Part shown: positions 1 to 64,000 of the stretch, piece after piece
Position numbering within the stretch: the first letter of the stretch is position 1
How the letters are laid out: each line of letters begins with the position of its first letter
Source of the DNA: Pseudomonadota bacterium
Lineage (GTDB): Bacteria > Oederibacteriota > Muellerivitia > Muellerivitales > Muellerivitaceae
NCBI GenBank assembly: GCA_021324075.1
Contig: JAJPJW010000054.1
Span: 500-64,499 of the forward strand
Length of the DNA: 64,000 bases
Direction: 5' to 3'
Made by a program: the position numbers and the translations under genes
The notes under the pieces: generated by a model
What the model was told of the DNA's origin: nothing
Databases searched by the model: none
Seen by the model: only the letters and a program-made list of their open reading frames with translations

Positions 1-1
1 C

Positions 2-721
2 ATGGGCGTCTACAACGGGATGGGCTATGCCTCCCCCGCGGTGGAGGGCGTCATCCACGACGGAGAGCCCCTTTACCTGTTGGATAAGAGCAACATCATC
101 GACGTCCTGCCGGGTGAGCCGCGCAAGGACCTGGCGGTTATCATCGCCGGTTTGGACCGGGAATGGGCCCCGCTCCTCAAGAAGGACTTCCCCAAGGCCC
201 AATGGATCCCCCAATGGGAGTATTACCAGAGCAAGGCCGATGTCCCGGCCCTTTACGACGTGGTCATCAGCGCCTCGGATATCCCTGAAAAGCCGGGCAA
301 GCTCTTCTCCTACCGCGTGGTCCCGGACAAGAAATGGGTCCGCCGCGTTTACGCCACTTATTTCGGATTGGGCCGCGGCATGATCCAATATGAGGACAGC
401 AGCGCCACCTTGAACCCCTTCCCGCCCGGCATGGGCGCCCACTCCGCCGCGGGCGAGGGCGATTGGGAGGCACCCGCCGACGGCGATTACACCTTTTCGG
501 TGAACAGCCCCAATCCCATCCAGATTTGGATTGACGGCAAGAAGGTCCTTTCCTCCATCATCGCCGACTGGGTCCAGCCCAAACCCGTTTCGGCGACGGT
601 TTACCTAACCAAGGGCCCCCATCACGTGAAGTTCCTGACTTTCATGCGGGTGGACGCCTGGTTCGACCGGGTGACCATCCAGGATTCCAAGACCGGCTAT
701 AAGGCGGTTTTGGGCGAATAA
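2..721 (+). CDS. C-terminal fragment (5' truncated by the window edge) of a GT-C/PA14 paralog. It shares the middle domain and the PA14-like C-terminal domain with the two genes downstream.
   Basis: The ORF is open to the window edge. Its 'DLAVIIAGLD...DFPKAQW' and 'YFGLGRGMIQYED...WIDGKKVL...HHVKF' blocks line up with the 743..3334 and 3338..5821 proteins. Confidence 0.6.
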   Translation: MGVYNGMGYASPAVEGVIHDGEPLYLLDKSNIIDVLPGEPRKDLAVIIAGLDREWAPLLKKDFPKAQWIPQWEYYQSKADVPALYDVVISASDIPEKPGKLFSYRVVPDKKWVRRVYATYFGLGRGMIQYEDSSATLNPFPPGMGAHSAAGEGDWEAPADGDYTFSVNSPNPIQIWIDGKKVLSSIIADWVQPKPVSATVYLTKGPHHVKFLTFMRVDAWFDRVTIQDSKTGYKAVLGE

Positions 722-742
722 GCGTTTGAAGAGAGGATCCAG

Positions 743-3334
743 ATGGCGTCCCGAAAGAAACCGTCGAAAACCAAGGCTGCAGTGAAGAAGCCCCGGGCCG
801 GCGTGAAAGCCGCCCAGCGGACAAAAACCCCGGCTTTCCTGGCTTTCCTGGACCCCGTCTTGAACCCGTCCTCCTATAGCAAAGAGAAATACGGCGGCCT
901 CTTACTGGCCTTCCTGGCGGTCGTGGCGGGCCTTTTGGCCCTGCCCAATTACAACCTCCTCTTTTTTCCCGGCAATGCCTTCGTCAAGAACCAGATCCAG
1001 TCCTTTCCACCTTCCAACATCTTTGCCCATCTTCCCTCCACTCCCCTGATCTTCCTGGGCTTCCTGGCCCTCATCCTCCTCTTCCGCATGATCCCCCCGG
1101 TGGGGGAAGGCGCCTGGGACATCCCGGTTTTGCCCGCCCGCATCGCCTTTTGGTTTTTCATGGCCGTGGGCGCCTATTTGCGCCTGGAAAACCCGACCCA
1201 ACCGGTGGGTTTTTTCTGGGACGACCATTACACCATCGACTCGGACATCCGCAACCTGCTGGACTTCCACAAGTATTATTTCCTTTTCCCCGTGGGCTGG
1301 CGCGAGCCCCTCTTCCCCTACCTCTCGGCCTTCCTCTGGCTTTTCAACCCCCAGGCCACCGGCCAAGTGGTGGTGCTCTTGGCCGATACGATCTTCGACC
1401 TCACGGCCCTCTGGCTTTTTTACCTGATCGGCAAGGAAATCGGCGGCCGCCGCATGGGCCTGCTGCTGCTGGCCATGGGCTCCATCTGCAAGACCATGGT
1501 GATGGTGTGCCGGTTCGAATACGGCAACGACACCTGCGTGCTGGGCAGCGCCGTGGCCATGCTGTTTTTCCTTAGGCTCCTCAAGAAGCCCGACCTGAAG
1601 CATTTCATCGAATGGGGCGCGGCCCTGGGCTTTGGGGCCTTCACCTACGTGCCTTTCCGCCCCTGGATGCCGGTTTTCCTCGGCGCGACCTGCCTCTGGG
1701 TTTTCAGCCACGAAAAGGAAAGGCGCTTCAACGCCTATCGTCTCATCCTGGGGCCGGGCCTGCTGCTCTCCTGGGCCTTCCTTTTCCTCCACAAGAATTC
1801 CCTCATGTCCCAGGACAGTGCCCTGGTGCGCTTCCTCGCGGGGCCCGGCGCCATCCTGGCGGGCATCGCCTTGGCGGCCAGCTACGGGAAGGTCTTCCTG
1901 GATGAAAAAAAGAAGGGCTTCAGCCTGCTCTTCGGCTGGGCCACCGGCGCCTTCGTGACGGCCCTCGTCATGATGCCCTTTTACCTGCACCCCAATTACT
2001 CCGAGCACGTGACCGACATCTCGGCCTTCAGCGCCAAGTTCACCACCCCGGGCCAGGGCTGGCAGAAGGTCTGGGAAAACAACGCCTTCACCTGGAAGCT
2101 CCTTTTCGGGCAGGTGGACCACGTCTCCCGCCTTCCGGCCATCGGGGATTCGCTTTACGAGTTCATGGTGGCGGCCTGCACCCTGCTGGGCCTGGCTTAT
2201 TTCATTGCCCGGCCAGGGTGGCTCCAGGCTTTTGTGGTGGCGCTGTTTTTCGTGAGCACGACCGCCGGGACCCTTTCCAACGGCCCCCATTCCTTCCGCT
2301 ACGTCATCTGCGACCTGCCCCTCCTTTTGGCGGGGGCCTGGGGCCTGAACCGCCTCTGGCTGGGGGCCTTGCAGGCCTTCCGGGGAAGTTGGACGGACCT
2401 GGGTCTGGTGCTGGTGTTCTTAGCCGGATGGGTCTGGGAAGGGGCGCAAAACCACAAGCTGGTCTGGGAATGGATGGCCCAGGAAGCCCAAAACACCATT
2501 GTTTGGGACGGCGCGCGCAAAGAGATGCCGGACCACCGGGTCTATCTGATGCAGCACGACCAGGGGTTTTACGCCCCCATCGCCATGATGGTGCTTTCGG
2601 ACGGAACGGACCTATACCAGGCCACTGATTCCAATACCATCGACCTCACACCCGACGAGAAGGGGAAGGACCTGGCCGTCTTCGTTTACGGCAAGGACCC
2701 GGACAGCCAGAAAAAGATCGAAGCCGAGTTCCCGGGCGTCCAGTGGAACAAGAAGTCCTATTACCTGCAGGGCGACGGCGACATACCCTACCTTTGGTGG
2801 GCCGAGATCCCCTTCGACAAGATTCCCACGGATGAGAAGGCCTTCTTCCACGTGCGGCGGGTCGCACCCTCCACCTGGCGCCGGCGCTGTTACGGCTATT
2901 TCGGCCTGGGCCGGGGCCTCATCCTTTACGAGGACCGGGTGGCCCGTTGGAACGACAACCTGCCCCCGCGCCAGTACATCGATTGGAACAATTCCATGCG
3001 GGTGACGGGCGACTGGAATGTGGCGGTGTCCGGCAAGTACAAATTATCCCTGCGCACCCAGGACGTCCTCTGGTTTTTCCTGGACGGCAAGAAGGTGTTG
3101 GACGTGACCCCCGAGGGCGGGGGAACCCACAGCTGCGAGCTTAACCTGGACAAGGGGGTCCACCACGTGGAAGTGGTGACCGCCTTCGCCGCCGAACACG
3201 ACGTCCCGGCCGTGAATGTCACGGCCCCGGGAAGCGCCACCGAGGTGCCTCTGGATGAACTGGCCGCCGGAACGGCGCCCGATGCCCCCCCCGCGCCCGG
3301 CCCGGCCGCGGTTTCCCAGGCGGGGGCTCGATAA
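743..3334 (+). CDS. Polytopic membrane glycosyltransferase, ArnT/PMT_2-like GT-C fold, with a C-terminal PA14-like beta-sandwich domain.
   Basis: 863-aa ORF with a Lys-rich N-terminal tail and more than 10 hydrophobic segments. The loop motif 'REPLFPYLSAFLW' resembles the ArnT 'YFEKPPLxYW' motif. The C-terminus 'YFGLGRGLILYED...SGKYKLSLRTQDVLWFFLDGKKVLD...GVHHVEV' fits the PA14 pattern. It is a paralog of the 3338..5821 gene. Confidence 0.6.
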   Translation: MASRKKPSKTKAAVKKPRAGVKAAQRTKTPAFLAFLDPVLNPSSYSKEKYGGLLLAFLAVVAGLLALPNYNLLFFPGNAFVKNQIQSFPPSNIFAHLPSTPLIFLGFLALILLFRMIPPVGEGAWDIPVLPARIAFWFFMAVGAYLRLENPTQPVGFFWDDHYTIDSDIRNLLDFHKYYFLFPVGWREPLFPYLSAFLWLFNPQATGQVVVLLADTIFDLTALWLFYLIGKEIGGRRMGLLLLAMGSICKTMVMVCRFEYGNDTCVLGSAVAMLFFLRLLKKPDLKHFIEWGAALGFGAFTYVPFRPWMPVFLGATCLWVFSHEKERRFNAYRLILGPGLLLSWAFLFLHKNSLMSQDSALVRFLAGPGAILAGIALAASYGKVFLDEKKKGFSLLFGWATGAFVTALVMMPFYLHPNYSEHVTDISAFSAKFTTPGQGWQKVWENNAFTWKLLFGQVDHVSRLPAIGDSLYEFMVAACTLLGLAYFIARPGWLQAFVVALFFVSTTAGTLSNGPHSFRYVICDLPLLLAGAWGLNRLWLGALQAFRGSWTDLGLVLVFLAGWVWEGAQNHKLVWEWMAQEAQNTIVWDGARKEMPDHRVYLMQHDQGFYAPIAMMVLSDGTDLYQATDSNTIDLTPDEKGKDLAVFVYGKDPDSQKKIEAEFPGVQWNKKSYYLQGDGDIPYLWWAEIPFDKIPTDEKAFFHVRRVAPSTWRRRCYGYFGLGRGLILYEDRVARWNDNLPPRQYIDWNNSMRVTGDWNVAVSGKYKLSLRTQDVLWFFLDGKKVLDVTPEGGGTHSCELNLDKGVHHVEVVTAFAAEHDVPAVNVTAPGSATEVPLDELAAGTAPDAPPAPGPAAVSQAGAR

Positions 3335-3337
3335 CCC

Positions 3338-5821
3338 ATGGCTTCGCCCAAAGGCAAGAAAACCACCACCCGCCGCAAATCCGTTACCCCCCAAAAGGCC
3401 AAGCCGGTTCAGGTGAAAGCGGCCCCGGCGGCCGTTTCCCAGACCGACTTCCTCGGGTTGATGCTCTCCTGGGGCCTGGTTTTCCTGGCCCTGCTGTCCC
3501 TGCCCAACGCCCAGCTTTTGGTCCCGGGCTGGCGGTTTTTTTCCGGGCTGCCCTTTTACCCCCTCCTGATCCTCGGCTTCGCGGGTATGGTTTATTTCTT
3601 CCGGCGGATCCCCGAAGCGGGGACCACCGAGGACATCAGATCCCAATGGGCCCGCCCGATCTTCTTCCTCCTGCTCGTCCTGGGGGCCTTCATCCGGCTC
3701 CAGCAGATCAACCGTATTTCGGGCTGCATCGACAACGACCACTGGATGTGCGCCGACGAAGCCCTCAAGATCATGGAAGAGGGCGACCGGCCCATCCTCC
3801 TGCCCTATGGCCAGAGGGAGCCCTTCTTCGCTTATCTTTCCGCGGCCATCTGGTCCCTGAACCCCCAGGCAACGGCCAACGTAGCCCTGACCCTTTCCTC
3901 GGTATTGGTGGACGTCTTCATCCTGTGGTCCTTCTACCTGTTGGGCAAAGAGTTCGGCGGGCGCCGCGGGGGATTGATCTTCATGGGCATGGGCATGATG
4001 AGCAAGACGCTGGTGGAGATCTCGAAGATCAACTTCGGCTTCCACACGGACGTGCTGGCTTGCGCCTTGACGGTGCTTTTCCTCTTCCGGTTGCTGAAGA
4101 ACCCGAAACTGGCCCGCTTCCTCCATTGGGGCCTGGCCCTGACCCTCGGGTCCTACGTCTATGTGGCCTTCCGGCTCTGGACCCCGGCCATCATCGGCGG
4201 GTTGTGGCTTTGGATGTTTTGGAATCCGGAGCTGAGGCCCAAGACCCGCATCGGCTTCAGCCTTGCCTTCGCGGTCATGGGCGGCTGGACCTTCGCCTTT
4301 TTTTACGTCAACCGGGTGATCCCCCATGAATGGGGATGGGTGCATTTCCTTTCCTCCGGTTGGGGCCTCCTGGCGCTAGTGGCGGGGCTGCTTTTCCTCT
4401 ATATCCGGTCGGGAATGGAAAGCCGCGGTAAGGACTGGGTCTTCAAATGGGCCAGCGGGGCGCTTTTGGTAGCCCTGCTCTTAAGCCCACTTTGGTCCCA
4501 GCCCAATTATTCAGACCACCCGAACGAGATGGTCATTTTCCACCCCCGTTTCGAGATGACCAAGATGCAGTGCATCCTTTACTGCCTGGACAATTTTTGG
4601 AACGGCTTCAAGCTGCTCTTCAGCTACGACAACAACAACCCCTTCTGGAATATCCCCCCCATGCACGGAGATTCCTACATGGATTTTTTCATCCCCCTCT
4701 TCGGCTCGGCGGCCCTGGCGGCCTACCTGGCCCGCCCCCGCCTGGTCCAATCCTCCATCCTGTGCCTTTGGTTCATCGGCTACGCGGCCTTTTTCGTGAC
4801 CCATGGGGCCCATTCCAACCGGCTGATGGCCACCCTTCTGCCGATGTTCCTCATCGCGGCCTGGGGGGCCTACCGCCTGTGGCAGGTCTTCCGTTTTTCC
4901 ACCCTAAAAAACGGCAAGGCCTGGGGTAACGGCCTGCTTTTGGCGGTGGGGCTCTGGTCGTTGGTAACCAACGTCCAGATCCTGCAGGATTGGATGAACA
5001 TGCGCTGGCCCGACGCCTTCGTTCAAGACGTGATCGACGTCCTGCCCCAAGACAGGGTTTACCTGGTGCCCAGCGTGGGCCACTTCGGCGAAAGCGCCTG
5101 GGACCTGGTCAGCGAAGGCAAGGACGTCCATTTGGCCCTGGATTCCAATCCCATCGACCTGGTGGAAGGGGATAAGGGCAAGGATGTGGTGGTCATCCTC
5201 TGGGGAGGGGACGACGCCATGAAGGCCAAGCTGACCCAGGCCTTCCCCGGCGGCAGTTGGAGCGAGAAGGACAGCGCCTGGCCCGTCACCTCCCTCAAAT
5301 GGATCACCATTCCCTTCAGCCAGATCCCCCAGGACCCCAAGGCTTACCTCTCCGTCCGCTATACGCCGGCCACCGATTGGTCGAGGAAGTTCTACAACGG
5401 ATTATTATGCCGGGGGATCATCCGTGATGAGGACCGCTCCAACCATTGGAATGACAACCTGCCGGTCACCTTCATCCAGGGGGACAACACGGGCCGCATC
5501 TCAGGGGAATGGGAAGTGGAAAAGGACGGCGTTTACGAGCTCAGCTTCCGGACCAACAACACGACCCAGCTTTGGGTGGACGGAAAGAAGGTTCTGGAAC
5601 TGCAAAAACCGGACGGTAATCCGGCGCGCCGGACCCGCCTTAAGCTTTCCCAAGGGAAGCACCCCGTTGAGCTCTTGACGGATTTCCATGAGGAGCATGA
5701 TTTCCCGGCGGTTCTCGTCCGTTCCCCGGACGGAAGCTGGGAAAAGCCGTTGGAGGAACTCTCCCAATCCCCGCAGGCGGCTCCGGTCGCGGTGGACTCA
5801 ACCCCGGCATCCGTCCACTGA
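3338..5821 (+). CDS. ArnT/PMT_2-like GT-C membrane glycosyltransferase with a C-terminal PA14-like domain (paralog).
   Basis: 827-aa ORF with a Lys-rich N-terminal tail. The loop 'ADEALKIMEEGDRPILLPYGQREPFFAYLSAAIW' aligns with the ArnT 'DExRYAE...GDW...YFEKPPLxYW' motif block. The C-terminus 'GVYELSFRTNNTTQLWVDGKKVLE...HPVELL' is PA14-like. It lies 3 nt downstream of the previous gene. Confidence 0.65.
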   Translation: MASPKGKKTTTRRKSVTPQKAKPVQVKAAPAAVSQTDFLGLMLSWGLVFLALLSLPNAQLLVPGWRFFSGLPFYPLLILGFAGMVYFFRRIPEAGTTEDIRSQWARPIFFLLLVLGAFIRLQQINRISGCIDNDHWMCADEALKIMEEGDRPILLPYGQREPFFAYLSAAIWSLNPQATANVALTLSSVLVDVFILWSFYLLGKEFGGRRGGLIFMGMGMMSKTLVEISKINFGFHTDVLACALTVLFLFRLLKNPKLARFLHWGLALTLGSYVYVAFRLWTPAIIGGLWLWMFWNPELRPKTRIGFSLAFAVMGGWTFAFFYVNRVIPHEWGWVHFLSSGWGLLALVAGLLFLYIRSGMESRGKDWVFKWASGALLVALLLSPLWSQPNYSDHPNEMVIFHPRFEMTKMQCILYCLDNFWNGFKLLFSYDNNNPFWNIPPMHGDSYMDFFIPLFGSAALAAYLARPRLVQSSILCLWFIGYAAFFVTHGAHSNRLMATLLPMFLIAAWGAYRLWQVFRFSTLKNGKAWGNGLLLAVGLWSLVTNVQILQDWMNMRWPDAFVQDVIDVLPQDRVYLVPSVGHFGESAWDLVSEGKDVHLALDSNPIDLVEGDKGKDVVVILWGGDDAMKAKLTQAFPGGSWSEKDSAWPVTSLKWITIPFSQIPQDPKAYLSVRYTPATDWSRKFYNGLLCRGIIRDEDRSNHWNDNLPVTFIQGDNTGRISGEWEVEKDGVYELSFRTNNTTQLWVDGKKVLELQKPDGNPARRTRLKLSQGKHPVELLTDFHEEHDFPAVLVRSPDGSWEKPLEELSQSPQAAPVAVDSTPASVH

Positions 5822-5845
5822 ACCGATCTTAACTGAGGTAGGGCC

Positions 5846-8152
5846 ATGGCAAAAAAACCTAAATCGAAACCGTTCCGGCGGTCCCCCCAAGGCGGGCCTT
5901 CCTCCGCCCCTGCCCAAGGGAGGTCCGGTGAATGGCAAGTGAGGCTGGAGGGGTTTCTTAAAAAGGCCGGAAAAGCCGAGTTCGAGCACCACCGGGCGGC
6001 GGGCCTTTTCGCCTTGTTCACCTTGATGCTCCTATGGAAGCCGTTGACCCGCCCCAGCATGGTTCCCGGGGGCTATGACATGGTCACGGCCATTCCCTAC
6101 AAATCCTTGTGGTTTGAGAGCCTATTGCGGCTGCATCCGATCCTTTGGAACCCTTATTCCAGCCTGGGACAGCCCTTTGTGGCGCTTGAAAGCCCAGGCG
6201 CCTATGCACCCCTCAACTTTCTGCTCTTCATCCATCCTATTTCCTACGCCTTTACCTGGATGCACATCTTCCATTTCCTATCCGCGGCTTTCTTCACCTA
6301 CCTTTTCCTGAGGGGTTTGGGATGCGGATGGGTCAGCGGGTGCCTGGGTGCCCTGGCTTTCGCCTTCTCGGGTTTCTTCATGGGGCATTATTTTTGGACC
6401 CATCCCAACCTGATCTGGGGCGCCTCCTGGATGCCCCTGCTCTTATACGGTCTCCAGCGCTTCACTGAAAAAAGGGACTTCGCCGGGCTTTTCATAGCTT
6501 CCCTGGCCCTGGGCCTGAGCATCCTCGAAGGCGCCCCCCAAATGGACATGTACGCGCTGATAGCGGGCGGGTTTTGGCTGGCCTGGGCTTGGATCGGCAG
6601 GAAGATCAACTGGAAGGAATTGTGTGGCGCCCTGGCCTGCCTGCTTTTCCTTTCCTTTTCCATCGGGCTTTGCCAATTGGCGCCGGGATACCAATTCGCC
6701 CATCTCAGCAGCCGCTGGTTCTGGGAGTGGGGCGACATCATGAAGGATGTTTTCCGTCCGGAATACTTCAGGTTTTTTATCGATCCTTTCTTCCTGGGTG
6801 GTCCCGGACACGGTGACTACAGGGGCCAATGGGGGTTCCAGGAAGTTGTCGCTTATGTCGGTCTCTTGCCCCTTTTCCTTGCCTTGGGCGGCTTCTTATG
6901 GCTGATGAAGCGAAAACCACTGGTTTGGTGGTTCGCCCTGCTGGGGCTTTTAGGCTGCATCCTAGGCATGGCCGATTCCACCACCCCCACCCACTATATC
7001 TATTTGTTTTTCTACAAATTCATTCCGGGATTCGGGCATAACCGGAGCGTCGCCCGGATCATGCTTCTGGCCGAATTCTCCCTGGCCTGTCTTGCCGCCC
7101 TGGGATTGGAAAATTGGATCGATTTTTGGAAGGGGAAGCGACTTCCCGATCCCTTCCGCAAAGCGCTCACTACCTGGGTTCCGGCGGCGGTATTGGTTTT
7201 TTCCGCGGCGGACCTCTACCATTTCGGCTGCTACAACACTGCTGTCGGGGTCGATTACCGCCAGTATTGGGACCCGGGGATGTTCATCGGCGCGGGGATA
7301 CTGAAGGACATCCAGGACGACCCGACCTACCCGCGGATCCAACCGGAAACCACCGCCGATTCGGATTACGAAATGATCTACAAGGTGTCGGCCGTGATGA
7401 CCGGTTATCCCACGCAAATCCAGACGACCGCCAAGTACCTCGCCGAACAATGGAGATATTCGGAAACGCCTTTGCCGGATTTGCTCCATCTGACCTACCG
7501 TTGGAGGCAGCCGGATTTCACCGCCACCGAGAGGTGGCAGCCCCTTCCCGGCTACAAGTCCTTCTGGACCGACACGAAGGCTTTTCCCAGGGCCTTCATG
7601 GTGGGGGGGTACCAATCGGACCCGGATTACAACCAGGCCATCTATGACATCCGGGACGGGAAAGTGGACCCGCACGAGCAGGTCATCCTCGGACAGGACC
7701 CCCCCGACCGGCCTAACTGGCCCAAGGGCTGGGTAGGGGAAGCCAAGATCACGAAATATGATTGGAACGAGCTTGAGATGGACTGCACCAACGACCGTCC
7801 CTGCTTCCTCGTCCTCTCTGACTCTTTCTATCCCGGCTGGCGGGCCCGGGTGGATGGGCAGCCAACGACGATTTACCAGGCCAATGGGGCCCTCCGGGCT
7901 GTGGAACTGCCCCAGACGGGCCACCACTCGGTTGAAATGTCCTATTATCCGGGGATCATTACCTATTCTTTCGCTTACTCCCTTTTGGCCTGGGTCGTTC
8001 TGGCCCTGGCCTGGATTTTCCGTAAGGGCCTGGCCCGCCGGTATTCGGACCTTTTCAGGGGAAAACTGATTTTCGCCGGGTTCGTGAACCATTTTGAAAC
8101 ACCGCCCTCCCGTAAAGCGGCCTCCGGGCGGCGCGGCAAGGGAAAAAAATAG
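5846..8152 (+). CDS. YfhO-family membrane protein, a GT-C-type glycosyltransferase that uses polyprenyl-phosphate-sugar donors.
   Basis: 768-aa polytopic ORF. The C-terminal block 'SDSFYPGWRARVDGQPTTIYQANGALRAVELPQTGHHSVEMSY' followed by a final TM is characteristic of the YfhO family. Confidence 0.7.
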   Translation: MAKKPKSKPFRRSPQGGPSSAPAQGRSGEWQVRLEGFLKKAGKAEFEHHRAAGLFALFTLMLLWKPLTRPSMVPGGYDMVTAIPYKSLWFESLLRLHPILWNPYSSLGQPFVALESPGAYAPLNFLLFIHPISYAFTWMHIFHFLSAAFFTYLFLRGLGCGWVSGCLGALAFAFSGFFMGHYFWTHPNLIWGASWMPLLLYGLQRFTEKRDFAGLFIASLALGLSILEGAPQMDMYALIAGGFWLAWAWIGRKINWKELCGALACLLFLSFSIGLCQLAPGYQFAHLSSRWFWEWGDIMKDVFRPEYFRFFIDPFFLGGPGHGDYRGQWGFQEVVAYVGLLPLFLALGGFLWLMKRKPLVWWFALLGLLGCILGMADSTTPTHYIYLFFYKFIPGFGHNRSVARIMLLAEFSLACLAALGLENWIDFWKGKRLPDPFRKALTTWVPAAVLVFSAADLYHFGCYNTAVGVDYRQYWDPGMFIGAGILKDIQDDPTYPRIQPETTADSDYEMIYKVSAVMTGYPTQIQTTAKYLAEQWRYSETPLPDLLHLTYRWRQPDFTATERWQPLPGYKSFWTDTKAFPRAFMVGGYQSDPDYNQAIYDIRDGKVDPHEQVILGQDPPDRPNWPKGWVGEAKITKYDWNELEMDCTNDRPCFLVLSDSFYPGWRARVDGQPTTIYQANGALRAVELPQTGHHSVEMSYYPGIITYSFAYSLLAWVVLALAWIFRKGLARRYSDLFRGKLIFAGFVNHFETPPSRKAASGRRGKGKK

Positions 8153-8212
8153 GGAAGAACCCGGCCGAAAATCCGGGTTCGCCCTTAAAATCCATAGCGT
8201 AAGGAGATCTTC

Positions 8213-11158
8213 GTGCCTTCCAGGGAAAAAGGGAGCAGCCCCAAGAAAAATCCGGCCCATCCGGCCTTATTGGCCGTGATGGCTCTTCTGTTGCTTGCGG
8301 CATTCGTGTTCGGGCAGGTGGAGGTTTTGAAAGGACGAACGCTGACCGGCTTCGCCTTTTCACTGGCTGCGGTGGGATTGGGCCTTGCCTTGTACCTGGG
8401 AAAAGGACAACTGCCCAAGCTCGGGGTGAAGACACAAAGTCCCCGGCGAAAAAGCCGCGGTCCCAAGGGGCCGGGCGGATTCTTGAAAAACCTCGACCCA
8501 GTCTCCCTTTTAAAGGGTGCGGGTGTTCTGGCTGCGCTGGTACTGGCGGGTATGGGCCAATTCTATTTGTGCCAAGCGGGCGGTGATTCCACCCTGAAGG
8601 CCGGCCTTTGGTTTTTTTCCGCCGCGGCGGTATTGCTGGTGGCTTCCTTGTGGTCCTGGCGCCGGGAAGGCCTGAAGAACGCTCCCCTTGCCCCCTCCGC
8701 CGAATGGATCCTGCTGGGGCTTGTCCTCCTGATCGCGGTCTTCCTGAGGTCTTACCAAATCGCCTCCCTCCCCTCGGGGCTCTTCATCGACCAGGGCTTC
8801 CAGGGTTATTCAGCCCAACGCATCCTCCACGAAGGCTGGCGGCCTTTTTATGTCGAGGACATCTTCCATGCCTATTCGCTGGCGCTTTACCAGCTGGCCT
8901 TCTGGTTTAAGCTCTTCGGGGCGGGGGAGGTCAGCCTCAAGCTTTTCTACGCCTTCCTCGGCATCCTGGGTTTCCCCCTGGTTTACTGGTCCTTCCGTCA
9001 GCTGGCAGGCCCCCGGGTGGCCCTCTTGATCCTCTTTATCCTGGCCGTCATGCGCTGGAACTACCTTTTCAGCCGGAACGGTTTTCCCACGGTCCAGATG
9101 ATGCTCTACATGTTCGGGACGCTTTCCTTCCTCCTTTACGCCATCCTGCCCAAGAAACCTGCGGACCCGAAGCCGTTTTACAAGGCGGCCATCGCCGCCG
9201 CGGCCTTTTTTGTCCTCGGGGTTTTCCCCTTCGCGTTCTTTTCCCTCTTCTACACAGTGAAGGAAAAATCGGCGGTCCTGGCCGTTTTAGCCGTGTTGGC
9301 CGCCCTGGGCCTTCTGGCCCTCATGGCTTTCTTCATCTACCGGTCGAAAAACAGGCCCACCCTGGTGGCCACGCTTTTGGCTGCGGGTTTCTTCGTCTCC
9401 GGCTTTTATACTTACCAGGCCTATAAGGTCTTCCCGCTGCTTTTGGTCCTGTGGGCCCTCTATGAAGCGGTAGTGAACTGGAGGGAACTCAAGAAAAAAT
9501 GGCCTTATATCCTCCTCTTTGCCGTTCTTGCGGTGGTCCTGGTGCTTCCGGTTTTAGCCAACCCGAATACGCGCGAGAACGACCTTTCCATCTTCCCCCG
9601 GATCCGGGCGGAACACAGCCTCAGGCCCTTCCTGGAGGTGCTCTCCCGGACCGCAGTCATGTTCAACCGGCAGGGTGACCCGAACCCGCGGCATAACCTG
9701 CAGGACTACCGGATGCTGGACGACGTGTCGGGCGCTCTCCTTATCCTGGGGTTGGCCTATGCCCTCTTCCGCGCCAACCGGCGCAAGTATTTCTACGCCC
9801 TGGCGGGCTTTTTCGTCATGAGCCTGGCCTGCGTCCTTTCCATCGACGCGGCCCATGCCAACCGGCTCTTTGCCATGACTCCTTTCATCGCCTTCGTCAT
9901 TGCCGCACCCCTCAGCGCCCTTTGGGGGCGGTTGCGGGCGCTTTGGGGCGAAAAGGGGGAATGGGCCTTCCTGGTGGCCGCTGCGCCCTTCCTGGTGGCC
10001 ATGACGGACCAGAATTTCGACGTCTATTTCCATAAACAAGCCCGCAACCAGGCCTGCTGGAGCGAGTATTCCATTGCCGAGACTTCGGCCGGGCGCATGG
10101 TGGCCGACCATGGCGGCAATTATGATTATTACGTCACCCCCCGTTACTACAACTTTTATACCCTCGACTTCCTGGCCTATCCCTGGCTCAACCAGGTGAA
10201 GCCCCTCCTCCTGCCCGACAGCCTTGTTTCGCGCAGTCCCGGCACGTCACGGGGGCTCTATTACGCCCTGGAGCAGGGCCGCACGGGCGTTTTGGACATG
10301 CTCAAGACCCTCTATCCCGGGGGAACGGCGGAGTATTTGGTGGACCCGACAGGGAACACGGTGGAGTATTTCTACCGCGTCCCCCCGGAAGAAGCGGCGA
10401 AGGCCAAGGGCCTGACCGCCCGGTTTGACCCTCCCGCCGGTGGAAAGGCCGGGGCGCAGATCGACCGTTTCCCGGATGGATTGCCCCCCGGACCCTATCA
10501 CGCCGAATTGACCGGCAACCTTTATGTGCCTGTTACGGGGGATTACCAGTGGGAACTCAAGGGGAACGTCAAGGCGGGGTTGAAAGTGAAAGGATCGAGG
10601 CCCGGCCGTGGTTTTGCCCACCTGGACAAAGGGGAACATCCGGCCACGGTCGAACTGACGGTGCCCGAAGGGGTGACGCCTTCCCTCGTGATCCAGCAAG
10701 TCCCGGAGAAGGGCGTGGCCACCATCCTGGACGCAGGTTCTTTCGACAGCCTTCCATCGGCCAAGGGGTTATTGGGCCGTTATTTCAACAACTGGGACGG
10801 CGCAGGATCCCCCTTGTTGGCCGAATGGGACCCCATCCTCAATTTCACCAACGGCAACGACTTTTCCGTCCAACCTCCGCCCGCTTCGGTCCAATGGGCC
10901 GGCGAAATCGAGGTCCAAGAGGCAGGAACCTACCGCTTCCTGGGCAGCCCGCCCAATATTGCTTCCTTGAAGGTGGACGGGAAGGAGTGGCCGCTGGGGG
11001 AAGCCCAATCCAAGGGCCGTTCCCTTACGGCCGGAAGGCATTCCATCGAGCTGCGGGTGGGGAAGGGGCAGCGCTTCGACAATTTTTCGTTTTATTGGAC
11101 GCTTCCCGACGGAAAGACCGAGGTGGTTCCTTATTCAGTTTTAGGCGAGATCCGGTAA
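8213..11158 (+). CDS. Large GT-C-like polytopic membrane protein with two C-terminal PA14 domains.
   Basis: 981-aa ORF with a GTG start after an AAGGAG RBS. 'GLFIDQGFQGYSAQRILHEGWRPFY' resembles the first-loop motif of PMT_2 enzymes. 'GLLGRYFNNWDGAGSPLLAEWDPILNFTNG...FSVQWAGEIEVQEAGTYRFLGSPPNIASLKVDGKEW...FYWTLPDG' is a canonical PA14 signature, preceded by a second, weaker PA14-like unit. Confidence 0.65.
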   Translation: MPSREKGSSPKKNPAHPALLAVMALLLLAAFVFGQVEVLKGRTLTGFAFSLAAVGLGLALYLGKGQLPKLGVKTQSPRRKSRGPKGPGGFLKNLDPVSLLKGAGVLAALVLAGMGQFYLCQAGGDSTLKAGLWFFSAAAVLLVASLWSWRREGLKNAPLAPSAEWILLGLVLLIAVFLRSYQIASLPSGLFIDQGFQGYSAQRILHEGWRPFYVEDIFHAYSLALYQLAFWFKLFGAGEVSLKLFYAFLGILGFPLVYWSFRQLAGPRVALLILFILAVMRWNYLFSRNGFPTVQMMLYMFGTLSFLLYAILPKKPADPKPFYKAAIAAAAFFVLGVFPFAFFSLFYTVKEKSAVLAVLAVLAALGLLALMAFFIYRSKNRPTLVATLLAAGFFVSGFYTYQAYKVFPLLLVLWALYEAVVNWRELKKKWPYILLFAVLAVVLVLPVLANPNTRENDLSIFPRIRAEHSLRPFLEVLSRTAVMFNRQGDPNPRHNLQDYRMLDDVSGALLILGLAYALFRANRRKYFYALAGFFVMSLACVLSIDAAHANRLFAMTPFIAFVIAAPLSALWGRLRALWGEKGEWAFLVAAAPFLVAMTDQNFDVYFHKQARNQACWSEYSIAETSAGRMVADHGGNYDYYVTPRYYNFYTLDFLAYPWLNQVKPLLLPDSLVSRSPGTSRGLYYALEQGRTGVLDMLKTLYPGGTAEYLVDPTGNTVEYFYRVPPEEAAKAKGLTARFDPPAGGKAGAQIDRFPDGLPPGPYHAELTGNLYVPVTGDYQWELKGNVKAGLKVKGSRPGRGFAHLDKGEHPATVELTVPEGVTPSLVIQQVPEKGVATILDAGSFDSLPSAKGLLGRYFNNWDGAGSPLLAEWDPILNFTNGNDFSVQPPPASVQWAGEIEVQEAGTYRFLGSPPNIASLKVDGKEWPLGEAQSKGRSLTAGRHSIELRVGKGQRFDNFSFYWTLPDGKTEVVPYSVLGEIR

Positions 11159-11184
11159 GCTGGGTGTGGCTTTTGGGAAGACAG

Positions 11185-13149
11185 CTAGCGCCCGCTTCCC
11201 GGCACGGAATCGCCGGTGGAGTCGAACGGGACATCTTTTTCTTCGATCAAACTGCGGGCCAGTAATTCTGCGATAAGGTAATCCCCCATGGCGGTGTAAT
11301 GTTTCGAGAGATCCCGCTCGTTGACCGGATAAAAGGATGTTTTCAAAGTGTTATAGGCGGGGGCAATGTCAATCAGTGGGACTTGGTATTTGCCACAAAG
11401 TTCCCTCCAAAAATCCTCGAAAATATCCTGGGGCCAAGAGCGGTGGGGAACATAAACCGAAATGCATTTCGGTGCCAGGCCCCCGCTGGTTTTCATCCCC
11501 TGTAGCCTCTGTGAGAAGACCTGCAAAGCATGGCCGATCATTTCCAAAAGATCCTGATATACCTCGGGATCATCCATTTTGGTGTATTTCCCATAGTCAT
11601 TCGAGGGGAAGGCAGATCCCTCCTGGCACCAACCCTTTTCGAGGCAATGCCGGTAAAAACGGGTGGGCGCTCCCGGGGGAATGCGGGATGAAAGGGGCTT
11701 GAGAAGGTATTCCCCGTCCAGGGCCTTGGGGACCCCGTCCGCATCGACGGGTTTGCTGTAATAATCCATCCAAACCATGGACCACAAGGACAGGACGAGG
11801 TCCACGTCGTAATCCTTCGCCACTTCCAATCCCTGGGTGTTCCCGAAAAACGCCGGGTTTTGGCCCGGATGGCCCAGCATCAGCACTTCGAAATGGATGT
11901 CGCTTCCCCTTAAAGCCGCCTCGGTGTTCAAGATGAGTTCCAGGCGCTTGGGAATGGTGTAAATCCGCAGCGATTCCCCCTTCCAAGCAGGGTCTTTTCC
12001 CTCCTTTTCCGCCAGGGTGGGTGCGTTCACCAGGCGCGAGTCACCCAGCATGAGGATTCGGAAGGTCTTGGGGGGTTTCTTGACGGGGTACCGAAAATCC
12101 AGCGGGGAGTCCGTCGAATACCAGGTTGAGTCAAAATCATAATCCTTCACACTGATGATATTTTGGAAACCGTATCCGGGATAAGCGATGAGCAGCTTCC
12201 TTGCCTCGATGGTTGAGGCCGCGAAGCCGACGGGCGTCCCGCTTTGGAATTGGAGGAGGGGCTCCAAATCACCGGGGGCGTTATTGTCGATGAAATCCCA
12301 GGGCGTCGCCAGGCTGACAGGCGCGTAGGCGGGCGCGACCCTGGCGAGGGGGTCTTTTCCGGCCTGCAAAGCATAAAGGAGGCCATCGGATGCGGCCAAT
12401 TCGGTAATGTGGTCCCCGCTGCCGATCGCCGTCAGTGAAACTGAAAACCGGGAGGGAAGGGTTGTGGCCTGGGCGTCCACGCCGTAAACCGTCGGCAAAT
12501 CGGCGTCCGCAACGCAGATCTTGTCGTGGTACCAGCAGAGGGCCTTCGGGTGGGGCAATTGGTCATTATGGAGCAGTAGAGTTGCGGCCCTTGCGGTTTT
12601 CAGGTCGAGCCGGACCAACTCGGTTTCCTTGGGGAGGGAAAGATAGAGGCTGTCCTCCTTGGGGGAATAGGCCATATTCCAAAACTTCCCCGGTGCGGCC
12701 AGGGTCGATGTCTTCTTTGAGGCCAAATCGATAAGGCGCAGAAGTCCGTTTCCCGCATCGCCGACCGCCAGACGGCTGCTGGGAAGCAGGGAAAGGCAAT
12801 TGGGCCCGTTGAACGAAGCGCTTGCAAGGGGACCGTCGGCCTTCCCGGCCGTGCCGGTGCCGGCCAGCGTTTCAACCCTGTTGTTTTCGTGAAGGTAAAC
12901 CACCCGGATACGGTGATTGCCGGAGTCGGCCACGAAAAGGCGGTCGCCTTTTTCGTCCACGGCCAAGCCGGAGGGGGAGCTAAACCGCGCCTCATAAAAG
13001 GGGCCGTCCTTAAATCCGGAGCAGTCCCCACCCGCCACCAGGTTGTTGAAAGAGTCCACGGGGGTGATGGGGCGGCCAGCGGACGGGAGAAGGACAGCCA
13101 AAATAAAAAAGATGACCTGTTGAAAATGCAAAAGGGACCGGTTCAACAA
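11185..13149 (-). CDS. Secreted NHL-repeat beta-propeller protein fused to a C-terminal SGNH/GDSL-like hydrolase domain.
   Basis: N-terminal signal peptide. NHL-type repeats ('LFVADSGNHRIRVV', 'LAVGDAGNGLLRLI'). A GDS(L)-type block 'FRILMLGDSRLVN' starts the C-terminal ~300 aa. Confidence 0.6.
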   Translation of the reverse strand: MLNRSLLHFQQVIFFILAVLLPSAGRPITPVDSFNNLVAGGDCSGFKDGPFYEARFSSPSGLAVDEKGDRLFVADSGNHRIRVVYLHENNRVETLAGTGTAGKADGPLASASFNGPNCLSLLPSSRLAVGDAGNGLLRLIDLASKKTSTLAAPGKFWNMAYSPKEDSLYLSLPKETELVRLDLKTARAATLLLHNDQLPHPKALCWYHDKICVADADLPTVYGVDAQATTLPSRFSVSLTAIGSGDHITELAASDGLLYALQAGKDPLARVAPAYAPVSLATPWDFIDNNAPGDLEPLLQFQSGTPVGFAASTIEARKLLIAYPGYGFQNIISVKDYDFDSTWYSTDSPLDFRYPVKKPPKTFRILMLGDSRLVNAPTLAEKEGKDPAWKGESLRIYTIPKRLELILNTEAALRGSDIHFEVLMLGHPGQNPAFFGNTQGLEVAKDYDVDLVLSLWSMVWMDYYSKPVDADGVPKALDGEYLLKPLSSRIPPGAPTRFYRHCLEKGWCQEGSAFPSNDYGKYTKMDDPEVYQDLLEMIGHALQVFSQRLQGMKTSGGLAPKCISVYVPHRSWPQDIFEDFWRELCGKYQVPLIDIAPAYNTLKTSFYPVNERDLSKHYTAMGDYLIAELLARSLIEEKDVPFDSTGDSVPGSGR

Positions 13150-13243
13150 AGACTCCTCAAGTTCATAAAAACATACCGCGTTTTTTAAGAAACACCAAAC
13201 GGCGACAGGGCAGGTTTAAAAGCGGCGATGAAGACCGAAGAGG

Positions 13244-13936
13244 CTATGGGATGAACTTTAAATCGACCCAATCCACGTTGCTTTCGGTATTGGTGAACTC
13301 GGTGTTGTCCGCGCAGAGGACGAGTTCCTTGGCTCCGGCGACGGGCACGTCGATGGGAAAGGCTTCCGCGTCCGACTTCATCTTGGGACTCCTGAAAATT
13401 TCGCGCCCATCGGCCAGGACGACGTAGACCACCCCCCAATCAGGGCTGGAAGTGGAGTCCTGCCCCACTTTGCAGGAAAAGTGGCCGGCCTTCCCTTGCA
13501 AATCAAAGGCGATCTTGGAAGGCGCATGGGTACCGAACCCGTTTTGGAAGGTCGTTCCATGGATAACCAGCGGCCTCCCGTCGATATTCAGGTTCACCTT
13601 GGGCGGAAGGGTAAAGGTGACGTTGGAGATTTTTTCGCCTAAATAGCCGAATTTGTTGCGGATGTCGTCCGATACGGGGCCGGTCCAAGCGGCGTAACCC
13701 CATTCAGCGGGAATGCCGTCCACGGTTGCGTCCAACTTGTGCCTTTCGAAACCGTCTTGTCCGGACCAGAGGCGGACCATGCGGAGGGAAGGCTGAAGGA
13801 CTGGCAAGAAGGCCAGGGCCAAAAGAAGGGCGGCCGCAAGGGCTGGGAGGGCACCGGTATTTTGGGAGGCCGGAGAGGCTTTCATCGGGGCCTTGCCCTT
13901 GGTTTTTTCGGTTCGGGACCGGACTTGTTTCGGCAT
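13244..13936 (-). CDS. Secreted or membrane-anchored NPCBM-like (NEW2) carbohydrate-binding domain protein.
   Basis: N-terminal hydrophobic anchor. 'NIDGRPLVIHGTTFQNGFGTHAPSKIAFDLQGKAGHFSCKVGQDSTS...VVYVVLADGREIF' matches the NPCBM consensus (IDGK..Y..G.G.HA.S.I.Y.L...F...VG.DD). Confidence 0.55.
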   Translation of the reverse strand: MPKQVRSRTEKTKGKAPMKASPASQNTGALPALAAALLLALAFLPVLQPSLRMVRLWSGQDGFERHKLDATVDGIPAEWGYAAWTGPVSDDIRNKFGYLGEKISNVTFTLPPKVNLNIDGRPLVIHGTTFQNGFGTHAPSKIAFDLQGKAGHFSCKVGQDSTSSPDWGVVYVVLADGREIFRSPKMKSDAEAFPIDVPVAGAKELVLCADNTEFTNTESNVDWVDLKFIP

Positions 13937-13950
13937 CGTTTATCCCCGGA

Positions 13951-16479
13951 TCATTGAGGTTTTAATTCGCTGGAGGGAATCATGTCCCAGCCCGTCACGT
14001 CTTGTTCCAAAAAGTTAAGGTCGAAATTGCCGGGGCTTTGGAGGGTAAAGCGGATTTTAAAAGGCACCCCGTTCCCGGTTTTGGCGGGGCATTGAACCTC
14101 GGTGCGTTTGAAGTGACCGGCCCCCTCGACGTGGAAGCGCTGCCCACCGACAAGTCCCTCCGCTTTGCCACCGGTTTCGACCGCCAAGAGCTTGCCGGCG
14201 GCATCCTCCAGGACCCCTTGGGCCGTAAAATAGGAGGCTTTATCCCAGGGCACAGGCGCCGGGTTGCCGTTCAACCATTCCTGGTTCAAGGCCTTTGCCG
14301 CAAGGGTGGGAACGGTCATCTTCCCCAAAAGGTGGTTTTGGGTGTCGAACCAACTTAGGGTCATGCCTCCAGGAGGGGTCCGGGCCGGTTGGGACAGGGC
14401 CTGCTGGATTTGGGCCGGGGTGATTTCCCAAACCCGCATTTCAACGTCCCCAAAGGGGTTGAGGATCTCCTGGGGGTGGGCTTCCGGATAGTAATACTGG
14501 ATCCAATCCTGCAAAGCTCGCCCATCCTCGTCGTGCAACAACAAGGCGGCGCCTTTTTCACCGGCTTTTTTGAGGGGCAGGGGGAAGGGATCGGGCTTGA
14601 AAAGGACCCGGTTGGCGACGGAAGCCATGACTTCCGACATGGGATAGGACAATCCCCCTTCCGGGGCATAGGGGAAGTAAAGGCCCCATTGGACATCCAC
14701 GTAAGTGTCCCAGCCGCGGATATATTTGGCGCTGACTTTCCCCAAAGTGTAATGCTCACCGCTTTGGTTGGAGCCGTCGGACCAATAGGCGTATTTGGCC
14801 AGGGGAAGCCGGTGAAAGAAAGCGTCGTAATGCCATCCGATGGAAAAGATACCGAAGAGAAACATCAAAACAAGCCGGAGCCAACCGCCCTTGGATCCCA
14901 GGGGTGAAGCCACGATTCTTCCCAAACGGTCCAGGCCGATTCCCACCAAAAGGTAAACAAAGGGCGCGACGGACAACATCCGCCAGGGGAGGGTTGGGGC
15001 GTTGGTCATGAAAGCGGGGGCAAGGTTTCCGCCGAACCCCATTAATAAGATAAAGAAAGGCGGTTTGAAGAACCGACGCAAAGTCCAACCTAGGCCGGCC
15101 AGGAAAGCCAGGCCCTCCCAAGGGCTCAGGCGTGGGAGGTATTCGGTCAAGCCGTCGGTCGTTTGAACGTTGAAAGACTGCAGGTCCGTCAGGATGTTAG
15201 CCCATGGAATGGAGAACTTCCCCCCGCCCCAGGCCGCATCCCGGGCAAATACTTCGTTTCCGAGCACCAAAGGGTTGGCTGTGTGTTGGTAGTAAAGGAT
15301 CATCGGCAAATACCAGAGGAAAGCGACGCCCCAAGCCAGGGCCCAGGATTTTTTTTGCCCGAGCAGTTCCGAACGGTGGAAGTAGCAAAGAATGGCCAAG
15401 GAGAGGATAGCGAAGACCAGGAAAACCCGCCCTTGGACCGAGGTCATGAGATAGCAGGGAATAAGGGCGCCGAAAAGGAGATAGTCCTTCGTCTGCCCGT
15501 ATTCGAGGGCCCGGGCGAAAAAGAAGAGGGAAGCGCATTCCAACAGGGGAGTCAGGCCGTTTCCTCCGGTCGTGACATGACCGAAATAAACCACCCAATA
15601 ACAGGAAGAAAAAAGGAGAGTGGCTAATAATGCGGAATACTTGGGAAGGTAAAAACGCAGGAAACCAAAAAGGAAAAAATAACTTCCGAAAACCACGAGG
15701 CCCATGCAGAGGGTACCTTTGACGAGGGAGGAGCCCACCAATTTGAAAAAGGAACCCATCAGGTAAAAAGCAAAGGCCGGATTGCCCAGGGACCAACCAT
15801 CCATGTAAGGGGTAGTCCAAACACCGCCTTGGTCCGGATTTTTCAGGTAGTTGTTTGCCAAATCCACGGATACGTAAGCGTCGATGTTGTGGCCGATGGC
15901 ATAAACATCCCAGCCATAAAGCAAGAAGAAGGCGCCTACCAGGGCAATCAACAGCCACGGCCAAAGTTTTTGGAAGGCCGTGCCGGGCGTTTTTTCCGGG
16001 GGCTCGGCGCTAAACAGTACCGAATGCTTTTCAAGGACGGATAAGAGGCCGCCAAATATTCCCAAGGCGATCAAAAGGGGTATCCACTGCCCTTGGTGGA
16101 TGAAGTAATGAGATGCGCCCAGGATAGCCAGCAGGCACAGGCCAAGGGGGGCGTTCCGTTTCCAGTCCCATTCTTCTTGGACGTCGACGCCTTGAAGATC
16201 GGAGCCGGAAAAGGCCCTGAACCCCGGCACGGGGGAGAACCAGACCCGTATCAGGTAGACGCAGACGGCCCATAACAGGATACCGACGAGCGAATGATCG
16301 AAGGTGGGGTGGGTTTCAATAAGGAAGGCACCTAAAAGCAAGGTCCCGATGACCATGGTGAGGCGGTCGTAAGGGATGGGAGGATTTTTAAGGGTTTCGA
16401 TGAAACTTAAAAAAAAGGAGAAGAATTTATTGGAACCAGGCTGTTTGGAGCGGGGCGTGGATTTAGCTTGTTTTTCCAT
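13951..16479 (-). CDS. Large polytopic membrane protein, a putative GT-C-type glycosyltransferase, with a C-terminal soluble beta-rich domain.
   Basis: 842-aa ORF with a Lys-rich N-terminal tail and more than 12 hydrophobic segments over ~550 aa, then a ~280-aa hydrophilic C-terminus. It is first in a minus-strand operon with the NPCBM and NHL/SGNH genes. Confidence 0.45.
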   Translation of the reverse strand: MEKQAKSTPRSKQPGSNKFFSFFLSFIETLKNPPIPYDRLTMVIGTLLLGAFLIETHPTFDHSLVGILLWAVCVYLIRVWFSPVPGFRAFSGSDLQGVDVQEEWDWKRNAPLGLCLLAILGASHYFIHQGQWIPLLIALGIFGGLLSVLEKHSVLFSAEPPEKTPGTAFQKLWPWLLIALVGAFFLLYGWDVYAIGHNIDAYVSVDLANNYLKNPDQGGVWTTPYMDGWSLGNPAFAFYLMGSFFKLVGSSLVKGTLCMGLVVFGSYFFLFGFLRFYLPKYSALLATLLFSSCYWVVYFGHVTTGGNGLTPLLECASLFFFARALEYGQTKDYLLFGALIPCYLMTSVQGRVFLVFAILSLAILCYFHRSELLGQKKSWALAWGVAFLWYLPMILYYQHTANPLVLGNEVFARDAAWGGGKFSIPWANILTDLQSFNVQTTDGLTEYLPRLSPWEGLAFLAGLGWTLRRFFKPPFFILLMGFGGNLAPAFMTNAPTLPWRMLSVAPFVYLLVGIGLDRLGRIVASPLGSKGGWLRLVLMFLFGIFSIGWHYDAFFHRLPLAKYAYWSDGSNQSGEHYTLGKVSAKYIRGWDTYVDVQWGLYFPYAPEGGLSYPMSEVMASVANRVLFKPDPFPLPLKKAGEKGAALLLHDEDGRALQDWIQYYYPEAHPQEILNPFGDVEMRVWEITPAQIQQALSQPARTPPGGMTLSWFDTQNHLLGKMTVPTLAAKALNQEWLNGNPAPVPWDKASYFTAQGVLEDAAGKLLAVETGGKAEGLVGGQRFHVEGAGHFKRTEVQCPAKTGNGVPFKIRFTLQSPGNFDLNFLEQDVTGWDMIPSSELKPQ

Positions 16480-16818
16480 TTTTTTCGGGGGAATCCAGCC
16501 TTAAAAATTGCCGACAATATGGGCTAGGTATACTCCAAAGGTCCCGATCCGTCAAGGAAACACCCGGTACGGGACATGAATAGGTGGTTCGTCTTTCGTT
16601 TCGAAAAGAGAGAACGGGTCGGGAGATGGTCCGGATCCGGGGGGCCCTTGGGTCGTTCGGCAGTCCCTTTTTTTGCCATCCGCTAAAGATGAGTTAAGTT
16701 TGGAAAGCCCCAAGCAAGTTTGAATTGAGGCGCCATTTCTTTGGCCGTGGAAATGGCAACGAATGTGATAAACTTGGCAAACCAGCTTTTCGAATCCGAT
16801 ATTTAACCCGGGTAACCC

Positions 16819-17523
16819 ATGCCAAGATCTTCTTCCTTCCGCACGGATTTCGAGAACCACAAGGACACTTACCGGCAGGAAATCCAAAATTCCATTTCCT
16901 TTATCGGCCAAAACCTGGATTTTTTCACGCAAGTCAAGGTGGATTGCCTGTTGGACTTGACGCGCCGCTATGTGGGCGGCTCCAACCGGTTGAAAATCCT
17001 GGACGTGGGTTGCGGGGTCGGGATCACGGACCAGTATTTAACCGGCTATTACCAAAAGCTTTACGGTGTGGACCTAAGTCCCGGGGTGGTTCGCAAGGCC
17101 AAACAGTTGAATCCGCGGGCCAGCTACCGGCATTATGCGGGGCGCACCCTTCCCTATGCCTCCAATTCCATGGATGTTACCTTCGCCATCTGCGTCATGC
17201 ACCATGTGCCGCCCGAAGGGCTGGGCCGTTTCGCTTTGGAAATGACAAGGGTCACGCGAAAAGGGGGCCTGGTCGTGGTCATCGAGCATAATCCCTGGAA
17301 TCCCCTGACCCAGATTGCGGTTTCCCGGTGTGAAATGGACGACGACGCCATTCTTTTAAGAAGCCGGAAGGTCGAAGAGCTTTTAAAAGTAAATGGAGAT
17401 ATCGTCGAGAAAAGGTACATCCTGTTCACGCCTTTTCCGGTGCGTCCCTTTCGGTTTTTGGCCCCCTTCCTCGGCAAATTTCCATTGGGTGCCCAGTACT
17501 ACGTCGCCGCCAGGAAAAAATAG
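16819..17523 (+). CDS. Class I SAM-dependent methyltransferase (Methyltransf_11/12 type).
   Basis: Motif I 'ILDVGCGVGITDQYL', followed by an acidic post-motif and 'VMHHVPPEG'. Confidence 0.75.
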   Translation: MPRSSSFRTDFENHKDTYRQEIQNSISFIGQNLDFFTQVKVDCLLDLTRRYVGGSNRLKILDVGCGVGITDQYLTGYYQKLYGVDLSPGVVRKAKQLNPRASYRHYAGRTLPYASNSMDVTFAICVMHHVPPEGLGRFALEMTRVTRKGGLVVVIEHNPWNPLTQIAVSRCEMDDDAILLRSRKVEELLKVNGDIVEKRYILFTPFPVRPFRFLAPFLGKFPLGAQYYVAARKK

Positions 17524-17549
17524 GCGTTCGAGAACGCGAGGAGGCCCCA

Positions 17550-18245
17550 TTGGGCAAGAAGGTCGCGATCCTTCAATCCAATTACATTCCGTGGAAGGGC
17601 TATTTCGACATCATCCATAGCGTTGATTTGTTCGTTTTTTACGACGACGTCCAGTTCACGAAGAACGACTGGCGGAACCGCAACAAAATCAAGACCCCCA
17701 ACAGAAGCCAATGGTTGACCATCCCCACGGGCTACCACAACGACCAACTCATCAATGAAGTTACCCTGCCTTCCAAAGACTGGCAGGAGAAGCATTGGAA
17801 GACCCTGACCCAGTACTACGTCCGGGCCCCCTATTTCAAAACCTACGAGCCCCTTTTGCGGAAAATCTACCTCGAAGCCGAGTGGAAGTTCCTTTCGCCC
17901 CTGAACCAATCCCTCATCCGTCTGATCTCCAAGGACATCCTGGGGTTGCCGACGGAATTCGCCCAGTCTTCGGATTTCGAGCTTCCGGGTAAAAAGACCG
18001 AACGGTTGATCGAACTTTTGAAGAAATGCGGCGCCGATTATTACCTTTCGGGCCCCGCGGCCAAGGATTACCTGAAAGAAGAAGCCTTTGAACAGGAGGG
18101 AATCCGGCTAGAATACAAGGACTATTCGGGCTATCCCGAATACCCCCAGTTTTACCCGCCCTTTGAACATTCGGTGACGATCCTGGACCTGTTATTCCAC
18201 ACGGGGCCCAAGGCTTCGGATTATATCTGGGGATGGCGGAACTAG
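17550..18245 (+). CDS. WbqC-like family protein (O-antigen/aminosugar cluster-associated).
   Basis: The N-terminus 'VAILQSNYIPWKGYFDIIHSVDLFVFYDDVQF' is the WbqC family signature. Confidence 0.7.
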   Translation: MGKKVAILQSNYIPWKGYFDIIHSVDLFVFYDDVQFTKNDWRNRNKIKTPNRSQWLTIPTGYHNDQLINEVTLPSKDWQEKHWKTLTQYYVRAPYFKTYEPLLRKIYLEAEWKFLSPLNQSLIRLISKDILGLPTEFAQSSDFELPGKKTERLIELLKKCGADYYLSGPAAKDYLKEEAFEQEGIRLEYKDYSGYPEYPQFYPPFEHSVTILDLLFHTGPKASDYIWGWRN

Positions 18246-18303
18246 CGGGGCGGAAGGCCGGACCCGGATTTTATCCTGGTTTGTTTAAAGCAAGGAGCCT
18301 TTC

Positions 18304-19236
18304 ATGGCTTTTATTTCAGCCGTCATTCCGGTTTACCGCAGCGAAAAAACCCTTCCCGAACTTTACCTGCGCCTGAGGGCCGCCCTGGGGAAGGTCTCTC
18401 CCGATTACGAGATCCTGTTCGTCGACGACCACGGCGGCGACGGCTCCTGGAACGTCATCAGCGACCTCGTCCACCGGGACAAAAGGGTGGGCGGGATCCA
18501 GCTCAGCAAGAATTTCGGCCAGCACGCGGCCACCCTCTGCGGCATCCAGTGGTCCAAGGGCAAATGGATCGTCACCCTGGACGACGACCTGGAGCACCAG
18601 CCCGAATTCATCCCCAAGCTTTACAAAAAGGCCCTGGAGGGTTTCGACCTGGTTTACGGCGTCTATCCCCAGCGTTCCCACAGTTGGTGGCGCAACCTCA
18701 CGTCCCGGATAGCCCGGTTCCTCTTCCAGATGGCCATCCCTTCCTTGAATTTCGAATATACCTCCTTCCGCGTCATCCGGCGGGAGACCGCCCTGGCCCT
18801 TTCCCAATTCGATTCCCCCTTCCCCTTCGTGGACGGCTATCTTTCCTGGGCCACCAACTACTACGCCACCGTTCCCGTGGAGCACGGGAAGCGGGCCGAG
18901 GGGGGGAGCAATTACACCTTCGGGAAGCTCCTGTCCCACACCATCAATATTTTCGTCACTTTTTCCGACCTTCCCCTGAAGATGGCGGCTTGGATCGGCA
19001 TCTTTTCATTCGTGGGCGGTTTTTCCTGGCTGGTGGTCATTTTTTTAATGAAGGTTTTCGGTGAAATTACGGTCAACGGCTATACCTCCCTGATGGCGGC
19101 GTTGATCACGTTCAACGGCATCCAATTCTTCATCCTGGGGGTTTTCGGCTCCTACCTGGGAAGGATCAATTTCAAGACCTCCAAGCAACCCCTTTTCCTC
19201 GTGGGCTCCATCAAGGGTTGCGCGAAGCGCAAATAA
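18304..19236 (+). CDS. GT2 polyprenyl-phosphate sugar transferase, ArnC/GtrB/CsbB-like.
   Basis: GT2 fold 'ISAVIPVYRSEKTLPELY...ILFVDDHGGDGSWNVI' with a DxD-like 'LDDD' motif and two C-terminal TM helices, typical of ArnC/GtrB. Confidence 0.75.
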   Translation: MAFISAVIPVYRSEKTLPELYLRLRAALGKVSPDYEILFVDDHGGDGSWNVISDLVHRDKRVGGIQLSKNFGQHAATLCGIQWSKGKWIVTLDDDLEHQPEFIPKLYKKALEGFDLVYGVYPQRSHSWWRNLTSRIARFLFQMAIPSLNFEYTSFRVIRRETALALSQFDSPFPFVDGYLSWATNYYATVPVEHGKRAEGGSNYTFGKLLSHTINIFVTFSDLPLKMAAWIGIFSFVGGFSWLVVIFLMKVFGEITVNGYTSLMAALITFNGIQFFILGVFGSYLGRINFKTSKQPLFLVGSIKGCAKRK

Positions 19237-19270
19237 GATTTCGGGACTTTGACCGAAAAGCGAGGTTGTT

Positions 19271-19933
19271 TTGAAACCCATCGTCCTATTTGGAACAGGG
19301 CCTTACGCTTCGATGGTCCATCATTACCTTTCACGCCAGTCCGCCAGCCGGGTGGCGGCTTTTACCGTCGACGCCCAATACTCGCCCGGGGAGTCCTTTT
19401 GCGGGCTGAAGGTGGCCCCCTTCGCCGAAGTGGAACGGCTTTTCCCGCCGGCCGAGTATGACATGCTGGTTGCGGTGGGCTACAGCCAGGTCAACCGGAT
19501 CCGCGCCGAAAAATGCCGGGAGGCCAAGAGCAAAGGCTACCGTCTGGCTTCCTTCCTCCACCCCACCAACGTATTTTGGGACGGGTTCCAGCCCGGGGAG
19601 AACTGCATTTTTTTCGAAAACAACGTCTTCCAGCCCTTCTCGAAAATCGGCAACAACGTCTGCGTCTGGGCCGGAAGCGACATCTGCCACCACGCCGAGG
19701 TGGGGGACAACGTCTATATCGCGCCGGGAGTCGTCGTCTCCGGGGGGGTCCGGATCGGGGACAACAGTTTCATCGGTTCAAACGCGACGATCCGGGACCA
19801 GGTCAAGATCGGCAAAAACTGCGTGATCGGCGCCGGGGCCGTCATTCTCCACGACGTGGGGGACAATGAAGTCCATGCCGCCCCCGAACCCCGGCAGCTG
19901 TCCGTTAAAAGCAACGAGTTGAAGAATATCTGA
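19271..19933 (+). CDS. PglD/NeuD-family sugar N-acetyltransferase (left-handed beta-helix).
   Basis: N-terminal Rossmann-like 'MKPIVLFGTGPYASMV' followed by hexapeptide repeats ('IGNNVCVWAGSDICHHAEVGDNVYIAPGVVVSGGVRIGDNSFIGSNATI'). The start is TTG. Confidence 0.75.
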   Translation: MKPIVLFGTGPYASMVHHYLSRQSASRVAAFTVDAQYSPGESFCGLKVAPFAEVERLFPPAEYDMLVAVGYSQVNRIRAEKCREAKSKGYRLASFLHPTNVFWDGFQPGENCIFFENNVFQPFSKIGNNVCVWAGSDICHHAEVGDNVYIAPGVVVSGGVRIGDNSFIGSNATIRDQVKIGKNCVIGAGAVILHDVGDNEVHAAPEPRQLSVKSNELKNI

Positions 19934-19965
19934 GCGCCTGAAAAAACCTTAAGGCTTGGCCGACC

Positions 19966-21102
19966 ATGAACCTGATCCCTTTCAACAAACCCTTCCTGGT
20001 GGGAAGCGAGTTGGAGAACATCCGCCAGGCGCACGCCAACTGGCACTTGTCGGGGGACGGCCCCTTCACCCAGAAATGCCACCAGTGGCTGGAAAAATCC
20101 ATCGGGTCCCGAAAGGCCCTCCTGACCCATTCCTGCACGGCGGCCCTGGAAATGTCCGCCCTCCTCCTGGACCTGAAACCGGGCGATGAGGTCATCATGC
20201 CTTCCTACACCTTTGTTTCCACGGCCAACGCCTTTGCATTGCGCGGGGCAGTGCCGGTTTTCGTGGATGTGAGGCCCGACACCCTCAACCTGGATGAAAA
20301 CAAGGTGGAAGCCGCCATCACCCCCAAGACCAAAGCCATTGCGGTGGTCCATTACGCCGGGGTGTCCTGTGAGATGGACCGGTTTTTGGAAATCGCCCGC
20401 CGCCACCGCCTTTGGCTGGTGGAGGACGCGGCCCAGGGTATCGGTTCGAGCTACAAGGGGAAGGCCCTGGGCAACCTGGGCTCCTTGGGAGCCCTGAGCT
20501 TCCATGAGACGAAAAACATCATTTCGGGGGAGGGTGGGGTGCTCCTGGTCAATGACGAAGCTTTTGAGGAAAGGGCGGAGATCATCCGGGAGAAAGGCAC
20601 CAACCGGATCAAGTTCCGCAAAGGAATGGTGGATAAATACACCTGGGTGGACCTGGGTTCCTCCTACCTTCCCAGCGAGCTGATCGCGGCCTTCCTTTGG
20701 GCCCAGTTGGAGAATTTCGACGCCATCATGAAAAAACGCATGGACCTTTGGTTGGCCTACCACCAAGCCTTCGAAGACGCCGAGAGGAAAGGCTTCCTGC
20801 GCCGGCCCATCATTCCAAGGGACTGCCGGCACAACGCCCATATGTATTACCTGCTCCTGCCCCAAGCGGAAAGGCGCGCCGCCTTCCTGGCCGCCCTCAA
20901 CGAAGGCGGGGTGAACGCCGTCTTCCACTATGTGCCCCTCCACAGCTCCCCGGCTGGGCAGAAATACGGGAAGGCCCAGGGTTCCCTGGAGGTCACGACG
21001 GAGATGAGCGCCCGCATTGTGCGCCTTCCCCTTTGGATCGGGTTGGAAGGACAGCAGGCCACGGTGATCGAGAAGGTGTTGTCGGAATTAAAAAGAGGCT
21101 GA
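19966..21102 (+). CDS. DegT/DnrJ/EryC1-family PLP-dependent sugar aminotransferase, WecE-like (dTDP-4-keto-6-deoxyhexose transaminase).
   Basis: 'IPFNKPFLVGSELENI...DGPFTQKCHQWLE' and 'VIMPSYTFVSTANAF', 'HETKNI', 'REKGTNR' closely follow the E. coli WecE sequence as recalled from memory. Confidence 0.8.
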   Translation: MNLIPFNKPFLVGSELENIRQAHANWHLSGDGPFTQKCHQWLEKSIGSRKALLTHSCTAALEMSALLLDLKPGDEVIMPSYTFVSTANAFALRGAVPVFVDVRPDTLNLDENKVEAAITPKTKAIAVVHYAGVSCEMDRFLEIARRHRLWLVEDAAQGIGSSYKGKALGNLGSLGALSFHETKNIISGEGGVLLVNDEAFEERAEIIREKGTNRIKFRKGMVDKYTWVDLGSSYLPSELIAAFLWAQLENFDAIMKKRMDLWLAYHQAFEDAERKGFLRRPIIPRDCRHNAHMYYLLLPQAERRAAFLAALNEGGVNAVFHYVPLHSSPAGQKYGKAQGSLEVTTEMSARIVRLPLWIGLEGQQATVIEKVLSELKRG

Positions 21103-21119
21103 TTCGGCCGCAGTTGGGC

Positions 21120-21947
21120 CTATCGACGCTTCCAAAGGGCCCTAGATTTTTCCAGGGATTCCTCCATCAAGGCGCCGTCCCAGGCGACCGGGGAGGAAGT
21201 TTTAGTAAGCCATCGCAGGAAGACCACCAGGCTCATGGACAGGACGATAAAACCGTCCCAAACCGTCGTGCCCGCCCGGTAAAGGGGCACTTCCACCTCA
21301 AATTCATTGTCAATCTTGAAACCTTCCCGCGCCGAGATCAGCGCGATTTCCTGGGCGCAGGAGTATTTCACGCCACGGTAATACCTCAGGATAGGCTCTA
21401 AGGTTTTGACCTTCAAAAGCCTCAAGCCCGATTCCACGTCCCGGTATTTTTGCCCGGAGAGAAGGGAATTGGTCCAGGTCAGGAACCGGTTGCCCCAGAT
21501 TTTATAGGTCGGGTAAACCGAGAAATCACGGCGTGTCAGGACCACGTCGGCCCGGCGCGCCGCCAAGTGGCGCACAAGGGCGGGGATGTATTCGGGTTTG
21601 TGCTGTCCGTCGGCGTCAATGGTGACGACGACGTCCTCGGGTCCCGCCATTTTTTTTCCCGCCAGGTACAGGACGAAAAGGAAGCCCTGCTTCAAAGCGC
21701 CGGCCATTCCGGTGTTCGCCGGCAAGTCGACGATATAGGTGTTTTTCCTTTTCCTGGCGAAGGCCTTGAGCAGGGCCAGGCTTTTGTCCCGGGACCCGTC
21801 GTTGACGCAAACCAGGAAGTCCACCTGCCGGGCCAGGCGCGGCAGGATGTTGCCCAGGGTTTTTTCCTCGTTATAGACGGGCAGGACGACAATGGTTTTA
21901 GGCAAGGATTCCCTTTTCGAAGGATTTCGCTTTGAGGGTGCGGTCAA
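21120..21947 (-). CDS. GT2 glycosyltransferase, DPM1/polyprenol-phosphate-sugar synthase-like.
   Basis: 'IVVLPVYNEEKTLGNILPRL...VCVNDGSRDKS...TIDADGQH' GT2-A motifs. Confidence 0.7.
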   Translation of the reverse strand: MTAPSKRNPSKRESLPKTIVVLPVYNEEKTLGNILPRLARQVDFLVCVNDGSRDKSLALLKAFARKRKNTYIVDLPANTGMAGALKQGFLFVLYLAGKKMAGPEDVVVTIDADGQHKPEYIPALVRHLAARRADVVLTRRDFSVYPTYKIWGNRFLTWTNSLLSGQKYRDVESGLRLLKVKTLEPILRYYRGVKYSCAQEIALISAREGFKIDNEFEVEVPLYRAGTTVWDGFIVLSMSLVVFLRWLTKTSSPVAWDGALMEESLEKSRALWKRR

Positions 21948-22663
21948 GCCAGGGGATCGGGGCCCAGCCTCAACAAGAGGGCCCGGCCCAGGTATTTCAA
22001 CAACGTGGCCAACCCCAGTTTGGATTCCCCCCGGGTTCGGTCGACGAATTCAATGGGTGATTCCTCCACCTTCAGTCCCGCCCGGGTGCAGCGGTAAAGG
22101 ATTTCAGAAACCGTAAAGGGGTCGCGGGCGGCCAAGCTACGGACCTTGATTTTTTCCAAGGCCCTTCTTGAAAAAGCCCGGAAACCCGAGGTGGGATCCT
22201 TGGGTTTCAAGCCCAACACGACTTTCAGGTAATAGCGGGCGAAGTTACTGGTCCATTGGCGGTGGAAAGGGCGGTCCATATCCTTCCCACCGGGCATATA
22301 GCGGCTTCCGATGACCACGTCCGCCTTCCCGGATTCCAGGGGCGCCAGGAGGGCCGGGATGAACTTGGGCTGGTGGGAAAGATCGGCGTCCATTTCCACA
22401 ACGGCCCCCGCCCCCATTTGAAGGGCTTTTACGAAGCCGTCGCGGCCGGCCCAACCCCGGCCCTTGACGGAACGGTCCCGGAGCAACAGATGCAGTTTTT
22501 TGTCCTTTTTCATGAGCTTCCGGACTTCCTCGAAGGTGCCGTCCGGGGAGGAGTCGTCCACCACCAGCACCTGGGCCTGGGGGACGCTTTTATGGAGCTG
22601 TTTGACGAGTTCGCCGATATTGGCCCGTTCGTTGTAGGTGGGAACCATGACGATGGTTTTCAT
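21944..22663 (-). CDS. GT2 dolichyl/polyprenyl-phosphate mannose (hexose) synthase-like, DPM1/Ppm1 type.
   Basis: 'IVMVPTYNERANIGELVKQL...VLVVDDSSPDGT...EMDADLSHQP'. It overlaps the previous gene by 4 nt. Confidence 0.75.
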   Translation of the reverse strand: MKTIVMVPTYNERANIGELVKQLHKSVPQAQVLVVDDSSPDGTFEEVRKLMKKDKKLHLLLRDRSVKGRGWAGRDGFVKALQMGAGAVVEMDADLSHQPKFIPALLAPLESGKADVVIGSRYMPGGKDMDRPFHRQWTSNFARYYLKVVLGLKPKDPTSGFRAFSRRALEKIKVRSLAARDPFTVSEILYRCTRAGLKVEESPIEFVDRTRGESKLGLATLLKYLGRALLLRLGPDPLA

Positions 22664-22697
22664 CGGGGTACGCCTTCCGGAGGTTGATGCGACAAGA

Positions 22698-23825
22698 CTA
22701 GGTTTGTTTCAACTGTCTTTCCACGGCGGCCAGCATGTCTTTTTCCTTCAGGTTGTCCATGCAGGAAACCTTCTGGCTGCATTCGCCCTTGTAATAGTCC
22801 TGGCAGGGAAGGATGGGCAGGACCTTTTCACCCCGGCCGAAAAGGTCGATCTCGACGTCCGAGGTGGGCCCAAAGTAAGCCACGACCCTTTTGCCAAGGG
22901 CCACGGCCACGTGCAAGGCCAGGGTGTCGCCCGTCACCATCACATCGCTCAGGTTGACCAGTGCGGCGAACTGGCGCAGGGTGTTTTCGGTGCCCGTCGC
23001 CAGGCAGAGGCCCTTGAGCTTTTTGGCGAGGGCCGGCATGAGTTCCCGTTCCTCGGGCCCGCCGTAAAGCAGGATGCCGACCTTGGGATATTTTTTCTTC
23101 AATTGCCGGGCCAGCCATTCGAAGCCGTCCAGGCGCCAGCGCTTCATGGGCCAGCGGCCGCCCGAGCCGATATTGAAGCCGACGATCTTCTTGAACTTGG
23201 TGAGCTTGTTTTTCTTGGCGAAACCCGCGACGGCCCATTCCTTTTCCTTGGGCGTCAAGGCCAGCTGGGGTTCCTCTCCCTGGAATTTGAATCCGGCCAT
23301 TCGGAACAAATGGTCCTGGTAGGTCTTTTGGTTGGCCTTCTTGGCGGTGTCGAAGATGCCCATTTCAAACCATTCCTCGGCCAGGGGGTCGAGGGGGACC
23401 ACCGCACCTTCCTTGGAAAGACCGAAACCCTTTTTGACCGGGCTGTTGGCCAGGCCCAGGATGGCCGCGGCCTTGCGGCCCATATCGAAATTGAAGGCCT
23501 GGGTGAAGGCAACGGTCCCGAGGAGCCCGGGTAGGACCGGGTCCACCGGGAGGAGGACGTCGATATGGGGGTTCTTCTCCAAAAGCGGCTTGGAGGAATT
23601 TTCCGTCACCCACCAGATGGAAAGGCCCGGGCTGGACTTTTTGAAGGCCGGCAGAATGGAGGTGGAGCGAAGAACGTCGCCTGCGGCATCCAGCTTGACG
23701 ATAAGAACCCGTTGCTGGACGGGTTCGTAGCGTGGACAATCCCGGCAAACGACCCCCTCGGCCTTGTGGGGGGCACAGGGCTTCTCGCCGGTAAAATGGC
23801 GGCAGTCAGGCCTGAAATAAACCAT
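22698..23825 (-). CDS. GT9-family glycosyltransferase (heptosyltransferase-like) with an N-terminal Cys-rich extension.
   Basis: 'VLIVKLDAAGDVLRSTSILPA' is the GT9 N-terminal signature. The first 35 aa carry C8, C17, C27 and C30 ('CRHF...CAPH...CRDCP'). Confidence 0.7.
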   Translation of the reverse strand: MVYFRPDCRHFTGEKPCAPHKAEGVVCRDCPRYEPVQQRVLIVKLDAAGDVLRSTSILPAFKKSSPGLSIWWVTENSSKPLLEKNPHIDVLLPVDPVLPGLLGTVAFTQAFNFDMGRKAAAILGLANSPVKKGFGLSKEGAVVPLDPLAEEWFEMGIFDTAKKANQKTYQDHLFRMAGFKFQGEEPQLALTPKEKEWAVAGFAKKNKLTKFKKIVGFNIGSGGRWPMKRWRLDGFEWLARQLKKKYPKVGILLYGGPEERELMPALAKKLKGLCLATGTENTLRQFAALVNLSDVMVTGDTLALHVAVALGKRVVAYFGPTSDVEIDLFGRGEKVLPILPCQDYYKGECSQKVSCMDNLKEKDMLAAVERQLKQT

Positions 23826-24827
23826 CTAGGGCTGTCCCGGGGCCGGTGGAAGGCTGTGGTAGATGGCCACCCGGTCGGTTTGGACGGTCACCAAATCGCC
23901 GTTGGGAAGCACGCTTAGGGCGGTCATCCCGGGGAGGGGATGGGGGTTTTTGGGGTCCCCTTGCACCAGGACTCCCATTAATTTCCCATCGGTCGTATAG
24001 GCCCGGACGAATTTCCCGTCCTGGGAGGTCACGTAAAGGATATGGCGGGACAGGTCCACCGCTTCGGCCTGGGGAGGGTCCCCGAGGGAAATCGGCCTCT
24101 GGAAATGCCCTTCCGTATCCAAGACCTGGATACGGTTGTTGTCCCGGTCCACCACGTCGTAATGGCCCTGGCCGTCAAAGACAACCTGGTAGGGGCTGTT
24201 GAAGCCGTTCTTCCCGGACCCGTGCTGGCCCCAAGAGGCTAGGATGGCGCCCGAAGGGGCCACCTTGACGGTTCGGTGGCTGCCCGTGTCGGCAATGGCG
24301 AAATTAGACCCATCCCAGGCCAGGCCCCGGGGGCCGTAAAACCCCTTTCCGTTCAGATCCACGCTCAAAACGGGTTTTCCCTTGGCGTCAAAGCCGCGGA
24401 TGAGGGCGTTCCAGGTGTCCATCACGTAAATATTCCCGGAGGCGTCCGAAGCCAGGCAGGAAAACTCGCTGATGGTCGTCGGCCCGGCCTGTTTTTGGCC
24501 GATTTCCTGGAGAAATTTTCCCTGGGCGTCGAAAACCAGCAACCGCTTGTTTCCCTGGTCGCTGATGACGATCCGGCTATCGGGCAAGGCCATTACATCC
24601 CAAGCCTTGAAAGGTCCGCAGGGTTGGTCGGCCCCGCTGAAATCAAGGATGTCCTGGACGAAGACCTGTTTGGAGGTATTGGCCTTGTTAATGACGATGG
24701 AAACCATTTCGGCCAGGAGCAGGAAACCGAAGAAGATCAAAATGACGGCGATCAGCTTGCCGGAACGGCGCCCCCCTTTTCCCTTCGTCTTCTTTAAGGA
24801 AGATTTGCGTTGCGTCCTTTTCGCCAT
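23826..24827 (-). CDS. Membrane-anchored NHL-repeat beta-propeller protein.
   Basis: Lys/Arg-rich N-terminus and one TM. Repeats of the type 'VISDQGNKRLLVFDAQGKFLQEIG' and 'IADTGSHRTVKV'. Confidence 0.6.
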   Translation of the reverse strand: MAKRTQRKSSLKKTKGKGGRRSGKLIAVILIFFGFLLLAEMVSIVINKANTSKQVFVQDILDFSGADQPCGPFKAWDVMALPDSRIVISDQGNKRLLVFDAQGKFLQEIGQKQAGPTTISEFSCLASDASGNIYVMDTWNALIRGFDAKGKPVLSVDLNGKGFYGPRGLAWDGSNFAIADTGSHRTVKVAPSGAILASWGQHGSGKNGFNSPYQVVFDGQGHYDVVDRDNNRIQVLDTEGHFQRPISLGDPPQAEAVDLSRHILYVTSQDGKFVRAYTTDGKLMGVLVQGDPKNPHPLPGMTALSVLPNGDLVTVQTDRVAIYHSLPPAPGQP

Positions 24828-24950
24828 GAGGTTCCTCGCTTGATTTTGTGAAATCCGGTTTGAAAGAGCCCTAAAGATAACATGTTTGGGGGGTGTTTTG
24901 GCCCAGAAATTCCCCCGGGCCGGCCCGGGGGGCTTGGAAGGCGGCTTCGT

Positions 24951-25649
24951 TTAGTCGGTAAACCGGTAACGGATAAGGCAAACCACCGCCACCACCCCGT
25001 CCCGCCAGGTGATCTTTTTGCCCTCCCCAAAGCCCCGGCCGTGGTAGGAAATCGGCACTTCAAAGAGTTTGTAACCGCGCTTCAAGACCTTGGCGGTCAC
25101 TTCGGGTTCAAAGTCGAACCGGTTGGAGCGCAGTTTGAGGGAGCGAAGGATGTCCCCCTTGAAGGCCTTGTAGCAGGTTTCCATGTCGGTGAGGATGGTG
25201 CCGTAAAGCAGGTTGGTGATGTGGGTCAGCAGCTTGTTGCCCATGTAATGCAGGAACATGAAGGCCCGGTGGACGCCCATGAAACGGGAGCCGTAAACCA
25301 CGTCCGCCGAGCCGTTGAGGATGGGGGCCAGGACGGCCTTGTAGTCGTTGGGGTCGTATTCCAGGTCCGCGTCCTGGATGATCACGATGTCCCCCTTGGT
25401 ATGGGGGATGGCGGTACGGATGGCCGCACCCTTCCCCTGGTTTTTCTCGTGCCGCAGGATGAGCCCCCCGGGAATCTTCAGTTTCGCAAGGATCCGGGAC
25501 GTGCCGTCGGAGGAACCGTCGTTGACCAGGATAATTTGTTTTTTCATCCCGAAGAGCTTGACCGATTGCACCTTTTTTAAAAGGGGCGGGAGGGTTTTTT
25601 CTTCGTTATAAACCGGAACGATGATGGAAAGCAGGGATGGTTTCTTCAA
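24951..25649 (-). CDS. GT2 glycosyltransferase, DPM1-like.
   Basis: 'LSIIVPVYNEEKTLPPLLKKV...ILVNDGSSDGT...IIQDADLEYDP'. Confidence 0.7.
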   Translation of the reverse strand: MKKPSLLSIIVPVYNEEKTLPPLLKKVQSVKLFGMKKQIILVNDGSSDGTSRILAKLKIPGGLILRHEKNQGKGAAIRTAIPHTKGDIVIIQDADLEYDPNDYKAVLAPILNGSADVVYGSRFMGVHRAFMFLHYMGNKLLTHITNLLYGTILTDMETCYKAFKGDILRSLKLRSNRFDFEPEVTAKVLKRGYKLFEVPISYHGRGFGEGKKITWRDGVVAVVCLIRYRFTD

Positions 25650-25741
25650 CGGGACGGCCTCCTGTCGGGCAAGTCCGATGGATTCAAGGCCGGGTTACTT
25701 TATCGGAAGCCGCAACAATCCGCAATCCTTATGGGCGGCCG

Positions 25742-26464
25742 TCAGGATTTACGGTTTTTCCTGAACCCCACGCCGAAAAGGGAAAGGCCGACGGGCTTGG
25801 GGAGGAATTTTTCAATTTTCGAGGAAAAGCTGACGACGAAGTCGTAGAGCATCATCTGGGACTTGGGGATGATCTTGCGCCGGAGGATCTTTCCGTTGAA
25901 CCACCAGCCCAAAATGCCAAGAAGGTTCAAATAACGGCAGTATTCCACCTGGAAGCCAGCCCCAGCGATTTTCTCTTCGAGTTCCGGGCGGGAGTATCGC
26001 CGGAAGTGGCCGTAACTCTTGTCCATCGACCCATAGAGAAACTGGAAGGCCGGGACGAACAAGAGCAATTTGCCGCCCGGCGGAAGAAGGCGGAGGCACT
26101 GGTCGAGCACACCCCGGTCGTTTTCAATGTGTTCCAGGACGTTGACGCAAACGATGGTGTCGGGTTTAAACCGCTTGAGGGCGGAGAGGGGACGGTCCAA
26201 GTTGACCTTTTGGAAGGAAACCACTGCGGTTTTACCCAGACGGCGGCGGGCCGCCTCCAAATAACCGTCGTTGACGTCGGAGGCCAGGACCTTTCCATGC
26301 CGGGCGAAATAGCCCGTGAGGTTCCCGGTGCCGCAACCGATTTCCAGGATGCGGGTTCCCAAGTAAGGCTTCAGCATGCCGTAGATCCATTCGTTGTAAT
26401 GGACCGCGGCGGAAAGGTCGTCCAAGGTCTCCCTTTGGCCGTCCCAGGCTTTGGAAGCGGCCAT
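25742..26464 (-). CDS. Class I SAM-dependent methyltransferase.
   Basis: 'RILEIGCGTGNLTGYFARHGKVLASDVNDGYL' motif I and post-I. Confidence 0.7.
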   Translation of the reverse strand: MAASKAWDGQRETLDDLSAAVHYNEWIYGMLKPYLGTRILEIGCGTGNLTGYFARHGKVLASDVNDGYLEAARRRLGKTAVVSFQKVNLDRPLSALKRFKPDTIVCVNVLEHIENDRGVLDQCLRLLPPGGKLLLFVPAFQFLYGSMDKSYGHFRRYSRPELEEKIAGAGFQVEYCRYLNLLGILGWWFNGKILRRKIIPKSQMMLYDFVVSFSSKIEKFLPKPVGLSLFGVGFRKNRKS

Positions 26465-26466
26465 GC

Positions 26467-28872
26467 TTACTTTGAGACCAACTGGAAGCTGTCCTGCAGG
26501 GTGCTGTCGGAAGAATCCCGTCCCACCCAGAGATTGAAGCTTCCGGGCTCCAGCACATATTTACCCTGCTCGTTGTAAAAGCCAAGTTTGGAGGCGGGGA
26601 GGTCGAATTCCACGGTCTTGGTTTCACCCGGCGCCAGTTCCACCCGCTTGAAATCCACCAGCTTTCGCACGGGTTGGGTGATGCTGGCCACCAAGTCTCT
26701 TATATAAAGCTGGACAATCTCGGTGCCGGCCACCGAGCCGCTGTTCTTGACGTCCACGGTCACCTTGAGGGCACCGGAGGGTTTCAAGGTTTTGGAGTCC
26801 AACGCCAGGTTGCTGTAGTCGTACTGGGTATAGCTCAAGCCGAAACCGAAGGGAAACTGGGGGGTGTTGGGGCAGTCGATGTATTTGGATTCCCATTTTT
26901 CCTTGCCGACGGCGGGCCGGCCGGTGTTCATCTGGGCGTAATAAATGGGAATCTGGCCCAGGTTGCGCGGGAAAGTGACCACCAGCTTGCCGGAGGGGTT
27001 CACGTCACCGAAAAGCACGGCGGCCACCGCATTGCCCTGGCGGGTACCCAAGAACCAGGATTCCACGATGGCGGGAAGATGCTCCGCTTCCCAGGGGATG
27101 GTGAGGGGCCGGCCATTCATCAGGACCAACACCACGGGAACACCCGTGGCCTGGATGGCCTTGATCATTTCCTCCTGGCGGCCGGGCAGGTCGATGGAGG
27201 TGCGCGCCGCGGCCTCCCCGCTCATGTCCTGGGTTTCGCCCGCCACTACCACCGCCACCTGGGCCCTCTTGGCGGTGTCCACGGCTTGGGAAAGGGCTTT
27301 GTCCGTGCCGCTGTCGACCGTGACCCCCACGCCGGGGGCGTAAAGCACCTGGCAGTCCTTGGAGACGGAAGACTTGATGCCGGACAGGATGGTGCTGACC
27401 TTGTCCAAGGCGTCCTCACCGCGGCAATGCCAGCTGCCCAGCGGGTCCATCTTGGAGTCGGCCAGGGAGCCGATGACGGCGATGCTTTTGACGTCCTTGG
27501 AGAGGGGAAGCAGGTTTTTTTCGTTCTTCAAAAGCACGATGGACTGCTCCGCTTCCTGCAGGGCCAGGTCCAGGTTGTCTTTCGTCAAGGTCAGGCCGTC
27601 TTCCTTGGACTCGTCGGCGTAGGGGTTGTCGAAGAGGCCGAGATCGTATTTCACCTTCAGGATGCGGCGCACCGCCCCGTCGATGAAAAAGAGGGGGACC
27701 TTCTTTTCTTTCACCAGTTCGGCCAAATGGTCGCCATAGACGTGCGACTGCATGTCCATATCCACGCCCGCCAATATCCCCTTGGCCGCCGCATCCTTGT
27801 CGTCGGCTGCGTAACCGTGGGAAACCAATTGCTGGACGGAGGCCCAGTCCGAAACCACGAAACCCTTAAAACCCCACTCGCCCTTCAGGATATCCCGCAA
27901 GGTGTGGGTATTGCCCGAGGCGGGCACGCCATTGAGGTCGTTGAAGGCGCTCATGAGGGTTTCGACGCCCGCTTCCACCGCGGCCTTGAAGGGAGGAAGG
28001 TGGATTTCCCGGAGCGTCACTTCCGACATGTCGGTGGTGTTGTATTCCCGGCCCGCAATGGGGGCGCCGTAACCCACGAAGTGCTTGGCGCAGGCCGCGA
28101 TGGAGTTGGGGTCATCCAGGTGTTCCCCTTGGAAGCCCTTGACCCGGGCCGTGGCCAAAACCGAGCCCAAGGCGGGATCCTCGCCCGAACCTTCCGAAAT
28201 GCGGCCCCAGCGGGGTTCACGGGAGACGTCCACCATGGGGGCGAAGGTCCATTTCACGCCCGCCGCCGAAGCCTCTTGGGCGGCCACATGCGCGCATTTT
28301 TCCAGCAAAGCGGGGTTCCAAGCACAGTCCTCCGCCAAGGGAATGGGGAAGATGGTTTTGTAACCATGGATGACGTCCAGCCCAAATAGGAGGGGGATAT
28401 GAAGGCGGGATTGTTCGACGGCAACTTTTTGGAACTCATTGGCCCTTTTCGCGCCATAAACGTTGAGGAGGGAACCGACTTCGTCCTTGGCGATCTCGCC
28501 TTTGATCTTGTCCTCGGTGGATTTCCAAGGACTGTACTGGATCATCTGGCCAATCTTTTCCTCCAAGGTCATCTTGGCGAGCAAGGCCTGGACCTTTGCA
28601 TCCACGGGGGAAAGGGCTTTCTTGTTTTTGGAGGGGGCAGGTTTGGGTGAGGCGGCCGGCGCGGTCCCCTGGGCCTGCGCCATGGAAGCCACTGCGACAA
28701 AGATAATGGCGGTCATGAAGCGGTATCGCATAAATCGTCTCCCTCGGTTGAAAGATGGTGGAAAAATTAAAGCCCGGTTGTGGAAACCGGACTGCAATTC
28801 TAGCTTATCGGCTTGCCGGGGACCTTGGAAAAAGTCGGCCGGCTTGATGGACTTGAACGGCAAAGGGGACAA
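26467..28872 (-). CDS. bglX: Periplasmic GH3-family beta-glucosidase (BglX-like).
   Basis: Signal peptide, then 'LLFGLDVIHGYKTIFPIPLAE', 'GFVVSDW', a C-terminal Fn3-like domain, and 801 aa overall, which matches GH3. Confidence 0.8.
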   Translation of the reverse strand: MSPLPFKSIKPADFFQGPRQADKLELQSGFHNRALIFPPSFNRGRRFMRYRFMTAIIFVAVASMAQAQGTAPAASPKPAPSKNKKALSPVDAKVQALLAKMTLEEKIGQMIQYSPWKSTEDKIKGEIAKDEVGSLLNVYGAKRANEFQKVAVEQSRLHIPLLFGLDVIHGYKTIFPIPLAEDCAWNPALLEKCAHVAAQEASAAGVKWTFAPMVDVSREPRWGRISEGSGEDPALGSVLATARVKGFQGEHLDDPNSIAACAKHFVGYGAPIAGREYNTTDMSEVTLREIHLPPFKAAVEAGVETLMSAFNDLNGVPASGNTHTLRDILKGEWGFKGFVVSDWASVQQLVSHGYAADDKDAAAKGILAGVDMDMQSHVYGDHLAELVKEKKVPLFFIDGAVRRILKVKYDLGLFDNPYADESKEDGLTLTKDNLDLALQEAEQSIVLLKNEKNLLPLSKDVKSIAVIGSLADSKMDPLGSWHCRGEDALDKVSTILSGIKSSVSKDCQVLYAPGVGVTVDSGTDKALSQAVDTAKRAQVAVVVAGETQDMSGEAAARTSIDLPGRQEEMIKAIQATGVPVVLVLMNGRPLTIPWEAEHLPAIVESWFLGTRQGNAVAAVLFGDVNPSGKLVVTFPRNLGQIPIYYAQMNTGRPAVGKEKWESKYIDCPNTPQFPFGFGLSYTQYDYSNLALDSKTLKPSGALKVTVDVKNSGSVAGTEIVQLYIRDLVASITQPVRKLVDFKRVELAPGETKTVEFDLPASKLGFYNEQGKYVLEPGSFNLWVGRDSSDSTLQDSFQLVSK

Positions 28873-29017
28873 GCAAGGGGAAGCTTCGAATTGGAAAGCG
28901 TTTCCAGGGTTTTCTTCGTTGACGGCCCTAGGGCCCTATGACATACTAACCGGCGTTTGGCCTTTCCGTTTCATCCACGAAAGACACCCATCTATCATTC
29001 CGACTTTTGGAGGTTTT

Positions 29018-30313
29018 ATGAAAAATCTTCGGCGCGTTTTGGCTGGTGTTGCGTGTTTAGCGGTCATCCTGGGCCTCGGCCTTTACGGATGCAGTAAAAA
29101 TAGCGGGACAGTCATCCATATCTCTTCGTGGGGCACTCCCGAAGAAAACCAGATCCTCAGCGACCTCATTGCCGATTACAACAAGGCCCATTCCGGGATC
29201 ACGGTTCAGCTGGACCGTATTCCCTTCAACGAATACGTCACCAAGCTTTTGACCCAGGTTGCCGGCGGCGAAGCGCCGGACGTCATTTTTGTGGAAGCCA
29301 ACAACTTCGCACCCCTTTTCCTGCGTGGCGCCCTGGAACCCCTCAACTCCTACATCCAGACCGACCACGTGGATCTCAGCGGTTATTATCCCCAGGTCGT
29401 TGACCGGTTCACGGTGGATGGCCAGACTTACGTCATTCCACGTGATACGGCGCCTATCGGGCTCATTTTCTACAATAAAAAAGCTTTCGACGAAGCGGGT
29501 GTCCCTTATCCCACGGACGATTGGGATTGGGCCACTTTTGTGGCGGATGGAAAAAAGCTGGTCAAGGCCGATGCCTCCGGGAAAGTCACCCGTTGGGGTT
29601 TCATCGACGAGTGGCCGAATCCCGACGCCTGGGTTTGCGACGCCGGAGGTACTTATACCGACAGTGTCAAGCACCCCACCAAATGGACCTACGCCACCGA
29701 CCCGAATACCTTGAAAGGCATACAATTCCGATCCGATTTGATGAACAAATATAAATTTATGATGACCCCGGCCGGTCTCACGGCCATGGGCGGCATGGGT
29801 ACTTCGGACATGTTCGTGAACGGCCAAGTGGCGATGTATTTATCCGGTCTTTGGCCCACGCCCCGGTTCCGCCAGCAGATCAAAGATTTCAAGTGGGACA
29901 TTGTGATGATGCCCAAGAACCCCTCTGGTGGCCGGGCCTTTCCCACGGGTGGTTCGGGCTACGGTATCTTGAAATTTTCCCAACATAAGAAAGAGGCCTG
30001 GGATGTTGTGAAATTTATTTCCGGGGAGGAAGGGGAAAAACGCCTGGCGGCCACCGGATTGGCCCAGCCCGCCCTGATGGCCGATGTGAATTCCCCCGTT
30101 TTCCTCGACGGCAAGGACCCCCAGAACAAGAAGGTGGTCATTGAAGCCATGAAATACGTCCAGTATTTCCCCATCTGCAAAAACTGGTTTGAAGTGCACG
30201 ATAGCATCATCGGCCCCGAATTGGACAAGGTCTGGAGCGGCACAGAGACGGCAGCGGAGGCCATGGAGCACTTGAAGCCCTTGCTGGCGAATAAGCCGCC
30301 CGAGACCAATTAA
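29018..30313 (+). CDS. ABC transporter extracellular solute-binding lipoprotein (family 1, sugar-type).
   Basis: ATG at 29018 after a GGAGG RBS. Lipobox 'LGLYGC'. SBP_bac_1-like sequence. The 28463 ORF start overlaps the GH3 gene and is rejected. Confidence 0.75.
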   Translation: MKNLRRVLAGVACLAVILGLGLYGCSKNSGTVIHISSWGTPEENQILSDLIADYNKAHSGITVQLDRIPFNEYVTKLLTQVAGGEAPDVIFVEANNFAPLFLRGALEPLNSYIQTDHVDLSGYYPQVVDRFTVDGQTYVIPRDTAPIGLIFYNKKAFDEAGVPYPTDDWDWATFVADGKKLVKADASGKVTRWGFIDEWPNPDAWVCDAGGTYTDSVKHPTKWTYATDPNTLKGIQFRSDLMNKYKFMMTPAGLTAMGGMGTSDMFVNGQVAMYLSGLWPTPRFRQQIKDFKWDIVMMPKNPSGGRAFPTGGSGYGILKFSQHKKEAWDVVKFISGEEGEKRLAATGLAQPALMADVNSPVFLDGKDPQNKKVVIEAMKYVQYFPICKNWFEVHDSIIGPELDKVWSGTETAAEAMEHLKPLLANKPPETN

Positions 30314-30333
30314 ACCGGAGGAAGACCCTGAAA

Positions 30334-31242
30334 ATGACATCGGCCGAGCGCAAAGAAGCCATCAGCGCTTTCATGTTTTTGTCGCCTTTCCTGATCTGGA
30401 TGGTGTTCCTGATGGGGGGGCCCATCCTGGCGGCTTTCTTCCTCTCTTTCTGCAAGTGGGATATTTTCAATCCCATCCAATTCGTGGGGTTCGATAATTA
30501 CAAGGAGATGTTCTTCAACGATCCCCGGTTTTGGAAGGCCCTCTACAACACGGCCTACTTCACCTTCCTTTCCGTGCCGATCGGCATGGCCTTGTCCATC
30601 GTGGTGGCCCTGTTGATGAACCAAAAGGTGAAGGGAATCGCCATCTTCCGGACCATCTACTACCTGCCGTCCATCCTGGGGTCGGGCGTGGCCATGGCGG
30701 TTCTTTGGAAATGGATCTTCAACGCCGATTCGGGCCTTCTCAACTATATGCTCAACGTCTTCACCGGCATCCCCATTTCCGAATGCCCCAAATGGCTGGC
30801 CAGCGAGGCCTGGAGCAAGCCCGCCCTGGTCATCATGAGTTTTTGGAACGTGGGTGGCGGCATGATCATCTACCTGGCGGGGTTACAGGGGATTCCTTCG
30901 ACGCTTTACGAGGCCGCCGAAATCGACGGCGCCAACCGCTGGCAGCAGTTATGGACGGTGACCCTTCCGGGCCTCTCGCCGGTCATCTTCTTCCAGCTCA
31001 TCGTGAGCATCGTGGGTTCTTTCCAGATCTTCAACCAGGTTTACGTCATGACCGACGGGCTGGGCGGCCCGGCCGATTCCACCCTGGTCATGGTCCTTTA
31101 CATCTACCAGAAGTTCAAATACTTCCAGATGGGCTATTCCTCGGCTTTGGCCTTCGTGTTGTTCATCGTGATCATGCTGGCTACCTGGCTCCAATTCAGG
31201 TTTGCCAAGTGGGTTTATTACGAAGGCGAATTAAGGAAATAG
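30334..31242 (+). CDS. Sugar ABC transporter permease (MalF/UgpA-like).
   Basis: Six TM helices and an EAA loop 'EAAEIDGANRWQQLWTVTLP'. Confidence 0.8.
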   Translation: MTSAERKEAISAFMFLSPFLIWMVFLMGGPILAAFFLSFCKWDIFNPIQFVGFDNYKEMFFNDPRFWKALYNTAYFTFLSVPIGMALSIVVALLMNQKVKGIAIFRTIYYLPSILGSGVAMAVLWKWIFNADSGLLNYMLNVFTGIPISECPKWLASEAWSKPALVIMSFWNVGGGMIIYLAGLQGIPSTLYEAAEIDGANRWQQLWTVTLPGLSPVIFFQLIVSIVGSFQIFNQVYVMTDGLGGPADSTLVMVLYIYQKFKYFQMGYSSALAFVLFIVIMLATWLQFRFAKWVYYEGELRK

Positions 31243-31252
31243 GACGGATAAC

Positions 31253-32242
31253 ATGACCGATACCACCATTCCCTCTCCCACGGCTGCGCCCAATGGTTTT
31301 TGGGCCAGCAAGCGCCGCACGGAGAACGTCACCCGCTGGACCGTTTTTGTGGTGCTGGTCGTGGGGTCCATCACCATGTTGTTGCCGGTGGTTTGGATGC
31401 TGATCACTTCCTTCAAGACCCGGGCGGATGTTTTCGCCGTCCCTCCGCCCAACAGCACCTTCTTCCAGACCCTGAAATTTTGGATTCCCATCCCGCCCCA
31501 CCCTGAGAACTACCCCCAAGCCTGGACGGTGTCGGGAATGTATTCGGGTGACAGTTGGAGCTTTTTTGGCATCCCGGTGCAAGGCATCACCTTCACCACC
31601 TACACCCTCAACACGCTTTTCATCGCGGTTTGCGGCTGCCTGGGGACCACCCTTTCTTCCTCCCTGGTGGCTTTCGCTTTCGCCCGCCTCCGCTTTCCGG
31701 GACGCGGCCCTTTGTTCCTCCTTTGCCTGGCCACCATGATGGTTCCCACCCAGGTAACCATGATCCCCACCTTCATCCTCTTTAGGAACATGCCGGCTTT
31801 CCTGGGCGGCCCCTGGTACAACAATTTCTTCCCCCTGGTCGTTCCGGCCTTCCTGGGCGGCGGGGCCTACAACATCTTCCTGATGCGGCAGTTCTTCATG
31901 AGCATTCCTTATGAAATGGACGAAGCGGCCAAGATCGACGGCTGTACCAACTTTGGGGTCTTTTGGCGCATCCTGCTGCCCCTCTGCAAGCCCGCCCTAA
32001 CCACCGTGGCGGTCTTTTCCTTCCTCTGGAACTGGAACGACTTCCTGAACCCACTGATCTACCTGGATTCGAACAGCAAGAAGACCCTGGCCTTGGGACT
32101 GACCAACTTCGTCTCCCTTTACGGGCAGGACTACCAGCTATTAATGGCCGCGTCCCTGGTCATTTCCTTGCCCATCATCGTCATGTTCTTGGCGGGTCAG
32201 CGGTACTTCATCCAGGGCATCGCGACCACAGGATTGAAATAG
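31253..32242 (+). CDS. Sugar ABC transporter permease (MalG/UgpE-like).
   Basis: EAA loop 'DEAAKIDGCTNFGVFWRILLP'. Confidence 0.8.
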   Translation: MTDTTIPSPTAAPNGFWASKRRTENVTRWTVFVVLVVGSITMLLPVVWMLITSFKTRADVFAVPPPNSTFFQTLKFWIPIPPHPENYPQAWTVSGMYSGDSWSFFGIPVQGITFTTYTLNTLFIAVCGCLGTTLSSSLVAFAFARLRFPGRGPLFLLCLATMMVPTQVTMIPTFILFRNMPAFLGGPWYNNFFPLVVPAFLGGGAYNIFLMRQFFMSIPYEMDEAAKIDGCTNFGVFWRILLPLCKPALTTVAVFSFLWNWNDFLNPLIYLDSNSKKTLALGLTNFVSLYGQDYQLLMAASLVISLPIIVMFLAGQRYFIQGIATTGLK

Positions 32243-32289
32243 TTCAATTGAAATTTGGCGTTTAAAAACTATAATTGCTCTCCGAAACG

Positions 32290-32328
32290 GCCCCTTTCCC
32301 AGCCTTGGGACAGGGGCTTTCCTTTTGG
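32290..32328 (+). terminator. Rho-independent terminator of the sugar ABC operon.
   Basis: 'GCCCCTTTCCCAG-CC-TTGGGACAGGGGC' gives a 12-13-bp stem with one mismatch, followed by 'TTTCCTTTTGG'. Confidence 0.6.
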
Positions 32329-32435
32329 CGCCTGTGCCCCGAGGAATTTTACAAAGGTTTTTCGACGCACCGACGCCCTACTTCGCCCACCTGTTTTTGC
32401 CGTGATGTGAGTCCATCCATTCAAGGAGATTTGGA

Positions 32436-33608
<1,173 letters not shown>

Positions 33609-33616
33609 ACATCTTT

Positions 33617-33667
33617 AACCACAGGGTCCGTTTTAAGAAGAACGACGCCCTGTGGTTCAATTTTTTG
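33617..33667 (+). terminator. Terminator hairpin after metK, whose arms resemble the ends of the intergenic repeat family.
   Basis: 'AACCACAGGG' ... 'CCCTGTGGTT' form a 10-bp stem, followed by 'CAATTTTTTG'. The arm sequence is similar to the 'ACCACRGAGT...CCTGTGGTGAAA' repeats at 39241 and 62229. Confidence 0.6.
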
Positions 33668-33678
33668 AGGAGAACTAA

Positions 33679-34935
<1,257 letters not shown>

Positions 34936-35022
34936 GAAATTTAATCGCTGTCATTGCAAGGAATGCCCCGCGAATAGCGGGGCGTTCATGACGAAGCAAC
35001 CTCAGTTTAAATATGTTTTCCA

Positions 35023-35060
35023 AAAGGCGAACCTTTTAGGTTCGCCTTTTTTGTTTTCGC
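35023..35060 (+). terminator. Rho-independent terminator.
   Basis: 'GGCGAACC-TTTTA-GGTTCGCC' followed by 'TTTTTTGTTTT'. Confidence 0.7.
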
Positions 35061-35098
35061 TGATTGTTCTGTATATAAAATGTCTCAGGTGGAAGGAG
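35051..35098 (+). promoter_or_regulatory. Sigma70-like promoter plus RBS for the TIR gene.
   Basis: TTGTTT(35051-56)-N17-TATAAA(35074-79), and a GGAAGGAG RBS at 35091-98 placed 7 nt before the ATG at 35106. Confidence 0.5.
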
Positions 35099-35105
35099 AT
35101 GGCGA

Positions 35106-35888
35106 ATGAAAATATTTATTTCTTATGAACATAATGTGTGGCCATTGGCAAAAGCTATCGCAGAGTGGTTAAAACCAAGTGGTCATGATGTTCAGTGGGA
35201 TTTTGAAAGTCTAAATCCTGGCATGCCATTTAATGAAAAGATAGCTTCTTTAATCGCGGATTCAGACCAAATCATTTACTTGGCAAGCCCAGCTTCTCTA
35301 ACTAGCAAATGGGTATCAGCTGAATTGGCTTATGCTCGGGCTCTGCAAAAGTCTCTTATGCCAATAAAATTAGAAGGGGTTACAAACGAGCAAATTGAGG
35401 CTATGCCTTTTATTGGAAAAGTTCATTTGTTGGATTGGCCGACAGGCCGAAACATTTCAACCGATATACTAAAAGCAATTTCTAATTCGAATTATTCCGA
35501 TTTGATCGAAATAAATGTCGAGAGACAAGCAAACAACGTCTTGAAAATATTTTTTAAAAATAAAGCTCCCATAGATTTTTACGATGTCAAAACGGATATT
35601 TGTGTGGAGTTCGAGGGAAAATTGGAAATAGAATTCTCTCCAGTAATAGAGGAAAGATTTCTCGTCTTGCCGCGGGGGGAAATTTGCTGGGTTCGACGCG
35701 AAGTAAAAGAATTCACTAAAAATATTCGTCTTGAAGGGGACTTCTATTCGGACCGGAACAATATGATAGTTCTTTGTAAATATTGTTTTCAAAATCAGGA
35801 AAGATATTTTTATGTTTCGAAAAGATTTAAGCTCAACCTGTTAGCGCCGGAAAAGACATCGTCGGAGGAAATTGAAAAGGGAAATTGA
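35106..35888 (+). CDS. TIR-domain protein with an uncharacterised ~140-aa C-terminal domain; a candidate antiphage defence gene.
   Basis: 'MKIFISYEHNVWPLAKAIAEWL...QIIYLASPASLTSKWVSAELAYA' has the bacterial TIR layout (FISY...D, a conserved Glu in 'SAEL'). The gene is ~35% GC against ~60% for its neighbours. Confidence 0.7.
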   Translation: MKIFISYEHNVWPLAKAIAEWLKPSGHDVQWDFESLNPGMPFNEKIASLIADSDQIIYLASPASLTSKWVSAELAYARALQKSLMPIKLEGVTNEQIEAMPFIGKVHLLDWPTGRNISTDILKAISNSNYSDLIEINVERQANNVLKIFFKNKAPIDFYDVKTDICVEFEGKLEIEFSPVIEERFLVLPRGEICWVRREVKEFTKNIRLEGDFYSDRNNMIVLCKYCFQNQERYFYVSKRFKLNLLAPEKTSSEEIEKGN

Positions 35889-35895
35889 ACACGTT

Positions 35896-36999
35896 TTAGC
35901 TTGCGGCGACTCTTTGGGCTTCGGCTTTTGCATCCGCCGCTTCTTTTTCCATAAGGGGCTGGAACCGCTTCTTCTCGTTGGCCTTCAGGTAGGCTTGTTC
36001 CGCCGTGATTTTGCCGGCTTCCAAGAATTTCATCAGGCATTGGTCCATGGTCTGCATCCCGACCTTGGCGTTCAGTTCGATCAGGGAATTCAAGCCCGAC
36101 ACCTTGCCGGTGCGGATCAGGTTCGGCAGGCTCTTCTCAAAGCATAGAACCTCCACCGCCGCGCAACGGCCCTTGCCGTCCTTGGTGGGGCAGAGTTGCT
36201 GGGCCACGATGCCCTTGGTGGAGGCGGCCAGGGCGCCCCGGGCCTTGTCCCGCTCGTCGGAAGGGAAAACGTTGATGATGCGGTCGATGGTCTTGGCCGC
36301 CGAGTTGGTATGCAGGGTGCCGAAGACCAGGATGCCCATTTCCGCCGCCGCAATGGCCAGGGAAATGGTTTCATAGTCCCGCATTTCACCCACCAGAATG
36401 ATGTCCGGGTCCTGGCGCATCGAAGAACGCAGGGCCGCCTTGAAAGAATGGGTGTCCCGGTGCACTTCGCGCTGGGTGATCTTGCACTTCTTGACCGGGT
36501 GGACGAACTCGATGGGGTCCTCGATGGTGAGGATGTTGGCCTCACGGTTGGAATTGATCTGGTCGATCATGGCCGCCAGGGTGGTGGATTTGCCGCTTCC
36601 CGTAGGCCCGGTGACCAGGATCAGGCCCCGCTTGACGTTGCACATGGTGCGGATGACCGGCGGCATGCCCAGTTCGTCCAGAGTCAGGATCTTAGTCGGG
36701 ATGGTGCGGAAAACCGCCGCAACGCCCTGCTGGTTGAAGAAGACGTTGGAACGGAACCGGGCCAGGCCGGGCACCTCATAGGCGTAGTCGTAATCATGCC
36801 GCTGCCAGCAAAGCTCCCACTGCTCCGGGGTCATGGTCTCATAAAGAAGAACATGCATGACCTGTTCGGTCATGATCCAGTCTTCCAAGGGCGCCAGGTC
36901 GCCCTTGGTGCGGATGAGGGGCGGGTTACCCACGGTCAAATGAAGGTCCGAGGCCTTGCGTTCCACCATCTTCTTGAAAAGTTCGTCGATGGTCGCCAT
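35896..36999 (-). CDS. pilT: Type IV pilus retraction ATPase PilT.
   Basis: 'ASDLHL', Walker A 'GPTGSGKSTT', 'ILTIEDPIEF', 'REVHRDT', 'DPDIILVGEMRD'. Confidence 0.9.
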   Translation of the reverse strand: MATIDELFKKMVERKASDLHLTVGNPPLIRTKGDLAPLEDWIMTEQVMHVLLYETMTPEQWELCWQRHDYDYAYEVPGLARFRSNVFFNQQGVAAVFRTIPTKILTLDELGMPPVIRTMCNVKRGLILVTGPTGSGKSTTLAAMIDQINSNREANILTIEDPIEFVHPVKKCKITQREVHRDTHSFKAALRSSMRQDPDIILVGEMRDYETISLAIAAAEMGILVFGTLHTNSAAKTIDRIINVFPSDERDKARGALAASTKGIVAQQLCPTKDGKGRCAAVEVLCFEKSLPNLIRTGKVSGLNSLIELNAKVGMQTMDQCLMKFLEAGKITAEQAYLKANEKKRFQPLMEKEAADAKAEAQRVAAS

Positions 37000-38030
37000 C
37001 AGGCCTCCTCGGCCAGGATTTCGTCAGCCTGGGCCTGGGTGATCTTCTTGGCGGCCACCAAGCCTTTGATGGCGACTTCCATGGTTTGCATGCCCGACGA
37101 ACCGCCGGTGGCGATCATGGAGGGGATCTTGTGGTATTCCTCACTGCGGATGGTGTTGGCCATGGCCAGCGAGTTCACCAAAATCTCGAAAGCCGGCACC
37201 ATGGACAGCCCGTCGGCGTTCACCAACAGGCGCTGGGAGACGATGCCCACCAGGCTCTCGGACAAGCTGGCGATGGCCTGGGCTTGCTCGGCGGCCGGGA
37301 AGAGGTTGACCACGCGGGAGACGGTGGCTGCCGCCGAGCCCGTATGCAGGGTGCCGATGACCAGGTGGCCGGTCTCCGCGGCCGTCAAGGCCAGGCTCAT
37401 GGTCTCATAGTCGCGCATCTCGCCCACCATGATGATGTCCGGGTCCTCGCGCAGGGCGCTGCGGAGGGCCGCCGAAAAGCTGGCGGTGTGGGGCCCCACG
37501 CTGCGCTGGTTGACCAGGGACTTCTTGCGCTGGTGGATGTATTCGATAGGGTCCTCGATGGTGATGATGTGTTCGTCGCTTTCCGAGTTCATGTGGTCCA
37601 CCAGTGCGGCGCAGGTGGTGGACTTGCCCGAACGGCCCGGGCCGGTGATGAGGATGAGGCCCTGGTTGGCATCGGAGAATTTCTTGAGGATGGGCGGCAG
37701 GCCCAGCCCGTCGATGGAGGGGACCTGGGAGCTGAAGTGGCGGAACACCGCGTCCCAGCCCTTCCTTTGACGGTAGGCGTTGACGCGGAAACGCTCGCCG
37801 TTGGACATGGTGTAGGCCGTGTCCACTTCCCATTCGGTCTTGATGCGCTCGGCTTCGGCCGGCTCGAGGACCTCGAAAATCATGCGTTCGCAATCCGCCA
37901 CGCTCAGGGGCTGGGTGATGGGGGTCAGGCGCCCCAACTGCCGGACATAGACGGGCGATTCGGAGGCCACGTGCAGGTCGGAGCCTTTGCATTCGACGCA
38001 AGCTTGGAGGTATTGGTCCAGTTCGGGCAT
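36999..38030 (-). CDS. PilT-family twitching-motility ATPase (second paralog, PilT/PilU-like).
   Basis: 'GSDLHV', 'GPGRSGKSTT', 'IITIEDPIEY', 'DPDIIMVGEMRD'. It overlaps the downstream pilT by 1 nt. Confidence 0.85.
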   Translation of the reverse strand: MPELDQYLQACVECKGSDLHVASESPVYVRQLGRLTPITQPLSVADCERMIFEVLEPAEAERIKTEWEVDTAYTMSNGERFRVNAYRQRKGWDAVFRHFSSQVPSIDGLGLPPILKKFSDANQGLILITGPGRSGKSTTCAALVDHMNSESDEHIITIEDPIEYIHQRKKSLVNQRSVGPHTASFSAALRSALREDPDIIMVGEMRDYETMSLALTAAETGHLVIGTLHTGSAAATVSRVVNLFPAAEQAQAIASLSESLVGIVSQRLLVNADGLSMVPAFEILVNSLAMANTIRSEEYHKIPSMIATGGSSGMQTMEVAIKGLVAAKKITQAQADEILAEEA

Positions 38031-38225
38031 GGCCGCTTTTCAGGGGATGGGGTGAGAAGCACCTTTAGATTACGAAAAAATAGTGTTAAGTCAATTTATA
38101 ACGAAACGCCGGCGTAACCCGCCAAGCGGGCTGCGGGCGGTGCTTTTAACCTCCTCGAAACCTGTTTTGCCGGTCCCCCCTTGGCTTATAATCCTCGGGC
38201 GGATCAATCATCCCTGGAGGAAACC

Positions 38226-39236
38226 ATGCGCCTGAGGACTGTTGGAATTGTGGCTTTGTCGATTTTGTTGTTGGGAGGATGCTCCAAAAACGGCGGTGGA
38301 AACAAGATCAAGATCGGCCTTTCCCTGGACACCCTCAAGGAAGAGCGCTGGCAGCACGACCGGGACCTCTTCGTGGCCCGTGCCAAGGAATTGGGCGCGG
38401 ATGTGCTGGTGCAGGCCGCCAATTCGGACGACACCCTGCAGAATTCCCAGGCGGAAAACCTCCTGACCGAGGGGGTGAACGTGCTGGTCGTGGTGCCCCA
38501 TGACGGCAAGAGTTCAGCCACCATCGTCGAAGCGGCCCACAAAGCCGGAGTTCCCGTCATCGCCTACGACCGGCTGATCCGCGACTGTGACCTGGACCTT
38601 TACGTGACCTTGGATCCCGAGAAGGTCGGTGAACAGCAGGCCGATTACGCCGTGAAGCACCGGCCCAAGGGTAATTACGTTTTGATCGGCGGGGCCCCCA
38701 CGGATAACAATGCGGTCCTCGTCCGTCAGGGGCAAATGAAGATCCTCCAACCCTCCATCGACAAGGGCGACATCAAGGTTGTGGCCGACCAATGGGCTAA
38801 AGACTGGCAGCCGGTGGAGGCCCTGAAGATCATGGAAAACGCCCTTACCAAGAACAACAACAAGGTGGACGCAGTGGTGGTCTCCAACGACGGCACGGCG
38901 GGCGGCGTGGTTCAGGCCCTGAATGAGCAGGGTTTGGCCGGGAAAGTCCTGGTGACGGGGCAGGACGCGGACCTGGCGGCCTGCCAGCGCATCGTGCAAG
39001 GCACCCAAAGCATGACGGTCTATAAGCCCCTGGCCAAGCTGGCCAACAAGGCGGCAGAACTGGCGGTTGCCCTGGCCCAGAAGCAGCCCATTGCGGACCC
39101 CGTGACCAAGCTCAACAACGGCAAGATCGACGTGCCGTCCATCCTCCTGCCCACGGTGGAAGTGGACAAGGACAACCTGGATTCCACGGTCATCGCCGAC
39201 GGGTTCCAGAAAAAAGAAGACGTGTATAAAAAATAA
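38226..39236 (+). CDS. xylF: D-xylose ABC transporter periplasmic binding protein.
   Basis: ATG at 38226 after GGAGGA. Lipobox 'LLGGC'. Colinear with E. coli XylF ('ERWQHDRDLF', 'NNAVLVRQGQMKIL', 'GQDADLAA'). Confidence 0.85.
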   Translation: MRLRTVGIVALSILLLGGCSKNGGGNKIKIGLSLDTLKEERWQHDRDLFVARAKELGADVLVQAANSDDTLQNSQAENLLTEGVNVLVVVPHDGKSSATIVEAAHKAGVPVIAYDRLIRDCDLDLYVTLDPEKVGEQQADYAVKHRPKGNYVLIGGAPTDNNAVLVRQGQMKILQPSIDKGDIKVVADQWAKDWQPVEALKIMENALTKNNNKVDAVVVSNDGTAGGVVQALNEQGLAGKVLVTGQDADLAACQRIVQGTQSMTVYKPLAKLANKAAELAVALAQKQPIADPVTKLNNGKIDVPSILLPTVEVDKDNLDSTVIADGFQKKEDVYKK

Positions 39237-39240
39237 TCGA

Positions 39241-39337
39241 ACCACGGAGTACATAGAGGTCACAGAGTGAGGATTCGGATCCTGTGGCAATGAATGATTG
39301 GGTTTACTCTGTGTACTCCGTGTCCTCTGTGGTGAAA
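39241..39337. repeat. Imperfect-palindromic intergenic repeat, copy A of the 'ACCACRGAGT...CTGTGGTGAAA' family.
   Basis: 'CCACGGAGTACA' pairs with 'TGTACTCCGTG', and 'CACAGAGTGA' pairs with 'TTACTCTGTG'. The last ~40 nt are ~80% identical to the copy at 62229..62324 and end in 'TCTGTGGTGAAA' directly before the ATG. Confidence 0.65.
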
Positions 39338-40852
39338 ATGCCCCTGTTAGAACTCAAAAACATCACTAAAGACTTCCCGGGTGTGCGCGCCTTGGACGGC
39401 GTTTCCTTCGACCTGAACAAGGGCGAGATCCACGCCCTTTGCGGCGAGAACGGCGCGGGCAAAAGCACCCTGATCAAGATCCTTTGCGGCTACCACCCCT
39501 TCGGTTCCTACGGCGGGGAAGTGCTGCTCAACGGCCAGCCGACCCGGTTCAAAGACCTGAAATCCTCAGAAGAAAAGGGAATCGCCCTGATCGCCCAGGA
39601 ACTGGCCCTCGTGCCGGAGCTCACGGTTGCGGAAAACCTGCTTTTGGGCCGCTGGCCGAAGAAGGCGGGTTTCATCCGATGGGAGGAAGTGCACCGGGAG
39701 GCCCAAAGGGCCCTGGATTTGGTGGGCCTGCCTTTGGACCTTGAAAAACCCATCAAGGAACTGGGGATCGGCCAACAGCAGATGATCGAGATTGCCAAGG
39801 CCCTCTCCAAAAAAGCCGAAATCCTCGTTTTGGATGAACCCACGGCGGCCCTGACCGAGGCTGACACCGCACGGCTTTTGGATTTCTTAAAACAGTTGAG
39901 GAAACAGGGTGTTTCCTCCATTTATATCAGCCACCGCCTGGAGGAAGTGGGCCAGATCGCCGACCGGGTGACGGTATTGCGCGACGGCAAATCCATCGTG
40001 ACCGCCCCCATGTCCGGGTTAAGCCAGGACAAGATCATCGCCCATATGGTGGGCCGCGAGGTCAAGAACCTCTACCCCCGGCCCCAGACGAAGGCCGGGG
40101 AAGTCCTGCTGGCGGTGAAGGATTTCAGCGTGGAAGACCCGGCCAATCCCGGCCGGTTTGTGGTGAAGGGCGCCTCCCTTGAGGTCCATGCGGGGGAAGT
40201 GCTCGGCATCGCCGGGCTTATGGGGGCGGGCCGCACGGCCCTTTTGAGTTCCCTTTTCGGGGCGTCCCGTGGGAAGGTCCAAGGCCGCCTCACCGTCCAT
40301 GGGGAAGAGCGCCGGCCTTTTGCCTCGCCCGAAGAGGCCATCGGGGCGGGGGTGGCCCTGGTCAGCGAAGACCGCAAGCGTTACGGTCTGGTGCTGGAAA
40401 GCGCGGTGGAAGAAAACCTCATCCTGGCCTTCATGCGAAAGCTGGTCAAACACGGGTTCCTGGACCAACCGGCCATCGAAAAAGAATGCGATACCCAGGT
40501 AAAAGCCATGCGCATCAAGACTCCCGGCCTTTCCGCCTGGGTCAACAAGCTCTCGGGGGGGAACCAGCAAAAGGTGGTCCTGGGCAAATGGCTGATGACG
40601 CGGCCCCGGGTCCTCTTCCTGGACGAACCCACCCGCGGCATCGACGTGGGGGCCAAGTCCGAAATCTACGAGCTCATGGGCCAATTGGCCGCCCAGGGGA
40701 TCGGCATCGTGCTGGTTTCCTCCGACCTCCCGGAAATCCTGGGGTTGAGCCACCGGGTCCTGGTGCTCAACCAGGGGCGGATGACGGCGAAACTGGAAGC
40801 CGAGGATGCCACGCCCGAGAGGGTTTTGGCCGCCGCGGCCCTTAAAGTCTGA
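39338..40852 (+). CDS. xylG: Xylose ABC transporter ATP-binding protein with duplicated ABC domains.
   Basis: 'MPLLELKNITKDFPGVRALDGV' is the start typical of this family. There are two Walker A and two signature motifs. The annotated upstream ATG (39284) lies inside the repeat element. Confidence 0.85.
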   Translation: MPLLELKNITKDFPGVRALDGVSFDLNKGEIHALCGENGAGKSTLIKILCGYHPFGSYGGEVLLNGQPTRFKDLKSSEEKGIALIAQELALVPELTVAENLLLGRWPKKAGFIRWEEVHREAQRALDLVGLPLDLEKPIKELGIGQQQMIEIAKALSKKAEILVLDEPTAALTEADTARLLDFLKQLRKQGVSSIYISHRLEEVGQIADRVTVLRDGKSIVTAPMSGLSQDKIIAHMVGREVKNLYPRPQTKAGEVLLAVKDFSVEDPANPGRFVVKGASLEVHAGEVLGIAGLMGAGRTALLSSLFGASRGKVQGRLTVHGEERRPFASPEEAIGAGVALVSEDRKRYGLVLESAVEENLILAFMRKLVKHGFLDQPAIEKECDTQVKAMRIKTPGLSAWVNKLSGGNQQKVVLGKWLMTRPRVLFLDEPTRGIDVGAKSEIYELMGQLAAQGIGIVLVSSDLPEILGLSHRVLVLNQGRMTAKLEAEDATPERVLAAAALKV

Positions 40853-40854
40853 CG

Positions 40855-42549
40855 ATGGCCAAAAACCCCAAAGCCGCCCCGGGCCAAGGACTTGGAACCA
40901 TCCTCTCATGGGCCCTGATGGCGGGCCTGGGGTTCCTGGGAATATGGCAATTCCACAACGTTGAGTTCTATTCCGATTTCGACCTCGTGCCGGGAGGGCG
41001 GGGCGACAACCGGCTGGTGACGGCCCTTCTGGAGTATTTTTACCACGCCCTCCGGGGTGAGGGTTCCTTTTCCTCCCCGGCCTTTTATTACCCCGCCCAG
41101 GGTACCCTGGGGTACGCCGACGTTTTTTTAAGTTATTCCATCCCCTACGGCATCCTGCGGAGCTTCGGGATGGATGTCTTTTCCTGTTACCAGGTTTGCG
41201 GCATCCTCTTCAGCCTTTTGAACTACCTTTGCGGTTTCCTTTTGCTTTACCGGGGATTGGGCCGCGGTGTCACCGCTTCCGCTTTGGGCGCCTTCCTTTT
41301 CGCCTTCAACGCCCCTAAGTTCAACCAGATCAGCCACCCCCAACTCCAATGCCTCTTCCTCCTGCCGCTCGTGGTGTGGTTGGCGGTGGAATGGGTCAAA
41401 CGGGGTTCGAAAATTTCGCCGCGCGAATCCTTCACCTTTCTTTGCGCCGCCGTCCTCGTGGCGGATTTCCAGCTTTATAGCGGCTTTTACATGGGCTGGT
41501 TTTTCTTTTTCTGGGTCCTGCTCTTCTTCATCCTTTCCCTTAGTTTCAAGGCCACCCGGGGTTACCTGTGGGAGATTTGGCAACACCATCAACTTCCCCT
41601 TTTGGGGGCCGGGGTTGTCTTCGTCCTGGGGTTGGTCCCATTCCTATGGATTTACCTGCCGGTCATCCGCGAACTTGGGGGAAAAAGCTACAGCGAAATC
41701 CAAATGATGACCCCGGATGCGTGGTCCTTCCTCTGGATGGGGCCGCGCCACAGCTGGTGGGGTTGGCTATGGGACCATTCCCAGACCATCCGGAATTATC
41801 CGGTGGAGGGTGAAGAGAGGGACGGCTTGGGTTTGTCCGTCCTGGCCGCCTGGTTCCTATTGACCCTGGCGGCGGTTTGGTTTCTAAGGGAAAAGAAGCC
41901 TCCTTTTTCCGATAAAACCAAGGCTGTTTATTACTATTTCGCCGCTGTGGCGGTCCTTGCCACCACCCTCTTTGCCCTTTTAGGTTTTAAATATCCCGGC
42001 GATGTTTCCCCCTGGCGGATCATCTATGAGCTGGTGCCGGGGGGCGGCAGCATCCGGGCCGTTTCCCGGTATGTCCTATTCATCGCCCTGCCTCTCTCTG
42101 TTTTTATTGGGCTCGCTTTTCAAATGCTTTTGGAAAAGGTTAAAACCCTCCGCGAGCCTTTGGGAGGGCGGGTTTTTACGGCACTCTTGTTCCTATGGGG
42201 CGCTGTGATGGTGTTTGAACAGGTCGGGTTGCCGCCTTACCCCGCTTTTTCCAAATCCGTGGACCTGAACCGGTTGGAATACCTGAGCGAAAAATTACCG
42301 GCCCAATGCAACGCCTTTTACGTCGATGTGGATCCCCGGCTGACCTATGACGCCACCAACCTCCAGATCGACGCCATGCTTCTTTCAGCCGTGCGGGGCA
42401 TCCCCACCCTCAACGGCTACAGCGGGGCCAATCCGAAGGATTGGAACCTGTACCGCGTCAGAAGCCCCCGTTATCATGAGTATGTCCAGGATTGGGTCGG
42501 CCAAAACCACATTGGGGGACCTATTTGCGGAGTTTTGATCGACCGGTAA
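40855..42549 (+). CDS. Polytopic integral membrane protein of unknown function, inserted between xylG and xylH.
   Basis: 564 aa with at least 12 hydrophobic segments and a Lys-containing N-terminal tail 'MAKNPKAAP'. Its ATG lies 2 nt after the xylG stop. Confidence 0.5.
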   Translation: MAKNPKAAPGQGLGTILSWALMAGLGFLGIWQFHNVEFYSDFDLVPGGRGDNRLVTALLEYFYHALRGEGSFSSPAFYYPAQGTLGYADVFLSYSIPYGILRSFGMDVFSCYQVCGILFSLLNYLCGFLLLYRGLGRGVTASALGAFLFAFNAPKFNQISHPQLQCLFLLPLVVWLAVEWVKRGSKISPRESFTFLCAAVLVADFQLYSGFYMGWFFFFWVLLFFILSLSFKATRGYLWEIWQHHQLPLLGAGVVFVLGLVPFLWIYLPVIRELGGKSYSEIQMMTPDAWSFLWMGPRHSWWGWLWDHSQTIRNYPVEGEERDGLGLSVLAAWFLLTLAAVWFLREKKPPFSDKTKAVYYYFAAVAVLATTLFALLGFKYPGDVSPWRIIYELVPGGGSIRAVSRYVLFIALPLSVFIGLAFQMLLEKVKTLREPLGGRVFTALLFLWGAVMVFEQVGLPPYPAFSKSVDLNRLEYLSEKLPAQCNAFYVDVDPRLTYDATNLQIDAMLLSAVRGIPTLNGYSGANPKDWNLYRVRSPRYHEYVQDWVGQNHIGGPICGVLIDR

Positions 42550-42566
42550 TTGTTGTTTTTACTTTT

Positions 42567-42982
42567 CCCTCTCCCCATGCGGGAGAGGGTAAGGTGAGGG
42601 GTGATGGCCGATAAGCTACAAGGAAACTTTGCTAGGACTTTACGCCGGAACCAAACGGAAGCTGAAAAAAAGCTTTGGAGATATTTGCGTTCTAGGGAGT
42701 TTCAAGGGGTTAAATTCCGGCGACAACAACCGTTGGGCCATTATGTTGTTGATTTTTGCTCCCTTGAAAAAAGACTTATTGTTGAACTGGATGGCGGTCA
42801 ACACGCTTTGAATCAAGACGAAGACGCCAAACGAACACAATACCTTAAGAAATCTGGTTACAAGGTAATTTGTTTTTGGAATAACGAAGTTTTAGAAAAT
42901 ATTGAAGGCGTTTTGGAAAGAATAAAGCAAAGCTTAGCCTAAACACCCCTCACCCCATCCCTCTCCCGCAAGGGGAGAGGGG
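42567..42982. mobile_element. Miniature cassette: a DUF559 endonuclease-like gene flanked by ~38-bp terminal inverted repeats.
   Basis: Left IR 'CCCTCTCCCCATGCGGGAGAGGGTAAGGTGAGGGGTG' (42567-42603). Right IR 'CACCCCTCACCCCATCCCTCTCCCGCAAGGGGAGAGGG' (42944-42982). They are ~87% reverse-complement identical. Internal GC is ~40%, against ~60% for the flanks. Confidence 0.6.
42604..42942 (+). CDS. DUF559 (Vsr/restriction-endonuclease-like fold) protein.
   Basis: 'EAEKKLWRYLRSREFQGVKFRRQQPLGHYVVDFCSLEKRLIVELDGGQH...D..R...L...GYKVICFWNNEVL' is the DUF559 signature. Confidence 0.75.
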   Translation: MADKLQGNFARTLRRNQTEAEKKLWRYLRSREFQGVKFRRQQPLGHYVVDFCSLEKRLIVELDGGQHALNQDEDAKRTQYLKKSGYKVICFWNNEVLENIEGVLERIKQSLA

Positions 42983-42995
42983 GAAAAGAGAAGCA

Positions 42996-44090
42996 ATGAA
43001 CGACAAGAAACTGCAAATACCCTGGCGCGCCCTGACGATGGTGGGGGCGCTTCTGCTGATATGGGTCATTTTTTCCATCACCACCGAGGGCATTTTCCTG
43101 GGGCCCCGCAACCTTTCCCTCTTGATGCGGCAGATGTCGGTCACCGCCATTTTGGCCATCGGGATGGTGCTGGTCATCGTGGCGGGGCAGATCGACCTTT
43201 CGGTGGGCGCCATGACGGGCTTCCTGGGGGCGGTCTCGGCCATCCTGTTCGTGAACCATAACTGGCCCCTTTGGGCCACCTTCGCCGTCACGATCCTCTT
43301 GGGGGCCTTGTTGGGGCATTTTCAGGGGCATTTGGTCACCTGGTTCAATATTCCCCCTTTTATCGTGACCTTGGGGGGAATGTTGATCTTCCAAGGCGCC
43401 TTGTTGGGGCTCACGGGCGGCGTGGCCATCAGCCCAACGCCTGATTATCTTTTTGTGGGCCAGGCCCACGTGGCCAAGCTGGTCGGATGGGCCCTCTTCG
43501 GGCTTGTGGCGATCTTCTTTTTGTACCTGGCCTTTAAAAGCAAAACAGCCGCCGCCAGGTTCAAGTGGCTCGGCCTATTGGCCCTAGCCGGTGTTTTTAT
43601 CGCCGTCATGAACGCCTATGAAGGGATTCCCTTCCCCGTGCTGCTCATGCTTCTATTCGCGGCGGTTTTTTCCATTGTGGCCCAGCAGACGCCTTTTGGC
43701 CGGCACCTTTACGCCATCGGCGGCAACCGGGAAGCGGCTTTTTATTCCGGCATCAACATCAACCGGCATATTGTCCTGGTATTCACCCTGATGGGCGCCA
43801 TGGTCGGTGTGGCCGGCATCGTCCTCACCGCGCGGGTGGGTTCGGCCACCTCGGATGCCGGACGCATGATGGAGTTGGACGCCATTGCGGCGGCCGTCAT
43901 CGGGGGGACCTCCCTGATGGGAGGGCGGGGAACGGTTTGGGGCGCCATCTTGGGGGCCCTGGTCATGGCCTCACTCGACAATGGCATGAGCCTGATGAAC
44001 ACCGAAGCCTTCTGGCAGCCCATCATCAAGGGAAGCATCCTGGTGGTCGCGGTAGCCTTGGATATGATGGGACGGAAAGGTAAAAACTGA
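42996..44090 (+). CDS. xylH: Xylose ABC transporter permease.
   Basis: Colinear with E. coli XylH ('ARNLSLLMRQMSVTAILAIGMVLVIVAGQIDLSVGA', 'RRIYAIGGN', 'ELDAIAAAVIGGTSL', 'MASLDNGMSLM'). Confidence 0.85.
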   Translation: MNDKKLQIPWRALTMVGALLLIWVIFSITTEGIFLGPRNLSLLMRQMSVTAILAIGMVLVIVAGQIDLSVGAMTGFLGAVSAILFVNHNWPLWATFAVTILLGALLGHFQGHLVTWFNIPPFIVTLGGMLIFQGALLGLTGGVAISPTPDYLFVGQAHVAKLVGWALFGLVAIFFLYLAFKSKTAAARFKWLGLLALAGVFIAVMNAYEGIPFPVLLMLLFAAVFSIVAQQTPFGRHLYAIGGNREAAFYSGININRHIVLVFTLMGAMVGVAGIVLTARVGSATSDAGRMMELDAIAAAVIGGTSLMGGRGTVWGAILGALVMASLDNGMSLMNTEAFWQPIIKGSILVVAVALDMMGRKGKN

Positions 44091-44095
44091 GCCTG

Positions 44096-45253
44096 CTAGA
44101 AACAGACCACCGCATCCAGGGCGCCGCCGAGGGAAATGGAATCCTGCAGGTCGGGGATGCTCCTCGTCAGTAAAGAAGCGTCAACAGCGATGTTTTTACC
44201 CACGTAACCTATTCCGAAGGTCCACATCTGTTGGTTGGAAACTTCATCGGCAAAGGTCCCCAGCCTTACCAGGACATGGGCTTCAGGATAATACCGCTCC
44301 ATGCCCACCCTCCAGCGGGTCTGGTCCTGGGACCAGGAAATCTCCGCCTCTATCCCGATGTTATTGTCGGGGGGGGTGAAGGCCATGCCCAGTTTGGTGG
44401 CATAGGGAAAGGGCGTGGAAAGGCTGACGCTTTGGGCCGGTCCCACGGGGGTTTCGTGACCCGCCCCGTCCAATTGGTAATTTTGCTGGGTCGCCTGCCA
44501 GGTGAAGTTGGAAGTGAGGTTCTCGAAGACCATGCCCGCCGTCAGCGCGTCCGTGAATTTAGCAAGGAATCCGCCGTCGATGCTCAGTCCCAACCCTGAA
44601 TTCGAAGTTGTTTTCGTGTAGGTATAGGCACCGTCCATGGGGGTCGCCGGGTTATAAGTTCCGGTCAGGGTGGTTTGCTGGTATTGCAATCCGTCGTGGT
44701 ATTTCAAGTTTCCCCCGATGGTGAACATCTGCAAGCTGCCCAGGGGAAAAGGCATGCCATAACCCAGGACCAAATTGGCGACCTGCTGGTTGGTTTGTTG
44801 GAAATTGACACCGTAACTGGAAACCAGGCCGATGGAATTATTGTCCCGGTCGTGGAAAAACTGAAGGGCGCCCTGGGAAGCTGAATAATTCAATTCCTGG
44901 TCGTAAATAACCCCGGCCGCAGTGGAGAAGTATTTCACCCCGAATAGCCCCAGGTATTGCTGGTAGCGCTGGACCGGATCCTGTCCCGACCCTAGGGCAT
45001 CCCCGGGTTGGAAATGGACGATGGGTTTTCCGGAATTGCTCGTGTCAAAAGCCGAAAAACCGGAACCAACGGACCAGCCGGAAGGGGAGCCGTCGGGAAA
45101 GGCCAAGTCGGCGGGGTTCCAATAGATGCTGAAGAGGCCCATGGGAGCCGCGGTAGCCGCCCCGCCGATGCCCATACTGTGGGCGTCTTGGGCCCGGAGG
45201 GGAAGGACGAGGAACATCAGGGCAAGGGTGGCCAAAAGGTATCGCGCAAACAT
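44096..45253 (-). CDS. Putative outer-membrane beta-barrel protein.
   Basis: Signal peptide 'MFARYLLATLALMFLVLPLRAQ'. Alternating amphipathic beta-strands. A C-terminal aromatic residue ('...AVVCF'). Confidence 0.5.
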   Translation of the reverse strand: MFARYLLATLALMFLVLPLRAQDAHSMGIGGAATAAPMGLFSIYWNPADLAFPDGSPSGWSVGSGFSAFDTSNSGKPIVHFQPGDALGSGQDPVQRYQQYLGLFGVKYFSTAAGVIYDQELNYSASQGALQFFHDRDNNSIGLVSSYGVNFQQTNQQVANLVLGYGMPFPLGSLQMFTIGGNLKYHDGLQYQQTTLTGTYNPATPMDGAYTYTKTTSNSGLGLSIDGGFLAKFTDALTAGMVFENLTSNFTWQATQQNYQLDGAGHETPVGPAQSVSLSTPFPYATKLGMAFTPPDNNIGIEAEISWSQDQTRWRVGMERYYPEAHVLVRLGTFADEVSNQQMWTFGIGYVGKNIAVDASLLTRSIPDLQDSISLGGALDAVVCF

Positions 45254-45359
45254 GCCGGTATCTTAACCTTGGCTCTGTCCCAAAATCAAAATAAATTGGG
45301 TTTTTGCAAGTTCCGGCGCGTCGAATGACCTTTGGGAAAAATATCCCGCTTGCTACAAT

Positions 45360-46253
45360 TTGTCGGTGAAAAAAAAGAAAGCCCTTCCGGCATTCCTTCC
45401 TTCTTCCATCCTTCCGCGCCTTCCCTGGCTTTGGCCGGTTCCCGCAGCAGGCCTTTGGGTATGGGAGCAGTTCGCCCACGCCTCCGAAGGGGTTCCCCTT
45501 TCCGGGTTGATCTTTGCCAAGGGTTTGGTCCTATTGGCCGAGGCCGCCGTCCTCTACGGCCTGGCCCGCTTTCCAAAGTTTTATTTCCTGGGGATGTTCC
45601 CGCTGTCCTGGCTGGCGGTTTCCCATTTCCAATGGGATTTGTGCGCCGTCCCCGAATACCGCTTTTGGGTTTGGTTGGCCCTTTTCCTGGGTGTTGAAAT
45701 CCTCATTCTGGCATTGCCCGATGGAAAAAAACTCCTGTTCGCCCTCGTGCCGGGCTGGGCTGTCCTGGTTTGGCTCTTTAAGTTCTCTTTCCTGCTGCCT
45801 TTGGTTTTTTTAACGGCGCCGTCCAAGCGCTTTTGGAACGCTCCCTGGGCCCGGTGGGGAGGCCTGGCGACGGCTGTCGTTTTGTACCTTGCGTTCGGCG
45901 GCTGGAATTATTGGTTTCTCAACTGGACCGATCTTTACGACCTGCTTATCAGCGGCCGTTTCATCGCCTTTTTTGTGTTGGGTTGTCTGGGCCTGGCGGC
46001 TTTCGACTCCAAATGGAAGGGCAGTTTCCGGCACGTCCTACTCCCCCTGGTCCTCCTGCCGGCCGGATTGCTTTTCTGGGGCGGGAACAATCCCGCGTCC
46101 GGCTTTTTTGAAATGGCCATCCTTCAATGGGTCCTCGTTTGGATGGCCGGCTATGGTTGGGAAGCCTTCCGGGAATACCTGCTGGATCCCACTTGGCATG
46201 GAAGGCTGGTATGGCTGGCCCTCAGTTTGGGGCTCTTCGGGGGCGTCCTTTAA
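45360..46253 (+). CDS. Polytopic membrane protein, hypothetical.
   Basis: 297 aa with a Lys-rich N-terminus 'MSVKKKKALP' and about 8 hydrophobic segments. Confidence 0.4.
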   Translation: MSVKKKKALPAFLPSSILPRLPWLWPVPAAGLWVWEQFAHASEGVPLSGLIFAKGLVLLAEAAVLYGLARFPKFYFLGMFPLSWLAVSHFQWDLCAVPEYRFWVWLALFLGVEILILALPDGKKLLFALVPGWAVLVWLFKFSFLLPLVFLTAPSKRFWNAPWARWGGLATAVVLYLAFGGWNYWFLNWTDLYDLLISGRFIAFFVLGCLGLAAFDSKWKGSFRHVLLPLVLLPAGLLFWGGNNPASGFFEMAILQWVLVWMAGYGWEAFREYLLDPTWHGRLVWLALSLGLFGGVL

Positions 46254-46418
46254 ACAAAGAAAACCATGGGGGCCACGAAGAAAAAGGACCGGTAACCGCA
46301 AATTACTTCTTTAAAAAAATCGGTGGAAAAATTAGGATAGTCGCTTCCCCGACCCAGTGGGTGGGTTGCGAGATCAAGCAGTCCCGTTCATCGGCACTTA
46401 CTATATGGAGGTTTTAGA

Positions 46419-47507
46419 ATGAAAGTTTCCCGCAAACTCTTCGTATTTTTAATGGGCCCCGCGATGGCCCTGGCCCAAGGAGTCCCGGTGGCCACCCCGC
46501 CTTCCGGGCCCGCCCCGACCGCCACCCCCGATATGGCCCACGCGCCTAAGATCATCAGTTCCAAAACCAAATTCGACTTCGGCAACGTGGACGAAGGGCC
46601 GGATATCGTCCATAAGTTCCATGTCGCCAACCGCGGCAAAGGGACGCTGAAGATTAAGAGTGTCTCGACCTCCTGCGGCTGTACGGCCGCCATTCCCGGG
46701 AGCAAGTATCCCGTTCCCAAGGCCGACAAGGACCAGGGCGTCATGGCCGTCATCCCGCCGGGAGGCTGGGATGTCATCCAGGCCACCTACCACACCAACG
46801 GCCGGCCGGGGCACGCCACCAAGTTCATCACGGTCACGAGCAACGACCCCGTCAACCCCAGCTTCCAGCTCCAACTGGACATGACGGTTCAGCGGGATAT
46901 CGACCTCCAACCCGACCGGCTTTACCTCTACAGCCTCAAGCACGGCCAGCCCCATTCCTCCACGATAAAAATCCTGGGCAAGGCAGGGGAGGACCTGGAG
47001 ATCCTTTCGGCCACCGCCACCGGCAACGTCGTGACGGTGACCAGCGTCGCCCCCTATAAGGACGAGGCGAACAACCGCAACGGCGCCACCATCCAGGTGG
47101 ATGTGCCCGTCACCCAGGCGATCGGCAGCTTCACGGACAACATCTCGATCAAGACCAACAACAAGAAAAAGCCCGAAGTGACGGTGCCGGTGCTGGGCGA
47201 GATCGTCGGCCCGGTGCAGTTCAACCCCAAGAGCCTGAATTTCGCGCCCCACCAGGAAATGGCCGTGACCATCATGTTTACGCCGGACGAGCCGAAGAAA
47301 TTCGCGATCCGGAGCGTGGCGTCGGAGAACCACTTGGTGCGGCCTTCCATCGTGAAGACCAACGTCAACGGGGTGGACCAGTATGCTTTGTCGGTTTCGG
47401 TCATTAAAAACGTCCCGCAAACCAGCGACGGCAAGGACAAGGTGGACGTCTATACCAACGACCCGGAGATGGGCAAGATCTCCATCGACGTCCAGGCGAA
47501 CAAATAG
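46419..47507 (+). CDS. Secreted DUF1573-domain protein.
   Basis: Signal peptide. 'KFDFGNVDEGPDIVHKFHVANRGKGTLKIKSVSTSCGCTAA' is the DUF1573 signature (including the SCGCT motif). A second repeat of the same fold follows. Confidence 0.7.
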   Translation: MKVSRKLFVFLMGPAMALAQGVPVATPPSGPAPTATPDMAHAPKIISSKTKFDFGNVDEGPDIVHKFHVANRGKGTLKIKSVSTSCGCTAAIPGSKYPVPKADKDQGVMAVIPPGGWDVIQATYHTNGRPGHATKFITVTSNDPVNPSFQLQLDMTVQRDIDLQPDRLYLYSLKHGQPHSSTIKILGKAGEDLEILSATATGNVVTVTSVAPYKDEANNRNGATIQVDVPVTQAIGSFTDNISIKTNNKKKPEVTVPVLGEIVGPVQFNPKSLNFAPHQEMAVTIMFTPDEPKKFAIRSVASENHLVRPSIVKTNVNGVDQYALSVSVIKNVPQTSDGKDKVDVYTNDPEMGKISIDVQANK

Positions 47508-47533
47508 CCGGTCCGGGAAAGACGGCCGCCGTT

Positions 47534-47884
47534 TTAAGGTTTTTTGGGGTGGAACTGTTTGAGGAGGCCGTGCAGGCTCTTCTTTTCTTTTTCGGAGAGG
47601 TGTTTCAACATCTCCTTGATCTTCGCGTCGTAAGTGGAGGGTTTTTCCTGGGTTGTGACCGCCGAAGAAGGTATGAAAAGGTCGTAGAAATTAACCCCTA
47701 AAATCCGGGCAAGGTTTTCCAGTGTGGACAAGGGCGCCTGCCGGGTGCCGCGCTCGATGTGGCTCAAAAAACTGGTGGAAATTTCAGCCCGCTCCGCGAG
47801 TTCCTCCAGGGTGAAGCCTTTTTGCTTGCGGGGGCGTTTCAACGCCGAGCCCGCCGTGATGTAGCTGTTGGGGTTCTTGGCCAT
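47534..47884 (-). CDS. XRE-family helix-turn-helix transcriptional regulator.
   Basis: 'FTLEELAERAEISTSFLSHIERGTRQAPLSTLENLARILGV' is the HTH_3 motif. Confidence 0.8.
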   Translation of the reverse strand: MAKNPNSYITAGSALKRPRKQKGFTLEELAERAEISTSFLSHIERGTRQAPLSTLENLARILGVNFYDLFIPSSAVTTQEKPSTYDAKIKEMLKHLSEKEKKSLHGLLKQFHPKKP

Positions 47885-47939
47885 TTCTTCTCCCAGTCAA
47901 ATTCAAAAACACTATCGCAGAACCCTTTTCCCTTAAAAA

Positions 47940-47967
47940 GTGACTATAAGTCAAATATAATTTTGAC
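47940..47967. promoter_or_regulatory. Palindromic candidate operator overlapping a TATAAT box, lying between the divergent XRE gene and the small ORF.
   Basis: 'GTCAAA-TATAAT-TTTGAC' is a perfect 6-bp inverted repeat around TATAAT. It is immediately preceded by 'TGACT-ATA-AGTCA'. Confidence 0.45.
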
Positions 47968-48030
47968 CAAAAGAATAAACAGCTATAAAATTCAGGCAGT
48001 TTTATCTCCGCCTGTGGCGTGGGGTGCAAA

Positions 48031-48393
48031 ATGGTTTGGCGTGGAGAAGTGGAAAAATGGTTTGTTGAACAAGGTTTCCAGACCGAGTGGTTATGGATGG
48101 GCCGCGACAAATTCTTTTTCCTGGCCTGGAAGGGACGGATGCTGGCCGTTCATTTTGTCGAACCGGAAGGCTCAGCGGTACCCGAGAAGCCAATGACCGT
48201 CAAAAAATTGTTCCTCGAGCTTTTCACCCACCTGAGGTACCTGGAAAGCTGGAACAGGGTGTTCAAAGGACGGGAAGTTTCCTTCAAATGGCTTTGTTTC
48301 CGGGTCCTTACCGGTAATGAAATTGAAAGGCTGAAGATAGCCGGGGTGGAACCCTTTCATTTCGAGCCTTACACCGGCTATTCTTCCAACTAG
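48031..48393 (+). CDS. Hypothetical small protein, divergent from the XRE regulator.
   Basis: ORF with an ATG at 48031 (a GTG is possible at 48019). No recognisable domain. GC is intermediate. Confidence 0.35.
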   Translation: MVWRGEVEKWFVEQGFQTEWLWMGRDKFFFLAWKGRMLAVHFVEPEGSAVPEKPMTVKKLFLELFTHLRYLESWNRVFKGREVSFKWLCFRVLTGNEIERLKIAGVEPFHFEPYTGYSSN

Positions 48394-48499
48394 ATGCCGC
48401 TTTCCTCAATTGTTTAAAGCCTTTCATGTCGATAGAATGTGCCTTCGGAAGCCCGGGCCAAGGCCCGGGCTTCTTTTTGTGGCGACTTCAAGGAAGGCC

Positions 48500-50293
48500 A
48501 TGTCCTCCACGGAAAAATCAAAGAATTCCTTCGGGCTTTACCTCCGGTTATTAGGCTATTTGGACGGCCACAAGGGCCGTTCGTCTTTTGCCGTCTTGTG
48601 CATGATCCTTTCGGCGGCTTCCACGGGCATCGTGATGAAGCAGTTGGAACCAATCACCAACGAGACCTTCCTTAAAAGTCCGGACCCCCAGGGCACTTTT
48701 ACCCATCTCCTGACCTTCGTCATCCCGGTCACCTTCCTGGCGGCTGTGGTAAGGGGGCTTTCCGGCTACGGCCGGGACTACTATATGAGGGCCCTTTCAC
48801 AGGTGGTGGTCCAAAGGCTTCGCAACCACCTTTACGGCCACTTTCTCACCATGCAGATGTCCTATTTTGAAAGCCAGCGCACCGGGGGGTTAGCCGCCCG
48901 CATCACCAACGACGTGCAGGTCCTGGAGGATTCGGTCACCAGCGTCGTGGGCCAGGGGATTTCCTCCAGCATCACGGCGATCGCCCTGGTGGGATTCATG
49001 GTCTATACGGACTGGCGGCTGTCCCTGGCGGCCTTTGTGGTTTTCCCGCTGGCCTTGGGCCCTATTTTCCATTTCGGGCGCCGTATCCGCAGGGCTTCGG
49101 GCGAGGGCCAGCAATTCCTCGCCGATTTGAACGCCCAGGTCCATGAGACCCTGACGGGCATCCGCGTGGTCAAGGCCTTCGGCATGGAGCACCACGAAAA
49201 GCGGAAATTCGAAACCACCAATGCCAGCTATTTCGCCGTGACCCTGCGGCGCATCCGGGCTTTTGTGGCCTCGTCGCCCCTGGTGGAGTTCATCACCACC
49301 ACCACCCTTTTGGTATTGCTGTTGTGGGTCGCCTACCGGGCCCTTTTGGAGCAAAATGTCAATATCGGAACCTTTATTTCCTTCTTCGCCATGGCCGCCA
49401 CCCTCTATCCCCAGCTTAAGAATTTCAACGGCCTCTGGGCCCAGCTCCAGCAGGCCATGGCCTCGGCGGAACGTTGTTTCGAGATCCTGGATATTCCCGA
49501 TCCCATGCCGGACGCCAAGAACGCCCCCGAGATCAAACCCTTGAAGAAGGCCATCGAGTTCAAGAACGTCGGTTTTGAATACGTGCACGGTCACCCGGTT
49601 TTGCGGAACATTTCCTTCAAAATCGAGCGTGGGGAAGTCGTGGCCCTGGTCGGCCCCTCGGGAGGGGGCAAGAGCACCCTGGCGGACCTGATCCCCCGTT
49701 TTTACCAGCTCACCTCGGGCCAGATCCTTTGGGACGGGCAGGATATCAGCCAGGCCAAACTGGCTTCCTTAAGGTCCCATATCGGCATCGTGACCCAGGA
49801 AACCATCCTTTTCCACGACTCCATCCTGCGCAACATCGCCTATGGCCGGCCCGGGGCCGGCTTTTGGGATGTGCAGGAGGCGGCCAAGGCGGCTTACGCC
49901 AAGGAGTTCATCGAGAACACGCCCCAAGGATTCAACACCCTGATCGGGGAGCGGGGCATCAAGCTCTCAGGCGGGCAGCGCCAGCGCCTGGCCATCGCAA
50001 GGGCCATTTTGAAAAACCCGCCGGTCCTTATTTTGGATGAGGCCACTTCCGCCTTGGACACGGAAAGCGAGCAATTGGTGCAGAAAGCCCTCAACGAACT
50101 CATGGGACACCGGACAACCCTGGTCATCGCCCACCGGCTTTCCACGGTGCGCAAAGCCGACCGAATCCTGGTCATCGACAAGGGACGTATTGTGGAACAG
50201 GGCAAACACGGTTTTCTCCTGGGCAAGCACGGTCTTTACGCAAAACTGTACAAGATGCAGTTCCGCACTCCCGGCAAGGCGGAAGCCGGATGA
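48500..50293 (+). CDS. msbA: ABC exporter with fused TMD and NBD, MsbA-like lipid A flippase.
   Basis: Six TM helices, then Walker A 'GPSGGGKST', signature 'LSGGQRQR' and 'ILILDEATSALD'. The start is chosen at 'MSSTEKSK'. Confidence 0.75.
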   Translation: MSSTEKSKNSFGLYLRLLGYLDGHKGRSSFAVLCMILSAASTGIVMKQLEPITNETFLKSPDPQGTFTHLLTFVIPVTFLAAVVRGLSGYGRDYYMRALSQVVVQRLRNHLYGHFLTMQMSYFESQRTGGLAARITNDVQVLEDSVTSVVGQGISSSITAIALVGFMVYTDWRLSLAAFVVFPLALGPIFHFGRRIRRASGEGQQFLADLNAQVHETLTGIRVVKAFGMEHHEKRKFETTNASYFAVTLRRIRAFVASSPLVEFITTTTLLVLLLWVAYRALLEQNVNIGTFISFFAMAATLYPQLKNFNGLWAQLQQAMASAERCFEILDIPDPMPDAKNAPEIKPLKKAIEFKNVGFEYVHGHPVLRNISFKIERGEVVALVGPSGGGKSTLADLIPRFYQLTSGQILWDGQDISQAKLASLRSHIGIVTQETILFHDSILRNIAYGRPGAGFWDVQEAAKAAYAKEFIENTPQGFNTLIGERGIKLSGGQRQRLAIARAILKNPPVLILDEATSALDTESEQLVQKALNELMGHRTTLVIAHRLSTVRKADRILVIDKGRIVEQGKHGFLLGKHGLYAKLYKMQFRTPGKAEAG

Positions 50294-50904
50294 AAGCGGG
50301 TACCAAAGCGGGAAAAAAGCCGGCGGTTTTCCTGGACCGCGACGGGACCCTGATGCCGGACTTGGGTTACCTGGGCGACCCGAAGAAGGTGAAACTTTAC
50401 AAGGGGACGGCGGAGGCCTTGAAGATCCTTCGCCGGGAAGGGTTTTACCTTTTCGTGGTGACCAACCAGTCGGGGGTGGCCCGCGGATATTTCCCCGAAA
50501 GCTCGGTGAAGGCGGTCCACCGGAAGCTGCAAAATTTGCTCAAGGCCAAAGGGGCGAGGATTGACGCCTTTTTTTACTGCCCCCACTACAAGGAAGGGAA
50601 AGCCAAACGCTACGTCAAGGTTTGCGACTGCCGCAAACCCAAACCCGGAATGGTGAAGCAGGCATTGAGGAAATACCCGGTCGACCTGAAGCATAGCTAT
50701 GGGGTGGGGGACAAGGTGGACGATCTCCAGTTGGCCCGGAATGCCAAGTTGGCGAAGGGTTTCCTGGTCCGGACGGGCAATGGCCGTGCGAGCGAGAAAA
50801 AACTGAAAATCAGCCCCCTTGCCAAGAGCCGCGTGGTTTCGGATTTATTACAAGCGGCCCAATTCATCCTGGAAGAGAAAGAAAAACGGAAGAACCATGA
50901 CTAA
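50290..50904 (+). CDS. gmhB: D-glycero-D-manno-heptose 1,7-bisphosphate phosphatase (HAD family).
   Basis: 'VFLDRDGTL' (DxDGT) and 'FFYCPHYKEGKAKRYVKVCDCRKPKPGM'. It overlaps the msbA stop (ATGA). Confidence 0.8.
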   Translation: MKAGTKAGKKPAVFLDRDGTLMPDLGYLGDPKKVKLYKGTAEALKILRREGFYLFVVTNQSGVARGYFPESSVKAVHRKLQNLLKAKGARIDAFFYCPHYKEGKAKRYVKVCDCRKPKPGMVKQALRKYPVDLKHSYGVGDKVDDLQLARNAKLAKGFLVRTGNGRASEKKLKISPLAKSRVVSDLLQAAQFILEEKEKRKNHD

Positions 50905-51379
50905 GAAAATACTCGATCGCCCAGCAGTGATACGGATCCTGGAAACCTTGAAATCCCAAGGCAAGAAGGTCGTGCTGGCCGACGGTGTTTTCGACCTGCT
51001 GCGCAGAGGACATTCCCGTTATCTGCGGGCGGCAAAGGCCTTGGGGGACGTCCTGGTCCTGGCCCTGCCCTCGGACGAATCCGTTAAGAAAACAATGGGC
51101 CCCGGCCGTCCGCTCCTGCCCCTGGAGGACCGGTTGGGCATCCTTGACGCCTTCGAAATGGTCGATTGGGTGACCTCTTATTCGGAAAACGATGTGGTAA
51201 AACTACTGGAGGATTTAAAACCCGATCTATATGCCGTACAGAACAAAGCCAAGTTATCCGTCGGCTCCTTTCGTGGGAAGGTCGTCGAATTGAAGGAATC
51301 GGGCGACCAGGAAGCGGACCAGCTTATCCAGGAGATCCTCCGTAAATACCCCGATCCTTCCATGAAGATCAATGAGTGA
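50897..51379 (+). CDS. Cytidylyltransferase-like (HldE domain II-like) paralog with a degenerate HxGH motif.
   Basis: 'VVLADGVFDLLRRGHSRYL...LPSDESVKK' keeps the fold of heptose-1-P adenylyltransferase, but the first His of HxGH is Arg. Confidence 0.6.
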   Translation: MTKKILDRPAVIRILETLKSQGKKVVLADGVFDLLRRGHSRYLRAAKALGDVLVLALPSDESVKKTMGPGRPLLPLEDRLGILDAFEMVDWVTSYSENDVVKLLEDLKPDLYAVQNKAKLSVGSFRGKVVELKESGDQEADQLIQEILRKYPDPSMKINE

Positions 51380-52421
51380 CCCTAAGCCCCGGCATATCCT
51401 TATCGCCCGCACCGACAAGGTGGGGGACCTTTTGCTTTCCCTTCCCACATTCCAAACACTCAAGAAAGCCTTTCCCGGGACCCGCTTGACGGCTCTTGTC
51501 AGCCCTTATGCCAAGGAGATCGTCCAAAACCATCCAGCTGTGGATGCGGTGGAACTGTATGAAAAAAGTGAAAGCCTTTGGGCTTTAACCCGGCGGTTCA
51601 AGACCTTTAAACCCGACGTCTTCATCGCCCTCTATCCGCGGGCCCGGCAGGTTTTGGCGGCGCGGTTGGCCGGAATCCCGAAGCGCATCGGCACAGCCTA
51701 TCGCTGGTACAGCTTCCTCCTGACGGACAAGGTGAAGGTCCACCGGTCGGTTTGCGACCGGCACGAAGTGGAATACAACCTGGACCTGGTCAAACCGCTG
51801 GGTGTGGAGCCGAAAAAGGAGAAGATCGCATTTCCCTTAACCGAATCCGAGCGTTCTTTCGCCAGGGATTTGCTGAAAGAGAAGGGCCTCAAACCCAAGG
51901 ACCACTACGTGATTGTGCATCCGGGGCACAAGGGATCGGCCCTCAATTGGAAACCTGAACGTTACGGGCAGGCGGTCGCCCAATTGTGCCGTCGGAAGGG
52001 TTTGCGGGTCATCCTGACCGGCGCGGCTAGTGAGACCGCCTTGATTTCCCAAGTGACAACCCACCTTCCGGGCCTGGGGCCCGACCAGAAGCCCATCCTC
52101 CTGATCGGTGAATGCACCTTGCGGCAATTGGCCGCCGTTTACGAGGAGGCGGATTGTTTCCTTTCGGGCTCCACCGGCACCATGCACCTGGCCGCCGCGG
52201 TGGGCACCCCCACCGTATCCCTTTTCTGTCCCATCCCCCAGACCACGCCGGTACGATGGGGGCCCTGGGGAAACCAGTCCACTGTTTTGATGCCGCAAAA
52301 CCTCGAATGCCCCGATTGCAAGGTAGGCGCCTGCTCCAAGCACGACCCCATGGATGCCATCTCCGTGGAAGAGGTCCTGGCGGCCCTGCAAAACTATCTT
52401 CCGAAAAAGGCCGCGCGTTGA
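51372..52421 (+). CDS. GT9 LPS heptosyltransferase (WaaC/WaaF-like).
   Basis: 'ILIARTDKVGDLLLSLPTFQTLKKAFPGTRLTALV' and C-terminal 'GSTGTMHLAAAVGTPTVSLF'. Confidence 0.75.
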   Translation: MSDPKPRHILIARTDKVGDLLLSLPTFQTLKKAFPGTRLTALVSPYAKEIVQNHPAVDAVELYEKSESLWALTRRFKTFKPDVFIALYPRARQVLAARLAGIPKRIGTAYRWYSFLLTDKVKVHRSVCDRHEVEYNLDLVKPLGVEPKKEKIAFPLTESERSFARDLLKEKGLKPKDHYVIVHPGHKGSALNWKPERYGQAVAQLCRRKGLRVILTGAASETALISQVTTHLPGLGPDQKPILLIGECTLRQLAAVYEEADCFLSGSTGTMHLAAAVGTPTVSLFCPIPQTTPVRWGPWGNQSTVLMPQNLECPDCKVGACSKHDPMDAISVEEVLAALQNYLPKKAAR

Positions 52422-53617
52422 AAACAAGGCGCTTTTACACCTTTGCCCTGCTTGTTGTTTTGCTTTCCTGGCTGCAAGGCTGCTCCCTCCTTTTTATCGC
52501 CAAAGGCAAGTCCTCCATTTCAACCTCCAAAATCGAAAAGGTTCCAGAGGCCGCTTCCCTGGAAAAAAGGATGAGCCAAAGGGTGGTCCTGCATTACAAG
52601 GTACAGGAGGGCGACACGCTGGACTTCGTTGCCCAGGCTTATTACGGCGACCCGGGGTTTACACGGAAAATCGCCAAGGACAACCGCCTGAATCCCAAGA
52701 AACCGCTGAAGGCGGGGAAAGACCTCAAAATCGTCGACCCCGCCAATTTCCCGGACAAGGGCACCCTGGACGACCTGCGCAAAAAAATGAGTGCCGCGGC
52801 GACGCCCTCGGCCACGGTGACTTCGAACCAGGCCTTTTCCGAGCCGGATTCGGCCGAGGACGAGAAGGACGTGGAGAAAATACCACGGCCCAAGTCCAAC
52901 CAGGCCTTTGCCGCCGGCGAGAAATTGACCTTTGAGGTGAGGGCCATCGGCATCCTGGGCGGCTATGCGACGCTGGAAGTGGACGATTACCAGACCGTCA
53001 ACAACAGGCCCTGCTATCCGCTGACCGCCAAGGCCAAGTCCGCCTTTCCTTTCAGCAGTTTTTACCCGGTGAACGACATCCAGACCAGCTACTTCGACGC
53101 GGTGGATTTCATCACCTGGAAGTTCCAGAACGACGTGCACGAGGGCAATTACAACGCCCAAAACCGCGAAAGTTACGACCAGCTCAAACACACGGTGGTG
53201 CGCCAACACAACCAGGAGCCAACGGAACAGGTGGATGTCCAGCCCTTTACGCAAGACATCATCTCCTGTTTCTATTATTTCCGGCTCCTGCCCCTGGATA
53301 TCGGGAAGAAATTCCTGATCCCAACCTGTTCGGGAGGCAAGAATTACAAGATGATCGTGAAGGTGGTTTCCCGGGAAAAGGTCACGGTGCCCGCAGGCAC
53401 CTTCGACTGTTTCCGCACAAAGCCTTTCGTGAAATATGGCACGGTCTTCCGGAACAAGGAGGACATCGACCTTTGGGTCACGGCCGACAGCCGGCACCTG
53501 CCGGTCCTCATCAAGAGCGCCATTGTTATCGGCAACATCCAGGTTTCACTGATGGGGGCCACCGTGCCTGATATCAACGGGGACGGGGGTAAGATCCAAT
53601 CCAGGATTTCCAATTGA
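52418..53617 (+). CDS. LysM plus DUF3108 lipoprotein.
   Basis: Putative TTG start overlapping the GT9 stop. Lipobox 'WLQGC'. LysM 'HYKVQEGDTLDFVAQAYYGD'. A DUF3108-like beta-rich C-terminus. Confidence 0.5.
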   Translation: MKTRRFYTFALLVVLLSWLQGCSLLFIAKGKSSISTSKIEKVPEAASLEKRMSQRVVLHYKVQEGDTLDFVAQAYYGDPGFTRKIAKDNRLNPKKPLKAGKDLKIVDPANFPDKGTLDDLRKKMSAAATPSATVTSNQAFSEPDSAEDEKDVEKIPRPKSNQAFAAGEKLTFEVRAIGILGGYATLEVDDYQTVNNRPCYPLTAKAKSAFPFSSFYPVNDIQTSYFDAVDFITWKFQNDVHEGNYNAQNRESYDQLKHTVVRQHNQEPTEQVDVQPFTQDIISCFYYFRLLPLDIGKKFLIPTCSGGKNYKMIVKVVSREKVTVPAGTFDCFRTKPFVKYGTVFRNKEDIDLWVTADSRHLPVLIKSAIVIGNIQVSLMGATVPDINGDGGKIQSRISN

Positions 53618-53643
53618 AGCCGAATCCAAAAAGGGAAGGGACA

Positions 53644-54894
53644 ATGTCGTTGAAGTTTTCACCCGGCGCCGAAAAACGCCGGCTTTATTTCGTCCTTACC
53701 GCGCTCCTCCTTGGTGCGGCCTTGCGCCTCTGCCTGCCCGGGGACATTGAATACAAGGACGACGAGAAGGTCATGTTCGACATGACCCAAGCGATCCGGA
53801 CAACCGGGAACTGGCCCCTCCTGGGGGTCCGATCGGGGGTCGGGGGCTGGCATCCGGCCCTGGGAGTCTGGGTTTTCGGCGCGATGACAAGGCTCTTGTC
53901 CGTGTCCAGCCCGCCCGAGCTGGCCCGGTGCAGCCAGATCCTGAATATTCTGGCCCTGTGCCTGCTGGCCTTCTTCAGTTTCCGTGTGGTCAGTGCGCAA
54001 GAGAGGGAGCCTTGGCTGTGGGCCACGGTTTTCGCGGCCGTAAACCCTTTCGCGGTCCTTCTCCAACGGAAAATCTGGATTCCCTCCATTCTCCCGTTTT
54101 TTTGCATTTTGCTTTGGATGGGATGGCGTTTCCGACACAAGCGGGCGGGCGCCTTCGCCTGGGGCCTTCTGGGGATCATCCTGGGACAGATCCACATGTC
54201 CGGTTTTTTCCTGGCAGGTGCCCTCTTTTTATGGACGGTTTGGAAGGAACGCGGGGTGAAGTGGGGAGCCTGGCTTGCGGGAACCCTTTTAGGCCTTCCG
54301 CCCCTCCTGCCTTGGATCCAATTCGTTTTCACCCGCCACGAGGACGGCTTTTCCAAGTTTGGTTGGTGGTGGGTTCTTTACCCGAAATACTGGCTTTACT
54401 GGGTGAGTGATCCCTTGGGATTGGGGCTGAACTATAGCTTGAAAACACAGACCTTCATGGACTTTATCCGCTATCCACTTTTAGATGGTTATGGAACCTA
54501 TTTGGTGGGGTTGCTTCATTTGCTGATTGGAGGATTAGGCGTCCTGTTTTTCCTTGCTTGGAAGAAAAACCGAGGGAAGGGGTCTGCGATTTTGGATTCC
54601 TCCGACACCGGTTCGGCCTTGAAGGTGGCCCTCATTCCCACAGGCCTGCTGATGACCCTCTCTTGTATCGAGGTCGTCCGTCATTACATGGTGATGGCCT
54701 TCCCTTTGGAAGGGGTCTGGCTTGCCCGGCTGGGTCTTTGCGATCCTAAAGAAGGAAGGCGCCTCTTGGCCTTGCTTTGGCTCTTGGAACTGTTATTGAC
54801 CGTCTCGTTCCTGGCTTTCATCCATATCAACCATGGAGCCCCCATCGGCGACTATGGACTTGGTTACCAGTACCAGGTCCCTCCCACGCCCTGA
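53644..54894 (+). CDS. ArnT/PMT_2-like GT-C membrane glycosyltransferase.
   Basis: 'DDEKVMFDMTQAIRTTGNWPLLGV...GGWHPALGVWVF' corresponds to the DE...Y...GDW...HPPL block of ArnT-type enzymes. More than 10 TM helices. Confidence 0.5.
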   Translation: MSLKFSPGAEKRRLYFVLTALLLGAALRLCLPGDIEYKDDEKVMFDMTQAIRTTGNWPLLGVRSGVGGWHPALGVWVFGAMTRLLSVSSPPELARCSQILNILALCLLAFFSFRVVSAQEREPWLWATVFAAVNPFAVLLQRKIWIPSILPFFCILLWMGWRFRHKRAGAFAWGLLGIILGQIHMSGFFLAGALFLWTVWKERGVKWGAWLAGTLLGLPPLLPWIQFVFTRHEDGFSKFGWWWVLYPKYWLYWVSDPLGLGLNYSLKTQTFMDFIRYPLLDGYGTYLVGLLHLLIGGLGVLFFLAWKKNRGKGSAILDSSDTGSALKVALIPTGLLMTLSCIEVVRHYMVMAFPLEGVWLARLGLCDPKEGRRLLALLWLLELLLTVSFLAFIHINHGAPIGDYGLGYQYQVPPTP

Positions 54895-54905
54895 AAGCCG
54901 CCTCT

Positions 54906-56228
54906 TCAGTATTTCGCGTCCGGCCTGCGTTCCCCCAACAAGCGGTAATTCTTTTCCGCGATCGCCTGGCAGAACAGGCCCCGGTTTTTGTAAAGCGACT
55001 TTACCGGAAGGTTGTGCAAAGCCAGTCCTGCGTGGAAAAGGATATTGCAGGCCAATAAAACCGTGACGGCGACTAAGAAGCCCTTTTTTTGAACCCAAGG
55101 CGTGAAGACGTAAAATCCATACAACATGGCCACCGGCAAGGTTAAGTAATAGGTATGGGCGGCCGGCGGTTTGATGGCGAAAAGGAAGCTGAGGTAAATC
55201 AGGAAAAAAGTCGCGAGGGCCAGGCCCTTCACGGCCATCCAGTCCTTTTGGGGATGGCTTTTCTGGAACCAACCCGCGATGAGGGCGGTTACCTGGATCA
55301 TTCCTAGAATCCCCGCTACGACGGCAAAGGGTGCGACCCAAAAGTTTTCCCTTAAAAAATCAAGCCGGTCGGCGTTGTTGGCCCCGATAAAACGGGGGAT
55401 CTCACAGCAGGCGAGGGAAAGATAGCGGAAGAGGATGTCAAAGAAACCCAGGAGGTTTCCGGGGTTGAAAGCCACCGCGTTTTCCGCACCTCCCGATCCC
55501 TGGCTCCAACCATAATTGGCGAGCGTTGGTAGGATAAAGACGCCGGTTGTCAGGCACCCCAAGAGGAAAACCGCAAGGTTTAAACCGGCCTTAATGCCGG
55601 GGGATTTCCATTGGAAATAAGCCGAAGCCAGGACAAAGGGGAATAGCAGGACATAGGACATGTGGAACTGGATGTCCCAGAAAAGGGCGAACCCCATGAG
55701 GAAACTGGCGGCGGCGGGTGGAAGCCGCTTCAGGCTTAGGGCTGGAACGGTTTCCAAGAACCCAATAAAGAAAAGGCAGCTTCCGAAGAGAACATAGGAA
55801 TCGTTGTCGATATTTGTGGACCAATTCATGACCCAAGGGGCGGTCAGGAGCCAGGCATAAAGGATCCATTTGGGAAACCGGGGAAGGCGCTGAGAACAAT
55901 ACCAGGCGAAGAGGCACAGTCCGGTAAAGGAAAGCAGGTTTAGAAGAATGTAAGGCGCCTCCGGAATAGGGCAGATAAAAAGCGGTCCGCCCACCACCAA
56001 GCCCTGGAGTGCGCCGGGGAGCTGGATATGGGGCGCCACATCCGCCCCGAAATAAGGCCAGAGGCCGGTGCAATAGAACTTCAGCCCGATCAGGTAGATT
56101 TGTTGCTGGTCGATGAACCAGATTTCGGTGCAGAGCCCGAAGGCGAGGCGGAAGAGGAAGGCCAATCCCAAGAGTGCGCAAACCCAGGGGACGGAAAGGG
56201 CATTTGGAGTGGAGGGGCGGTTGGACAC
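54906..56228 (-). CDS. Polytopic membrane protein, a possible GT-C-type enzyme.
   Basis: 440 aa with more than 11 hydrophobic segments. No soluble domain. Confidence 0.35.
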   Translation of the reverse strand: MSNRPSTPNALSVPWVCALLGLAFLFRLAFGLCTEIWFIDQQQIYLIGLKFYCTGLWPYFGADVAPHIQLPGALQGLVVGGPLFICPIPEAPYILLNLLSFTGLCLFAWYCSQRLPRFPKWILYAWLLTAPWVMNWSTNIDNDSYVLFGSCLFFIGFLETVPALSLKRLPPAAASFLMGFALFWDIQFHMSYVLLFPFVLASAYFQWKSPGIKAGLNLAVFLLGCLTTGVFILPTLANYGWSQGSGGAENAVAFNPGNLLGFFDILFRYLSLACCEIPRFIGANNADRLDFLRENFWVAPFAVVAGILGMIQVTALIAGWFQKSHPQKDWMAVKGLALATFFLIYLSFLFAIKPPAAHTYYLTLPVAMLYGFYVFTPWVQKKGFLVAVTVLLACNILFHAGLALHNLPVKSLYKNRGLFCQAIAEKNYRLLGERRPDAKY

Positions 56229-56375
56229 GGGGCCATTATTATGGGCTAAAGAATCGGCATCAAGCCAATTACCCGCCTCTTTAAGGTGGCAGAGGTCTTG
56301 GGAGGGCGATAAAATGTGCCCGCTTTATCGGAAATCCGACTGCGTTATGGAAGCACCAAGCGAGGAAGTCCTTTT

Positions 56376-56945
56376 ATGATCGAGAAGATCCGGGGCCGTA
56401 TCGAGGAAAGCATCCAAGTCAAACAAAACCTCCTGAACAAGTGCCTCCCTCAAATCGAATCCGCGGCCAAATTGCTCGTCGAAGCCTATAAAAGGGGAAA
56501 CAAAGCCGTCTGGTTCGGCAATGGGGGGAGCGCGGCCGACGCCCAGCATATCGCCGCTGAACTGGTGGGGGACTACCTGAAGCGCCGCCGGGCCTTGATG
56601 TCCCTGGCCCTGCATACCAATACTTCCACCTTGACGGCCCTGGGAAACGACTACGGATACGACCAGATCTACTCCCACCAGATCGAAGGGCTTTGCGTAC
56701 CCGGTGACGTGGCGGTGGGGCTTTCCACCTCGGGCAATTCGGAAAACGTCTTGAAGGGCGTGGCCGCCGCCAAGAAGAACAAGGTGCATACCATCGGCCT
56801 TTTGGGCCGCGACGGGGGCAAGATCGCCAAGGAAGTGGACGTGGCCATCGTGGTGCCGGCCTCTTCCACGGACCGGATCCAGGAATGCCATATGCTGATG
56901 GGACATATCTTCTGCGAGTTGATCGAATCGGCGATGTTTCCATGA
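56376..56945 (+). CDS. gmhA: Sedoheptulose-7-phosphate isomerase (SIS domain).
   Basis: 'FGNGGSAADAQHIAAELVG' and 'GLSTSGNSENV'. Confidence 0.85.
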   Translation: MIEKIRGRIEESIQVKQNLLNKCLPQIESAAKLLVEAYKRGNKAVWFGNGGSAADAQHIAAELVGDYLKRRRALMSLALHTNTSTLTALGNDYGYDQIYSHQIEGLCVPGDVAVGLSTSGNSENVLKGVAAAKKNKVHTIGLLGRDGGKIAKEVDVAIVVPASSTDRIQECHMLMGHIFCELIESAMFP

Positions 56946-57012
56946 AGCCGTTTCCTGTTAGGACCTATAGTCGTCAGCAAGGCCAAAAACCAAGAATGAA
57001 ACCGGAGATGCC

Positions 57013-58029
57013 GTGAAAAAGAAAAACGACCTTTCGTCCGTCGATAAAACCGAGCTCCTGGCACTAGTAGGATCCCTCCAGAACAAGAAAGTCGTCGTCA
57101 TCGGCGACGTGATGCTCGACGTCTACATCCGCGGCGCGGTGGCCCGCATATCCCCCGAGGCCCCCATTCCGGTGGTGGAAATCAACGAAGACGACAGGAA
57201 AATGCCGGGAGGGGCGGCCAACGTGGCGGCCAATATCACGGCCCTGGGCGGCCGGTCGGCCATCATCGGGACCGTCGGCATGGACATGGCGGGCAAGGAA
57301 CTTGTCCGGGAATTGAAGAAGAACAAGGTGGATACCACCGGCATCCTGGCCCTCGCGGACCGCCCCACCACCGAAAAAACCCGCGTGATCGCCCATACCC
57401 AGCAGGTGGTACGCATCGACCGGGAGGTTAAATCCGCGCTCACCGATTCCCAACAGGACCAGGTGATCCAGAAGGCCCTGAAGGCCGTGCGGGACGCCGA
57501 TGCGGTTATTTTTGAGGACTACAACAAGGGCCTTTTGACCCCCAAGGTGATCCGGAAGATCATCGCCTATGCCAAGGCCCACAAGAAAATCACGGCGGTG
57601 GACCCGAAATTCCACAATTTCTTCGAATTCAAGGGTGTTACGGTCCTGAAACCCAATATGAAGGAGATAACCGAGGCTTTGGGGCCGGAAGTGGATGGGG
57701 AGACCTTCGAGACCATCGGCTTCAAGGTGATGAAGGAACTGGGTTGTAAGTCGGTGGTCTTGACCCGCAGCGAACATGGGATGGCCCTTTTTGAGGCCGG
57801 CCAACCGATCCGCACCATCCCCACGGTGGCGCGGGAGGTTTACGACGTTTCGGGGGCCGGGGATACGGTCATCGCCACCCTGACCCTGGCCTTGACCGCC
57901 GGGGCCACCCTGCTCCAGGCCGCCACCCTGGCCAATTACGCGGCGGGCATCGAGGTGGAGAAGCTGGGCGTGGCCACCGTTTCGGCCGAGGAACTGAGCC
58001 AGCGCCTGCTTGAGGAAATGAACCGATAA
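57013..58029 (+). CDS. hldA: D-glycero-beta-D-manno-heptose-7-phosphate kinase (RfaE/HldE domain I, PfkB family).
   Basis: 'VVVIGDVMLDVYIRGAVARISPEAPIPVV' and 'DVSGAGDTVIATLTLAL'. GTG start. Confidence 0.8.
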   Translation: MKKKNDLSSVDKTELLALVGSLQNKKVVVIGDVMLDVYIRGAVARISPEAPIPVVEINEDDRKMPGGAANVAANITALGGRSAIIGTVGMDMAGKELVRELKKNKVDTTGILALADRPTTEKTRVIAHTQQVVRIDREVKSALTDSQQDQVIQKALKAVRDADAVIFEDYNKGLLTPKVIRKIIAYAKAHKKITAVDPKFHNFFEFKGVTVLKPNMKEITEALGPEVDGETFETIGFKVMKELGCKSVVLTRSEHGMALFEAGQPIRTIPTVAREVYDVSGAGDTVIATLTLALTAGATLLQAATLANYAAGIEVEKLGVATVSAEELSQRLLEEMNR

Positions 58030-58100
58030 TTACCAAAGTGTTAAATGAACGATGAAGAACATTCGAACTTGATTTTACATTTTACATTGTCCATTCTTGA

Positions 58101-59237
58101 TTGATGTTCCACCAACCCCTCTTCACCCTCTACCTTTTCCTCCAGTTCCAAGTTTTCATCTTCCTGACCAACCGGCTTGCCTTCCATCCCCGCTTCCGGG
58201 TCTTCGAGACAGGCTGGACCCTTTCCTGGACGTCCTTCACCCTGGCCGTCCAAACGACCCTAACGGTTTTCCTGGGGCGCTCCTGGGATTTCTCCCCTTC
58301 CGATTGGGTGGCGATCCCGGCCGGGTGGAAGCTTTTGACCGCGGCCCTGGCCCTGTCGGTCATCGGTTATTGGACCGAGTTCCTTTTCTGGCTCCTCTTC
58401 GTCAAAAAGCCCGTGCAAAGCCGCCTGCTGTCCAGCCAATTGGTGAAACTCCCCCCGCGGTTCAGGCCGCCCTTGGAATTCCTCAAGTATTTGGGTTTTG
58501 AGAACCAGATTTACCAGCCCGAAGTCAACGAGTACGAAGTGTTCCTGCCCCATTGGCCCAAGGAATTCTCAGGGCTTTCCATCGTCCAGATCTCGGACAT
58601 CCATTACGGCAAATATATCAACCTGGACTACCTGGGAATCCTCGTGGCGGTCGCCCAAAAACTGAAACCCGACCTGTTTGTCCTGACCGGTGATTTTATT
58701 TCCTTCCAGAAACATATCCCGGCCATGGAGGGCCTCTTCAAGAAACTCAAGGCGCCCCTGGGGGTTTACGCCCTGCTTGGGAACCATGATTACTGGTCCG
58801 ATGGGGAAGGGATGCGGAAGGCCCTGGAAGAGGACCATATCCGCGTGCTCCGGAACGACGTGGCCATGATCAAACGAAAGGGAAAAACCCTGGCCCTGAT
58901 GGGCGTGGACGACCTTTGGGAGGGAACGAAAAACGAAGCCCCGCTCCTGAACGCGAAGGGGGATGCCAAGATCCTTTTGGCGCACCATCCCGACCATTTT
59001 TACCTGGCAAAGAAAACCAAGGCCCACCTGCAAATCTCCGGGCATTGCCACGGCGGGCAGATTTGTTTTCCCCTTTGGGGCCCGCTCATCATCCCCTCGA
59101 CCAAGGGGCGCAAATACGTGGAAGGTTTCGTGCGCGAAGGCGACACCACCCTCTTCGCCCACCGCGGCATCGGAGGCTATCCGCCGATCCGCACTTATTG
59201 CCGTCCGGAAATTGTGAAACTCATCCTGCGGTCCTAA
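58101..59237 (+). CDS. Membrane-anchored calcineurin-like metallophosphoesterase.
   Basis: N-terminal TM helices, then 'VQISDIHYG', 'VLTGDF', 'LGNHDYW', 'GHCHGGQ'. Confidence 0.75.
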   Translation: MMFHQPLFTLYLFLQFQVFIFLTNRLAFHPRFRVFETGWTLSWTSFTLAVQTTLTVFLGRSWDFSPSDWVAIPAGWKLLTAALALSVIGYWTEFLFWLLFVKKPVQSRLLSSQLVKLPPRFRPPLEFLKYLGFENQIYQPEVNEYEVFLPHWPKEFSGLSIVQISDIHYGKYINLDYLGILVAVAQKLKPDLFVLTGDFISFQKHIPAMEGLFKKLKAPLGVYALLGNHDYWSDGEGMRKALEEDHIRVLRNDVAMIKRKGKTLALMGVDDLWEGTKNEAPLLNAKGDAKILLAHHPDHFYLAKKTKAHLQISGHCHGGQICFPLWGPLIIPSTKGRKYVEGFVREGDTTLFAHRGIGGYPPIRTYCRPEIVKLILRS

Positions 59238-59308
59238 AACCAAAGATCAAGTTGCCACTGCGGCACTCTTTCCCTATAATTACCCATCCCAAGGGAAGTT
59301 GAGATGAA

Positions 59309-59788
59309 TTGGATCATTTTTTAGAACCCACCAAGTTAGCGCCGGTCCTCCAGAACCTTCAAAAACAAGGTAAAAAGGCAGTCTTCACCAACGGGGTCTT
59401 CGACCTCCTGCATTTGGGCCATGTCACCTACCTCCAGGAAGCCCGGAATCGGGGAGATTTATTAGTCGTGGGCCTCAATAGCGACGCCTCGGTGCGCCGG
59501 ATCAAGGGACCTTTGAAGCCCCTCCTGCCCCTGGAAGAAAGGGCTGAAATGCTCCTGGCCCTCTCCTGCGTGGATTACGCGACCTTCTTCGAAGAAGAAA
59601 ACCCCTATAACGTCATCAAGATCCTGCGCCCGGATGTGCTGGTCAAAGGCGGTGATTGGGCCATCGACAAGATCATCGGCGGCGACCTGGTGCAGTCCTG
59701 GGGCGGCAAGGTCCTGAATATCCCCGTGGTGGAAGGCCGCTCGACCACGAACCTGATCCAAATGGTGAGGGACCGTTATGGCAAATAA
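59309..59788 (+). CDS. hldC: D-beta-D-heptose 1-phosphate adenylyltransferase (HldE domain II).
   Basis: 'AVFTNGVFDLLHLGHVTYL...VVGLNSDASVRRIKGP...VKGGDW...STTNLI' is colinear with E. coli HldE residues 340-477. The start codon (TTG at 59309) is uncertain. Confidence 0.75.
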   Translation: MDHFLEPTKLAPVLQNLQKQGKKAVFTNGVFDLLHLGHVTYLQEARNRGDLLVVGLNSDASVRRIKGPLKPLLPLEERAEMLLALSCVDYATFFEEENPYNVIKILRPDVLVKGGDWAIDKIIGGDLVQSWGGKVLNIPVVEGRSTTNLIQMVRDRYGK

Positions 59789-60512
59789 GGTCATCGGCGT
59801 CATCCCCTCCCGCTACGGCGCCCAACGATTCCCGGGGAAACCCCTGGCCCTGATCGCGGGGGTCCCCATGATCGTCCGGGTGATCCGCCAGGCCCAAAAA
59901 GCCGGGCGCCTCAGCGAGGTCTGGGTGGCCACGGATGACCAAAGGATCGCGGAGGCCGTCGAAAAAGCCGGTGCCACGGCCGTGATGACCCCCTCTTCCC
60001 TCAAGTCCGGCACCGACCGGATCGCCTATGCGGTGCGCGACCAGAAGGCCGATATCGTCGTGAATATCCAGGGTGACGAGCCGGTCATGGCCCCGGCCGC
60101 CATCGACGCGGCGGTGGAAGTATTGCAAAACGACCCGAAAGTCCTCATGTCGACGGTGGTCATCCCCCTGTCGGACAAGAAGGAATGGCTGGACCCCAAC
60201 GTGGTGAAGGCGGTTTTGGGGCCCAATGGCAATGTGCTTTATTTCTCCCGGGCGCCGATTCCCTATCCCCGCGAGGGTGGGATGCCCAGGGCCTATAAAC
60301 ATATGGGGCTTTACGGATACCGTCCGGGTTGGCTGCAATTGATGGCAACCTTGAAGCCCACCCCCCTGGAACTGGCCGAAAAACTTGAGCAATTGCGGGC
60401 CATGGAAAACGGCGTGATGATCCGCGCCGCCGTACGGAAAGTCGAATCGATCGCCGTGGACGTTCCTGCTGACGTGAAGAAGGTAGAGAAGTACCTGAAG
60501 AAAAGAAAATAA
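59778..60512 (+). CDS. kdsB: 3-deoxy-manno-octulosonate cytidylyltransferase.
   Basis: 'VIGVIPSRYGAQRFPGKPL', 'IVVNIQGDEPV'. Confidence 0.9.
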   Translation: MANKVIGVIPSRYGAQRFPGKPLALIAGVPMIVRVIRQAQKAGRLSEVWVATDDQRIAEAVEKAGATAVMTPSSLKSGTDRIAYAVRDQKADIVVNIQGDEPVMAPAAIDAAVEVLQNDPKVLMSTVVIPLSDKKEWLDPNVVKAVLGPNGNVLYFSRAPIPYPREGGMPRAYKHMGLYGYRPGWLQLMATLKPTPLELAEKLEQLRAMENGVMIRAAVRKVESIAVDVPADVKKVEKYLKKRK

Positions 60513-60514
60513 GG

Positions 60515-60581
60515 CCAACACGAAGTCACGAAGCCACAAAGAAAAGAATGATTTCTTGGTGACTTAGAGGCTTTGTGTTGG
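60515..60581. repeat. Long imperfect hairpin element between kdsB and pyrG.
   Basis: 'CCAACACGAAG...GTCAC...' pairs with '...GTGAC...CTTTGTGTTGG'. It is CACRAAG-rich, like the 39241 and 62229 repeats, but is not a clear copy of them. Confidence 0.4.
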
Positions 60582-60593
60582 ATGTTGGTTTAA

Positions 60594-62228
<1,635 letters not shown>

Positions 62229-62324
62229 ACCACAGAGTTCACAGGGTACACAAAGTTAAATCTTTGATGTTTTGAACCTCATGTCTTACTCTGTGCTCTC
62301 TGTGTACCCTGTGGTGAAAGAGGC
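62229..62324. repeat. Imperfect-palindromic intergenic repeat, copy B of the 'ACCACRGAGT...CTGTGGTGAAA' family.
   Basis: The 5' end 'ACCACAGAGTTCACAGGG' and 3' end 'TTACTCTGTGCTCTCTGTGTACCCTGTGGTGAAA' match the ends of copy A at 39241. 'CACAGGGTACACA' pairs with 'TGTGTACCCTGTG'. Confidence 0.65.
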
Positions 62325-63134
62325 TTGGTTTTGATCGACGTCAAGCAGTTAGGCAAAAACGGCAAGTTCTTCGTGATCGCGGGGCCCTGCGTCATCGAGG
62401 GCACGGACTTCCTCTTGAAGACCGCCAAGACCATCAAGGGCATCGCGGACGAATTCGGCGTGCCGCTGGTCTTCAAATCCTCCTACGACAAGGCCAACCG
62501 CAGTTCCATCAAGGGTTACCGCGGGGTGGGCATCAAGCGGGGCATGGCGGCCTTGTTCTGGGTCAAAAAGAAGCTGAAGGTCCCGGTCTTGACCGATATC
62601 CATGAGATCGAGGAAGTGCATTTCGCCGCCAAGGTCGCGGATGTGCTCCAAATCCCCGCCTTCCTTTCCCGCCAGACCAGCCTGCTGGCGGCCGCGGCCA
62701 AGACGGGAAAGATCGTCAACGTGAAGAAGGGCCAGTTCATGGCCCCCTGGGAAATGCAAAACGTCGTGGACAAGATCAAGGGCTCGGGGGGCAAGCACAT
62801 CTGGCTCACCGAACGGGGGACCTCCTTCGGGTACAACAACCTGGTGGTGGATTACCGGGGTATCCCCGAGATGAAAAAGACCAAATGCCCGGTGATCTTC
62901 GACGGTACCCACAGCGTCCAGCAGCCCGCCGCCAAGGGGACCTCGAGCGGCGGCACCCGTGAACACGCGCCCGACCTCATGCGCGCCGCGGTGGCTGTGG
63001 GCGTGGACGGCCTTTTCATGGAAGTCCATCCCGACCCGCCCAAGGCCAAGTCCGACGCCGCCACCCAGATCACCTTCGAGACTTTCCGCCAGGTCCTCAA
63101 GGACAGCCTCGCCATCCGCAAAGCGCTCAAATAA
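62325..63134 (+). CDS. kdsA: 3-deoxy-8-phosphooctulonate (Kdo-8-P) synthase.
   Basis: 'FFVIAGPCVIEG', 'KSSYDKANRSS'. TTG start (62325 or 62331). Confidence 0.85.
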   Translation: MVLIDVKQLGKNGKFFVIAGPCVIEGTDFLLKTAKTIKGIADEFGVPLVFKSSYDKANRSSIKGYRGVGIKRGMAALFWVKKKLKVPVLTDIHEIEEVHFAAKVADVLQIPAFLSRQTSLLAAAAKTGKIVNVKKGQFMAPWEMQNVVDKIKGSGGKHIWLTERGTSFGYNNLVVDYRGIPEMKKTKCPVIFDGTHSVQQPAAKGTSSGGTREHAPDLMRAAVAVGVDGLFMEVHPDPPKAKSDAATQITFETFRQVLKDSLAIRKALK

Positions 63135-63159
63135 CCCTGTTTCGTCCGGAAAGGCTGTC

Positions 63160-63564
63160 ATGTACCAAATTTTCAGCGACGGCGCTTCCCGCGGGAACCC
63201 CGGCCCATCCGGCATCGGGGCGGTCATCCTCAAAGACGGCAAAGTCGTCCATGAAATCGCGGAATATATCGGCGAAACCACCAACAACGTGGCTGAATAC
63301 GAGGCCCTCCTGCATGCCCTCGACTATTGCGTGAAGAAGAAGTTGTCCCCGGTGGAAATCCTGGCCGACAGCCAGCTGATGATCCGGCAACTGACCGGCC
63401 ATTACAAAGTGAAACATCCCAACATCATCCCCCTCCACGAAAAGGCCAGGGAGTATCTGGCCCATTTGGATGTCACGGGTTACCAGCATGTCCCCCGGGA
63501 ACAGAACAAACACGCCGACCGGCTGTCCAATAAGGGCATTGATGACCACTTCCAAAAAGGCTGA
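63160..63564 (+). CDS. rnhA: Ribonuclease HI.
   Basis: 'MYQIFSDGASRGNPGPSGIG...TNNVAEYEAL...HVPREQNKHADRL'. Confidence 0.85.
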   Translation: MYQIFSDGASRGNPGPSGIGAVILKDGKVVHEIAEYIGETTNNVAEYEALLHALDYCVKKKLSPVEILADSQLMIRQLTGHYKVKHPNIIPLHEKAREYLAHLDVTGYQHVPREQNKHADRLSNKGIDDHFQKG

Positions 63565-64000
63565 ATCACCCACCGTTTCCATCCGCCCCATGAGGGCCGG
63601 CGATCACTCCCAAGCCCTGGCCCTTTGGAAACGTTCCAAGGGGGTCGGCCTTCGGGGAGATGACACTCCCGCCCAATTAACCGCTTACCTCAAACGCAAT
63701 CCGGGGTTCAGCCTGACCGCCCTGTCGGAAGGAAAGGTCGTGGGAACCATCCTGGGCGGCCATGATGGGCGCCGGGGAACCATGTTCCACCTGGCCGTTG
63801 ACGAAACCCTCCGTCGCCGGGGACTGGGGCGCCAATTGGTGGACCTTTGCCTGCGAAAGTTGGAAAGGGCCGGCATCCCCCGCACCCATGTCATGGTGAT
63901 CGCCACCAACCGGACCGGAAGGCGTTTTTGGAAGCAAATGGGCTGGGCCGAACGCCACGACCTCGCCCTTTTTTCCAGCCCTTTCAAGAAAGTCCGTCCC
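63542..64000 (+). CDS. GNAT-family N-acetyltransferase (3' end beyond the window).
   Basis: 'VSIRPMRAGD...FHLAVDETLRRRGLGRQLV' is the acetyl-CoA-binding motif A. The start is either the ATG at 63542 (overlapping rnhA) or the ATG at 63590. Confidence 0.6.
   Translation, partial: MTTSKKAESPTVSIRPMRAGDHSQALALWKRSKGVGLRGDDTPAQLTAYLKRNPGFSLTALSEGKVVGTILGGHDGRRGTMFHLAVDETLRRRGLGRQLVDLCLRKLERAGIPRTHVMVIATNRTGRRFWKQMGWAERHDLALFSSPFKKVRP

Follow-up and report, generated by a model that had tools for sequence, protein, structure and literature searches.

The window analysed here is a stretch of 64,000 nucleotides from an uncultured soil bacterium, probably of candidate division FCPU426. GT-C glycosyltransferase genes lie in a single operon-like row on its plus strand, from 2 to 11158. 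The five co-directional open reading frames are real and are separated, in order, by 21, 3, 24 and 60 nt, in agreement with the initial annotation, which had placed them on the same strand and coordinates with gaps of 3–60 nt. The row belongs to a locus for glycan assembly that spans about 26 kb, and is composed of the following features:

2..721, plus strand: 3' end of the first paralog, with the middle alpha/beta and PA14-like domains (Pfam PA14; family HMMs)
743..3334, plus strand: second paralog, 863 aa, with GT-C membrane, middle and PA14-like domains (PMT_2; family HMMs; 69% identity to the orthologue in the related locus L001)
3338..5821, plus strand: third paralog, 827 aa, the protein chosen for modelling
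3440..5038, plus strand: GT-C membrane domain of the third paralog, aa 35–567, 15 predicted TM helices (helix list; K+R distribution)
5045..5407, plus strand: periplasmic alpha/beta middle domain of the third paralog, aa 570–690 (AF2 secondary structure; family 'mid' HMM)
5408..5767, plus strand: PA14-like beta-sandwich of the third paralog, aa 691–810
5846..8152, plus strand: YfhO-family GT-C, 768 aa (Pfam YfhO)
8213..11158, plus strand: distant GT-C of 981 aa that ends in two beta-sandwich units (family TM HMM; PMT_2 below cutoff)
10415..10747, plus strand: proximal degenerate PA14-like unit, ~aa 735–845 of the 981-aa protein (weak family PA14 HMM match)
10754..11146, plus strand: distal canonical PA14, ~aa 848–978 of the 981-aa protein (Pfam PA14; orthologue profile to 6qdi/6qe7)

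The products of 2..721, 743..3334 and 3338..5821 are members of a single uncharacterised three-part family, in which a 15-helix ArnT/PMT-like membrane domain is followed by an alpha/beta domain in the periplasm and, at the end, by PA14. The window edge cuts the first gene, leaving the last 239 aa of a protein of ~800 aa, which align with residues 565–803 of the 803-aa L001 orthologue at 67% identity. With single sequences, Pfam detects PA14 in the first and third proteins (29.3 and 29.1 bits; cutoff 24) and PMT_2 in the second (30.9 bits; cutoff 26.1), while finding no PMT_2 in 3338..5821 and no PA14 in 743..3334. These gaps are filled by evidence at the family level, from HMMs and profiles. 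The 743..3334 protein is matched by the family HMMs for the TM (E 1.8e-176), 'mid' (E 2.9e-42) and PA14 regions (E 3.8e-40), the last built from 109 homologues. The 2..721 fragment is matched by 'mid' at aa 10–123 (E 1.5e-37) and by PA14 at aa 123–238 (E 3.9e-35), and the 'mid' match is kept in all paralogs. Among 55 family members, PMT_2 matches 38 and PA14 20. The family profile also matches the solved PA14 domains 6qdi (E 1.6e-12) and 6qe7 (E 1.8e-11). The AF2 model of the 3338..5821 protein has a pLDDT of 92.4 and a pTM of 0.92; the top ranks of a Foldseek search with it are exclusively GT-C enzymes and PA14 domains, ArnT being the top structural match for the modelled GT-C. The ArnT/PMT_2-like GT-C with a C-terminal PA14 that had been proposed is confirmed.

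Topology was assigned by a manual positive-inside count on the model helices instead of a dedicated predictor. K+R per residue is 0.225 in predicted cytoplasmic segments versus 0.045–0.061 in periplasmic loops (mean of 109 sequences), and nine of the N-terminal 34 residues are K/R. This bias supports a predicted periplasmic location of the C-terminus, including PA14, as the initial annotation had supposed. The GT-C core has D134 in its first periplasmic loop, a position occupied by Asp in 102 of 109 homologues; basic positions are conserved as well, with K223 being K/R in 98, R279 kept in 96 and R495 being K/R in 101 of these sequences. The Asp-Asp pair of the Ca2+-dependent lectin motif (Flo5, Epa and RsgI3 type) is not conserved in the family PA14 across the 109 sequences: its positions are Asn-Asn in 3338..5821, and family-wide the first is variable and the second is Asn in 71 of 109. 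Since the pair is replaced, glycan binding by PA14 stays an inference and, if it occurs, must use a different mode.

The 743..3334 and 3338..5821 proteins share 35% identity over their full length (E 1.7e-138), and the identity of the 2..721 fragment to their C-termini is 36% and 32%, respectively, which confirms the paralogy that had been suggested for the three. Identity is 62–69% between orthologues and 26–37% between paralogs, so the duplications are old and every copy has been maintained. The family comprises 154 clusters at 50% identity with E ≤ 1e-30, and no cluster name obtained goes beyond 'hypothetical protein' or the name of a domain. Most of the FCPU426 and Firestonebacteria loci that were retrieved contain tandem arrays of two to four three-domain genes, usually with a gene of the double-PA14 type after them. 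For the 743..3334 / 3338..5821 pair, PA14 is 44.5% identical versus 33.5% for the membrane domain. The most paralog-specific segment is a long periplasmic loop, aa 387–450, with 13–32% identity from one paralog type to another (39% for the closest pair of types, Ld and Lb of L001) and 67–88% between orthologues. PA14 and the middle domain are 57–72% identical between orthologues and are under purifying selection. It had been proposed that PA14 selects several acceptor specificities; this is not supported, given that PA14 is no more diverged than the membrane domain and that the loop varies most.

The 8213..11158 protein, 56% identical to its L001 orthologue, is a distant relative of the three-part family: the family TM HMM matches aa 104–614 (E 1.7e-20), and PMT_2 scores 19.6 bits, below its cutoff. 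Of the two PA14 units first assigned to it, the distal one is canonical (Pfam 24.5 bits; phmmer match to RsgI3, E 4.5e-4), and a profile of seven orthologues matches 6qdi (E 8e-19) and 6qe7 (E 1e-17) over it. The proximal unit is degenerate, with weak but positionally consistent family PA14 HMM matches (i-E 5e-5 to 6e-3), the best at aa 752–796 and at the same place in orthologues, and with no sequence match among solved structures in the PDB. The 5846..8152 protein exceeds the Pfam YfhO cutoff (44.2 against 28.5 bits), in support of its earlier assignment, with only its C-terminal 76 residues covered, and weakly matches the PgfM1 and PgfM2 models. It is unrelated to the PA14-bearing family (TM HMM, E 8). 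Orthologues with 45–55% identity occupy this position in L004, L005 and L006 as well, and none is found in the otherwise syntenic L001.

Beyond the row, the locus contains the following genes:

11185..13149, minus strand: exported protein whose N-terminal part is an NHL beta-propeller and whose C-terminal half is uncharacterised (Pfam NHL 40.7 bits; orthologues in L001 and L004)
13244..13936, minus strand: membrane-anchored NPCBM/NEW2 carbohydrate-binding-module protein (Pfam NPCBM 101 bits; hydrophobic segment aa 29–47; orthologue in L007)
13951..16479, minus strand: further PMT_2-type GT-C, 842 aa, in which no PA14 is detected (PMT_2 33.5 bits; family TM HMM E 1e-10; 42% identity to the L007 orthologue)
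16819..17523, plus strand: SAM-dependent methyltransferase (Pfam Methyltransf_11 67.7 bits)
17550..18245, plus strand: WbqC-like protein (Pfam WbqC 267 bits)
18304..19236, plus strand: ArnC/PgfS/GtrB-like polyprenyl-phosphate GT2 with C-terminal TM helices (NCBIfam alignments; hydrophobic aa 231–281)
19271..19933, plus strand: NeuD/PglB/VioB-family sugar N-acetyltransferase (NCBIfam TIGR03570 178.6 bits, cutoff 160.8)
19966..21102, plus strand: WecE-type dTDP-4-amino-4,6-dideoxyhexose transaminase (NF008687 597 bits, cutoff 375; TIGR02379 586 bits)
21120..21947 and 21944..22663, minus strand: two GT2 genes, polyprenyl/dolichyl-phosphate sugar synthase-like (Pfam Glycos_transf_2)
22698..23825, minus strand: GT9 heptosyltransferase-like protein, LPS-core type (Pfam Glyco_transf_9 61 bits; 78–80% identity to L005 and L013)
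23826..24827, minus strand: NHL six-bladed beta-propeller protein (Pfam NHL and DUF5128)
24951..25649, minus strand: further GT2 (Pfam Glycos_transf_2 107 bits)
25742..26464, minus strand: SAM methyltransferase (Pfam Methyltransf_12 63.6 bits)

The last two genes mark the far end of the locus, which probably carries the enzymes for a 4-acetamido-4,6-dideoxyhexose. The 18304..19236 protein aligns over its full length with the NCBIfam models for undecaprenyl-phosphate Ara4FN transferase (E 5e-46) and PgfS (E 4.9e-45), scoring far below both equivalog cutoffs, and is a candidate maker of the lipid-linked donor. The GT2s at 21120..22663 match three kinds of NCBIfam model below cutoff, namely PpgS (far below its equivalog cutoff), AglJ and dolichyl-phosphate hexose transferase, and the one at 21944..22663 is 76–80% identical to its L005 and L013 orthologues. 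Orthologues of the 16819..17523 methyltransferase (70–73% identity) lie downstream of arrays in L001 and L004–L007, and those of the 23826..24827 propeller (36–42% identity; L001, L004–L008, L011 and L013) adjoin arrays, directly upstream, in related loci. No flippase gene of the GtrA, ArnE/F, MATE or Wzx type was found among the larger open reading frames of the locus.

GT-C enzymes reside in the inner membrane and move a sugar from a polyprenyl-phosphate carrier to an acceptor at the periplasmic face. The best explanation, to which we assign a probability of roughly 55%, is that the row of GT-Cs adds sugars to an envelope polymer, with PA14 holding the acceptor glycan. In the cytoplasm, the WecE-type transaminase, NeuD/VioB-type N-acetyltransferase, WbqC and methyltransferases would produce a modified dTDP-4-acetamido-4,6-dideoxyhexose and perhaps other sugars, which the ArnC/PgfS-like GT2 and the two polyprenyl-phosphate-sugar-synthase-like GT2s would put on undecaprenyl phosphate. 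After the lipid-linked sugars have been flipped into the periplasm, each GT-C paralog would transfer one sugar in one linkage onto a growing or finished envelope glycan, either LPS-linked or capsule-like. The near-invariant Asp of loop 1 may serve as a catalytic or metal-binding residue, and PA14 would keep the polymer close to the active site, like the carbohydrate-binding modules of EmbC and GT136 ORF12. Since the paralogs vary most in the loop of aa 387–450 and comparatively little in PA14, the PA14 domains may all read the same feature of a single polymer, and the loop may set the position or sugar handled by each enzyme. The fold, domain order, topology, conservation of the loop-1 Asp and of basic residues, conserved tandem arrangement and gene neighbourhood come directly from this analysis; what we infer is which donor and acceptor are used and that PA14 binds sugar.

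The acceptor could instead be protein. The enzymes would then be PMT-like O-glycosyltransferases acting on secreted or periplasmic proteins, such as the adjoining NHL propellers, with PA14 reading protein or earlier glycans. Indeed, the Pfam family matched is PMT_2, NHL propeller genes adjoin the array of the window and those of L001, L004–L008, L011, L013 and L016, and the homologue P0179 (1218 aa) fuses PMT_2, PA14 and an NHL propeller; the nearby GT2 resembles PgfS of streptococcal protein glycosylation, and the YfhO protein weakly matches PgfM1/PgfM2. Yet the GT-C fold does not tell the acceptor class, the top structural match is ArnT, and the NHL propeller fused in P0179 points to a partner or accessory role no less than to a substrate. 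The GT9 and dideoxy-aminosugar genes are typical of LPS/O-antigen loci, and several conserved paralogs with carbohydrate-binding modules suit stepwise work on a polysaccharide; a protein acceptor is unlikely. Less likely again is a PA14 that does not bind carbohydrate and serves as a spacer or in protein–protein contacts, holding paralogs and NHL propellers in a periplasmic complex. The PA14 of anthrax protective antigen, which is not a lectin, supports such a role, as do the missing Asp-Asp site, the PA14–propeller adjacency in P0179, and the lower divergence of PA14 than of the membrane domain between paralogs, as expected of a shared docking surface. However, the nearest solved relatives by profile and fold bind sugars or occur in glycoside hydrolases (RsgI3, Lap/MpIBP adhesins, Flo5, Epa, GH31 and GH3), and C-terminal beta-sandwich modules of characterised GT-Cs bind the acceptor glycan (PMC11127046, PMC3044687). 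About as improbable are ArnT-type modifiers of lipid A or LPS core that add aminosugars to alter surface charge, with PA14 as a structural appendage: the ArnC-like GT2, the GT9 LPS-core-type transferase, a transaminase score of 198 bits against the ArnB model (cutoff 631) and the lack of the lectin motif would fit, but no protein reaches the NCBIfam ArnT models, the transaminase is WecE-type (597 bits) with no ArnA or ArnD homologue seen, six GT-C genes in separate orthologous lines far exceed the needs of lipid A decoration, and PA14 and the middle domain are conserved.

The preferred reading, glycosylation of an envelope polymer, has precedents, and the initial remark that the fusion was not known as a described architecture is overstated. 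[quoted passage not shown] PMT_2+PA14 proteins are already annotated publicly as 'PA14 domain-containing protein', and an appendix table lists a Chloroflexi protein as 'PMT2/PA14' (PMC8756737).

Like ArnT (GT83; 5EZM, 5F15), several members match PMT_2, and they share an acidic residue in periplasmic loop 1 with juxtamembrane helices after it, an alpha/beta domain in the periplasm past the last TM helix and an ArnC-like GT2 encoded nearby. Sequence identity, however, is ~10%, NCBIfam ArnT models are unmatched, ArnT has 13 TM helices instead of the 15 predicted here (the extra two being N-terminal), and the array proteins add a terminal PA14, occur as several tandem paralogs and lie beside a sugar pathway of WecE/VioB rather than ArnA/B/D type. 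The YfhO-type protein resembles Bacillus YfhO, Listeria GtlB and Streptococcus PgfM1/PgfM2 in its Pfam match and neighbouring PgfS-like GT2, although it aligns through its C-terminal 76 residues alone. The array PA14 domains share the 'G-x-Y ... L-x-V-D-G' core, and the profile matches above, with PA14 (PF07691) of RsgI3, Clostridium thermocellum 6QDI, RTX/Lap, Flo/Epa and GH31/GH3 proteins, but not the conserved Asp-Asp Ca2+/sugar pair; those domains belong to soluble enzymes, adhesins, toxins or anti-sigma factors, whereas the array PA14 sits on a polytopic membrane enzyme. GT136 ORF12 and the GtrA/GtrB/Gtr* systems likewise pair a polyprenyl-phosphate sugar synthase with a GT-C that adds sugar to an already completed polymer in the periplasm, yet no sequence relationship was detected, the array locus has no flippase found, and they have one GT-C where array loci have five to six, with PA14 as the module. 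EmbA/B/C and AftD (GT53 and relatives) also place acceptor-polymer-binding periplasmic modules after a GT-C and use a polyprenyl-phosphate sugar donor, as presumed here, and the Emb enzymes are encoded as tandem paralogs (embCAB); these mycobacterial modules are of another fold family than PA14, in another phylum and envelope. Collectively, the GT-C and PA14 array represents a so far unstudied variation on an established design rather than a new principle.

The five forward-strand open reading frames that the initial annotation placed within 2–11158 are all present and are separated by gaps of 21, 3, 24, and 60 nt. They form one end of a glycan locus that reaches about 26.5 kb:

2..721, + strand: three-domain gene (membrane GT-C domain, middle α/β domain, and C-terminal PA14 domain), 5'-truncated
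743..3334, + strand: three-domain gene
3338..5821, + strand: three-domain gene
5846..8152, + strand: YfhO-like GT-C gene
8213..11158, + strand: GT-C gene ending in two β-sandwich units
11185..13149, − strand: NHL β-propeller gene, the next gene, converging on the array

From its first residue onward, the 2..721 product aligns to residues 565–803 of an 803-aa orthologue with 67% identity; thus, it is the tail of a full-length paralog cut at the window edge. The paralogy proposed for these genes holds. The proteins encoded by 743..3334 and 3338..5821 share 35% identity along their whole length (E 1.7e-138), and the 2..721 product shares 32–36% identity with the C-termini of both. The start of 3338..5821 coincides with that of a gene called independently on a near-identical contig (database homologue P0001) and agrees with full-length orthologues. 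P0001, a protein of 100% identity, ends in '...AYRSEERRVGKE' where the PA14 domain should continue; the source assembly seems to have an artefact here, from a contig end or an adapter. Promoter and terminator scans showed no difference from shuffled sequence, and the operon structure is read from the short gaps only.

Single-sequence Pfam searches gave a patchy picture of the domains. PA14 (PF07691) scored 29.3 bits in 2..721, 29.1 in 3338..5821, and a marginal 24.5 in 8213..11158 (cutoff 24), and was not detected in 743..3334, whose PA14 region is 44.5% identical to that of 3338..5821. PMT_2 (PF13231) exceeded its cutoff in 743..3334 (30.9 bits) and in a sixth GT-C at 13951..16479 (33.5 bits), fell below it in 8213..11158 (19.6 bits vs. 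26.1), and gave no match in 3338..5821. No PA14-bearing protein matched an NCBIfam model at E ≤ 0.01, and neither Pfam nor NCBIfam holds a model dedicated to the family. Evidence at the family level closes these gaps. Among 55 diverse members, PMT_2 was matched in 38 (E ≤ 0.01) and PA14 in 20, and a 109-sequence family profile recognized the solved PA14 domains 6qdi (E 1.6e-12) and 6qe7 (E 1.8e-11). Sequence searches of solved structures, with the single protein or with the family profile, detected the PA14 part alone and no GT-C relative; therefore, a comparison of folds was needed. An AlphaFold2 model of the 3338..5821 protein built from the 109-sequence alignment reached a pLDDT of 92.4 and a pTM of 0.92, replacing an unusable earlier model from 11 close homologues (pLDDT 58.8). 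The modelled polytopic membrane domain matches the fold of solved GT-C enzymes and the C-terminal domain has the PA14 β-sandwich fold; the check that the initial annotation had proposed thus supports its domain assignment. A transporter reading of the membrane domain, which the initial annotation had named as refuting, was rejected, as all top structural matches are GT-C enzymes.

The remaining two array members are less closely related. The 5846..8152 protein matches YfhO (PF09586) with 44.2 bits against a cutoff of 28.5, with only profile positions 756–831 of 835 aligned, and a family HMM comparison indicates that it is unrelated to the PA14 family. The 8213..11158 protein is a distant relative (family TM HMM, E 1.7e-20 over residues 104–614), in which two PA14 units had been read. 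Its final ~130 residues form a canonical PA14 domain, for which a profile of seven orthologues matches 6qdi at E 8e-19. The proximal β-sandwich matches the family PA14 HMM weakly, with matches at the corresponding position in orthologues, and has no meaningful sequence match in the PDB. It is not called PA14 outright here, and the two-unit claim is only half secure.

In the model of the 3338..5821 protein, helices extend to residue 567, followed by the α/β domain (residues 573–690) and the β-sandwich (residues 697–804). Topology was derived from a manual assignment of 15 membrane helices on the model together with a positive-inside charge count. The N-terminal 34 residues contain nine Lys/Arg and no acidic residue, and all loops predicted to be cytoplasmic are rich in Lys/Arg. 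Over 109 homologues, Lys and Arg together amount to 0.225 per residue in predicted cytoplasmic segments, 0.045 in short periplasmic loops, and 0.061 in the two long periplasmic ones. This charge distribution indicates an N-in, C-out arrangement; thus, the middle and PA14 domains are predicted to be periplasmic, as in ArnT. By this count, the β-sandwich module comes behind the final TM helix and faces the periplasm, where the initial annotation had expected it, rather than the cytoplasm. Two extra helices precede the canonical first helix of GT-C enzymes. The loop after the third helix, which precedes two juxtamembrane helices and is the GT-C core's first extracytoplasmic loop, carries D134; of the 109 homologues, 102 have Asp and 3 have Glu at this position. 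K223, R279, and R495 are basic residues conserved in the same set; by the manual helix assignment they would lie near the periplasmic membrane boundary, which would fit phosphate binding. A pseudoenzyme reading was rejected because the loop-1 Asp and these basic residues are conserved.

The tandem diversification had been taken as a sign of several acceptor specificities, with PA14 as the part that could select the acceptor. The comparison of paralogs does not support PA14 diversification in this role, as PA14 is not their most divergent part: in the 743..3334 and 3338..5821 pair it is 44.5% identical vs. 33.5% for the membrane domain. A long periplasmic loop (residues 387–450; window 4496..4687) is the segment that diverges most between paralog types, with 13–32% identity and one exception (39% for the two most similar types, Ld and Lb of related locus L001), and is the best-conserved segment between orthologues (67–88%). 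These domain-wise identities argue that the loop, not PA14, carries the paralog-specific function and is a candidate specificity determinant, and that PA14 may recognize something common to the paralogs. The Asp-Asp pair by which lectin-type PA14 domains bind Ca2+ and sugar is absent in the 3338..5821 protein, where the equivalents are N740 and N741 in the register of the HMMER alignment to 6qe7. Among 109 homologues, the first position varies (G, A, S, D, P); at the second, 71 have Asn and 13 have Asp. Carbohydrate binding is thus attributed to these domains by analogy with their relatives only. In one rival reading, PA14 would serve protein docking instead of sugar binding.

A HMMER scan of 1.84 billion cluster representatives yielded 1555 matches at E ≤ 1e-3, of which 154 reach E ≤ 1e-30. 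The top 150 are mostly 770–940 aa long and cover the whole profile, and a profile word-index search added few further members. Cluster look-ups for ten distant representatives gave no organism or function name. Among species-representative genomes, the carriers are labelled candidate division FCPU426, Candidatus Firestonebacteria, unclassified 'bacterium', or, for some Danish soil MAGs, 'uncultured proteobacterium'. Three of these soil-survey MAGs (L004, L005, and L007) carry orthologues of 61–66% identity. All other close carriers bear the FCPU426 name, and 'proteobacterium' is probably a mistaken or provisional label. The window itself most probably stems from FCPU426 or a near relative.

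Related loci were gathered with a 9-sequence alignment of the 3338..5821 family. In most of the fourteen loci scanned with local HMMs (L001–L014), the three-domain genes stand in tandem arrays of two to four, usually followed by a YfhO gene and/or a double-PA14 gene. The window paralogs are 62–69% identical to their own orthologues vs. 26–37% between paralogs, indicating that the duplications are old and that every copy has been kept. Between the third paralog and the double-PA14 gene, the window and L004–L006 have a YfhO-type GT-C, and L001 has an unrelated 685-aa PMT_2-type GT-C (12431–14488), a swap of one GT-C class for another while the rest of the array remains syntenic. A distant family member in L015 (1–18458) is one of seven GT-C genes (857, 714, 724, 714, 883, 883, and 881 aa) that follow one another in the same direction; a GH67 α-glucuronidase gene on the opposite strand comes next. 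Another distant member, in L016, lies near two NHL genes.

Nearly all related loci have NHL β-propeller genes alongside their GT-C/PA14 array, in most cases directly before the first paralog. An orthologue is located directly upstream of the array in L001, L004–L008, and L013. L001 contains NHL genes at 3930–4937, 17510–19495, and 19508–21523, and L016 at 15290–17580; the window has one beside the array and one in the far part of the locus. In addition, the database homologue P0179 (1218 aa) combines PMT_2, PA14, and an NHL propeller in one chain. The recurrent co-occurrence and this fusion suggest a physical or functional partnership of NHL propellers with GT-C/PA14 proteins.

Beyond the array and its NHL gene, the locus comprises the following:

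13244..13936, − strand: membrane-anchored small protein with an NPCBM/NEW2 module (101 bits), between the NHL gene and the sixth GT-C, conserved in L007
13951..16479, − strand: sixth GT-C, without PA14
16819..21102, + strand: operon after the sixth GT-C, opening with a methyltransferase and then WbqC
same operon, + strand: ArnC/PgfS-like polyprenyl-phosphate GT2 (full-length alignment, E 5e-46) with C-terminal hydrophobic helices
same operon, + strand: NeuD/VioB-type N-acetyltransferase (above cutoff)
same operon, + strand: WecE-type dTDP-4-amino-4,6-dideoxyhexose transaminase (597 bits vs. a cutoff of 375)
then, − strand: two PpgS/DPM-like GT2s
next, − strand: GT9 heptosyltransferase-like enzyme
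23826..24827, − strand: second NHL propeller
24951..25649, − strand: GT2
25742..26464, − strand: methyltransferase

Two forward-strand frames opposite the last two genes (24882..25580 and 25637..26578) were rejected as high-GC antisense artefacts, having no Pfam match and an odd composition. The neighbouring sugar and GT2 genes are the donor-supply side expected of GT-C enzymes. Of the parts of a three-component (GtrA/GtrB/Gtr*) system, the synthase-like GT2 and GT-C genes are present, and no flippase was recognized among the larger ORFs of the locus, to which the screen was confined. Right after the glycan locus, 26467..34935 encodes a GH3 β-glucosidase that carries an Fn3-like domain, a sugar-uptake ABC system (SBP_bac_1 and two permeases), and then MetK and AhcY side by side. 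The latter two, as enzymes of the SAM cycle, may supply the three methyltransferases of the locus. Further on, a TIR-domain protein (35106..35888, + strand; TIR_2, 63.6 bits; weak ThsB-like match) lies within the lowest-GC stretch of the window (0.505 for 34001–36000) and adjoins two PilT/T2SSE-type ATPase genes (35896..38030, − strand). This region could be a small defence or mobile insertion.

In the proposed pathway, which is the preferred reading, cytoplasmic enzymes would make modified nucleotide sugars, and the ArnC-like and DPM-like GT2s would put these sugars onto undecaprenyl phosphate. On the periplasmic side, after flipping, each GT-C would attach a single residue to an envelope glycan, and PA14 may keep the polymer at hand. 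The donor is presumed to be polyprenyl-phosphate-linked, and the locus provides context for this with the ArnC/PgfS-like and the two PpgS/DPM-like GT2s. Protein O-glycosylation is a rival for the acceptor side, favoured by the NHL association and by the similarity to PMT. The other rival is an ArnT-style modification of lipid A or core. In their working principle the array enzymes would resemble ArnT/PMT-type GT-Cs. The PA14-bearing proteins reach no NCBIfam ArnT model and are not equivalog members, and unlike an arnBCADTEF neighbourhood, the locus has a WecE-type transaminase and no ArnA or ArnD was seen in it. A bolder reading is improbable in our estimate, at perhaps one chance in five. In it, the PA14-tailed, double-PA14, and YfhO GT-Cs and the ever-present NHL propellers would be a periplasmic assembly line building, not merely decorating, a complex envelope polysaccharide or glycoprotein layer specific to FCPU426 and Firestonebacteria. 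The PA14 domains, being of a non-lectin kind, would together hold the growing polymer as a common processivity clamp. If true, this would be polyprenyl-phosphate-sugar-driven periplasmic polymer synthesis outside Actinobacteria, analogous to mycobacterial arabinan assembly.

GT-C enzymes shape much of the bacterial surface, and how they choose their acceptors is poorly understood. To our knowledge, only a few carry a glycan-binding module of their own, namely EmbC, AftD, and GT136 ORF12. The present family is compact and well modelled and has PA14 as a different kind of module. Its three to four conserved paralogs side by side offer a natural comparison for locating the parts that set specificity, with the loop at residues 387–450 favoured over PA14 by the data. 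It also opens a first functional route to the envelope of candidate division FCPU426, which is known from soil and peat and has no cultured member. Two leads stand out as most useful, namely the periplasmic loop that is specific to each paralog and the NHL partner that recurs beside the arrays. Collectively, the observation made in the initial annotation is confirmed and its interpretation largely right. The advance is incremental, since the design principle is already established and current understanding is not contradicted.

Calling the architecture undescribed was too strong. All source names retrieved for the family are 'hypothetical protein' or 'PA14 domain-containing protein', and no study of a PA14 and GT-C fusion was found in the literature; yet, a Chloroflexi PMT2/PA14 protein is listed without comment in an appendix (PMC8756737). 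The family profile, compared with solved structures, showed no sequence relationship to Emb, AftD, or GT136. EmbC, AftD, and GT136 ORF12 nevertheless share the same design, a GT-C enzyme with a C-terminal periplasmic module that in these proteins binds the acceptor polymer (PMC3044687; PMC11127046), and the likeness is thus one of architectural class, not of sequence family.

Follow-up and report, generated by a model that had tools for sequence, protein, structure and literature searches.

The Gtr system for glucosylation of the O antigen (GtrA, GtrB, GtrC) and the CsbB/GtcA/YfhO, GtlA/GtlB and Pgf (PgfS, PgfM1, PgfM2) systems of Gram-positive bacteria share a three-part logic, in which a membrane-anchored GT2 glycosyltransferase makes a polyprenyl-phosphate sugar, a small flippase turns it over and a GT-C enzyme uses it. 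These systems draw on common UDP sugars and require no sugar-synthesis genes. The Arn system, which supplies the aminoarabinose of lipid A, comprises ArnB, the formyltransferase domain of ArnA, ArnC, ArnD, ArnE/F and ArnT, and takes its sugar from UDP-glucuronate through ArnA and ArnB. The Francisella FlmF2/NaxD/FlmK, Bordetella LgmA/B/C and mycobacterial PpgS/Rv3779 systems employ ArnC/DPMS-type GT2s to make polyprenyl-phosphate-N-acetyl-hexosamine for GT-C users, with UDP-GalNAc or UDP-GlcNAc as the source and a deacetylase that works on the sugar once it is lipid-linked. In the Fuc4NAc branch of the enterobacterial common antigen (RmlA, RmlB, WecE, WecD, WecF), the acetyltransferase is the GNAT enzyme WecD, and WecF adds the sugar in the cytoplasm to a pyrophosphate-linked lipid intermediate.

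Here we describe a five-gene locus from a Pseudomonadota bacterium, found in a window of 64 kb, which is the whole stretch of DNA that was analysed (Table 1). The main new result is that its GT2 belongs to a conserved cassette present in at least four phyla. The five open reading frames are tightly packed on one strand, separated from 5' to 3' by 26, 58, 34 and 32 nt, and the ORF map confirms their positions. GC3 is 0.68-0.80 in the three genes analysed, against an overall GC of about 0.57. The same gene order around an identical GT2 was seen again on three independently assembled contigs, two of which carry all five genes, while the third ends inside the aminotransferase gene. The divergent intergenic region is presumed to be a shared control region of the GT-C gene and the operon. 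It contains one sigma-70-like match (16774-16803), a count equal to that in shuffled sequence, so that a promoter is not demonstrated. Taken together, the five genes probably form a single operon for making a 4-amino-4,6-dideoxyhexose donor linked to polyprenyl phosphate.

Table 1. Features of the locus and its neighbours (positions in the window)
Feature	Coordinates	Strand	Evidence
Array of four large GT-C-like membrane proteins	743..11158	+	Pfam
Array member	743-3334	+	PMT_2 30.9 bits
Array member	3338-5821	+	PA14 only
Array member	5846-8152	+	YfhO 44.2 bits, C-terminal part only
Array member	8213-11158	+	PMT_2 19.6 bits (below cut-off), PA14
Small NPCBM/NEW2-domain protein, adjoining the GT-C gene	13244..13936	-	PF08305 7.1e-29
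GT-C-type membrane glycosyltransferase, PMT_2, 842 aa	13951..16479	-	PMT_2 33.5 bits (cut-off 26.1)
Divergent intergenic region, 339 nt, between PMT_2-type GT-C gene (-) and operon (+)	16480..16818		ORF map
Class I SAM-dependent methyltransferase, 234 aa, no membrane helix	16819..17523	+	Methyltransf_11 1.5e-18
WbqC-family protein, 231 aa	17550..18245	+	PF08889 1.6e-79
Polyprenyl-phosphate glycosyltransferase, GT2, ArnC/GtrB/DPMS type, 310 aa, C-terminal membrane helices	18304..19236	+	Pfam (Glycos_transf_2 3.2e-28), structure homologues
Left-handed beta-helix N-acetyltransferase, NeuD/PglB/VioB family, 220 aa	19271..19933	+	TIGR03570 178.6 bits (cut-off 160.8)
WecE orthologue, dTDP-4-keto-6-deoxy-D-glucose 4-aminotransferase, 378 aa	19966..21102	+	NF008687, TIGR02379, structures
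Short GT2, convergent with operon	21120-21947	-	Glycos_transf_2 2.3e-22
Short GT2, convergent with operon	21944-22663	-	Glycos_transf_2 2.1e-26

The original prediction had named a methyltransferase, a WbqC-like protein, a polyprenyl-phosphate GT2, a PglD/NeuD-like N-acetyltransferase and a WecE-like aminotransferase, and all five are confirmed by family matches far above chance. The aminotransferase scores 597 bits against NF008687 (dTDP-4-amino-4,6-dideoxygalactose transaminase; cut-off 375) and 586.5 bits against TIGR02379 (cut-off 434.85), aligns end to end with the WecE structures of Klebsiella and E. coli (6blg, 4e-138; 4piw, 8e-138) and retains the SFHETKN lysine motif. The ArnB profile gives it 198 bits against a cut-off of 631. 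It is a WecE orthologue, and not a non-sugar member of the DegT family. The nearest solved relatives of the acetyltransferase are the PglB acetyltransferase domain (4m98, 9.3e-17), PerB (4ea7, 2.5e-15) and VioB (7txp, 2.1e-12), whose target in 4-amino-4,6-dideoxyhexose nucleotides is the amino group at C4. Gene callers start this gene at 19313 (206 aa) instead of 19271; the TIGR03570 alignment begins at residue 4 of the longer protein. The methyltransferase falls under the cut-off of every NCBIfam equivalog. It is 84% identical to its counterpart in a close relative (L171) and 41-45% identical to proteins in four Lysobacterales loci, where WbqC and WecE were not detected; in the one of these that was Pfam-scanned (L023), it adjoins a related GT2, GtrA and an epimerase.

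The GT2 aligns over its full length with the ArnC (NF007986, 5e-46) and PgfS (4.9e-45) models. Its best solved relatives, ArnC (9hwj, 2.2e-46) and GtrB (5ekp, 7e-41), match end to end, including the C-terminal membrane helices, and its hydrophobic helices span residues 216-281. The DXD motif reads D93-D94-D95-L-E97-H, and residues R124, R130, S134 and R197 align with R131, R137, S141 and R205 of ArnC, while the acceptor-phosphate arginine R128 of ArnC is replaced by tyrosine. Beside the nucleotide pocket, the YNE of ArnC and GtrB reads YRS. The enzyme groups with ArnC/GtrB and not with soluble or processive GT2s, and this homology supports its assignment as a polyprenyl-phosphate transferase. 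Orthology to ArnC or PgfS was rejected, as the GT2 reaches 157 bits with the ArnC model (cut-off 529) and 154 bits with the PgfS model (cut-off 500). Gene neighbourhood suggests that the sugar it carries would be the amino sugar of the operon.

This neighbourhood is widely conserved. We assessed 15 loci with a GT2 at least 50% identical to that of the window and at least 3 kb of flank. WbqC lies beside the GT2 in all 15, as does an N-acylating enzyme in the cassette (13 hexapeptide acyltransferases and two formyltransferases); L090, whose GT2 is 78% identical, has a formyltransferase. A WecE-like gene (at least 45% identity) and a small flippase candidate are each present in 13. These candidates belong to families that are unrelated to one another, three in all (GtrA, PF04138; small EamA/SMR; LPG_synthase_TM), as expected if the sole requirement is the flipping of a small glycolipid; GtrA was called in L005 and L006, and a scan confirms it in the related L023. 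In 13 of 18 cassettes, a large multi-pass membrane protein (at least 420 aa and at least seven helices) is encoded within 8 kb. A query from the WbqC side gave 27 loci, and in 23 of them a GT2 that is 295-600 aa long and has C-terminal membrane helices is encoded no more than 6 kb away. A second, distinct GT2 clade, also membrane-anchored, is likewise tied to WbqC. The cassette ranges over at least four phyla, with carriers in Pseudomonadota, Geobacteraceae, Acidobacteriota and Bacillota. In Paenibacillus sedimenti (L017), the locus runs YfhO-like GT-C, GT2, formyltransferase, WbqC and an ArnE/F-like pair of EamA proteins, followed by WecE, RmlA-like, RmlC, GalU, RmlB and RmlD; its RmlB, RmlC, RmlD and WecE exceed their NCBIfam cut-offs, and this gene set supports a dTDP-sugar origin of the cassette sugar. 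In L171 (GT2 90% identical), the cassette genes are interleaved with GT-C and NPCBM genes. Our literature search found no paper on a GT2/N-acylation/WbqC/WecE cassette. We favour, with fair confidence, the view that the operon represents a cassette of wide distribution, which is made up of GT2, N-acylating enzyme, WbqC and WecE and may or may not include a flippase and a GT-C enzyme. The logic of the Arn and CsbB/GtcA/YfhO systems, to which the operon had been likened, is strengthened by these related loci.

The same survey bears on another reading, in which the operon combines two unrelated functions: WecE, the acetyltransferase, WbqC and the methyltransferase would supply a dTDP amino sugar to cytoplasmic glycosyltransferases for LPS or exopolysaccharide, such as those encoded just downstream, and the GT2 would load a common sugar such as Glc or GlcNAc for the GT-C enzymes. 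WbqC and DegT do occur without an ArnC-like GT2 in L089, L103, L106 and L168 and in a Bacteroides thetaiotaomicron gene list (PMC10434189); one example is a Bacillota flagellin-glycosylation island, where the pair is accompanied by a GT1. Therefore, the amino sugar can also feed cytoplasmic glycosyltransferases. Two GT2 genes and one GT9 gene lie directly downstream of the operon, and the GT2 sequence does not identify its sugar, with YRS also present in GT2s that have no WbqC nearby. However, such near-constant company of WbqC, N-acylating enzyme and WecE is unexpected for unrelated functions, and the WbqC link extends to the second membrane-anchored clade, which makes the two-function reading distinctly unlikely.

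The WbqC-family protein is the only cassette enzyme without an assigned role. The family counts 15,633 clusters at 50% identity, and the window protein has no sequence-level match to solved structures. Its AlphaFold2 model (pLDDT 93.4) is matched first, and weakly, by BshC (4wbd; Foldseek E 2.9e-3, TM 0.45), and then by nucleotide-binding Rossmann-like folds. Fusions link WbqC repeatedly to other enzymes, with GNAT acetyltransferases as partners in P0334, P0329 and P0301, a DegT aminotransferase in P0342 and a methyltransferase in P0353. One proposal is a strict Arn-type pathway, in which the N-acyl group is a temporary cap that WbqC removes like ArnD or NaxD, so that cationic Fuc4N is flipped to lipid A or an anionic polymer and changes the surface charge. 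The cassette does equal the Arn pathway function by function, minus the deformylase; N-acylation alternates between acetyl and formyl types among close relatives such as L090; the Paenibacillus locus joins a formyltransferase to an ArnE/F-like pair; and genes for LPS are present in the host (MsbA-like, GT9 and the heptose pathway). However, joining a deacetylase to an acetyltransferase in one protein would serve no purpose, WbqC is also found in loci for cytoplasmic glycosylation with no lipid-loading GT2, and its predicted fold resembles Rossmann-like enzymes and not CE4, LmbE or YdjC deacetylases. We consider the proposal highly improbable.

Unlikely, too, is the idea that WbqC is an ATP-dependent amide ligase, which would join an amino acid or other acid to the 4-amino group before the acyltransferase caps it, giving an N-(acyl-aminoacyl)-Fuc4N. 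For BshC, the top structural match, the putative role is to add cysteine during the synthesis of bacillithiol. The WbqC family owes its name to a gene in the O-antigen cluster of E. coli O121, and the N-acetyl-glycine of the O121 O unit is attached to Qui4N. This N-acetyl-glycine is an amide-linked non-sugar constituent (PMC7685785), which counts for the ligase, and the GNAT-WbqC fusions suit an order of ligation and then capping. Against it stand the weakness of the BshC match, the lack of a solved relative at the sequence level, the failure to identify a recognisable ATP-binding motif, and the characterised relatives of the acetyltransferase, which acetylate the sugar's own 4-amino group. 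The ligase idea is a variant of the donor pathway favoured here and differs from it in the sugar made.

The divergent GT-C enzyme is the likeliest candidate for using the lipid-linked sugar. Its product has 13 predicted membrane helices, four of them ahead of the first GT-C loop. Six homologues were found, and relatives keep the NPCBM gene beside it (the pairing recurs in L170 and L171), with NHL genes as well in L170; in L171 the GT-C gene adjoins the methyltransferase gene and is two genes away from WbqC. The GT-C candidates gave no matches to solved structures, and the AlphaFold2 model of the divergent protein was too poor for use; the putative GT-C identity comes from Pfam PMT_2 and YfhO matches just over cut-off. 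The upstream array offers candidate further users. PA14 is C-terminal in two of its four proteins, the first two proteins are 35% identical to each other, and both are 22-26% identical to two large proteins flanking the L087 cassette. The two short GT2s have weak, sub-cut-off matches to PpgS, AglJ, dolichyl-phosphate hexose transferase and PgfS, and are possibly further polyprenyl-phosphate sugar synthases.

Unlike most copies of the cassette, that of the window has no flippase gene alongside. A screen of the whole 64 kb for ORFs of 50-220 aa with at least two hydrophobic segments returned a single 79-aa ORF antisense to a GT-C gene. HMMs built for this purpose from 16 GtrA, 22 small EamA/SMR and 6 LPG_synthase_TM sequences, run with hmmsearch --max over all stop-to-stop frames of at least 40 aa in the window, gave nothing under E = 0.3. 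The window likewise returned no tblastn match to RmlA, RmlB, RmlC or RmlD from a related locus, and among essentially all its larger ORFs Pfam scans revealed neither an epimerase/dehydratase nor a CE4, LmbE or YdjC deacetylase. The original prediction, which saw no GtrA/GtcA-like small flippase and had traced no dedicated 4,6-dehydratase, is thus borne out on both points. It went too far in calling the module complete, since the window encodes neither the dTDP-glucose steps nor the flippase. The missing flippase is a real but weak anomaly, because flippase genes distant from their partner genes are known elsewhere, as with GtcA of Listeria and B. subtilis.

The proposed pathway would begin with RmlA and RmlB, encoded beyond the window, making dTDP-4-keto-6-deoxy-D-glucose. 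The WecE orthologue would aminate this to dTDP-Fuc4N, and the NeuD/PglD/VioB-type enzyme would acetylate the 4-amino group, both steps resting on homology. WbqC and the methyltransferase may then tailor the sugar in the cytoplasm, and the GT2 would load it onto undecaprenyl phosphate. A flippase from outside the window would carry the glycolipid across the inner membrane, where neighbouring GT-C enzymes, with the divergent one as first candidate, may pass the sugar to an acceptor in the periplasm or envelope. The operon would thereby probably yield polyprenyl-P-Fuc4NAc, perhaps in methylated form, with a C4 configuration (galacto or gluco) that is not readable from sequence.

Compared with the Francisella, Bordetella and mycobacterial systems, the window has no deacetylase of their kind and its proposed sugar is a 4-amino-4,6-dideoxyhexose; the likeness lies in the proposed scheme of an N-acetylated amino sugar put on polyprenyl phosphate by an ArnC/DPMS-type GT2 for GT-C users, and the two short downstream GT2s weakly resemble PpgS. 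The operon shares with the enterobacterial common antigen its equivalog-level WecE and the same likely nucleotide sugar, dTDP-Fuc4NAc, but it relies on a left-handed beta-helix enzyme for acetylation, and the sugar apparently sits alone on polyprenyl monophosphate. The three-part logic of the Gtr, CsbB, GtlA and Pgf systems is common to the operon, GtrB and PgfS match its GT2 as well as ArnC, and one neighbouring protein has a YfhO match; however, the operon has a built-in amino-sugar pathway, and GtrA/GtcA is absent from the window. From Arn it differs in taking its sugar from dTDP-glucose through a WecE orthologue, in having acetyl where Arn has formyl, in the window's lack of an ArnD-type deformylase and ArnE/F, in the extra WbqC and methyltransferase, and in GT-C enzymes that are far larger, some with PA14, and are not ArnT orthologues. 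Nevertheless, among solved structures the GT2 is closest to ArnC, the Paenibacillus cassette adds a formyltransferase and an EamA/SMR pair to the likeness, and the order of functions is that of Arn: a 4-aminotransferase, N-acylation, an ArnC-type GT2 acting on undecaprenyl phosphate, flipping, and transfer by a GT-C enzyme.

The five genes at issue form a real operon, which lies where the original prediction had placed it (16819-21102), as both the ORF map and the recurrence of the arrangement in other data attest. The ORFs are separated by gaps of 26, 58, 34 and 32 nt, and the three genes that were measured have a GC3 of 0.68-0.80, typical of real genes, in a window of roughly 57% GC. The gene order around an identical GT2 was found again on three independent assemblies, namely a 28.8 kb ENA contig, a 6 kb JGI contig and a 3.3 kb Logan contig, the shortest of which interrupts the final operon gene at its end. 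Scans for promoters and terminators gave matches no better than chance, and tRNA and Rfam scans gave no matches.

Coordinates of the operon, of neighbouring genes in the window and of the Paenibacillus locus used for comparison
Feature	Coordinates	Strand	Basis or remark
Methyltransferase ORF	16819-17523	+	ORF map
WbqC ORF	17550-18245	+	ORF map
GT2 ORF	18304-19236	+	ORF map
Acetyltransferase ORF	19271-19933	+	ORF map
Aminotransferase ORF	19966-21102	+	ORF map
GT-C array, first protein	743-3334	+	PMT_2, 30.9 bits, above cut-off (26.1)
GT-C array, second protein	3338-5821	+	GT-C family match below cut-off or none
GT-C array, third protein	5846-8152	+	YfhO, 44.2 bits (28.5), covering the last 76 profile positions only
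GT-C array, fourth protein	8213-11158	+	GT-C family match below cut-off or none
Divergent GT-C	13951-16479	-	PMT_2, 33.5 bits, above cut-off (26.1)
Two short GT2s	21120-21947, 21944-22663	-	0-1 predicted membrane helix; best NCBIfam matches PpgS, AglJ, dolichyl-phosphate hexose transferase and PgfS, all below cut-off
GT9 heptosyltransferase-like gene	22698-23825
MsbA-like ABC exporter	48410-50293		TIGR02203, 559.8 bits, narrowly below cut-off (602)
GmhB-like HAD phosphatase	50290-50904
GmhA-like SIS protein	56316-56945
PfkB kinase	57013-58029
Paenibacillus sedimenti locus (L017)	L017:6754-18484		Strain WST5, cultured, NZ_JACVVD010000002.1; EamA/SMR proteins half-size

The GT2 aligns along nearly its whole length with enzymes that load a sugar onto polyprenyl phosphate. 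ArnC (9hwj, 2.2e-46) matches from residue 4 to about 302, C-terminal membrane helices included, and GtrB (5ekp, 7e-41) matches over residues 4-305, through the C-terminal membrane region; the hydrophobic segments of the GT2 are residues 216-234, 237-255 and 263-281. The DXD motif, whose definition is taken with the roles of the ArnC residues from PMC12690121, is present in D93-D94-D95-L96-E97-H98, which aligns with ArnC residues 100-105 (D100-A-D-L-Q-N105), and is invariant among 15 relatives. The ArnC residues compared for the acceptor phosphate and the donor diphosphate (R128, R131, R137, S141 and R205) correspond to Y121, R124, R130, S134 and R197. The GT2 is a member of the polyprenyl-phosphate glycosyltransferase class but of a separate clade, because it falls far under the equivalog cut-offs of both ArnC (NF007986, 157.2 bits against 529) and PgfS (NF047588, 154.1 bits against 500). 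A YNE-to-YRS change beside the nucleotide pocket was considered as a marker of dTDP versus UDP use and was dropped, as Lachnospiraceae GT2s that have neither WbqC nor WecE in their vicinity share the same change.

The aminotransferase scores 597 bits against the WecE equivalog NF008687 (cut-off 375), and the WecE structures 6blg (4.1e-138) and 4piw (8.1e-138) match it end to end over residues 2-373, with a PLP-lysine motif (SFHETKN) identical to that of both structures. It also passes TIGR02379 (586.5 bits against 434.85), which NCBI names after the gluco product, and the ArnB, PseC and DesI models score far lower than the WecE model. The original prediction would have failed had the GT2 grouped with soluble or processive enzymes, or the aminotransferase with non-sugar DegT members; both proteins keep their assignments, as a polyprenyl-phosphate transferase and a WecE-like sugar aminotransferase. 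The acetyltransferase passes TIGR03570, the NeuD/PglB/VioB model, over residues 4-203 (178.6 bits, cut-off 160.8). It contains a Hexapep domain (4.5e-22) and a weak PglD_N match (20 bits, cut-off 23.4), and its nearest solved relatives are the acetyltransferase domain of PglB, PerB and VioB.

The GT2 has abundant close homologues (60-66% identity), with Thauera, Propionivibrio and Chromatium among their sources, and the operon is one instance of a widespread conserved cassette of GT2, N-acylating enzyme, WbqC and WecE, with or without a flippase and a GT-C. Loci were gathered by a scan of one genome per species and by look-ups of single homologues, and come from Gammaproteobacteria, Betaproteobacteria, Geobacteraceae, one Acidobacteriota MAG and Paenibacillus sedimenti. 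Among the 15 loci with a flank of at least 3 kb and a GT2 at least 50% identical to that of the window, all contain an N-acylating enzyme (13 hexapeptide acyltransferases and 2 formyltransferases), and 13 contain a WecE-like gene. A flippase candidate of confirmed family is present in 13 as well (4 GtrA, 7 small EamA/SMR and 2 LPG_synthase_TM proteins). Of 18 such cassettes, 13 have a large multi-pass membrane protein no more than 8 kb away. When WbqC was the starting point of the search, 27 loci could be assessed: 23 have a membrane-anchored GT2 of the same type within 6 kb, and 20 have a WecE-like gene. A second GT2 clade, with the motifs T-L/M-Y-x-S-S and L-I-D-C-D-L-E-E, is linked to WbqC as well. 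In the nearest metagenomic relative, L090 (GT2 78% and WbqC 72% identical), a formyltransferase replaces the acetyltransferase. The most explicit of the loci is that of Paenibacillus sedimenti, where a YfhO-like GT-C, GT2, formyltransferase, WbqC, two EamA genes, WecE, an RmlA-like gene, RmlC, GalU, RmlB and RmlD follow each other in this order, and RmlB, RmlC, RmlD and WecE exceed their curated cut-offs; judged by its genes, it is a complete Arn look-alike predicted to work on a dTDP sugar. The window copy is a typical member of the cassette save for its missing flippase and its extra methyltransferase. Proteobacterial cassettes can contain extra members, neither of which occurs in the window: a conserved protein of about 324 aa without a Pfam match (L005:2016-2990, with homologues in L004, L006, L007, L101, L134 and L145) and a second hexapeptide-repeat protein.

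The function of WbqC is called uncharacterised in the papers found (PMC5532660). The window protein matches PF08889 with 267.2 bits (1.6e-79; gathering score 21.3), residues 9-224 covering profile positions 1-217 of 218. The family is very large, with 15,633 clusters at 50% identity (E up to 1e-3), and its conservation is strong: members from different phyla share about 60% identity. Among solved structures, the confident AlphaFold2 model (pLDDT 93.4) best matches BshC (E 2.9e-3, TM 0.45), with nucleotidyltransferases and E1 adenylation domains next; a nucleotide-binding Rossmann-like fold is weakly indicated by the model. WbqC is fused to GNAT acetyltransferases in three architectures (proteins P0301, P0334 and P0329), one with a PseG-like Glyco_tran_28_C domain, as well as to a DegT aminotransferase (P0342) and a methyltransferase (P0353), and it also occurs as a tandem duplicate (P0254). 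A flagellin-glycosylation island of Bacillota, which contains a GT1 and no lipid-loading GT2, pairs it with DegT, and it adjoins a DegT gene in Bacteroides thetaiotaomicron. We conclude that WbqC probably acts in the cytoplasm on the nucleotide sugar, alongside the aminotransferase and the N-acyltransferase, which is evidence against a role as an ArnD-like deacylase. Such a role is appealing by analogy, and is weakened by the GNAT-WbqC fusions and by the presence of WbqC in cytoplasmic pathways. Our best guess for the cytoplasmic enzyme is a putative ATP-dependent amide ligase. One apparent Rosetta-stone link, the WbqC-GT2 fusion P0062 (528 aa, L004:9896-11587), was set aside as a probable frameshift artefact, because its contig, ‘np1212’, has other genes that seem split or truncated, among them a DegT of 296 aa and an LPG_synthase_TM in two neighbouring fragments; the WbqC part of P0062 lacks its last 20 or so residues.

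The methyltransferase is a class I SAM enzyme (Methyltransf_11, 1.5e-18) that reaches no curated equivalog, and it is missing from the 15 related cassettes compared. Its relatives include an 84% identical protein in the close relative L171 and proteins of 41-45% identity in four Lysobacterales loci. In the one Lysobacterales locus examined by Pfam (L023), it adjoins a related GT2, GtrA and an epimerase. The four Lysobacterales loci showed neither WbqC nor WecE, so the methyltransferase appears to travel with the lipid-loading GT2 and not with the amino-sugar genes.

The original prediction also held that the window shows no small GtrA/GtcA-like (PF04138) flippase and no traceable 4,6-dehydratase, and both statements stood up to profile searches. 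Every frame of the window was searched with HMMs built on proteins from related loci (16 GtrA, 22 small EamA/SMR and 6 LPG_synthase_TM), and no hit had an E-value under 0.3. Among window ORFs of 50-220 aa, none has two or more hydrophobic segments but one of 79 aa antisense to a GT-C gene; the same screen and HMMs leave the window with no ArnE/ArnF-type EamA/SMR protein. GtrA is present in the related cassettes L005, L006, L011, L012, L016 and L092, and two of the 15 cassettes, L014 and L113, likewise have no flippase gene. RmlA, RmlB, RmlC and RmlD queries found no match in the window. Nearly all of its larger ORFs were scanned with Pfam and NCBIfam models, and these scans brought up neither a sugar dehydratase nor an epimerase, nor a deacetylase of the CE4, LmbE or YdjC type.

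The GT-C-like proteins of the window have 10-16 predicted helices, and the only match of two of them searched by sequence against solved structures was a PA14 domain. The array upstream contains four more GT-C-like proteins beside the divergent one, two of them with PA14 domains, and two array proteins are related to large proteins flanking the cassette of L087. The PMT_2-type GT-C diverges from the operon over a 339-nt gap. It has six detectable homologues only and an AlphaFold2 model of pLDDT 42.8; an NPCBM gene stays adjacent to its relatives, joined in L170 by NHL-repeat genes, and in L171 the relative is two genes from WbqC and adjoins the methyltransferase. The GT-C/NPCBM/NHL array of L170 also holds, between PMT_2-type and YfhO-type GT-C genes, a 731-aa protein with a spermidine-synthase-like domain (L170:12547-14742). 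Both the fourth array protein and the divergent GT-C have four extra TM helices in the N-terminal 150-175 residues or so, before the first canonical GT-C loop. A flippase domain hidden in these extensions was considered and rejected, as a search relaxed to E = 10 detected no trace of GtrA, EamA or SMR in them; they match no Pfam family. We consider it very improbable that the four-helix bundles of these two unusually large proteins flip the lipid-linked amino sugar in place of any GtrA-, SMR/EamA- or LPG_synthase_TM-type protein, one protein then doing both the flipping and the transfer, with WbqC tailoring the sugar as a novel nucleotide-dependent enzyme and the cassette standing for a hitherto unrecognised, widespread class of dTDP-derived Pren-P donors.

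The two short GT2s downstream of the operon have a weak similarity to PpgS, to AglJ and to dolichyl-phosphate hexose transferases, and the locus may therefore make more than one lipid-linked sugar; by sequence, they may be extra polyprenyl-phosphate sugar synthases supplying the GT-C array. Taken by themselves, the MsbA-like, GT9 and heptose-pathway genes indicate a presumptive diderm host with heptose-containing LPS. Elsewhere in the window, a TIR-domain gene (35106-35888, +; TIR_2 3.3e-17, weak Thoeris ThsB match, GC3 0.34) lies within a GC dip at 34001-36000 (50.5% GC) and is probably a horizontally acquired defence gene. A DUF559 gene (42601-42942, +; 1.2e-44, GC3 0.36), whose product we take to be a Vsr-like endonuclease, looks like a small insertion between the ABC-transporter-associated genes at 40855-42549 and 42996-44090. 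A weak PorV/PorQ-family match below cut-off (44096-45253, -; NF033709, 6.6e-09) may point to an outer-membrane protein connected with type IX secretion.

The proposed pathway would begin with dTDP-4-keto-6-deoxyglucose, presumably produced elsewhere in the genome, which WecE, judged by homology, would convert to dTDP-Fuc4N. The acetyltransferase, again by homology, would N-acetylate the 4-amino group, and WbqC and the methyltransferase would tailor the sugar. The GT2, its class assigned from homology and its sugar from gene association, would move this sugar onto undecaprenyl phosphate. The glycolipid would then be flipped by an unlinked or unrecognised protein, and the GT-C enzymes would pass the sugar to an envelope acceptor.

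To our knowledge, all characterised polyprenyl-monophosphate sugar donors derive from UDP- or GDP-sugars (Glc, GlcNAc, Man, Ara4N, GalNAc and GlcN), and the cassette would add a dTDP-derived 4-amino-4,6-dideoxyhexose to them. Bacteria of several phyla from soil, sediment and wastewater commonly carry the cassette, and it represents a concrete handle on WbqC through its association with WecE-type aminotransferases and lipid-loading GT2 enzymes. Flippase genes of three unrelated families interchange within the otherwise constant pathway, which makes the cassette well suited to testing which proteins flip polyprenyl-P-sugars, a question of long standing. These questions are directly testable, as there are several carriers in culture; candidate strains are Paenibacillus sedimenti WST5, Rhodanobacter umsongensis KACC 12917, Cognatilysobacter xinjiangensis KCTC 22558, Thiospirillum jenense DSM 216 and Pseudomonas fuscovaginae SE-1. 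No description of the cassette was found in the searchable literature (WbqC, PF08889, Fuc4NAc/GtrA, Fuc4N/undecaprenyl phosphate, Qui4N/glycyl). Its logic is expected; its donor class, its tie to WbqC and the exchange of its flippases can be tested and are not described in the literature found.

The system of the window resembles Arn, Gtr and CsbB/GtcA/YfhO in how it works, yet is a member of none. Its proteins fail the ArnC and ArnB cut-offs, and the ArnD-type deformylase and ArnE/F of the Arn system are absent from the window. The GT2 likewise separates it from Pgf by failing the PgfS cut-off, and the GtrA/GtcA flippase (PF04138) of the Gtr and CsbB-GtcA-YfhO systems is absent from the window. 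With ECA, the window system shares its sugar pathway, the ECA-type WecE route.

Follow-up and report, generated by a model that had tools for sequence, protein, structure and literature searches.

Organization of the minus-strand block

The window (the whole 64,000-nucleotide stretch of DNA that was analysed, from an uncultured FCPU426 bacterium) carries a block of genes on the minus strand that encode a GH3 protein, a class I SAM methyltransferase, GT2-C, an NHL propeller, a GT9, GT2-B and GT2-A, with the following features.

26467..28872, minus strand: GH3 BglX-like beta-glucosidase (Pfam Glyco_hydro_3 N-terminal and C-terminal domains, Fn3-like)
25742..26464, minus strand: class I SAM-dependent methyltransferase, MT240 (Pfam Methyltransf_12/23/11/25)
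24951..25649, minus strand: GT2-C, soluble polyprenyl-phosphate-type GT2, 232 aa (PF00535, 107 bits)
23826..24827, minus strand: membrane-anchored NHL-repeat beta-propeller, 333 aa (Pfam NHL, 6-bladed propeller)
22698..23825, minus strand: GT9-family GT-B glycosyltransferase (PF01075, 61 bits versus 22)
23727..23807, minus strand: N-terminal Cys4 motif of the GT9, residues 7-33, D-C-x8-C-x9-C-x2-C-x2-Y
22761..22805, minus strand: C-terminal Cys3/Asp cluster of the GT9 (C341, D343, C349, C355)
21944..22663, minus strand: GT2-B, soluble DPM1/Ppm1-type synthase, 239 aa (PF00535, 93 bits)
21120..21947, minus strand: GT2-A, divergent polyprenyl-phosphate-type GT2, 275 aa as a maximal open reading frame (PF00535, 80 bits)

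The gathering score of PF00535 is 23.3 bits. The three GT2 genes, the methyltransferase and the GT9 described in the initial annotation all exist at these positions, and the Pfam matches of the methyltransferase place it in class I, in keeping with the SAM methyltransferase that had been noted beside the GT2 and GT9 genes. Overlooked at that stage were the NHL propeller gene between GT9 and GT2-C and the GH3 gene upstream of the methyltransferase. The GH3 protein scores 764 bits against the NCBIfam BglX model (cut-off, 666), and its true start is probably later than that of the open reading frame, at the Met of a signal peptide (MRYRFMTAIIF...). Because the gene lies immediately upstream of the methyltransferase gene on the same strand, with a gap of 2 bp, GH3 probably heads the block.

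The NHL stop codon abuts the GT9 start. GT2-C is flanked by gaps of 92 and 123 bp, which counts against reading the block as an operon. The order GH3-MT-GT2C-NHL-GT9-GT2B is seen again in three other loci (L009, L024 and L029), and a fourth (L007) differs from it in the absence of GT2-C. As a maximal open reading frame, GT2-A overlaps GT2-B by 4 bp. Since the public gene call (P0121, 100% identical) is 261 aa long and AAGGGA precedes an internal TTG in the frame, GT2-A probably starts at 21905 (261 aa), and with that start the overlap disappears.

The three GT2 proteins

The family assignment of GT2-B is clear from its sequence, which makes it a DPM1/Ppm1-type polyprenyl-phosphate synthase. 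It matches the Pyrococcus dolichol-phosphate mannose synthase (PfDPMS; PDB 5MLZ) over residues 1-227 (E = 2e-29, 38% identity), an alignment that takes in the whole catalytic domain and the interface helices. When the DPMS signature residues were mapped (PMC5526996), we found E12, D39, DAD, H94, R117, G122, R131, S135, R202 and K208 all retained in GT2-B; the sole change is Q93 to Ser, which is also Ser in all 37 of the partner proteins described below. Close relatives are named PPM or Dol-P-Man synthase by NCBI and JGI. GT2-B probably makes polyprenyl-phosphate mannose, the donor presumably being GDP-mannose. It has no transmembrane segment and in this resembles human DPM1, which, like PpgS, has no transmembrane helices. 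It differs from DPM1 and Ppm1 in that its conserved neighbor is a GT9 rather than a membrane anchor such as DPM3 or Ppm2.

GT2-C, which also has no transmembrane segment, matches ArnC (8e-18) and DPMS (4e-14) in the PDB over residues 7-212. It retains E12, D39, DAD, R117, R202 and K208, with R131 changed to His and S135 to Asn. The best NCBIfam match of both GT2-B and GT2-C is the Haloferax enzyme AglJ, yet their scores of 74 and 125 bits, respectively, fall below the cut-off of 325, and GT2-B reaches no equivalog cut-off. For GT2-A, the assignment comes from the fold: the top 23 PDB structural neighbors of its AlphaFold2 model (pLDDT, 90.5) are all ArnC, GtrB or DPMS. It has the motif DADGQH and an invariant R224 within an R-x-G-T-T loop; the A-loop is deviant, the RxxGxSK loop is missing and there is one C-terminal hydrophobic helix, which is marginal. 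We concluded that all three GT2s belong, by sequence or by fold, to the clade with polyprenyl or dolichyl phosphate as acceptor, as the initial annotation had proposed, and not with the GT2s that build oligosaccharides in the cytoplasm. Their probable task, ordinary in itself, is to charge a lipid carrier in the membrane with sugars.

A different possibility is that the three proteins are soluble enzymes that extend an oligosaccharide directly and charge no carrier, the block then being a generic polysaccharide cluster. The lack of transmembrane helices in GT2-B and GT2-C and the single marginal helix of GT2-A would fit this, as would NCBIfam scores that are below the curated cut-off in every case. 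The R131/S135 pair, which binds the Dol-P phosphate in DPMS, is replaced in both GT2-A and GT2-C, and this, together with the missing RxxGxSK loop of GT2-A, counts against carrier charging. However, each of the three proteins is matched best, in sequence and fold, by polyprenyl-phosphate glycosyltransferases, GT-C genes adjoin the GT2 genes in relatives, and soluble members of the clade are known, among them the TM-free proteins named above. Truncated PfDPMS without its transmembrane domain likewise still reaches the membrane and stays active (PMC5526996). Direct extension is already unlikely for GT2-B, which retains all of the residues involved in binding the phosphate of Dol-P, and we consider it improbable for the three proteins together.

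A GT9 subfamily with two Cys clusters

The GT9 is predicted to be an active GT-B enzyme. Its best fold matches are the GT9 structure 3tov, WaaF and WaaC (Foldseek E values of 1e-17 to 1e-13), and with these enzymes (PDB 2H1H, 1PSW and 3TOV: the LPS heptosyltransferases WaaC and WaaF and a Veillonella GT9) it has in common both the fold and family PF01075. It has kept the catalytic Asp as well as the Lys, Glu, Asp-Thr and His that bind the donor: WaaC residues D13, K192, E222, D261-T262 and H266 align with D50, K228, E259, D300-T301 and H305, all of them invariant. What sets the protein apart from WaaC and WaaF is an extra 37-residue N-terminal Cys4 cap, a C-terminal Cys cluster and a genomic context of DPMS-like GT2, methyltransferase and GT-C genes instead of LPS core genes.

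The N-terminus reads MVYFRPDCRHFTGEKPCAPHKAEGVVCRDCPRY, and the four Cys that had been pointed out there are present as described (C8, C17, C27 and C30). In 56 homologues with 43-83% identity, D7, C8, P16, C17, K21, C27 and C30 are invariant. The four N-terminal Cys occur in 86/86 GT9 open reading frames of the fetched loci and the motif in no other open reading frame there; thus, the pattern is not due to chance. When the 40-aa N-terminus was used as a query, all 108 matches were N-termini of GT9 homologues. The term "ribbon" finds no support in the AlphaFold2 model (pLDDT, 94.4), in which 37 residues precede the Rossmann lobe: residues 1-37 form no beta-hairpins, and the motif has just one CxxC knuckle. 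A second cluster lies near the C-terminus, where C341, C349 and C355 are invariant and position 343, Asp in this protein and a few close relatives, is usually Cys in the others.

By analogy with the iron finger of TibC, a structural metal ion is most likely bound at each of the two clusters. In TibC, which is GT9-like, the Cys4 iron finger of the C-lobe is required for assembly and substrate binding (PMC4358343). Its Cys4 site (Cys339, 342, 358 and 370 in the TibC/AAH structures 4RAP/4RB4) stands shortly before the C-terminus, much as 341, 343, 349 and 355 do in the GT9, and TibC is among the fold matches (E = 5e-8, TM = 0.55). The Cys spacing is wider in TibC, which has no N-terminal Cys4 motif. 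These likenesses raise the question of whether the GT9 is itself a TibC/AAH-like protein glycosyltransferase whose target, a secreted or membrane protein, is modified in the cytoplasm and then exported, with its metal clusters serving oligomerization and substrate recognition. The NHL propeller, which has one N-terminal transmembrane segment (residues 28-46), would be a candidate substrate, its gene abutting that of the GT9 here and lying directly upstream of it in ~17 FCPU426 loci. Against this, no sequence similarity between TibC and the GT9 was detected even at E ≤ 10, the 97-residue N-terminal beta-barrel of TibC has no counterpart in the 37 residues before the Rossmann lobe, and the structures of LPS-type GT9s match far better (1e-17 versus 5e-8). 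Moreover, only in FCPU426 is the NHL gene a neighbor, whereas conservation of the GT2 partner extends across phyla. We therefore regard such a role as very improbable, while the NHL propeller stays a candidate acceptor or periplasmic partner.

Linkage of the GT9 to lipid-carrier GT2s and a proposed pathway

Members of the Cys-rich GT9 subfamily occur in the genomes of 554 species, with FCPU426, Planctomycetota, Ignavibacteria and Nitrospirota among the groups represented. Of 80 species loci, 54 have a full-length polyprenyl-phosphate-type GT2 no more than ~2.5 kb away from the GT9, the density of such GT2s being 1.84 per 10 kb near the GT9 and 0.10 per 10 kb further out. The GT2 is immediately downstream of the GT9 in 37 loci (22 from FCPU426 and 15 from Planctomycetota, PVC or unclassified bacteria), the two genes often overlap by 4 to 10 bases and the DPMS signature is kept in 37/37 of these partners across phyla. 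The GT9 gene is translationally coupled to a DPMS-like gene in several phyla. Such coupling is common without being strict, since the neighborhood of the GT9 contains no GT2 of the polyprenyl-phosphate type in ~26 of the 80 loci.

Methyltransferase and GT-C genes are frequent companions of the pair. Two loci (L088 and L089) have it without nearby GT-C genes. Orthologues of the window's methyltransferase, which reaches no NCBIfam equivalog, occur near the GT9 in six loci (L007, L009, L024, L028, L029 and L030). A related methyltransferase directly follows the GT9 in ~14 Ignavibacteria and Nitrospirota loci (in Ignavibacteria the order is GT2(TM)-GT4-GT9-MT-YfhO), and in L064 a GT2-methyltransferase fusion adjoins its GT9. 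Judging from this synteny and the one fusion, the methyltransferase probably modifies a sugar of the same glycan pathway.

The GT-C genes of the window (743..16479) give weak PMT_2 and YfhO matches and do not encode GT39 PMTs, so that the suggested analogue of O-mannosylation is conjecture. The idea that each GT2 is paired with a particular GT-C gene holds in part. In seven loci (L001, L015, L016, L020, L027, L028 and L030) the gene right after the GT2-B orthologue encodes a GT-C, which pairs GT2-B with the type encoded at 8213..11158. GT2-A adjoins GT2-B only in L007, L008 and L029; elsewhere its relatives stand beside DUF2298 proteins. Pairing is one-to-one only in these two cases.

It is plausible that the GT2s supply lipid-linked donors to the GT-C enzymes, which fits the known scheme of three-component extracytoplasmic glycosylation (PMC11127046, PMC7389260). 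In that scheme a GtrB, ArnC or CsbB GT2 acts with a small flippase and a GT-C enzyme (GtrC, ArnT or YfhO), and the block likewise has polyprenyl-phosphate-type GT2s with PMT_2- and YfhO-type GT-Cs. It departs from the scheme in that three of the four GT2s of the window do not have the C-terminal pair of TM segments seen in GtrB and ArnC and that no small GtrA/ArnE-type flippase open reading frame occurs in the window, which counts against the scheme. The classical version also has no cytoplasmic GT9 and no methyltransferase, both of which are embedded in this module, in Ignavibacteria along with a GT4.

A second parallel is archaeal and serves only as a working analogy. In Haloferax, an N-glycan is assembled on dolichyl monophosphate by AglJ (a DPM1-like GT2), extra cytoplasmic glycosyltransferases and the SAM methyltransferase AglP, with the GT-C enzymes AglS and AglB. 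To our knowledge, that pathway involves no GT9, and we know of no bacterial example. GT9 enzymes are known to act on Kdo or heptose of LPS and on autotransporter proteins; carrier-linked sugars are not among their known acceptors, which counts against the pathway proposed below.

The GT9 might alternatively be an ordinary LPS inner-core (heptosyl)transferase acting on lipid A-Kdo, its residue being decorated later in the periplasm by a GT-C enzyme that uses the GT2-B product; the linkage would then reflect a shared final polymer and not a shared intermediate. The fold and WaaC-type catalytic residues agree with this, and the window encodes MsbA, GmhA, GmhB, an HldE kinase domain and an enzyme resembling LpxG, which makes it probable that LPS and ADP-heptose are produced. 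In L089 the pair lies beside Wzz and a UDP-GlcNAc 2-epimerase. That GT-C enzymes decorate LPS in the periplasm from polyprenyl-phosphate sugars, as in ArnC/ArnT, is an established precedent (PMC12690121). However, a canonical GT9, which has no Cys cap at its N-terminus, already lies beside MsbA and GmhB (51372..52421; it has C-x2-C-x4-C at the place of the C-terminal cluster), and the Cys-rich GT9 is elsewhere. The NCBIfam scores of the latter are far under the cut-offs (WaaC, 64 versus 185; WaaF, 58 versus 135; WaaQ, 49.5 versus 170), and translational coupling to a DPMS-like gene and two-gene islands are more typical of sequential or complexed enzymes. An LPS-core role thus seems unlikely, though a good deal less so than a TibC-like one.

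We put at about even the chances that the block is an operon for the cytoplasmic-face steps of a surface-glycan pathway with lipid-linked sugars, in which the GT9 works on the same intermediate. GT2-B would act as a peripheral synthase charging polyprenyl phosphate with mannose, GT2-C and GT2-A would charge the carrier with other sugars, and the methyltransferase would methylate a sugar of the same pathway. From its translational coupling to a DPMS-like gene in several phyla, we infer that the GT9, with its Cys4 cap before the N-lobe and its Cys3/Asp cluster just before the C-terminal helix, acts on the same lipid-linked intermediate at the membrane surface. It would most likely add a second sugar to the carrier-bound sugar, or to a glycolipid that later receives it; that sugar may be heptose, for which GmhA, the HldE kinase domain and GmhB offer a possible donor route in the window. 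The loaded carriers would then be flipped and used by the PMT_2- and YfhO-type GT-Cs to decorate an extracytoplasmic acceptor, which could be LPS or the membrane-anchored NHL propeller protein.

We found no published description of this Cys-rich GT9 subfamily in the literature. What is new here is a comparative result, the pairing across phyla of a Cys-rich GT9 with a GT2 of the polyprenyl-phosphate type.

The minus-strand gene block and its surroundings

Open reading frame (ORF) listing and profile searches recovered every gene that the initial annotation had placed in the minus-strand block, showing that the block is real, and they added two members absent from that description, the NHL and GH3 genes.

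Genes of the minus-strand block, from GH3 to GT2-A
26467..28872 (-), GH3, 801 aa, BglX-like beta-glucosidase (NCBIfam, 764 bits)
25742..26464 (-), MT240, 240 aa, class I SAM methyltransferase
24951..25649 (-), GT2-C, 232 aa, GT2 glycosyltransferase
23826..24827 (-), NHL, 333 aa, membrane-anchored NHL beta-propeller with one transmembrane (TM) helix at residues 28-46
22698..23825 (-), GT9, 375 aa, GT9 glycosyltransferase
21944..22663 (-), GT2-B, 239 aa, GT2 glycosyltransferase
21120..21947 (-), GT2-A, 275 aa, GT2 glycosyltransferase

The intergenic gaps from GH3 to GT2-B measure 2, 92, 123, 0 and 34 bp, and GT2-B and GT2-A then overlap by 4 bp. The true start of GT2-A is probably an internal TTG at 21905, giving a protein of 261 aa, because a 100%-identical public gene call is 261 aa long and the sequence AAGGGA precedes the TTG. 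A promoter and terminator scan of 20900..29200 gave counts no higher than the shuffle expectation and was uninformative on operon structure. The nearest relatives of the window are metagenome-assembled genomes (MAGs) of candidate division FCPU426.

The block is convergent with a cassette on the other strand:

16819..21102 (+), methyltransferase, WbqC, ArnC-like GT2 (two TM helices), NeuD/PglB/VioB-type acetyltransferase, WecE-type aminotransferase

The last of these scores 597 bits as a dTDP-4-amino-4,6-dideoxyhexose aminotransferase, which exceeds the cut-off, and the cassette resembles a pathway for an undecaprenyl-phosphate-linked 4-acetamido-4,6-dideoxyhexose. A JGI contig (L092 of the loci fetched from related genomes, L001 to L092) carries the same set of genes, from methyltransferase to WecE-type aminotransferase. 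About 6 kb from the block lie genes for SAM synthetase and S-adenosylhomocysteine hydrolase (32436..34935, +), whose products might serve the various methyltransferases encoded nearby, or their proximity may be coincidental. They are followed by a gene for a 260-aa TIR-domain protein (TIR_2, ThsB-like; 35106..35888, +), located in the stretch of lowest GC in the window (0.505 at 34001..36000) and adjoined by genes for two PilT/T2SSE-type ATPases (35896..38030, -); the TIR-domain gene may be an acquired defence-related gene.

Three GT2 enzymes of the polyprenyl-phosphate type

The best curated-family and solved-structure matches of GT2-A, GT2-B and GT2-C (NCBIfam, PDB) are all enzymes that glycosylate polyprenyl or dolichyl phosphate, namely AglJ, Dol-P-hexose transferase, PpgS, ArnC, PgfS, GtrB and dolichyl-phosphate mannose synthase (DPMS). 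None of the three reaches an NCBIfam equivalog cut-off, and their clade was assigned by ranking NCBIfam, PDB sequence and fold matches, at identities of 20 to 28%. Polyprenyl-phosphate enzymes rank first in all three cases, which speaks against clustering with cytoplasmic oligosaccharide-building GT2s, the alternative that the initial annotation had raised. Its further description of all three as DPM1-like holds for GT2-B, which carries the DPMS signature, but is not strictly justified for GT2-A and GT2-C, in which R131 and S135 are replaced (residues are numbered as in Pyrococcus furiosus DPMS, PfDPMS, PDB 5MLZ).

GT2-B scores 93 bits against PF00535 and matches PfDPMS with an E value of 2e-29 over residues 1-227, at 38% identity. 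Mapping the DPMS residues, with roles taken from PMC5526996, onto GT2-B through a HMMER alignment to 5MLZ showed that it retains E12, D39, D89/D91, H94, R117, G122, R131, S135, R202 and K208. Its DADLSH aligns with 89-DADLQH-94, the DXD motif of PfDPMS, the replacement of Q93 by Ser being the only change among the signature residues. The acceptor-phosphate residues R117, R131 and S135 and the A-loop residues R202/K208 are also kept in 37 orthologues of GT2-B that partner a GT9. The alignment spans PfDPMS 1-220, including the interface helix IFH1, and the IFH2 stretch 214-IFEYL-218 corresponds at the sequence level to TLLKYL; GT2-B has no TM helix. Relatives at 73-85% identity are named "polyprenol monophosphomannose synthase" or "dolichol-phosphate mannosyltransferase" by NCBI and JGI. 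GT2-B is thus predicted to be a DPM1/Ppm1-type synthase and is clearly the best case of the three. The GT2 part of the finding is ordinary, as automated annotation already gives the same call for GT2-B.

GT2-C matches ArnC (8e-18) and DPMS (4e-14), both across residues 7-212, and retains R117 together with the DXD motif and the Arg and Lys of the A-loop, with R-G-F-G-E-G-K aligned to the A-loop RxxGxSK. The R131 and S135 columns hold His and Asn, and because this phosphate-binding pair of the DPMS type is replaced we do not regard GT2-C as a bona fide DPMS; clear counterparts of R131/S135 are also missing in GtrB (PMC5526996). The most divergent of the three is GT2-A. Its motif is DADGQH, Lys and Asn replace R131 and S135, and a single hydrophobic helix, itself marginal, lies at the C-terminus; the A-loop (Y-R-A-G-T-T-V-W-D) is atypical, with R224, G226, T228 and D231 invariant within the subfamily. 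In a Foldseek search with its AlphaFold model (pLDDT 90.5), the first 23 PDB neighbours were ArnC, GtrB and DPMS (2e-14 to 1e-10; ArnC, 2e-14) and the next was CgT (4.5e-10).

A Cys4-capped GT9 and its coupling to a DPMS-like partner

The GT9 family is known mainly for LPS heptosylation. Membership of the block's GT9 in this family is secure, as shown by a PF01075 score of 61 bits against a gathering score of 22, and its subfamily profile matches 3tov (2.6e-27) and WaaF (7e-20). The AlphaFold model (pLDDT 94.4, falling to 82-87 across the first 30 residues; pTM 0.92) has a Veillonella GT9, WaaF and WaaC as its nearest structures (Foldseek, 1e-17 to 1e-13). WaaC residues D13, K192, E222, D261-T262 and H266 align with GT9 D50, K228, E259, D300-T301 and H305, and across 56 sequences these catalytic and donor-site positions show little or no variation. 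Because these residues are conserved, GT9 is very probably an active enzyme. GT9 does not qualify as an equivalog of WaaC, WaaF or WaaQ, its NCBIfam scores lying below all three cut-offs (64 versus 185, 58 versus 135 and 49.5 versus 170 bits, respectively).

The four N-terminal Cys residues that had been picked out as unusual are real and never vary in 56 homologues of 43-83% identity, in which D7, C8, P16, C17, K21, C27 and C30 are invariant. Their description as a zinc ribbon is not favoured by the predicted structure. In a zinc ribbon, one Zn is bound by a pair of CxxC-type knuckles carried on beta-hairpins. The spacing in GT9 is C-x8-C-x9-C-x2-C, with a single CxxC knuckle, and the 37 residues that precede the first Rossmann strand are modelled as loops and two short helices (18-23 and 27-29), DSSP assigning no hairpin or strand to residues 1-37. 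Because hairpins are absent from the model and there is only one CxxC, we prefer the term "Cys4 cap". The cap occurs in no other ORF of the 92 loci, and the 40-residue N-terminus, used as a phmmer query against 1.84 billion representative proteins, returned 108 matches, every one the N-terminus of a protein collinear with GT9, which rules out a module shared with other protein families. We concluded that the Cys4 cap is specific to the GT9 subfamily.

A second Cys cluster, missed in the initial annotation, lies near the C-terminus, where C341, C349 and C355 are invariant and a further ligand is Cys in most relatives. In FCPU426 the cluster is arranged as C-x-C-x5-C-x5-C, and in other groups as C-x2-C-x4-C-x5-C. 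The window protein and those of five related loci have Asp at residue 343 (22797..22799) where other relatives have Cys, a swap that is compatible with continued metal binding. This cluster is less special than the N-terminal cap, since comparable ones are found in TibC and in a second, canonical GT9 of the window (51372..52421), which has no cap and carries C-x2-C-x4-C in the corresponding C-terminal position.

The TibC resemblance bears on one possible role for GT9, that of a TibC-like protein glycosyltransferase with the NHL protein as its substrate. In TibC, assembly and substrate binding depend on a Cys4 iron finger (C339, 342, 358 and 370) inserted in the C-lobe (PMC4358343), and the enzyme is a distant fold neighbour of the GT9 model (Foldseek, 5e-8; TM 0.55). 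However, the TibC/AAH type is defined by an N-terminal beta-barrel, a beta-hairpin thumb, the iron finger and a dodecameric assembly, a set that GT9 does not display; the C-lobe Cys cluster is the only shared feature, and just 37 strand-free residues precede the GT9 N-lobe where TibC has its beta-barrel. TibC and GT9 gave no sequence match even at E<=10. We therefore rejected homology by sequence and keep TibC as a structural analogy, the TibC-like role being the weaker of two alternatives for GT9.

The main alternative is that GT9 is an LPS-core transferase, making an acceptor that is later decorated from a lipid-linked donor. Genes for GmhA, GmhB, the HldE kinase domain, MsbA and an LpxG-like enzyme, all present in the window, count in its favor.

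LPS and ADP-heptose region (48410..59237)
48410..50293, MsbA
50290..50904, GmhB
51372..52421, canonical GT9 heptosyltransferase without the N-terminal Cys cap
56316..56945, GmhA
57013..58029, HldE kinase domain
58101..59237, LpxG/YaeI-like phosphodiesterase

Because this region holds LPS and ADP-heptose genes, the organism probably makes a heptose-containing LPS; a LysM/DUF3108 protein is also encoded there. The Cys4-capped GT9 subfamily is coupled in its gene neighbourhoods to a DPMS-like synthase and not to LPS core genes. With 690 relatives in the database at E<=1e-10, it is present in at least 554 of 185,579 species genomes, and is spread over FCPU426, Firestonebacteria, Planctomycetota, the PVC group, Ignavibacteria and Bacteroidota, Nitrospirota and Deltaproteobacteria, some of the related MAGs being assigned to Ignavibacterium album, Melioribacter and Nitrospira. 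Among the best 80 loci of the subfamily, 54 have a full-length GT2 of the polyprenyl-phosphate type within ~2.5 kb of GT9, and the density of such GT2s falls from 1.84 per 10 kb near GT9 to 0.10 per 10 kb in the outer flanks. In 37 loci (22 in FCPU426, 15 in other phyla) the gene directly downstream of GT9 encodes a soluble GT2 of ~235-250 aa, the two genes often overlapping by 4-10 bases. Each of these 37 proteins has the DPMS signature with the DAD-x-SH variant seen in GT2-B. The pair also occurs by itself, as in L088, which has no glycan genes nearby, and in L089 it comes after Wzz and UDP-GlcNAc 2-epimerase. About 26 of the 80 loci lack such a GT2 near GT9, and the link is thus strong but not universal.

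Other gene orders add further partners. Ignavibacteria and some Nitrospirota have GT2 (with TM helices)-GT4-GT9-methyltransferase-YfhO. The planctomycetal locus L064 (CAZBND010000003.1) has GT9, a GT2-methyltransferase fusion and a GT2-C-like gene at 54% identity; the 458-aa fusion (11151..12527) joins an N-terminal GT2 of the polyprenyl-phosphate type to a C-terminal class I methyltransferase and so links the two activities. In FCPU426 the NHL gene is usually directly upstream of GT9.

From the translational coupling, the stand-alone pairs and the Ignavibacteria operon, together with the separate location of the canonical GT9 beside MsbA and GmhB, we infer that the most likely role of GT9 is to extend a carrier-bound sugar. 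If GT9 does act on a carrier-linked sugar, the acceptor range of the GT9 family would be widened, and the finding would point to lipid-monophosphate-linked oligosaccharides in bacteria. The literature searched gave no account of a Cys-rich GT9, nor of a GT9 tied to polyprenol monophosphomannose (PPM) synthases, and as far as that literature goes a Cys4-capped GT9 subfamily coupled to a DPMS-like synthase across phyla is undescribed.

GT-C proteins and a possible lipid-linked glycan pathway

Five large multi-TM proteins resembling GT-C enzymes, the membrane glycosyltransferases that use lipid-linked sugars, are encoded at 743..16479, interleaved with genes for an NPCBM-domain protein and a second NHL protein (654 aa). 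Two match PMT_2, weakly (E about 1e-7), and one matches YfhO; several have C-terminal PA14 domains. Both PA14 and NPCBM bind carbohydrates, and it is unusual for such modules to be added to GT-C enzymes. Protein O-mannosyltransferases (PMTs) of family GT39 are GT-C enzymes with MIR domains that act on Ser/Thr of secreted proteins. PF02366 and MIR matches are absent from the window GT-C proteins, which rules them out as GT39 PMTs. The analogy to PMT/Dpm1 O-mannosylation or PPM-dependent glycosylation drawn in the initial annotation therefore survives in part: the GT2/GT-C logic fits PPM-dependent glycosylation, but the GT-C proteins are not GT39 PMTs, and PMT/Dpm1-like O-mannosylation by the block is, by analogy, only a possibility. 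In FCPU426, GT-C proteins of the TMEM260_N (DUF2723) type with TPR repeats occur in L001 (1648..3741) and L090 (2575..4608); we take such proteins to be bacterial counterparts of a eukaryotic protein O-mannosyltransferase family. A GH125 alpha-mannosidase gene adjoins the one in L001.

In FCPU426, a PMT_2-type GT-C gene related to the window gene at 8213..11158 often directly follows GT2-B (L001, L015, L016, L020, L027, L028 and L030). GT2-A neighbours GT2-B only in the closest relatives (L007, L008 and L029); elsewhere its homologues adjoin giant DUF2298 membrane proteins, which may be their transferase partners. In FCPU426 these proteins measure 2051 to 2166 aa (L090, 11295..16789; L091, 9785..16813), and in both loci the GT2-A homologue and DUF2298 genes come after a pyruvate:ferredoxin oxidoreductase gene pair. 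Gene neighbourhoods back only these two pairings, and the idea that every GT2 has its own GT-C was rejected. The interpretation first offered is supported in part.

Three-component systems combine a polyprenyl-phosphate GT2, a GT-C transferase and a small flippase of the GtrA/ArnE type. That lipid-linked monosaccharide donors feed GT-C enzymes in this scheme is established (PMC11127046, PMC7389260). The window resembles such systems in having GT2s and GT-Cs. It differs in that soluble proteins make up the majority of the synthases, the module also includes GT9 and a methyltransferase, and a small flippase gene is absent: no window ORF of 80-220 aa has three or more TM segments. The flippase may be encoded outside the window.

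What was observed, namely the families and folds assigned, the conservation of catalytic and ligand residues and the coupling of the genes, suggests the following pathway. On the cytoplasmic face, GT2-B would make polyprenyl-phosphate mannose; GT2-C and GT2-A would load the carrier with other sugars, and MT240 would methylate a sugar of the same pathway. GT9, stabilized by two structural metal sites, would act at the membrane on the lipid-linked intermediate that its DPMS-like partner also handles, and the GT-C enzymes would use the flipped lipid-linked donors outside the cytoplasm.

A bolder reading, which we consider unlikely, is that a class I methyltransferase and a GT-C join the Cys4-capped GT9 and its DPMS-like partner in an undescribed multi-phylum oligosaccharide pathway on polyprenyl monophosphate. 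The DPMS-like enzyme would add the first sugar and GT9 (with GT4 in Ignavibacteria) the next, yielding a short, methyl-capped oligosaccharide on polyprenyl monophosphate. Outside the cytoplasm, the GT-C would then transfer this glycan en bloc. The two metal clusters might serve to dock GT9 onto the synthase or the membrane. Such a pathway, if real, would parallel in bacteria the archaeal AglJ-type dolichyl-phosphate route and would give GT9 enzymes a new class of acceptor.
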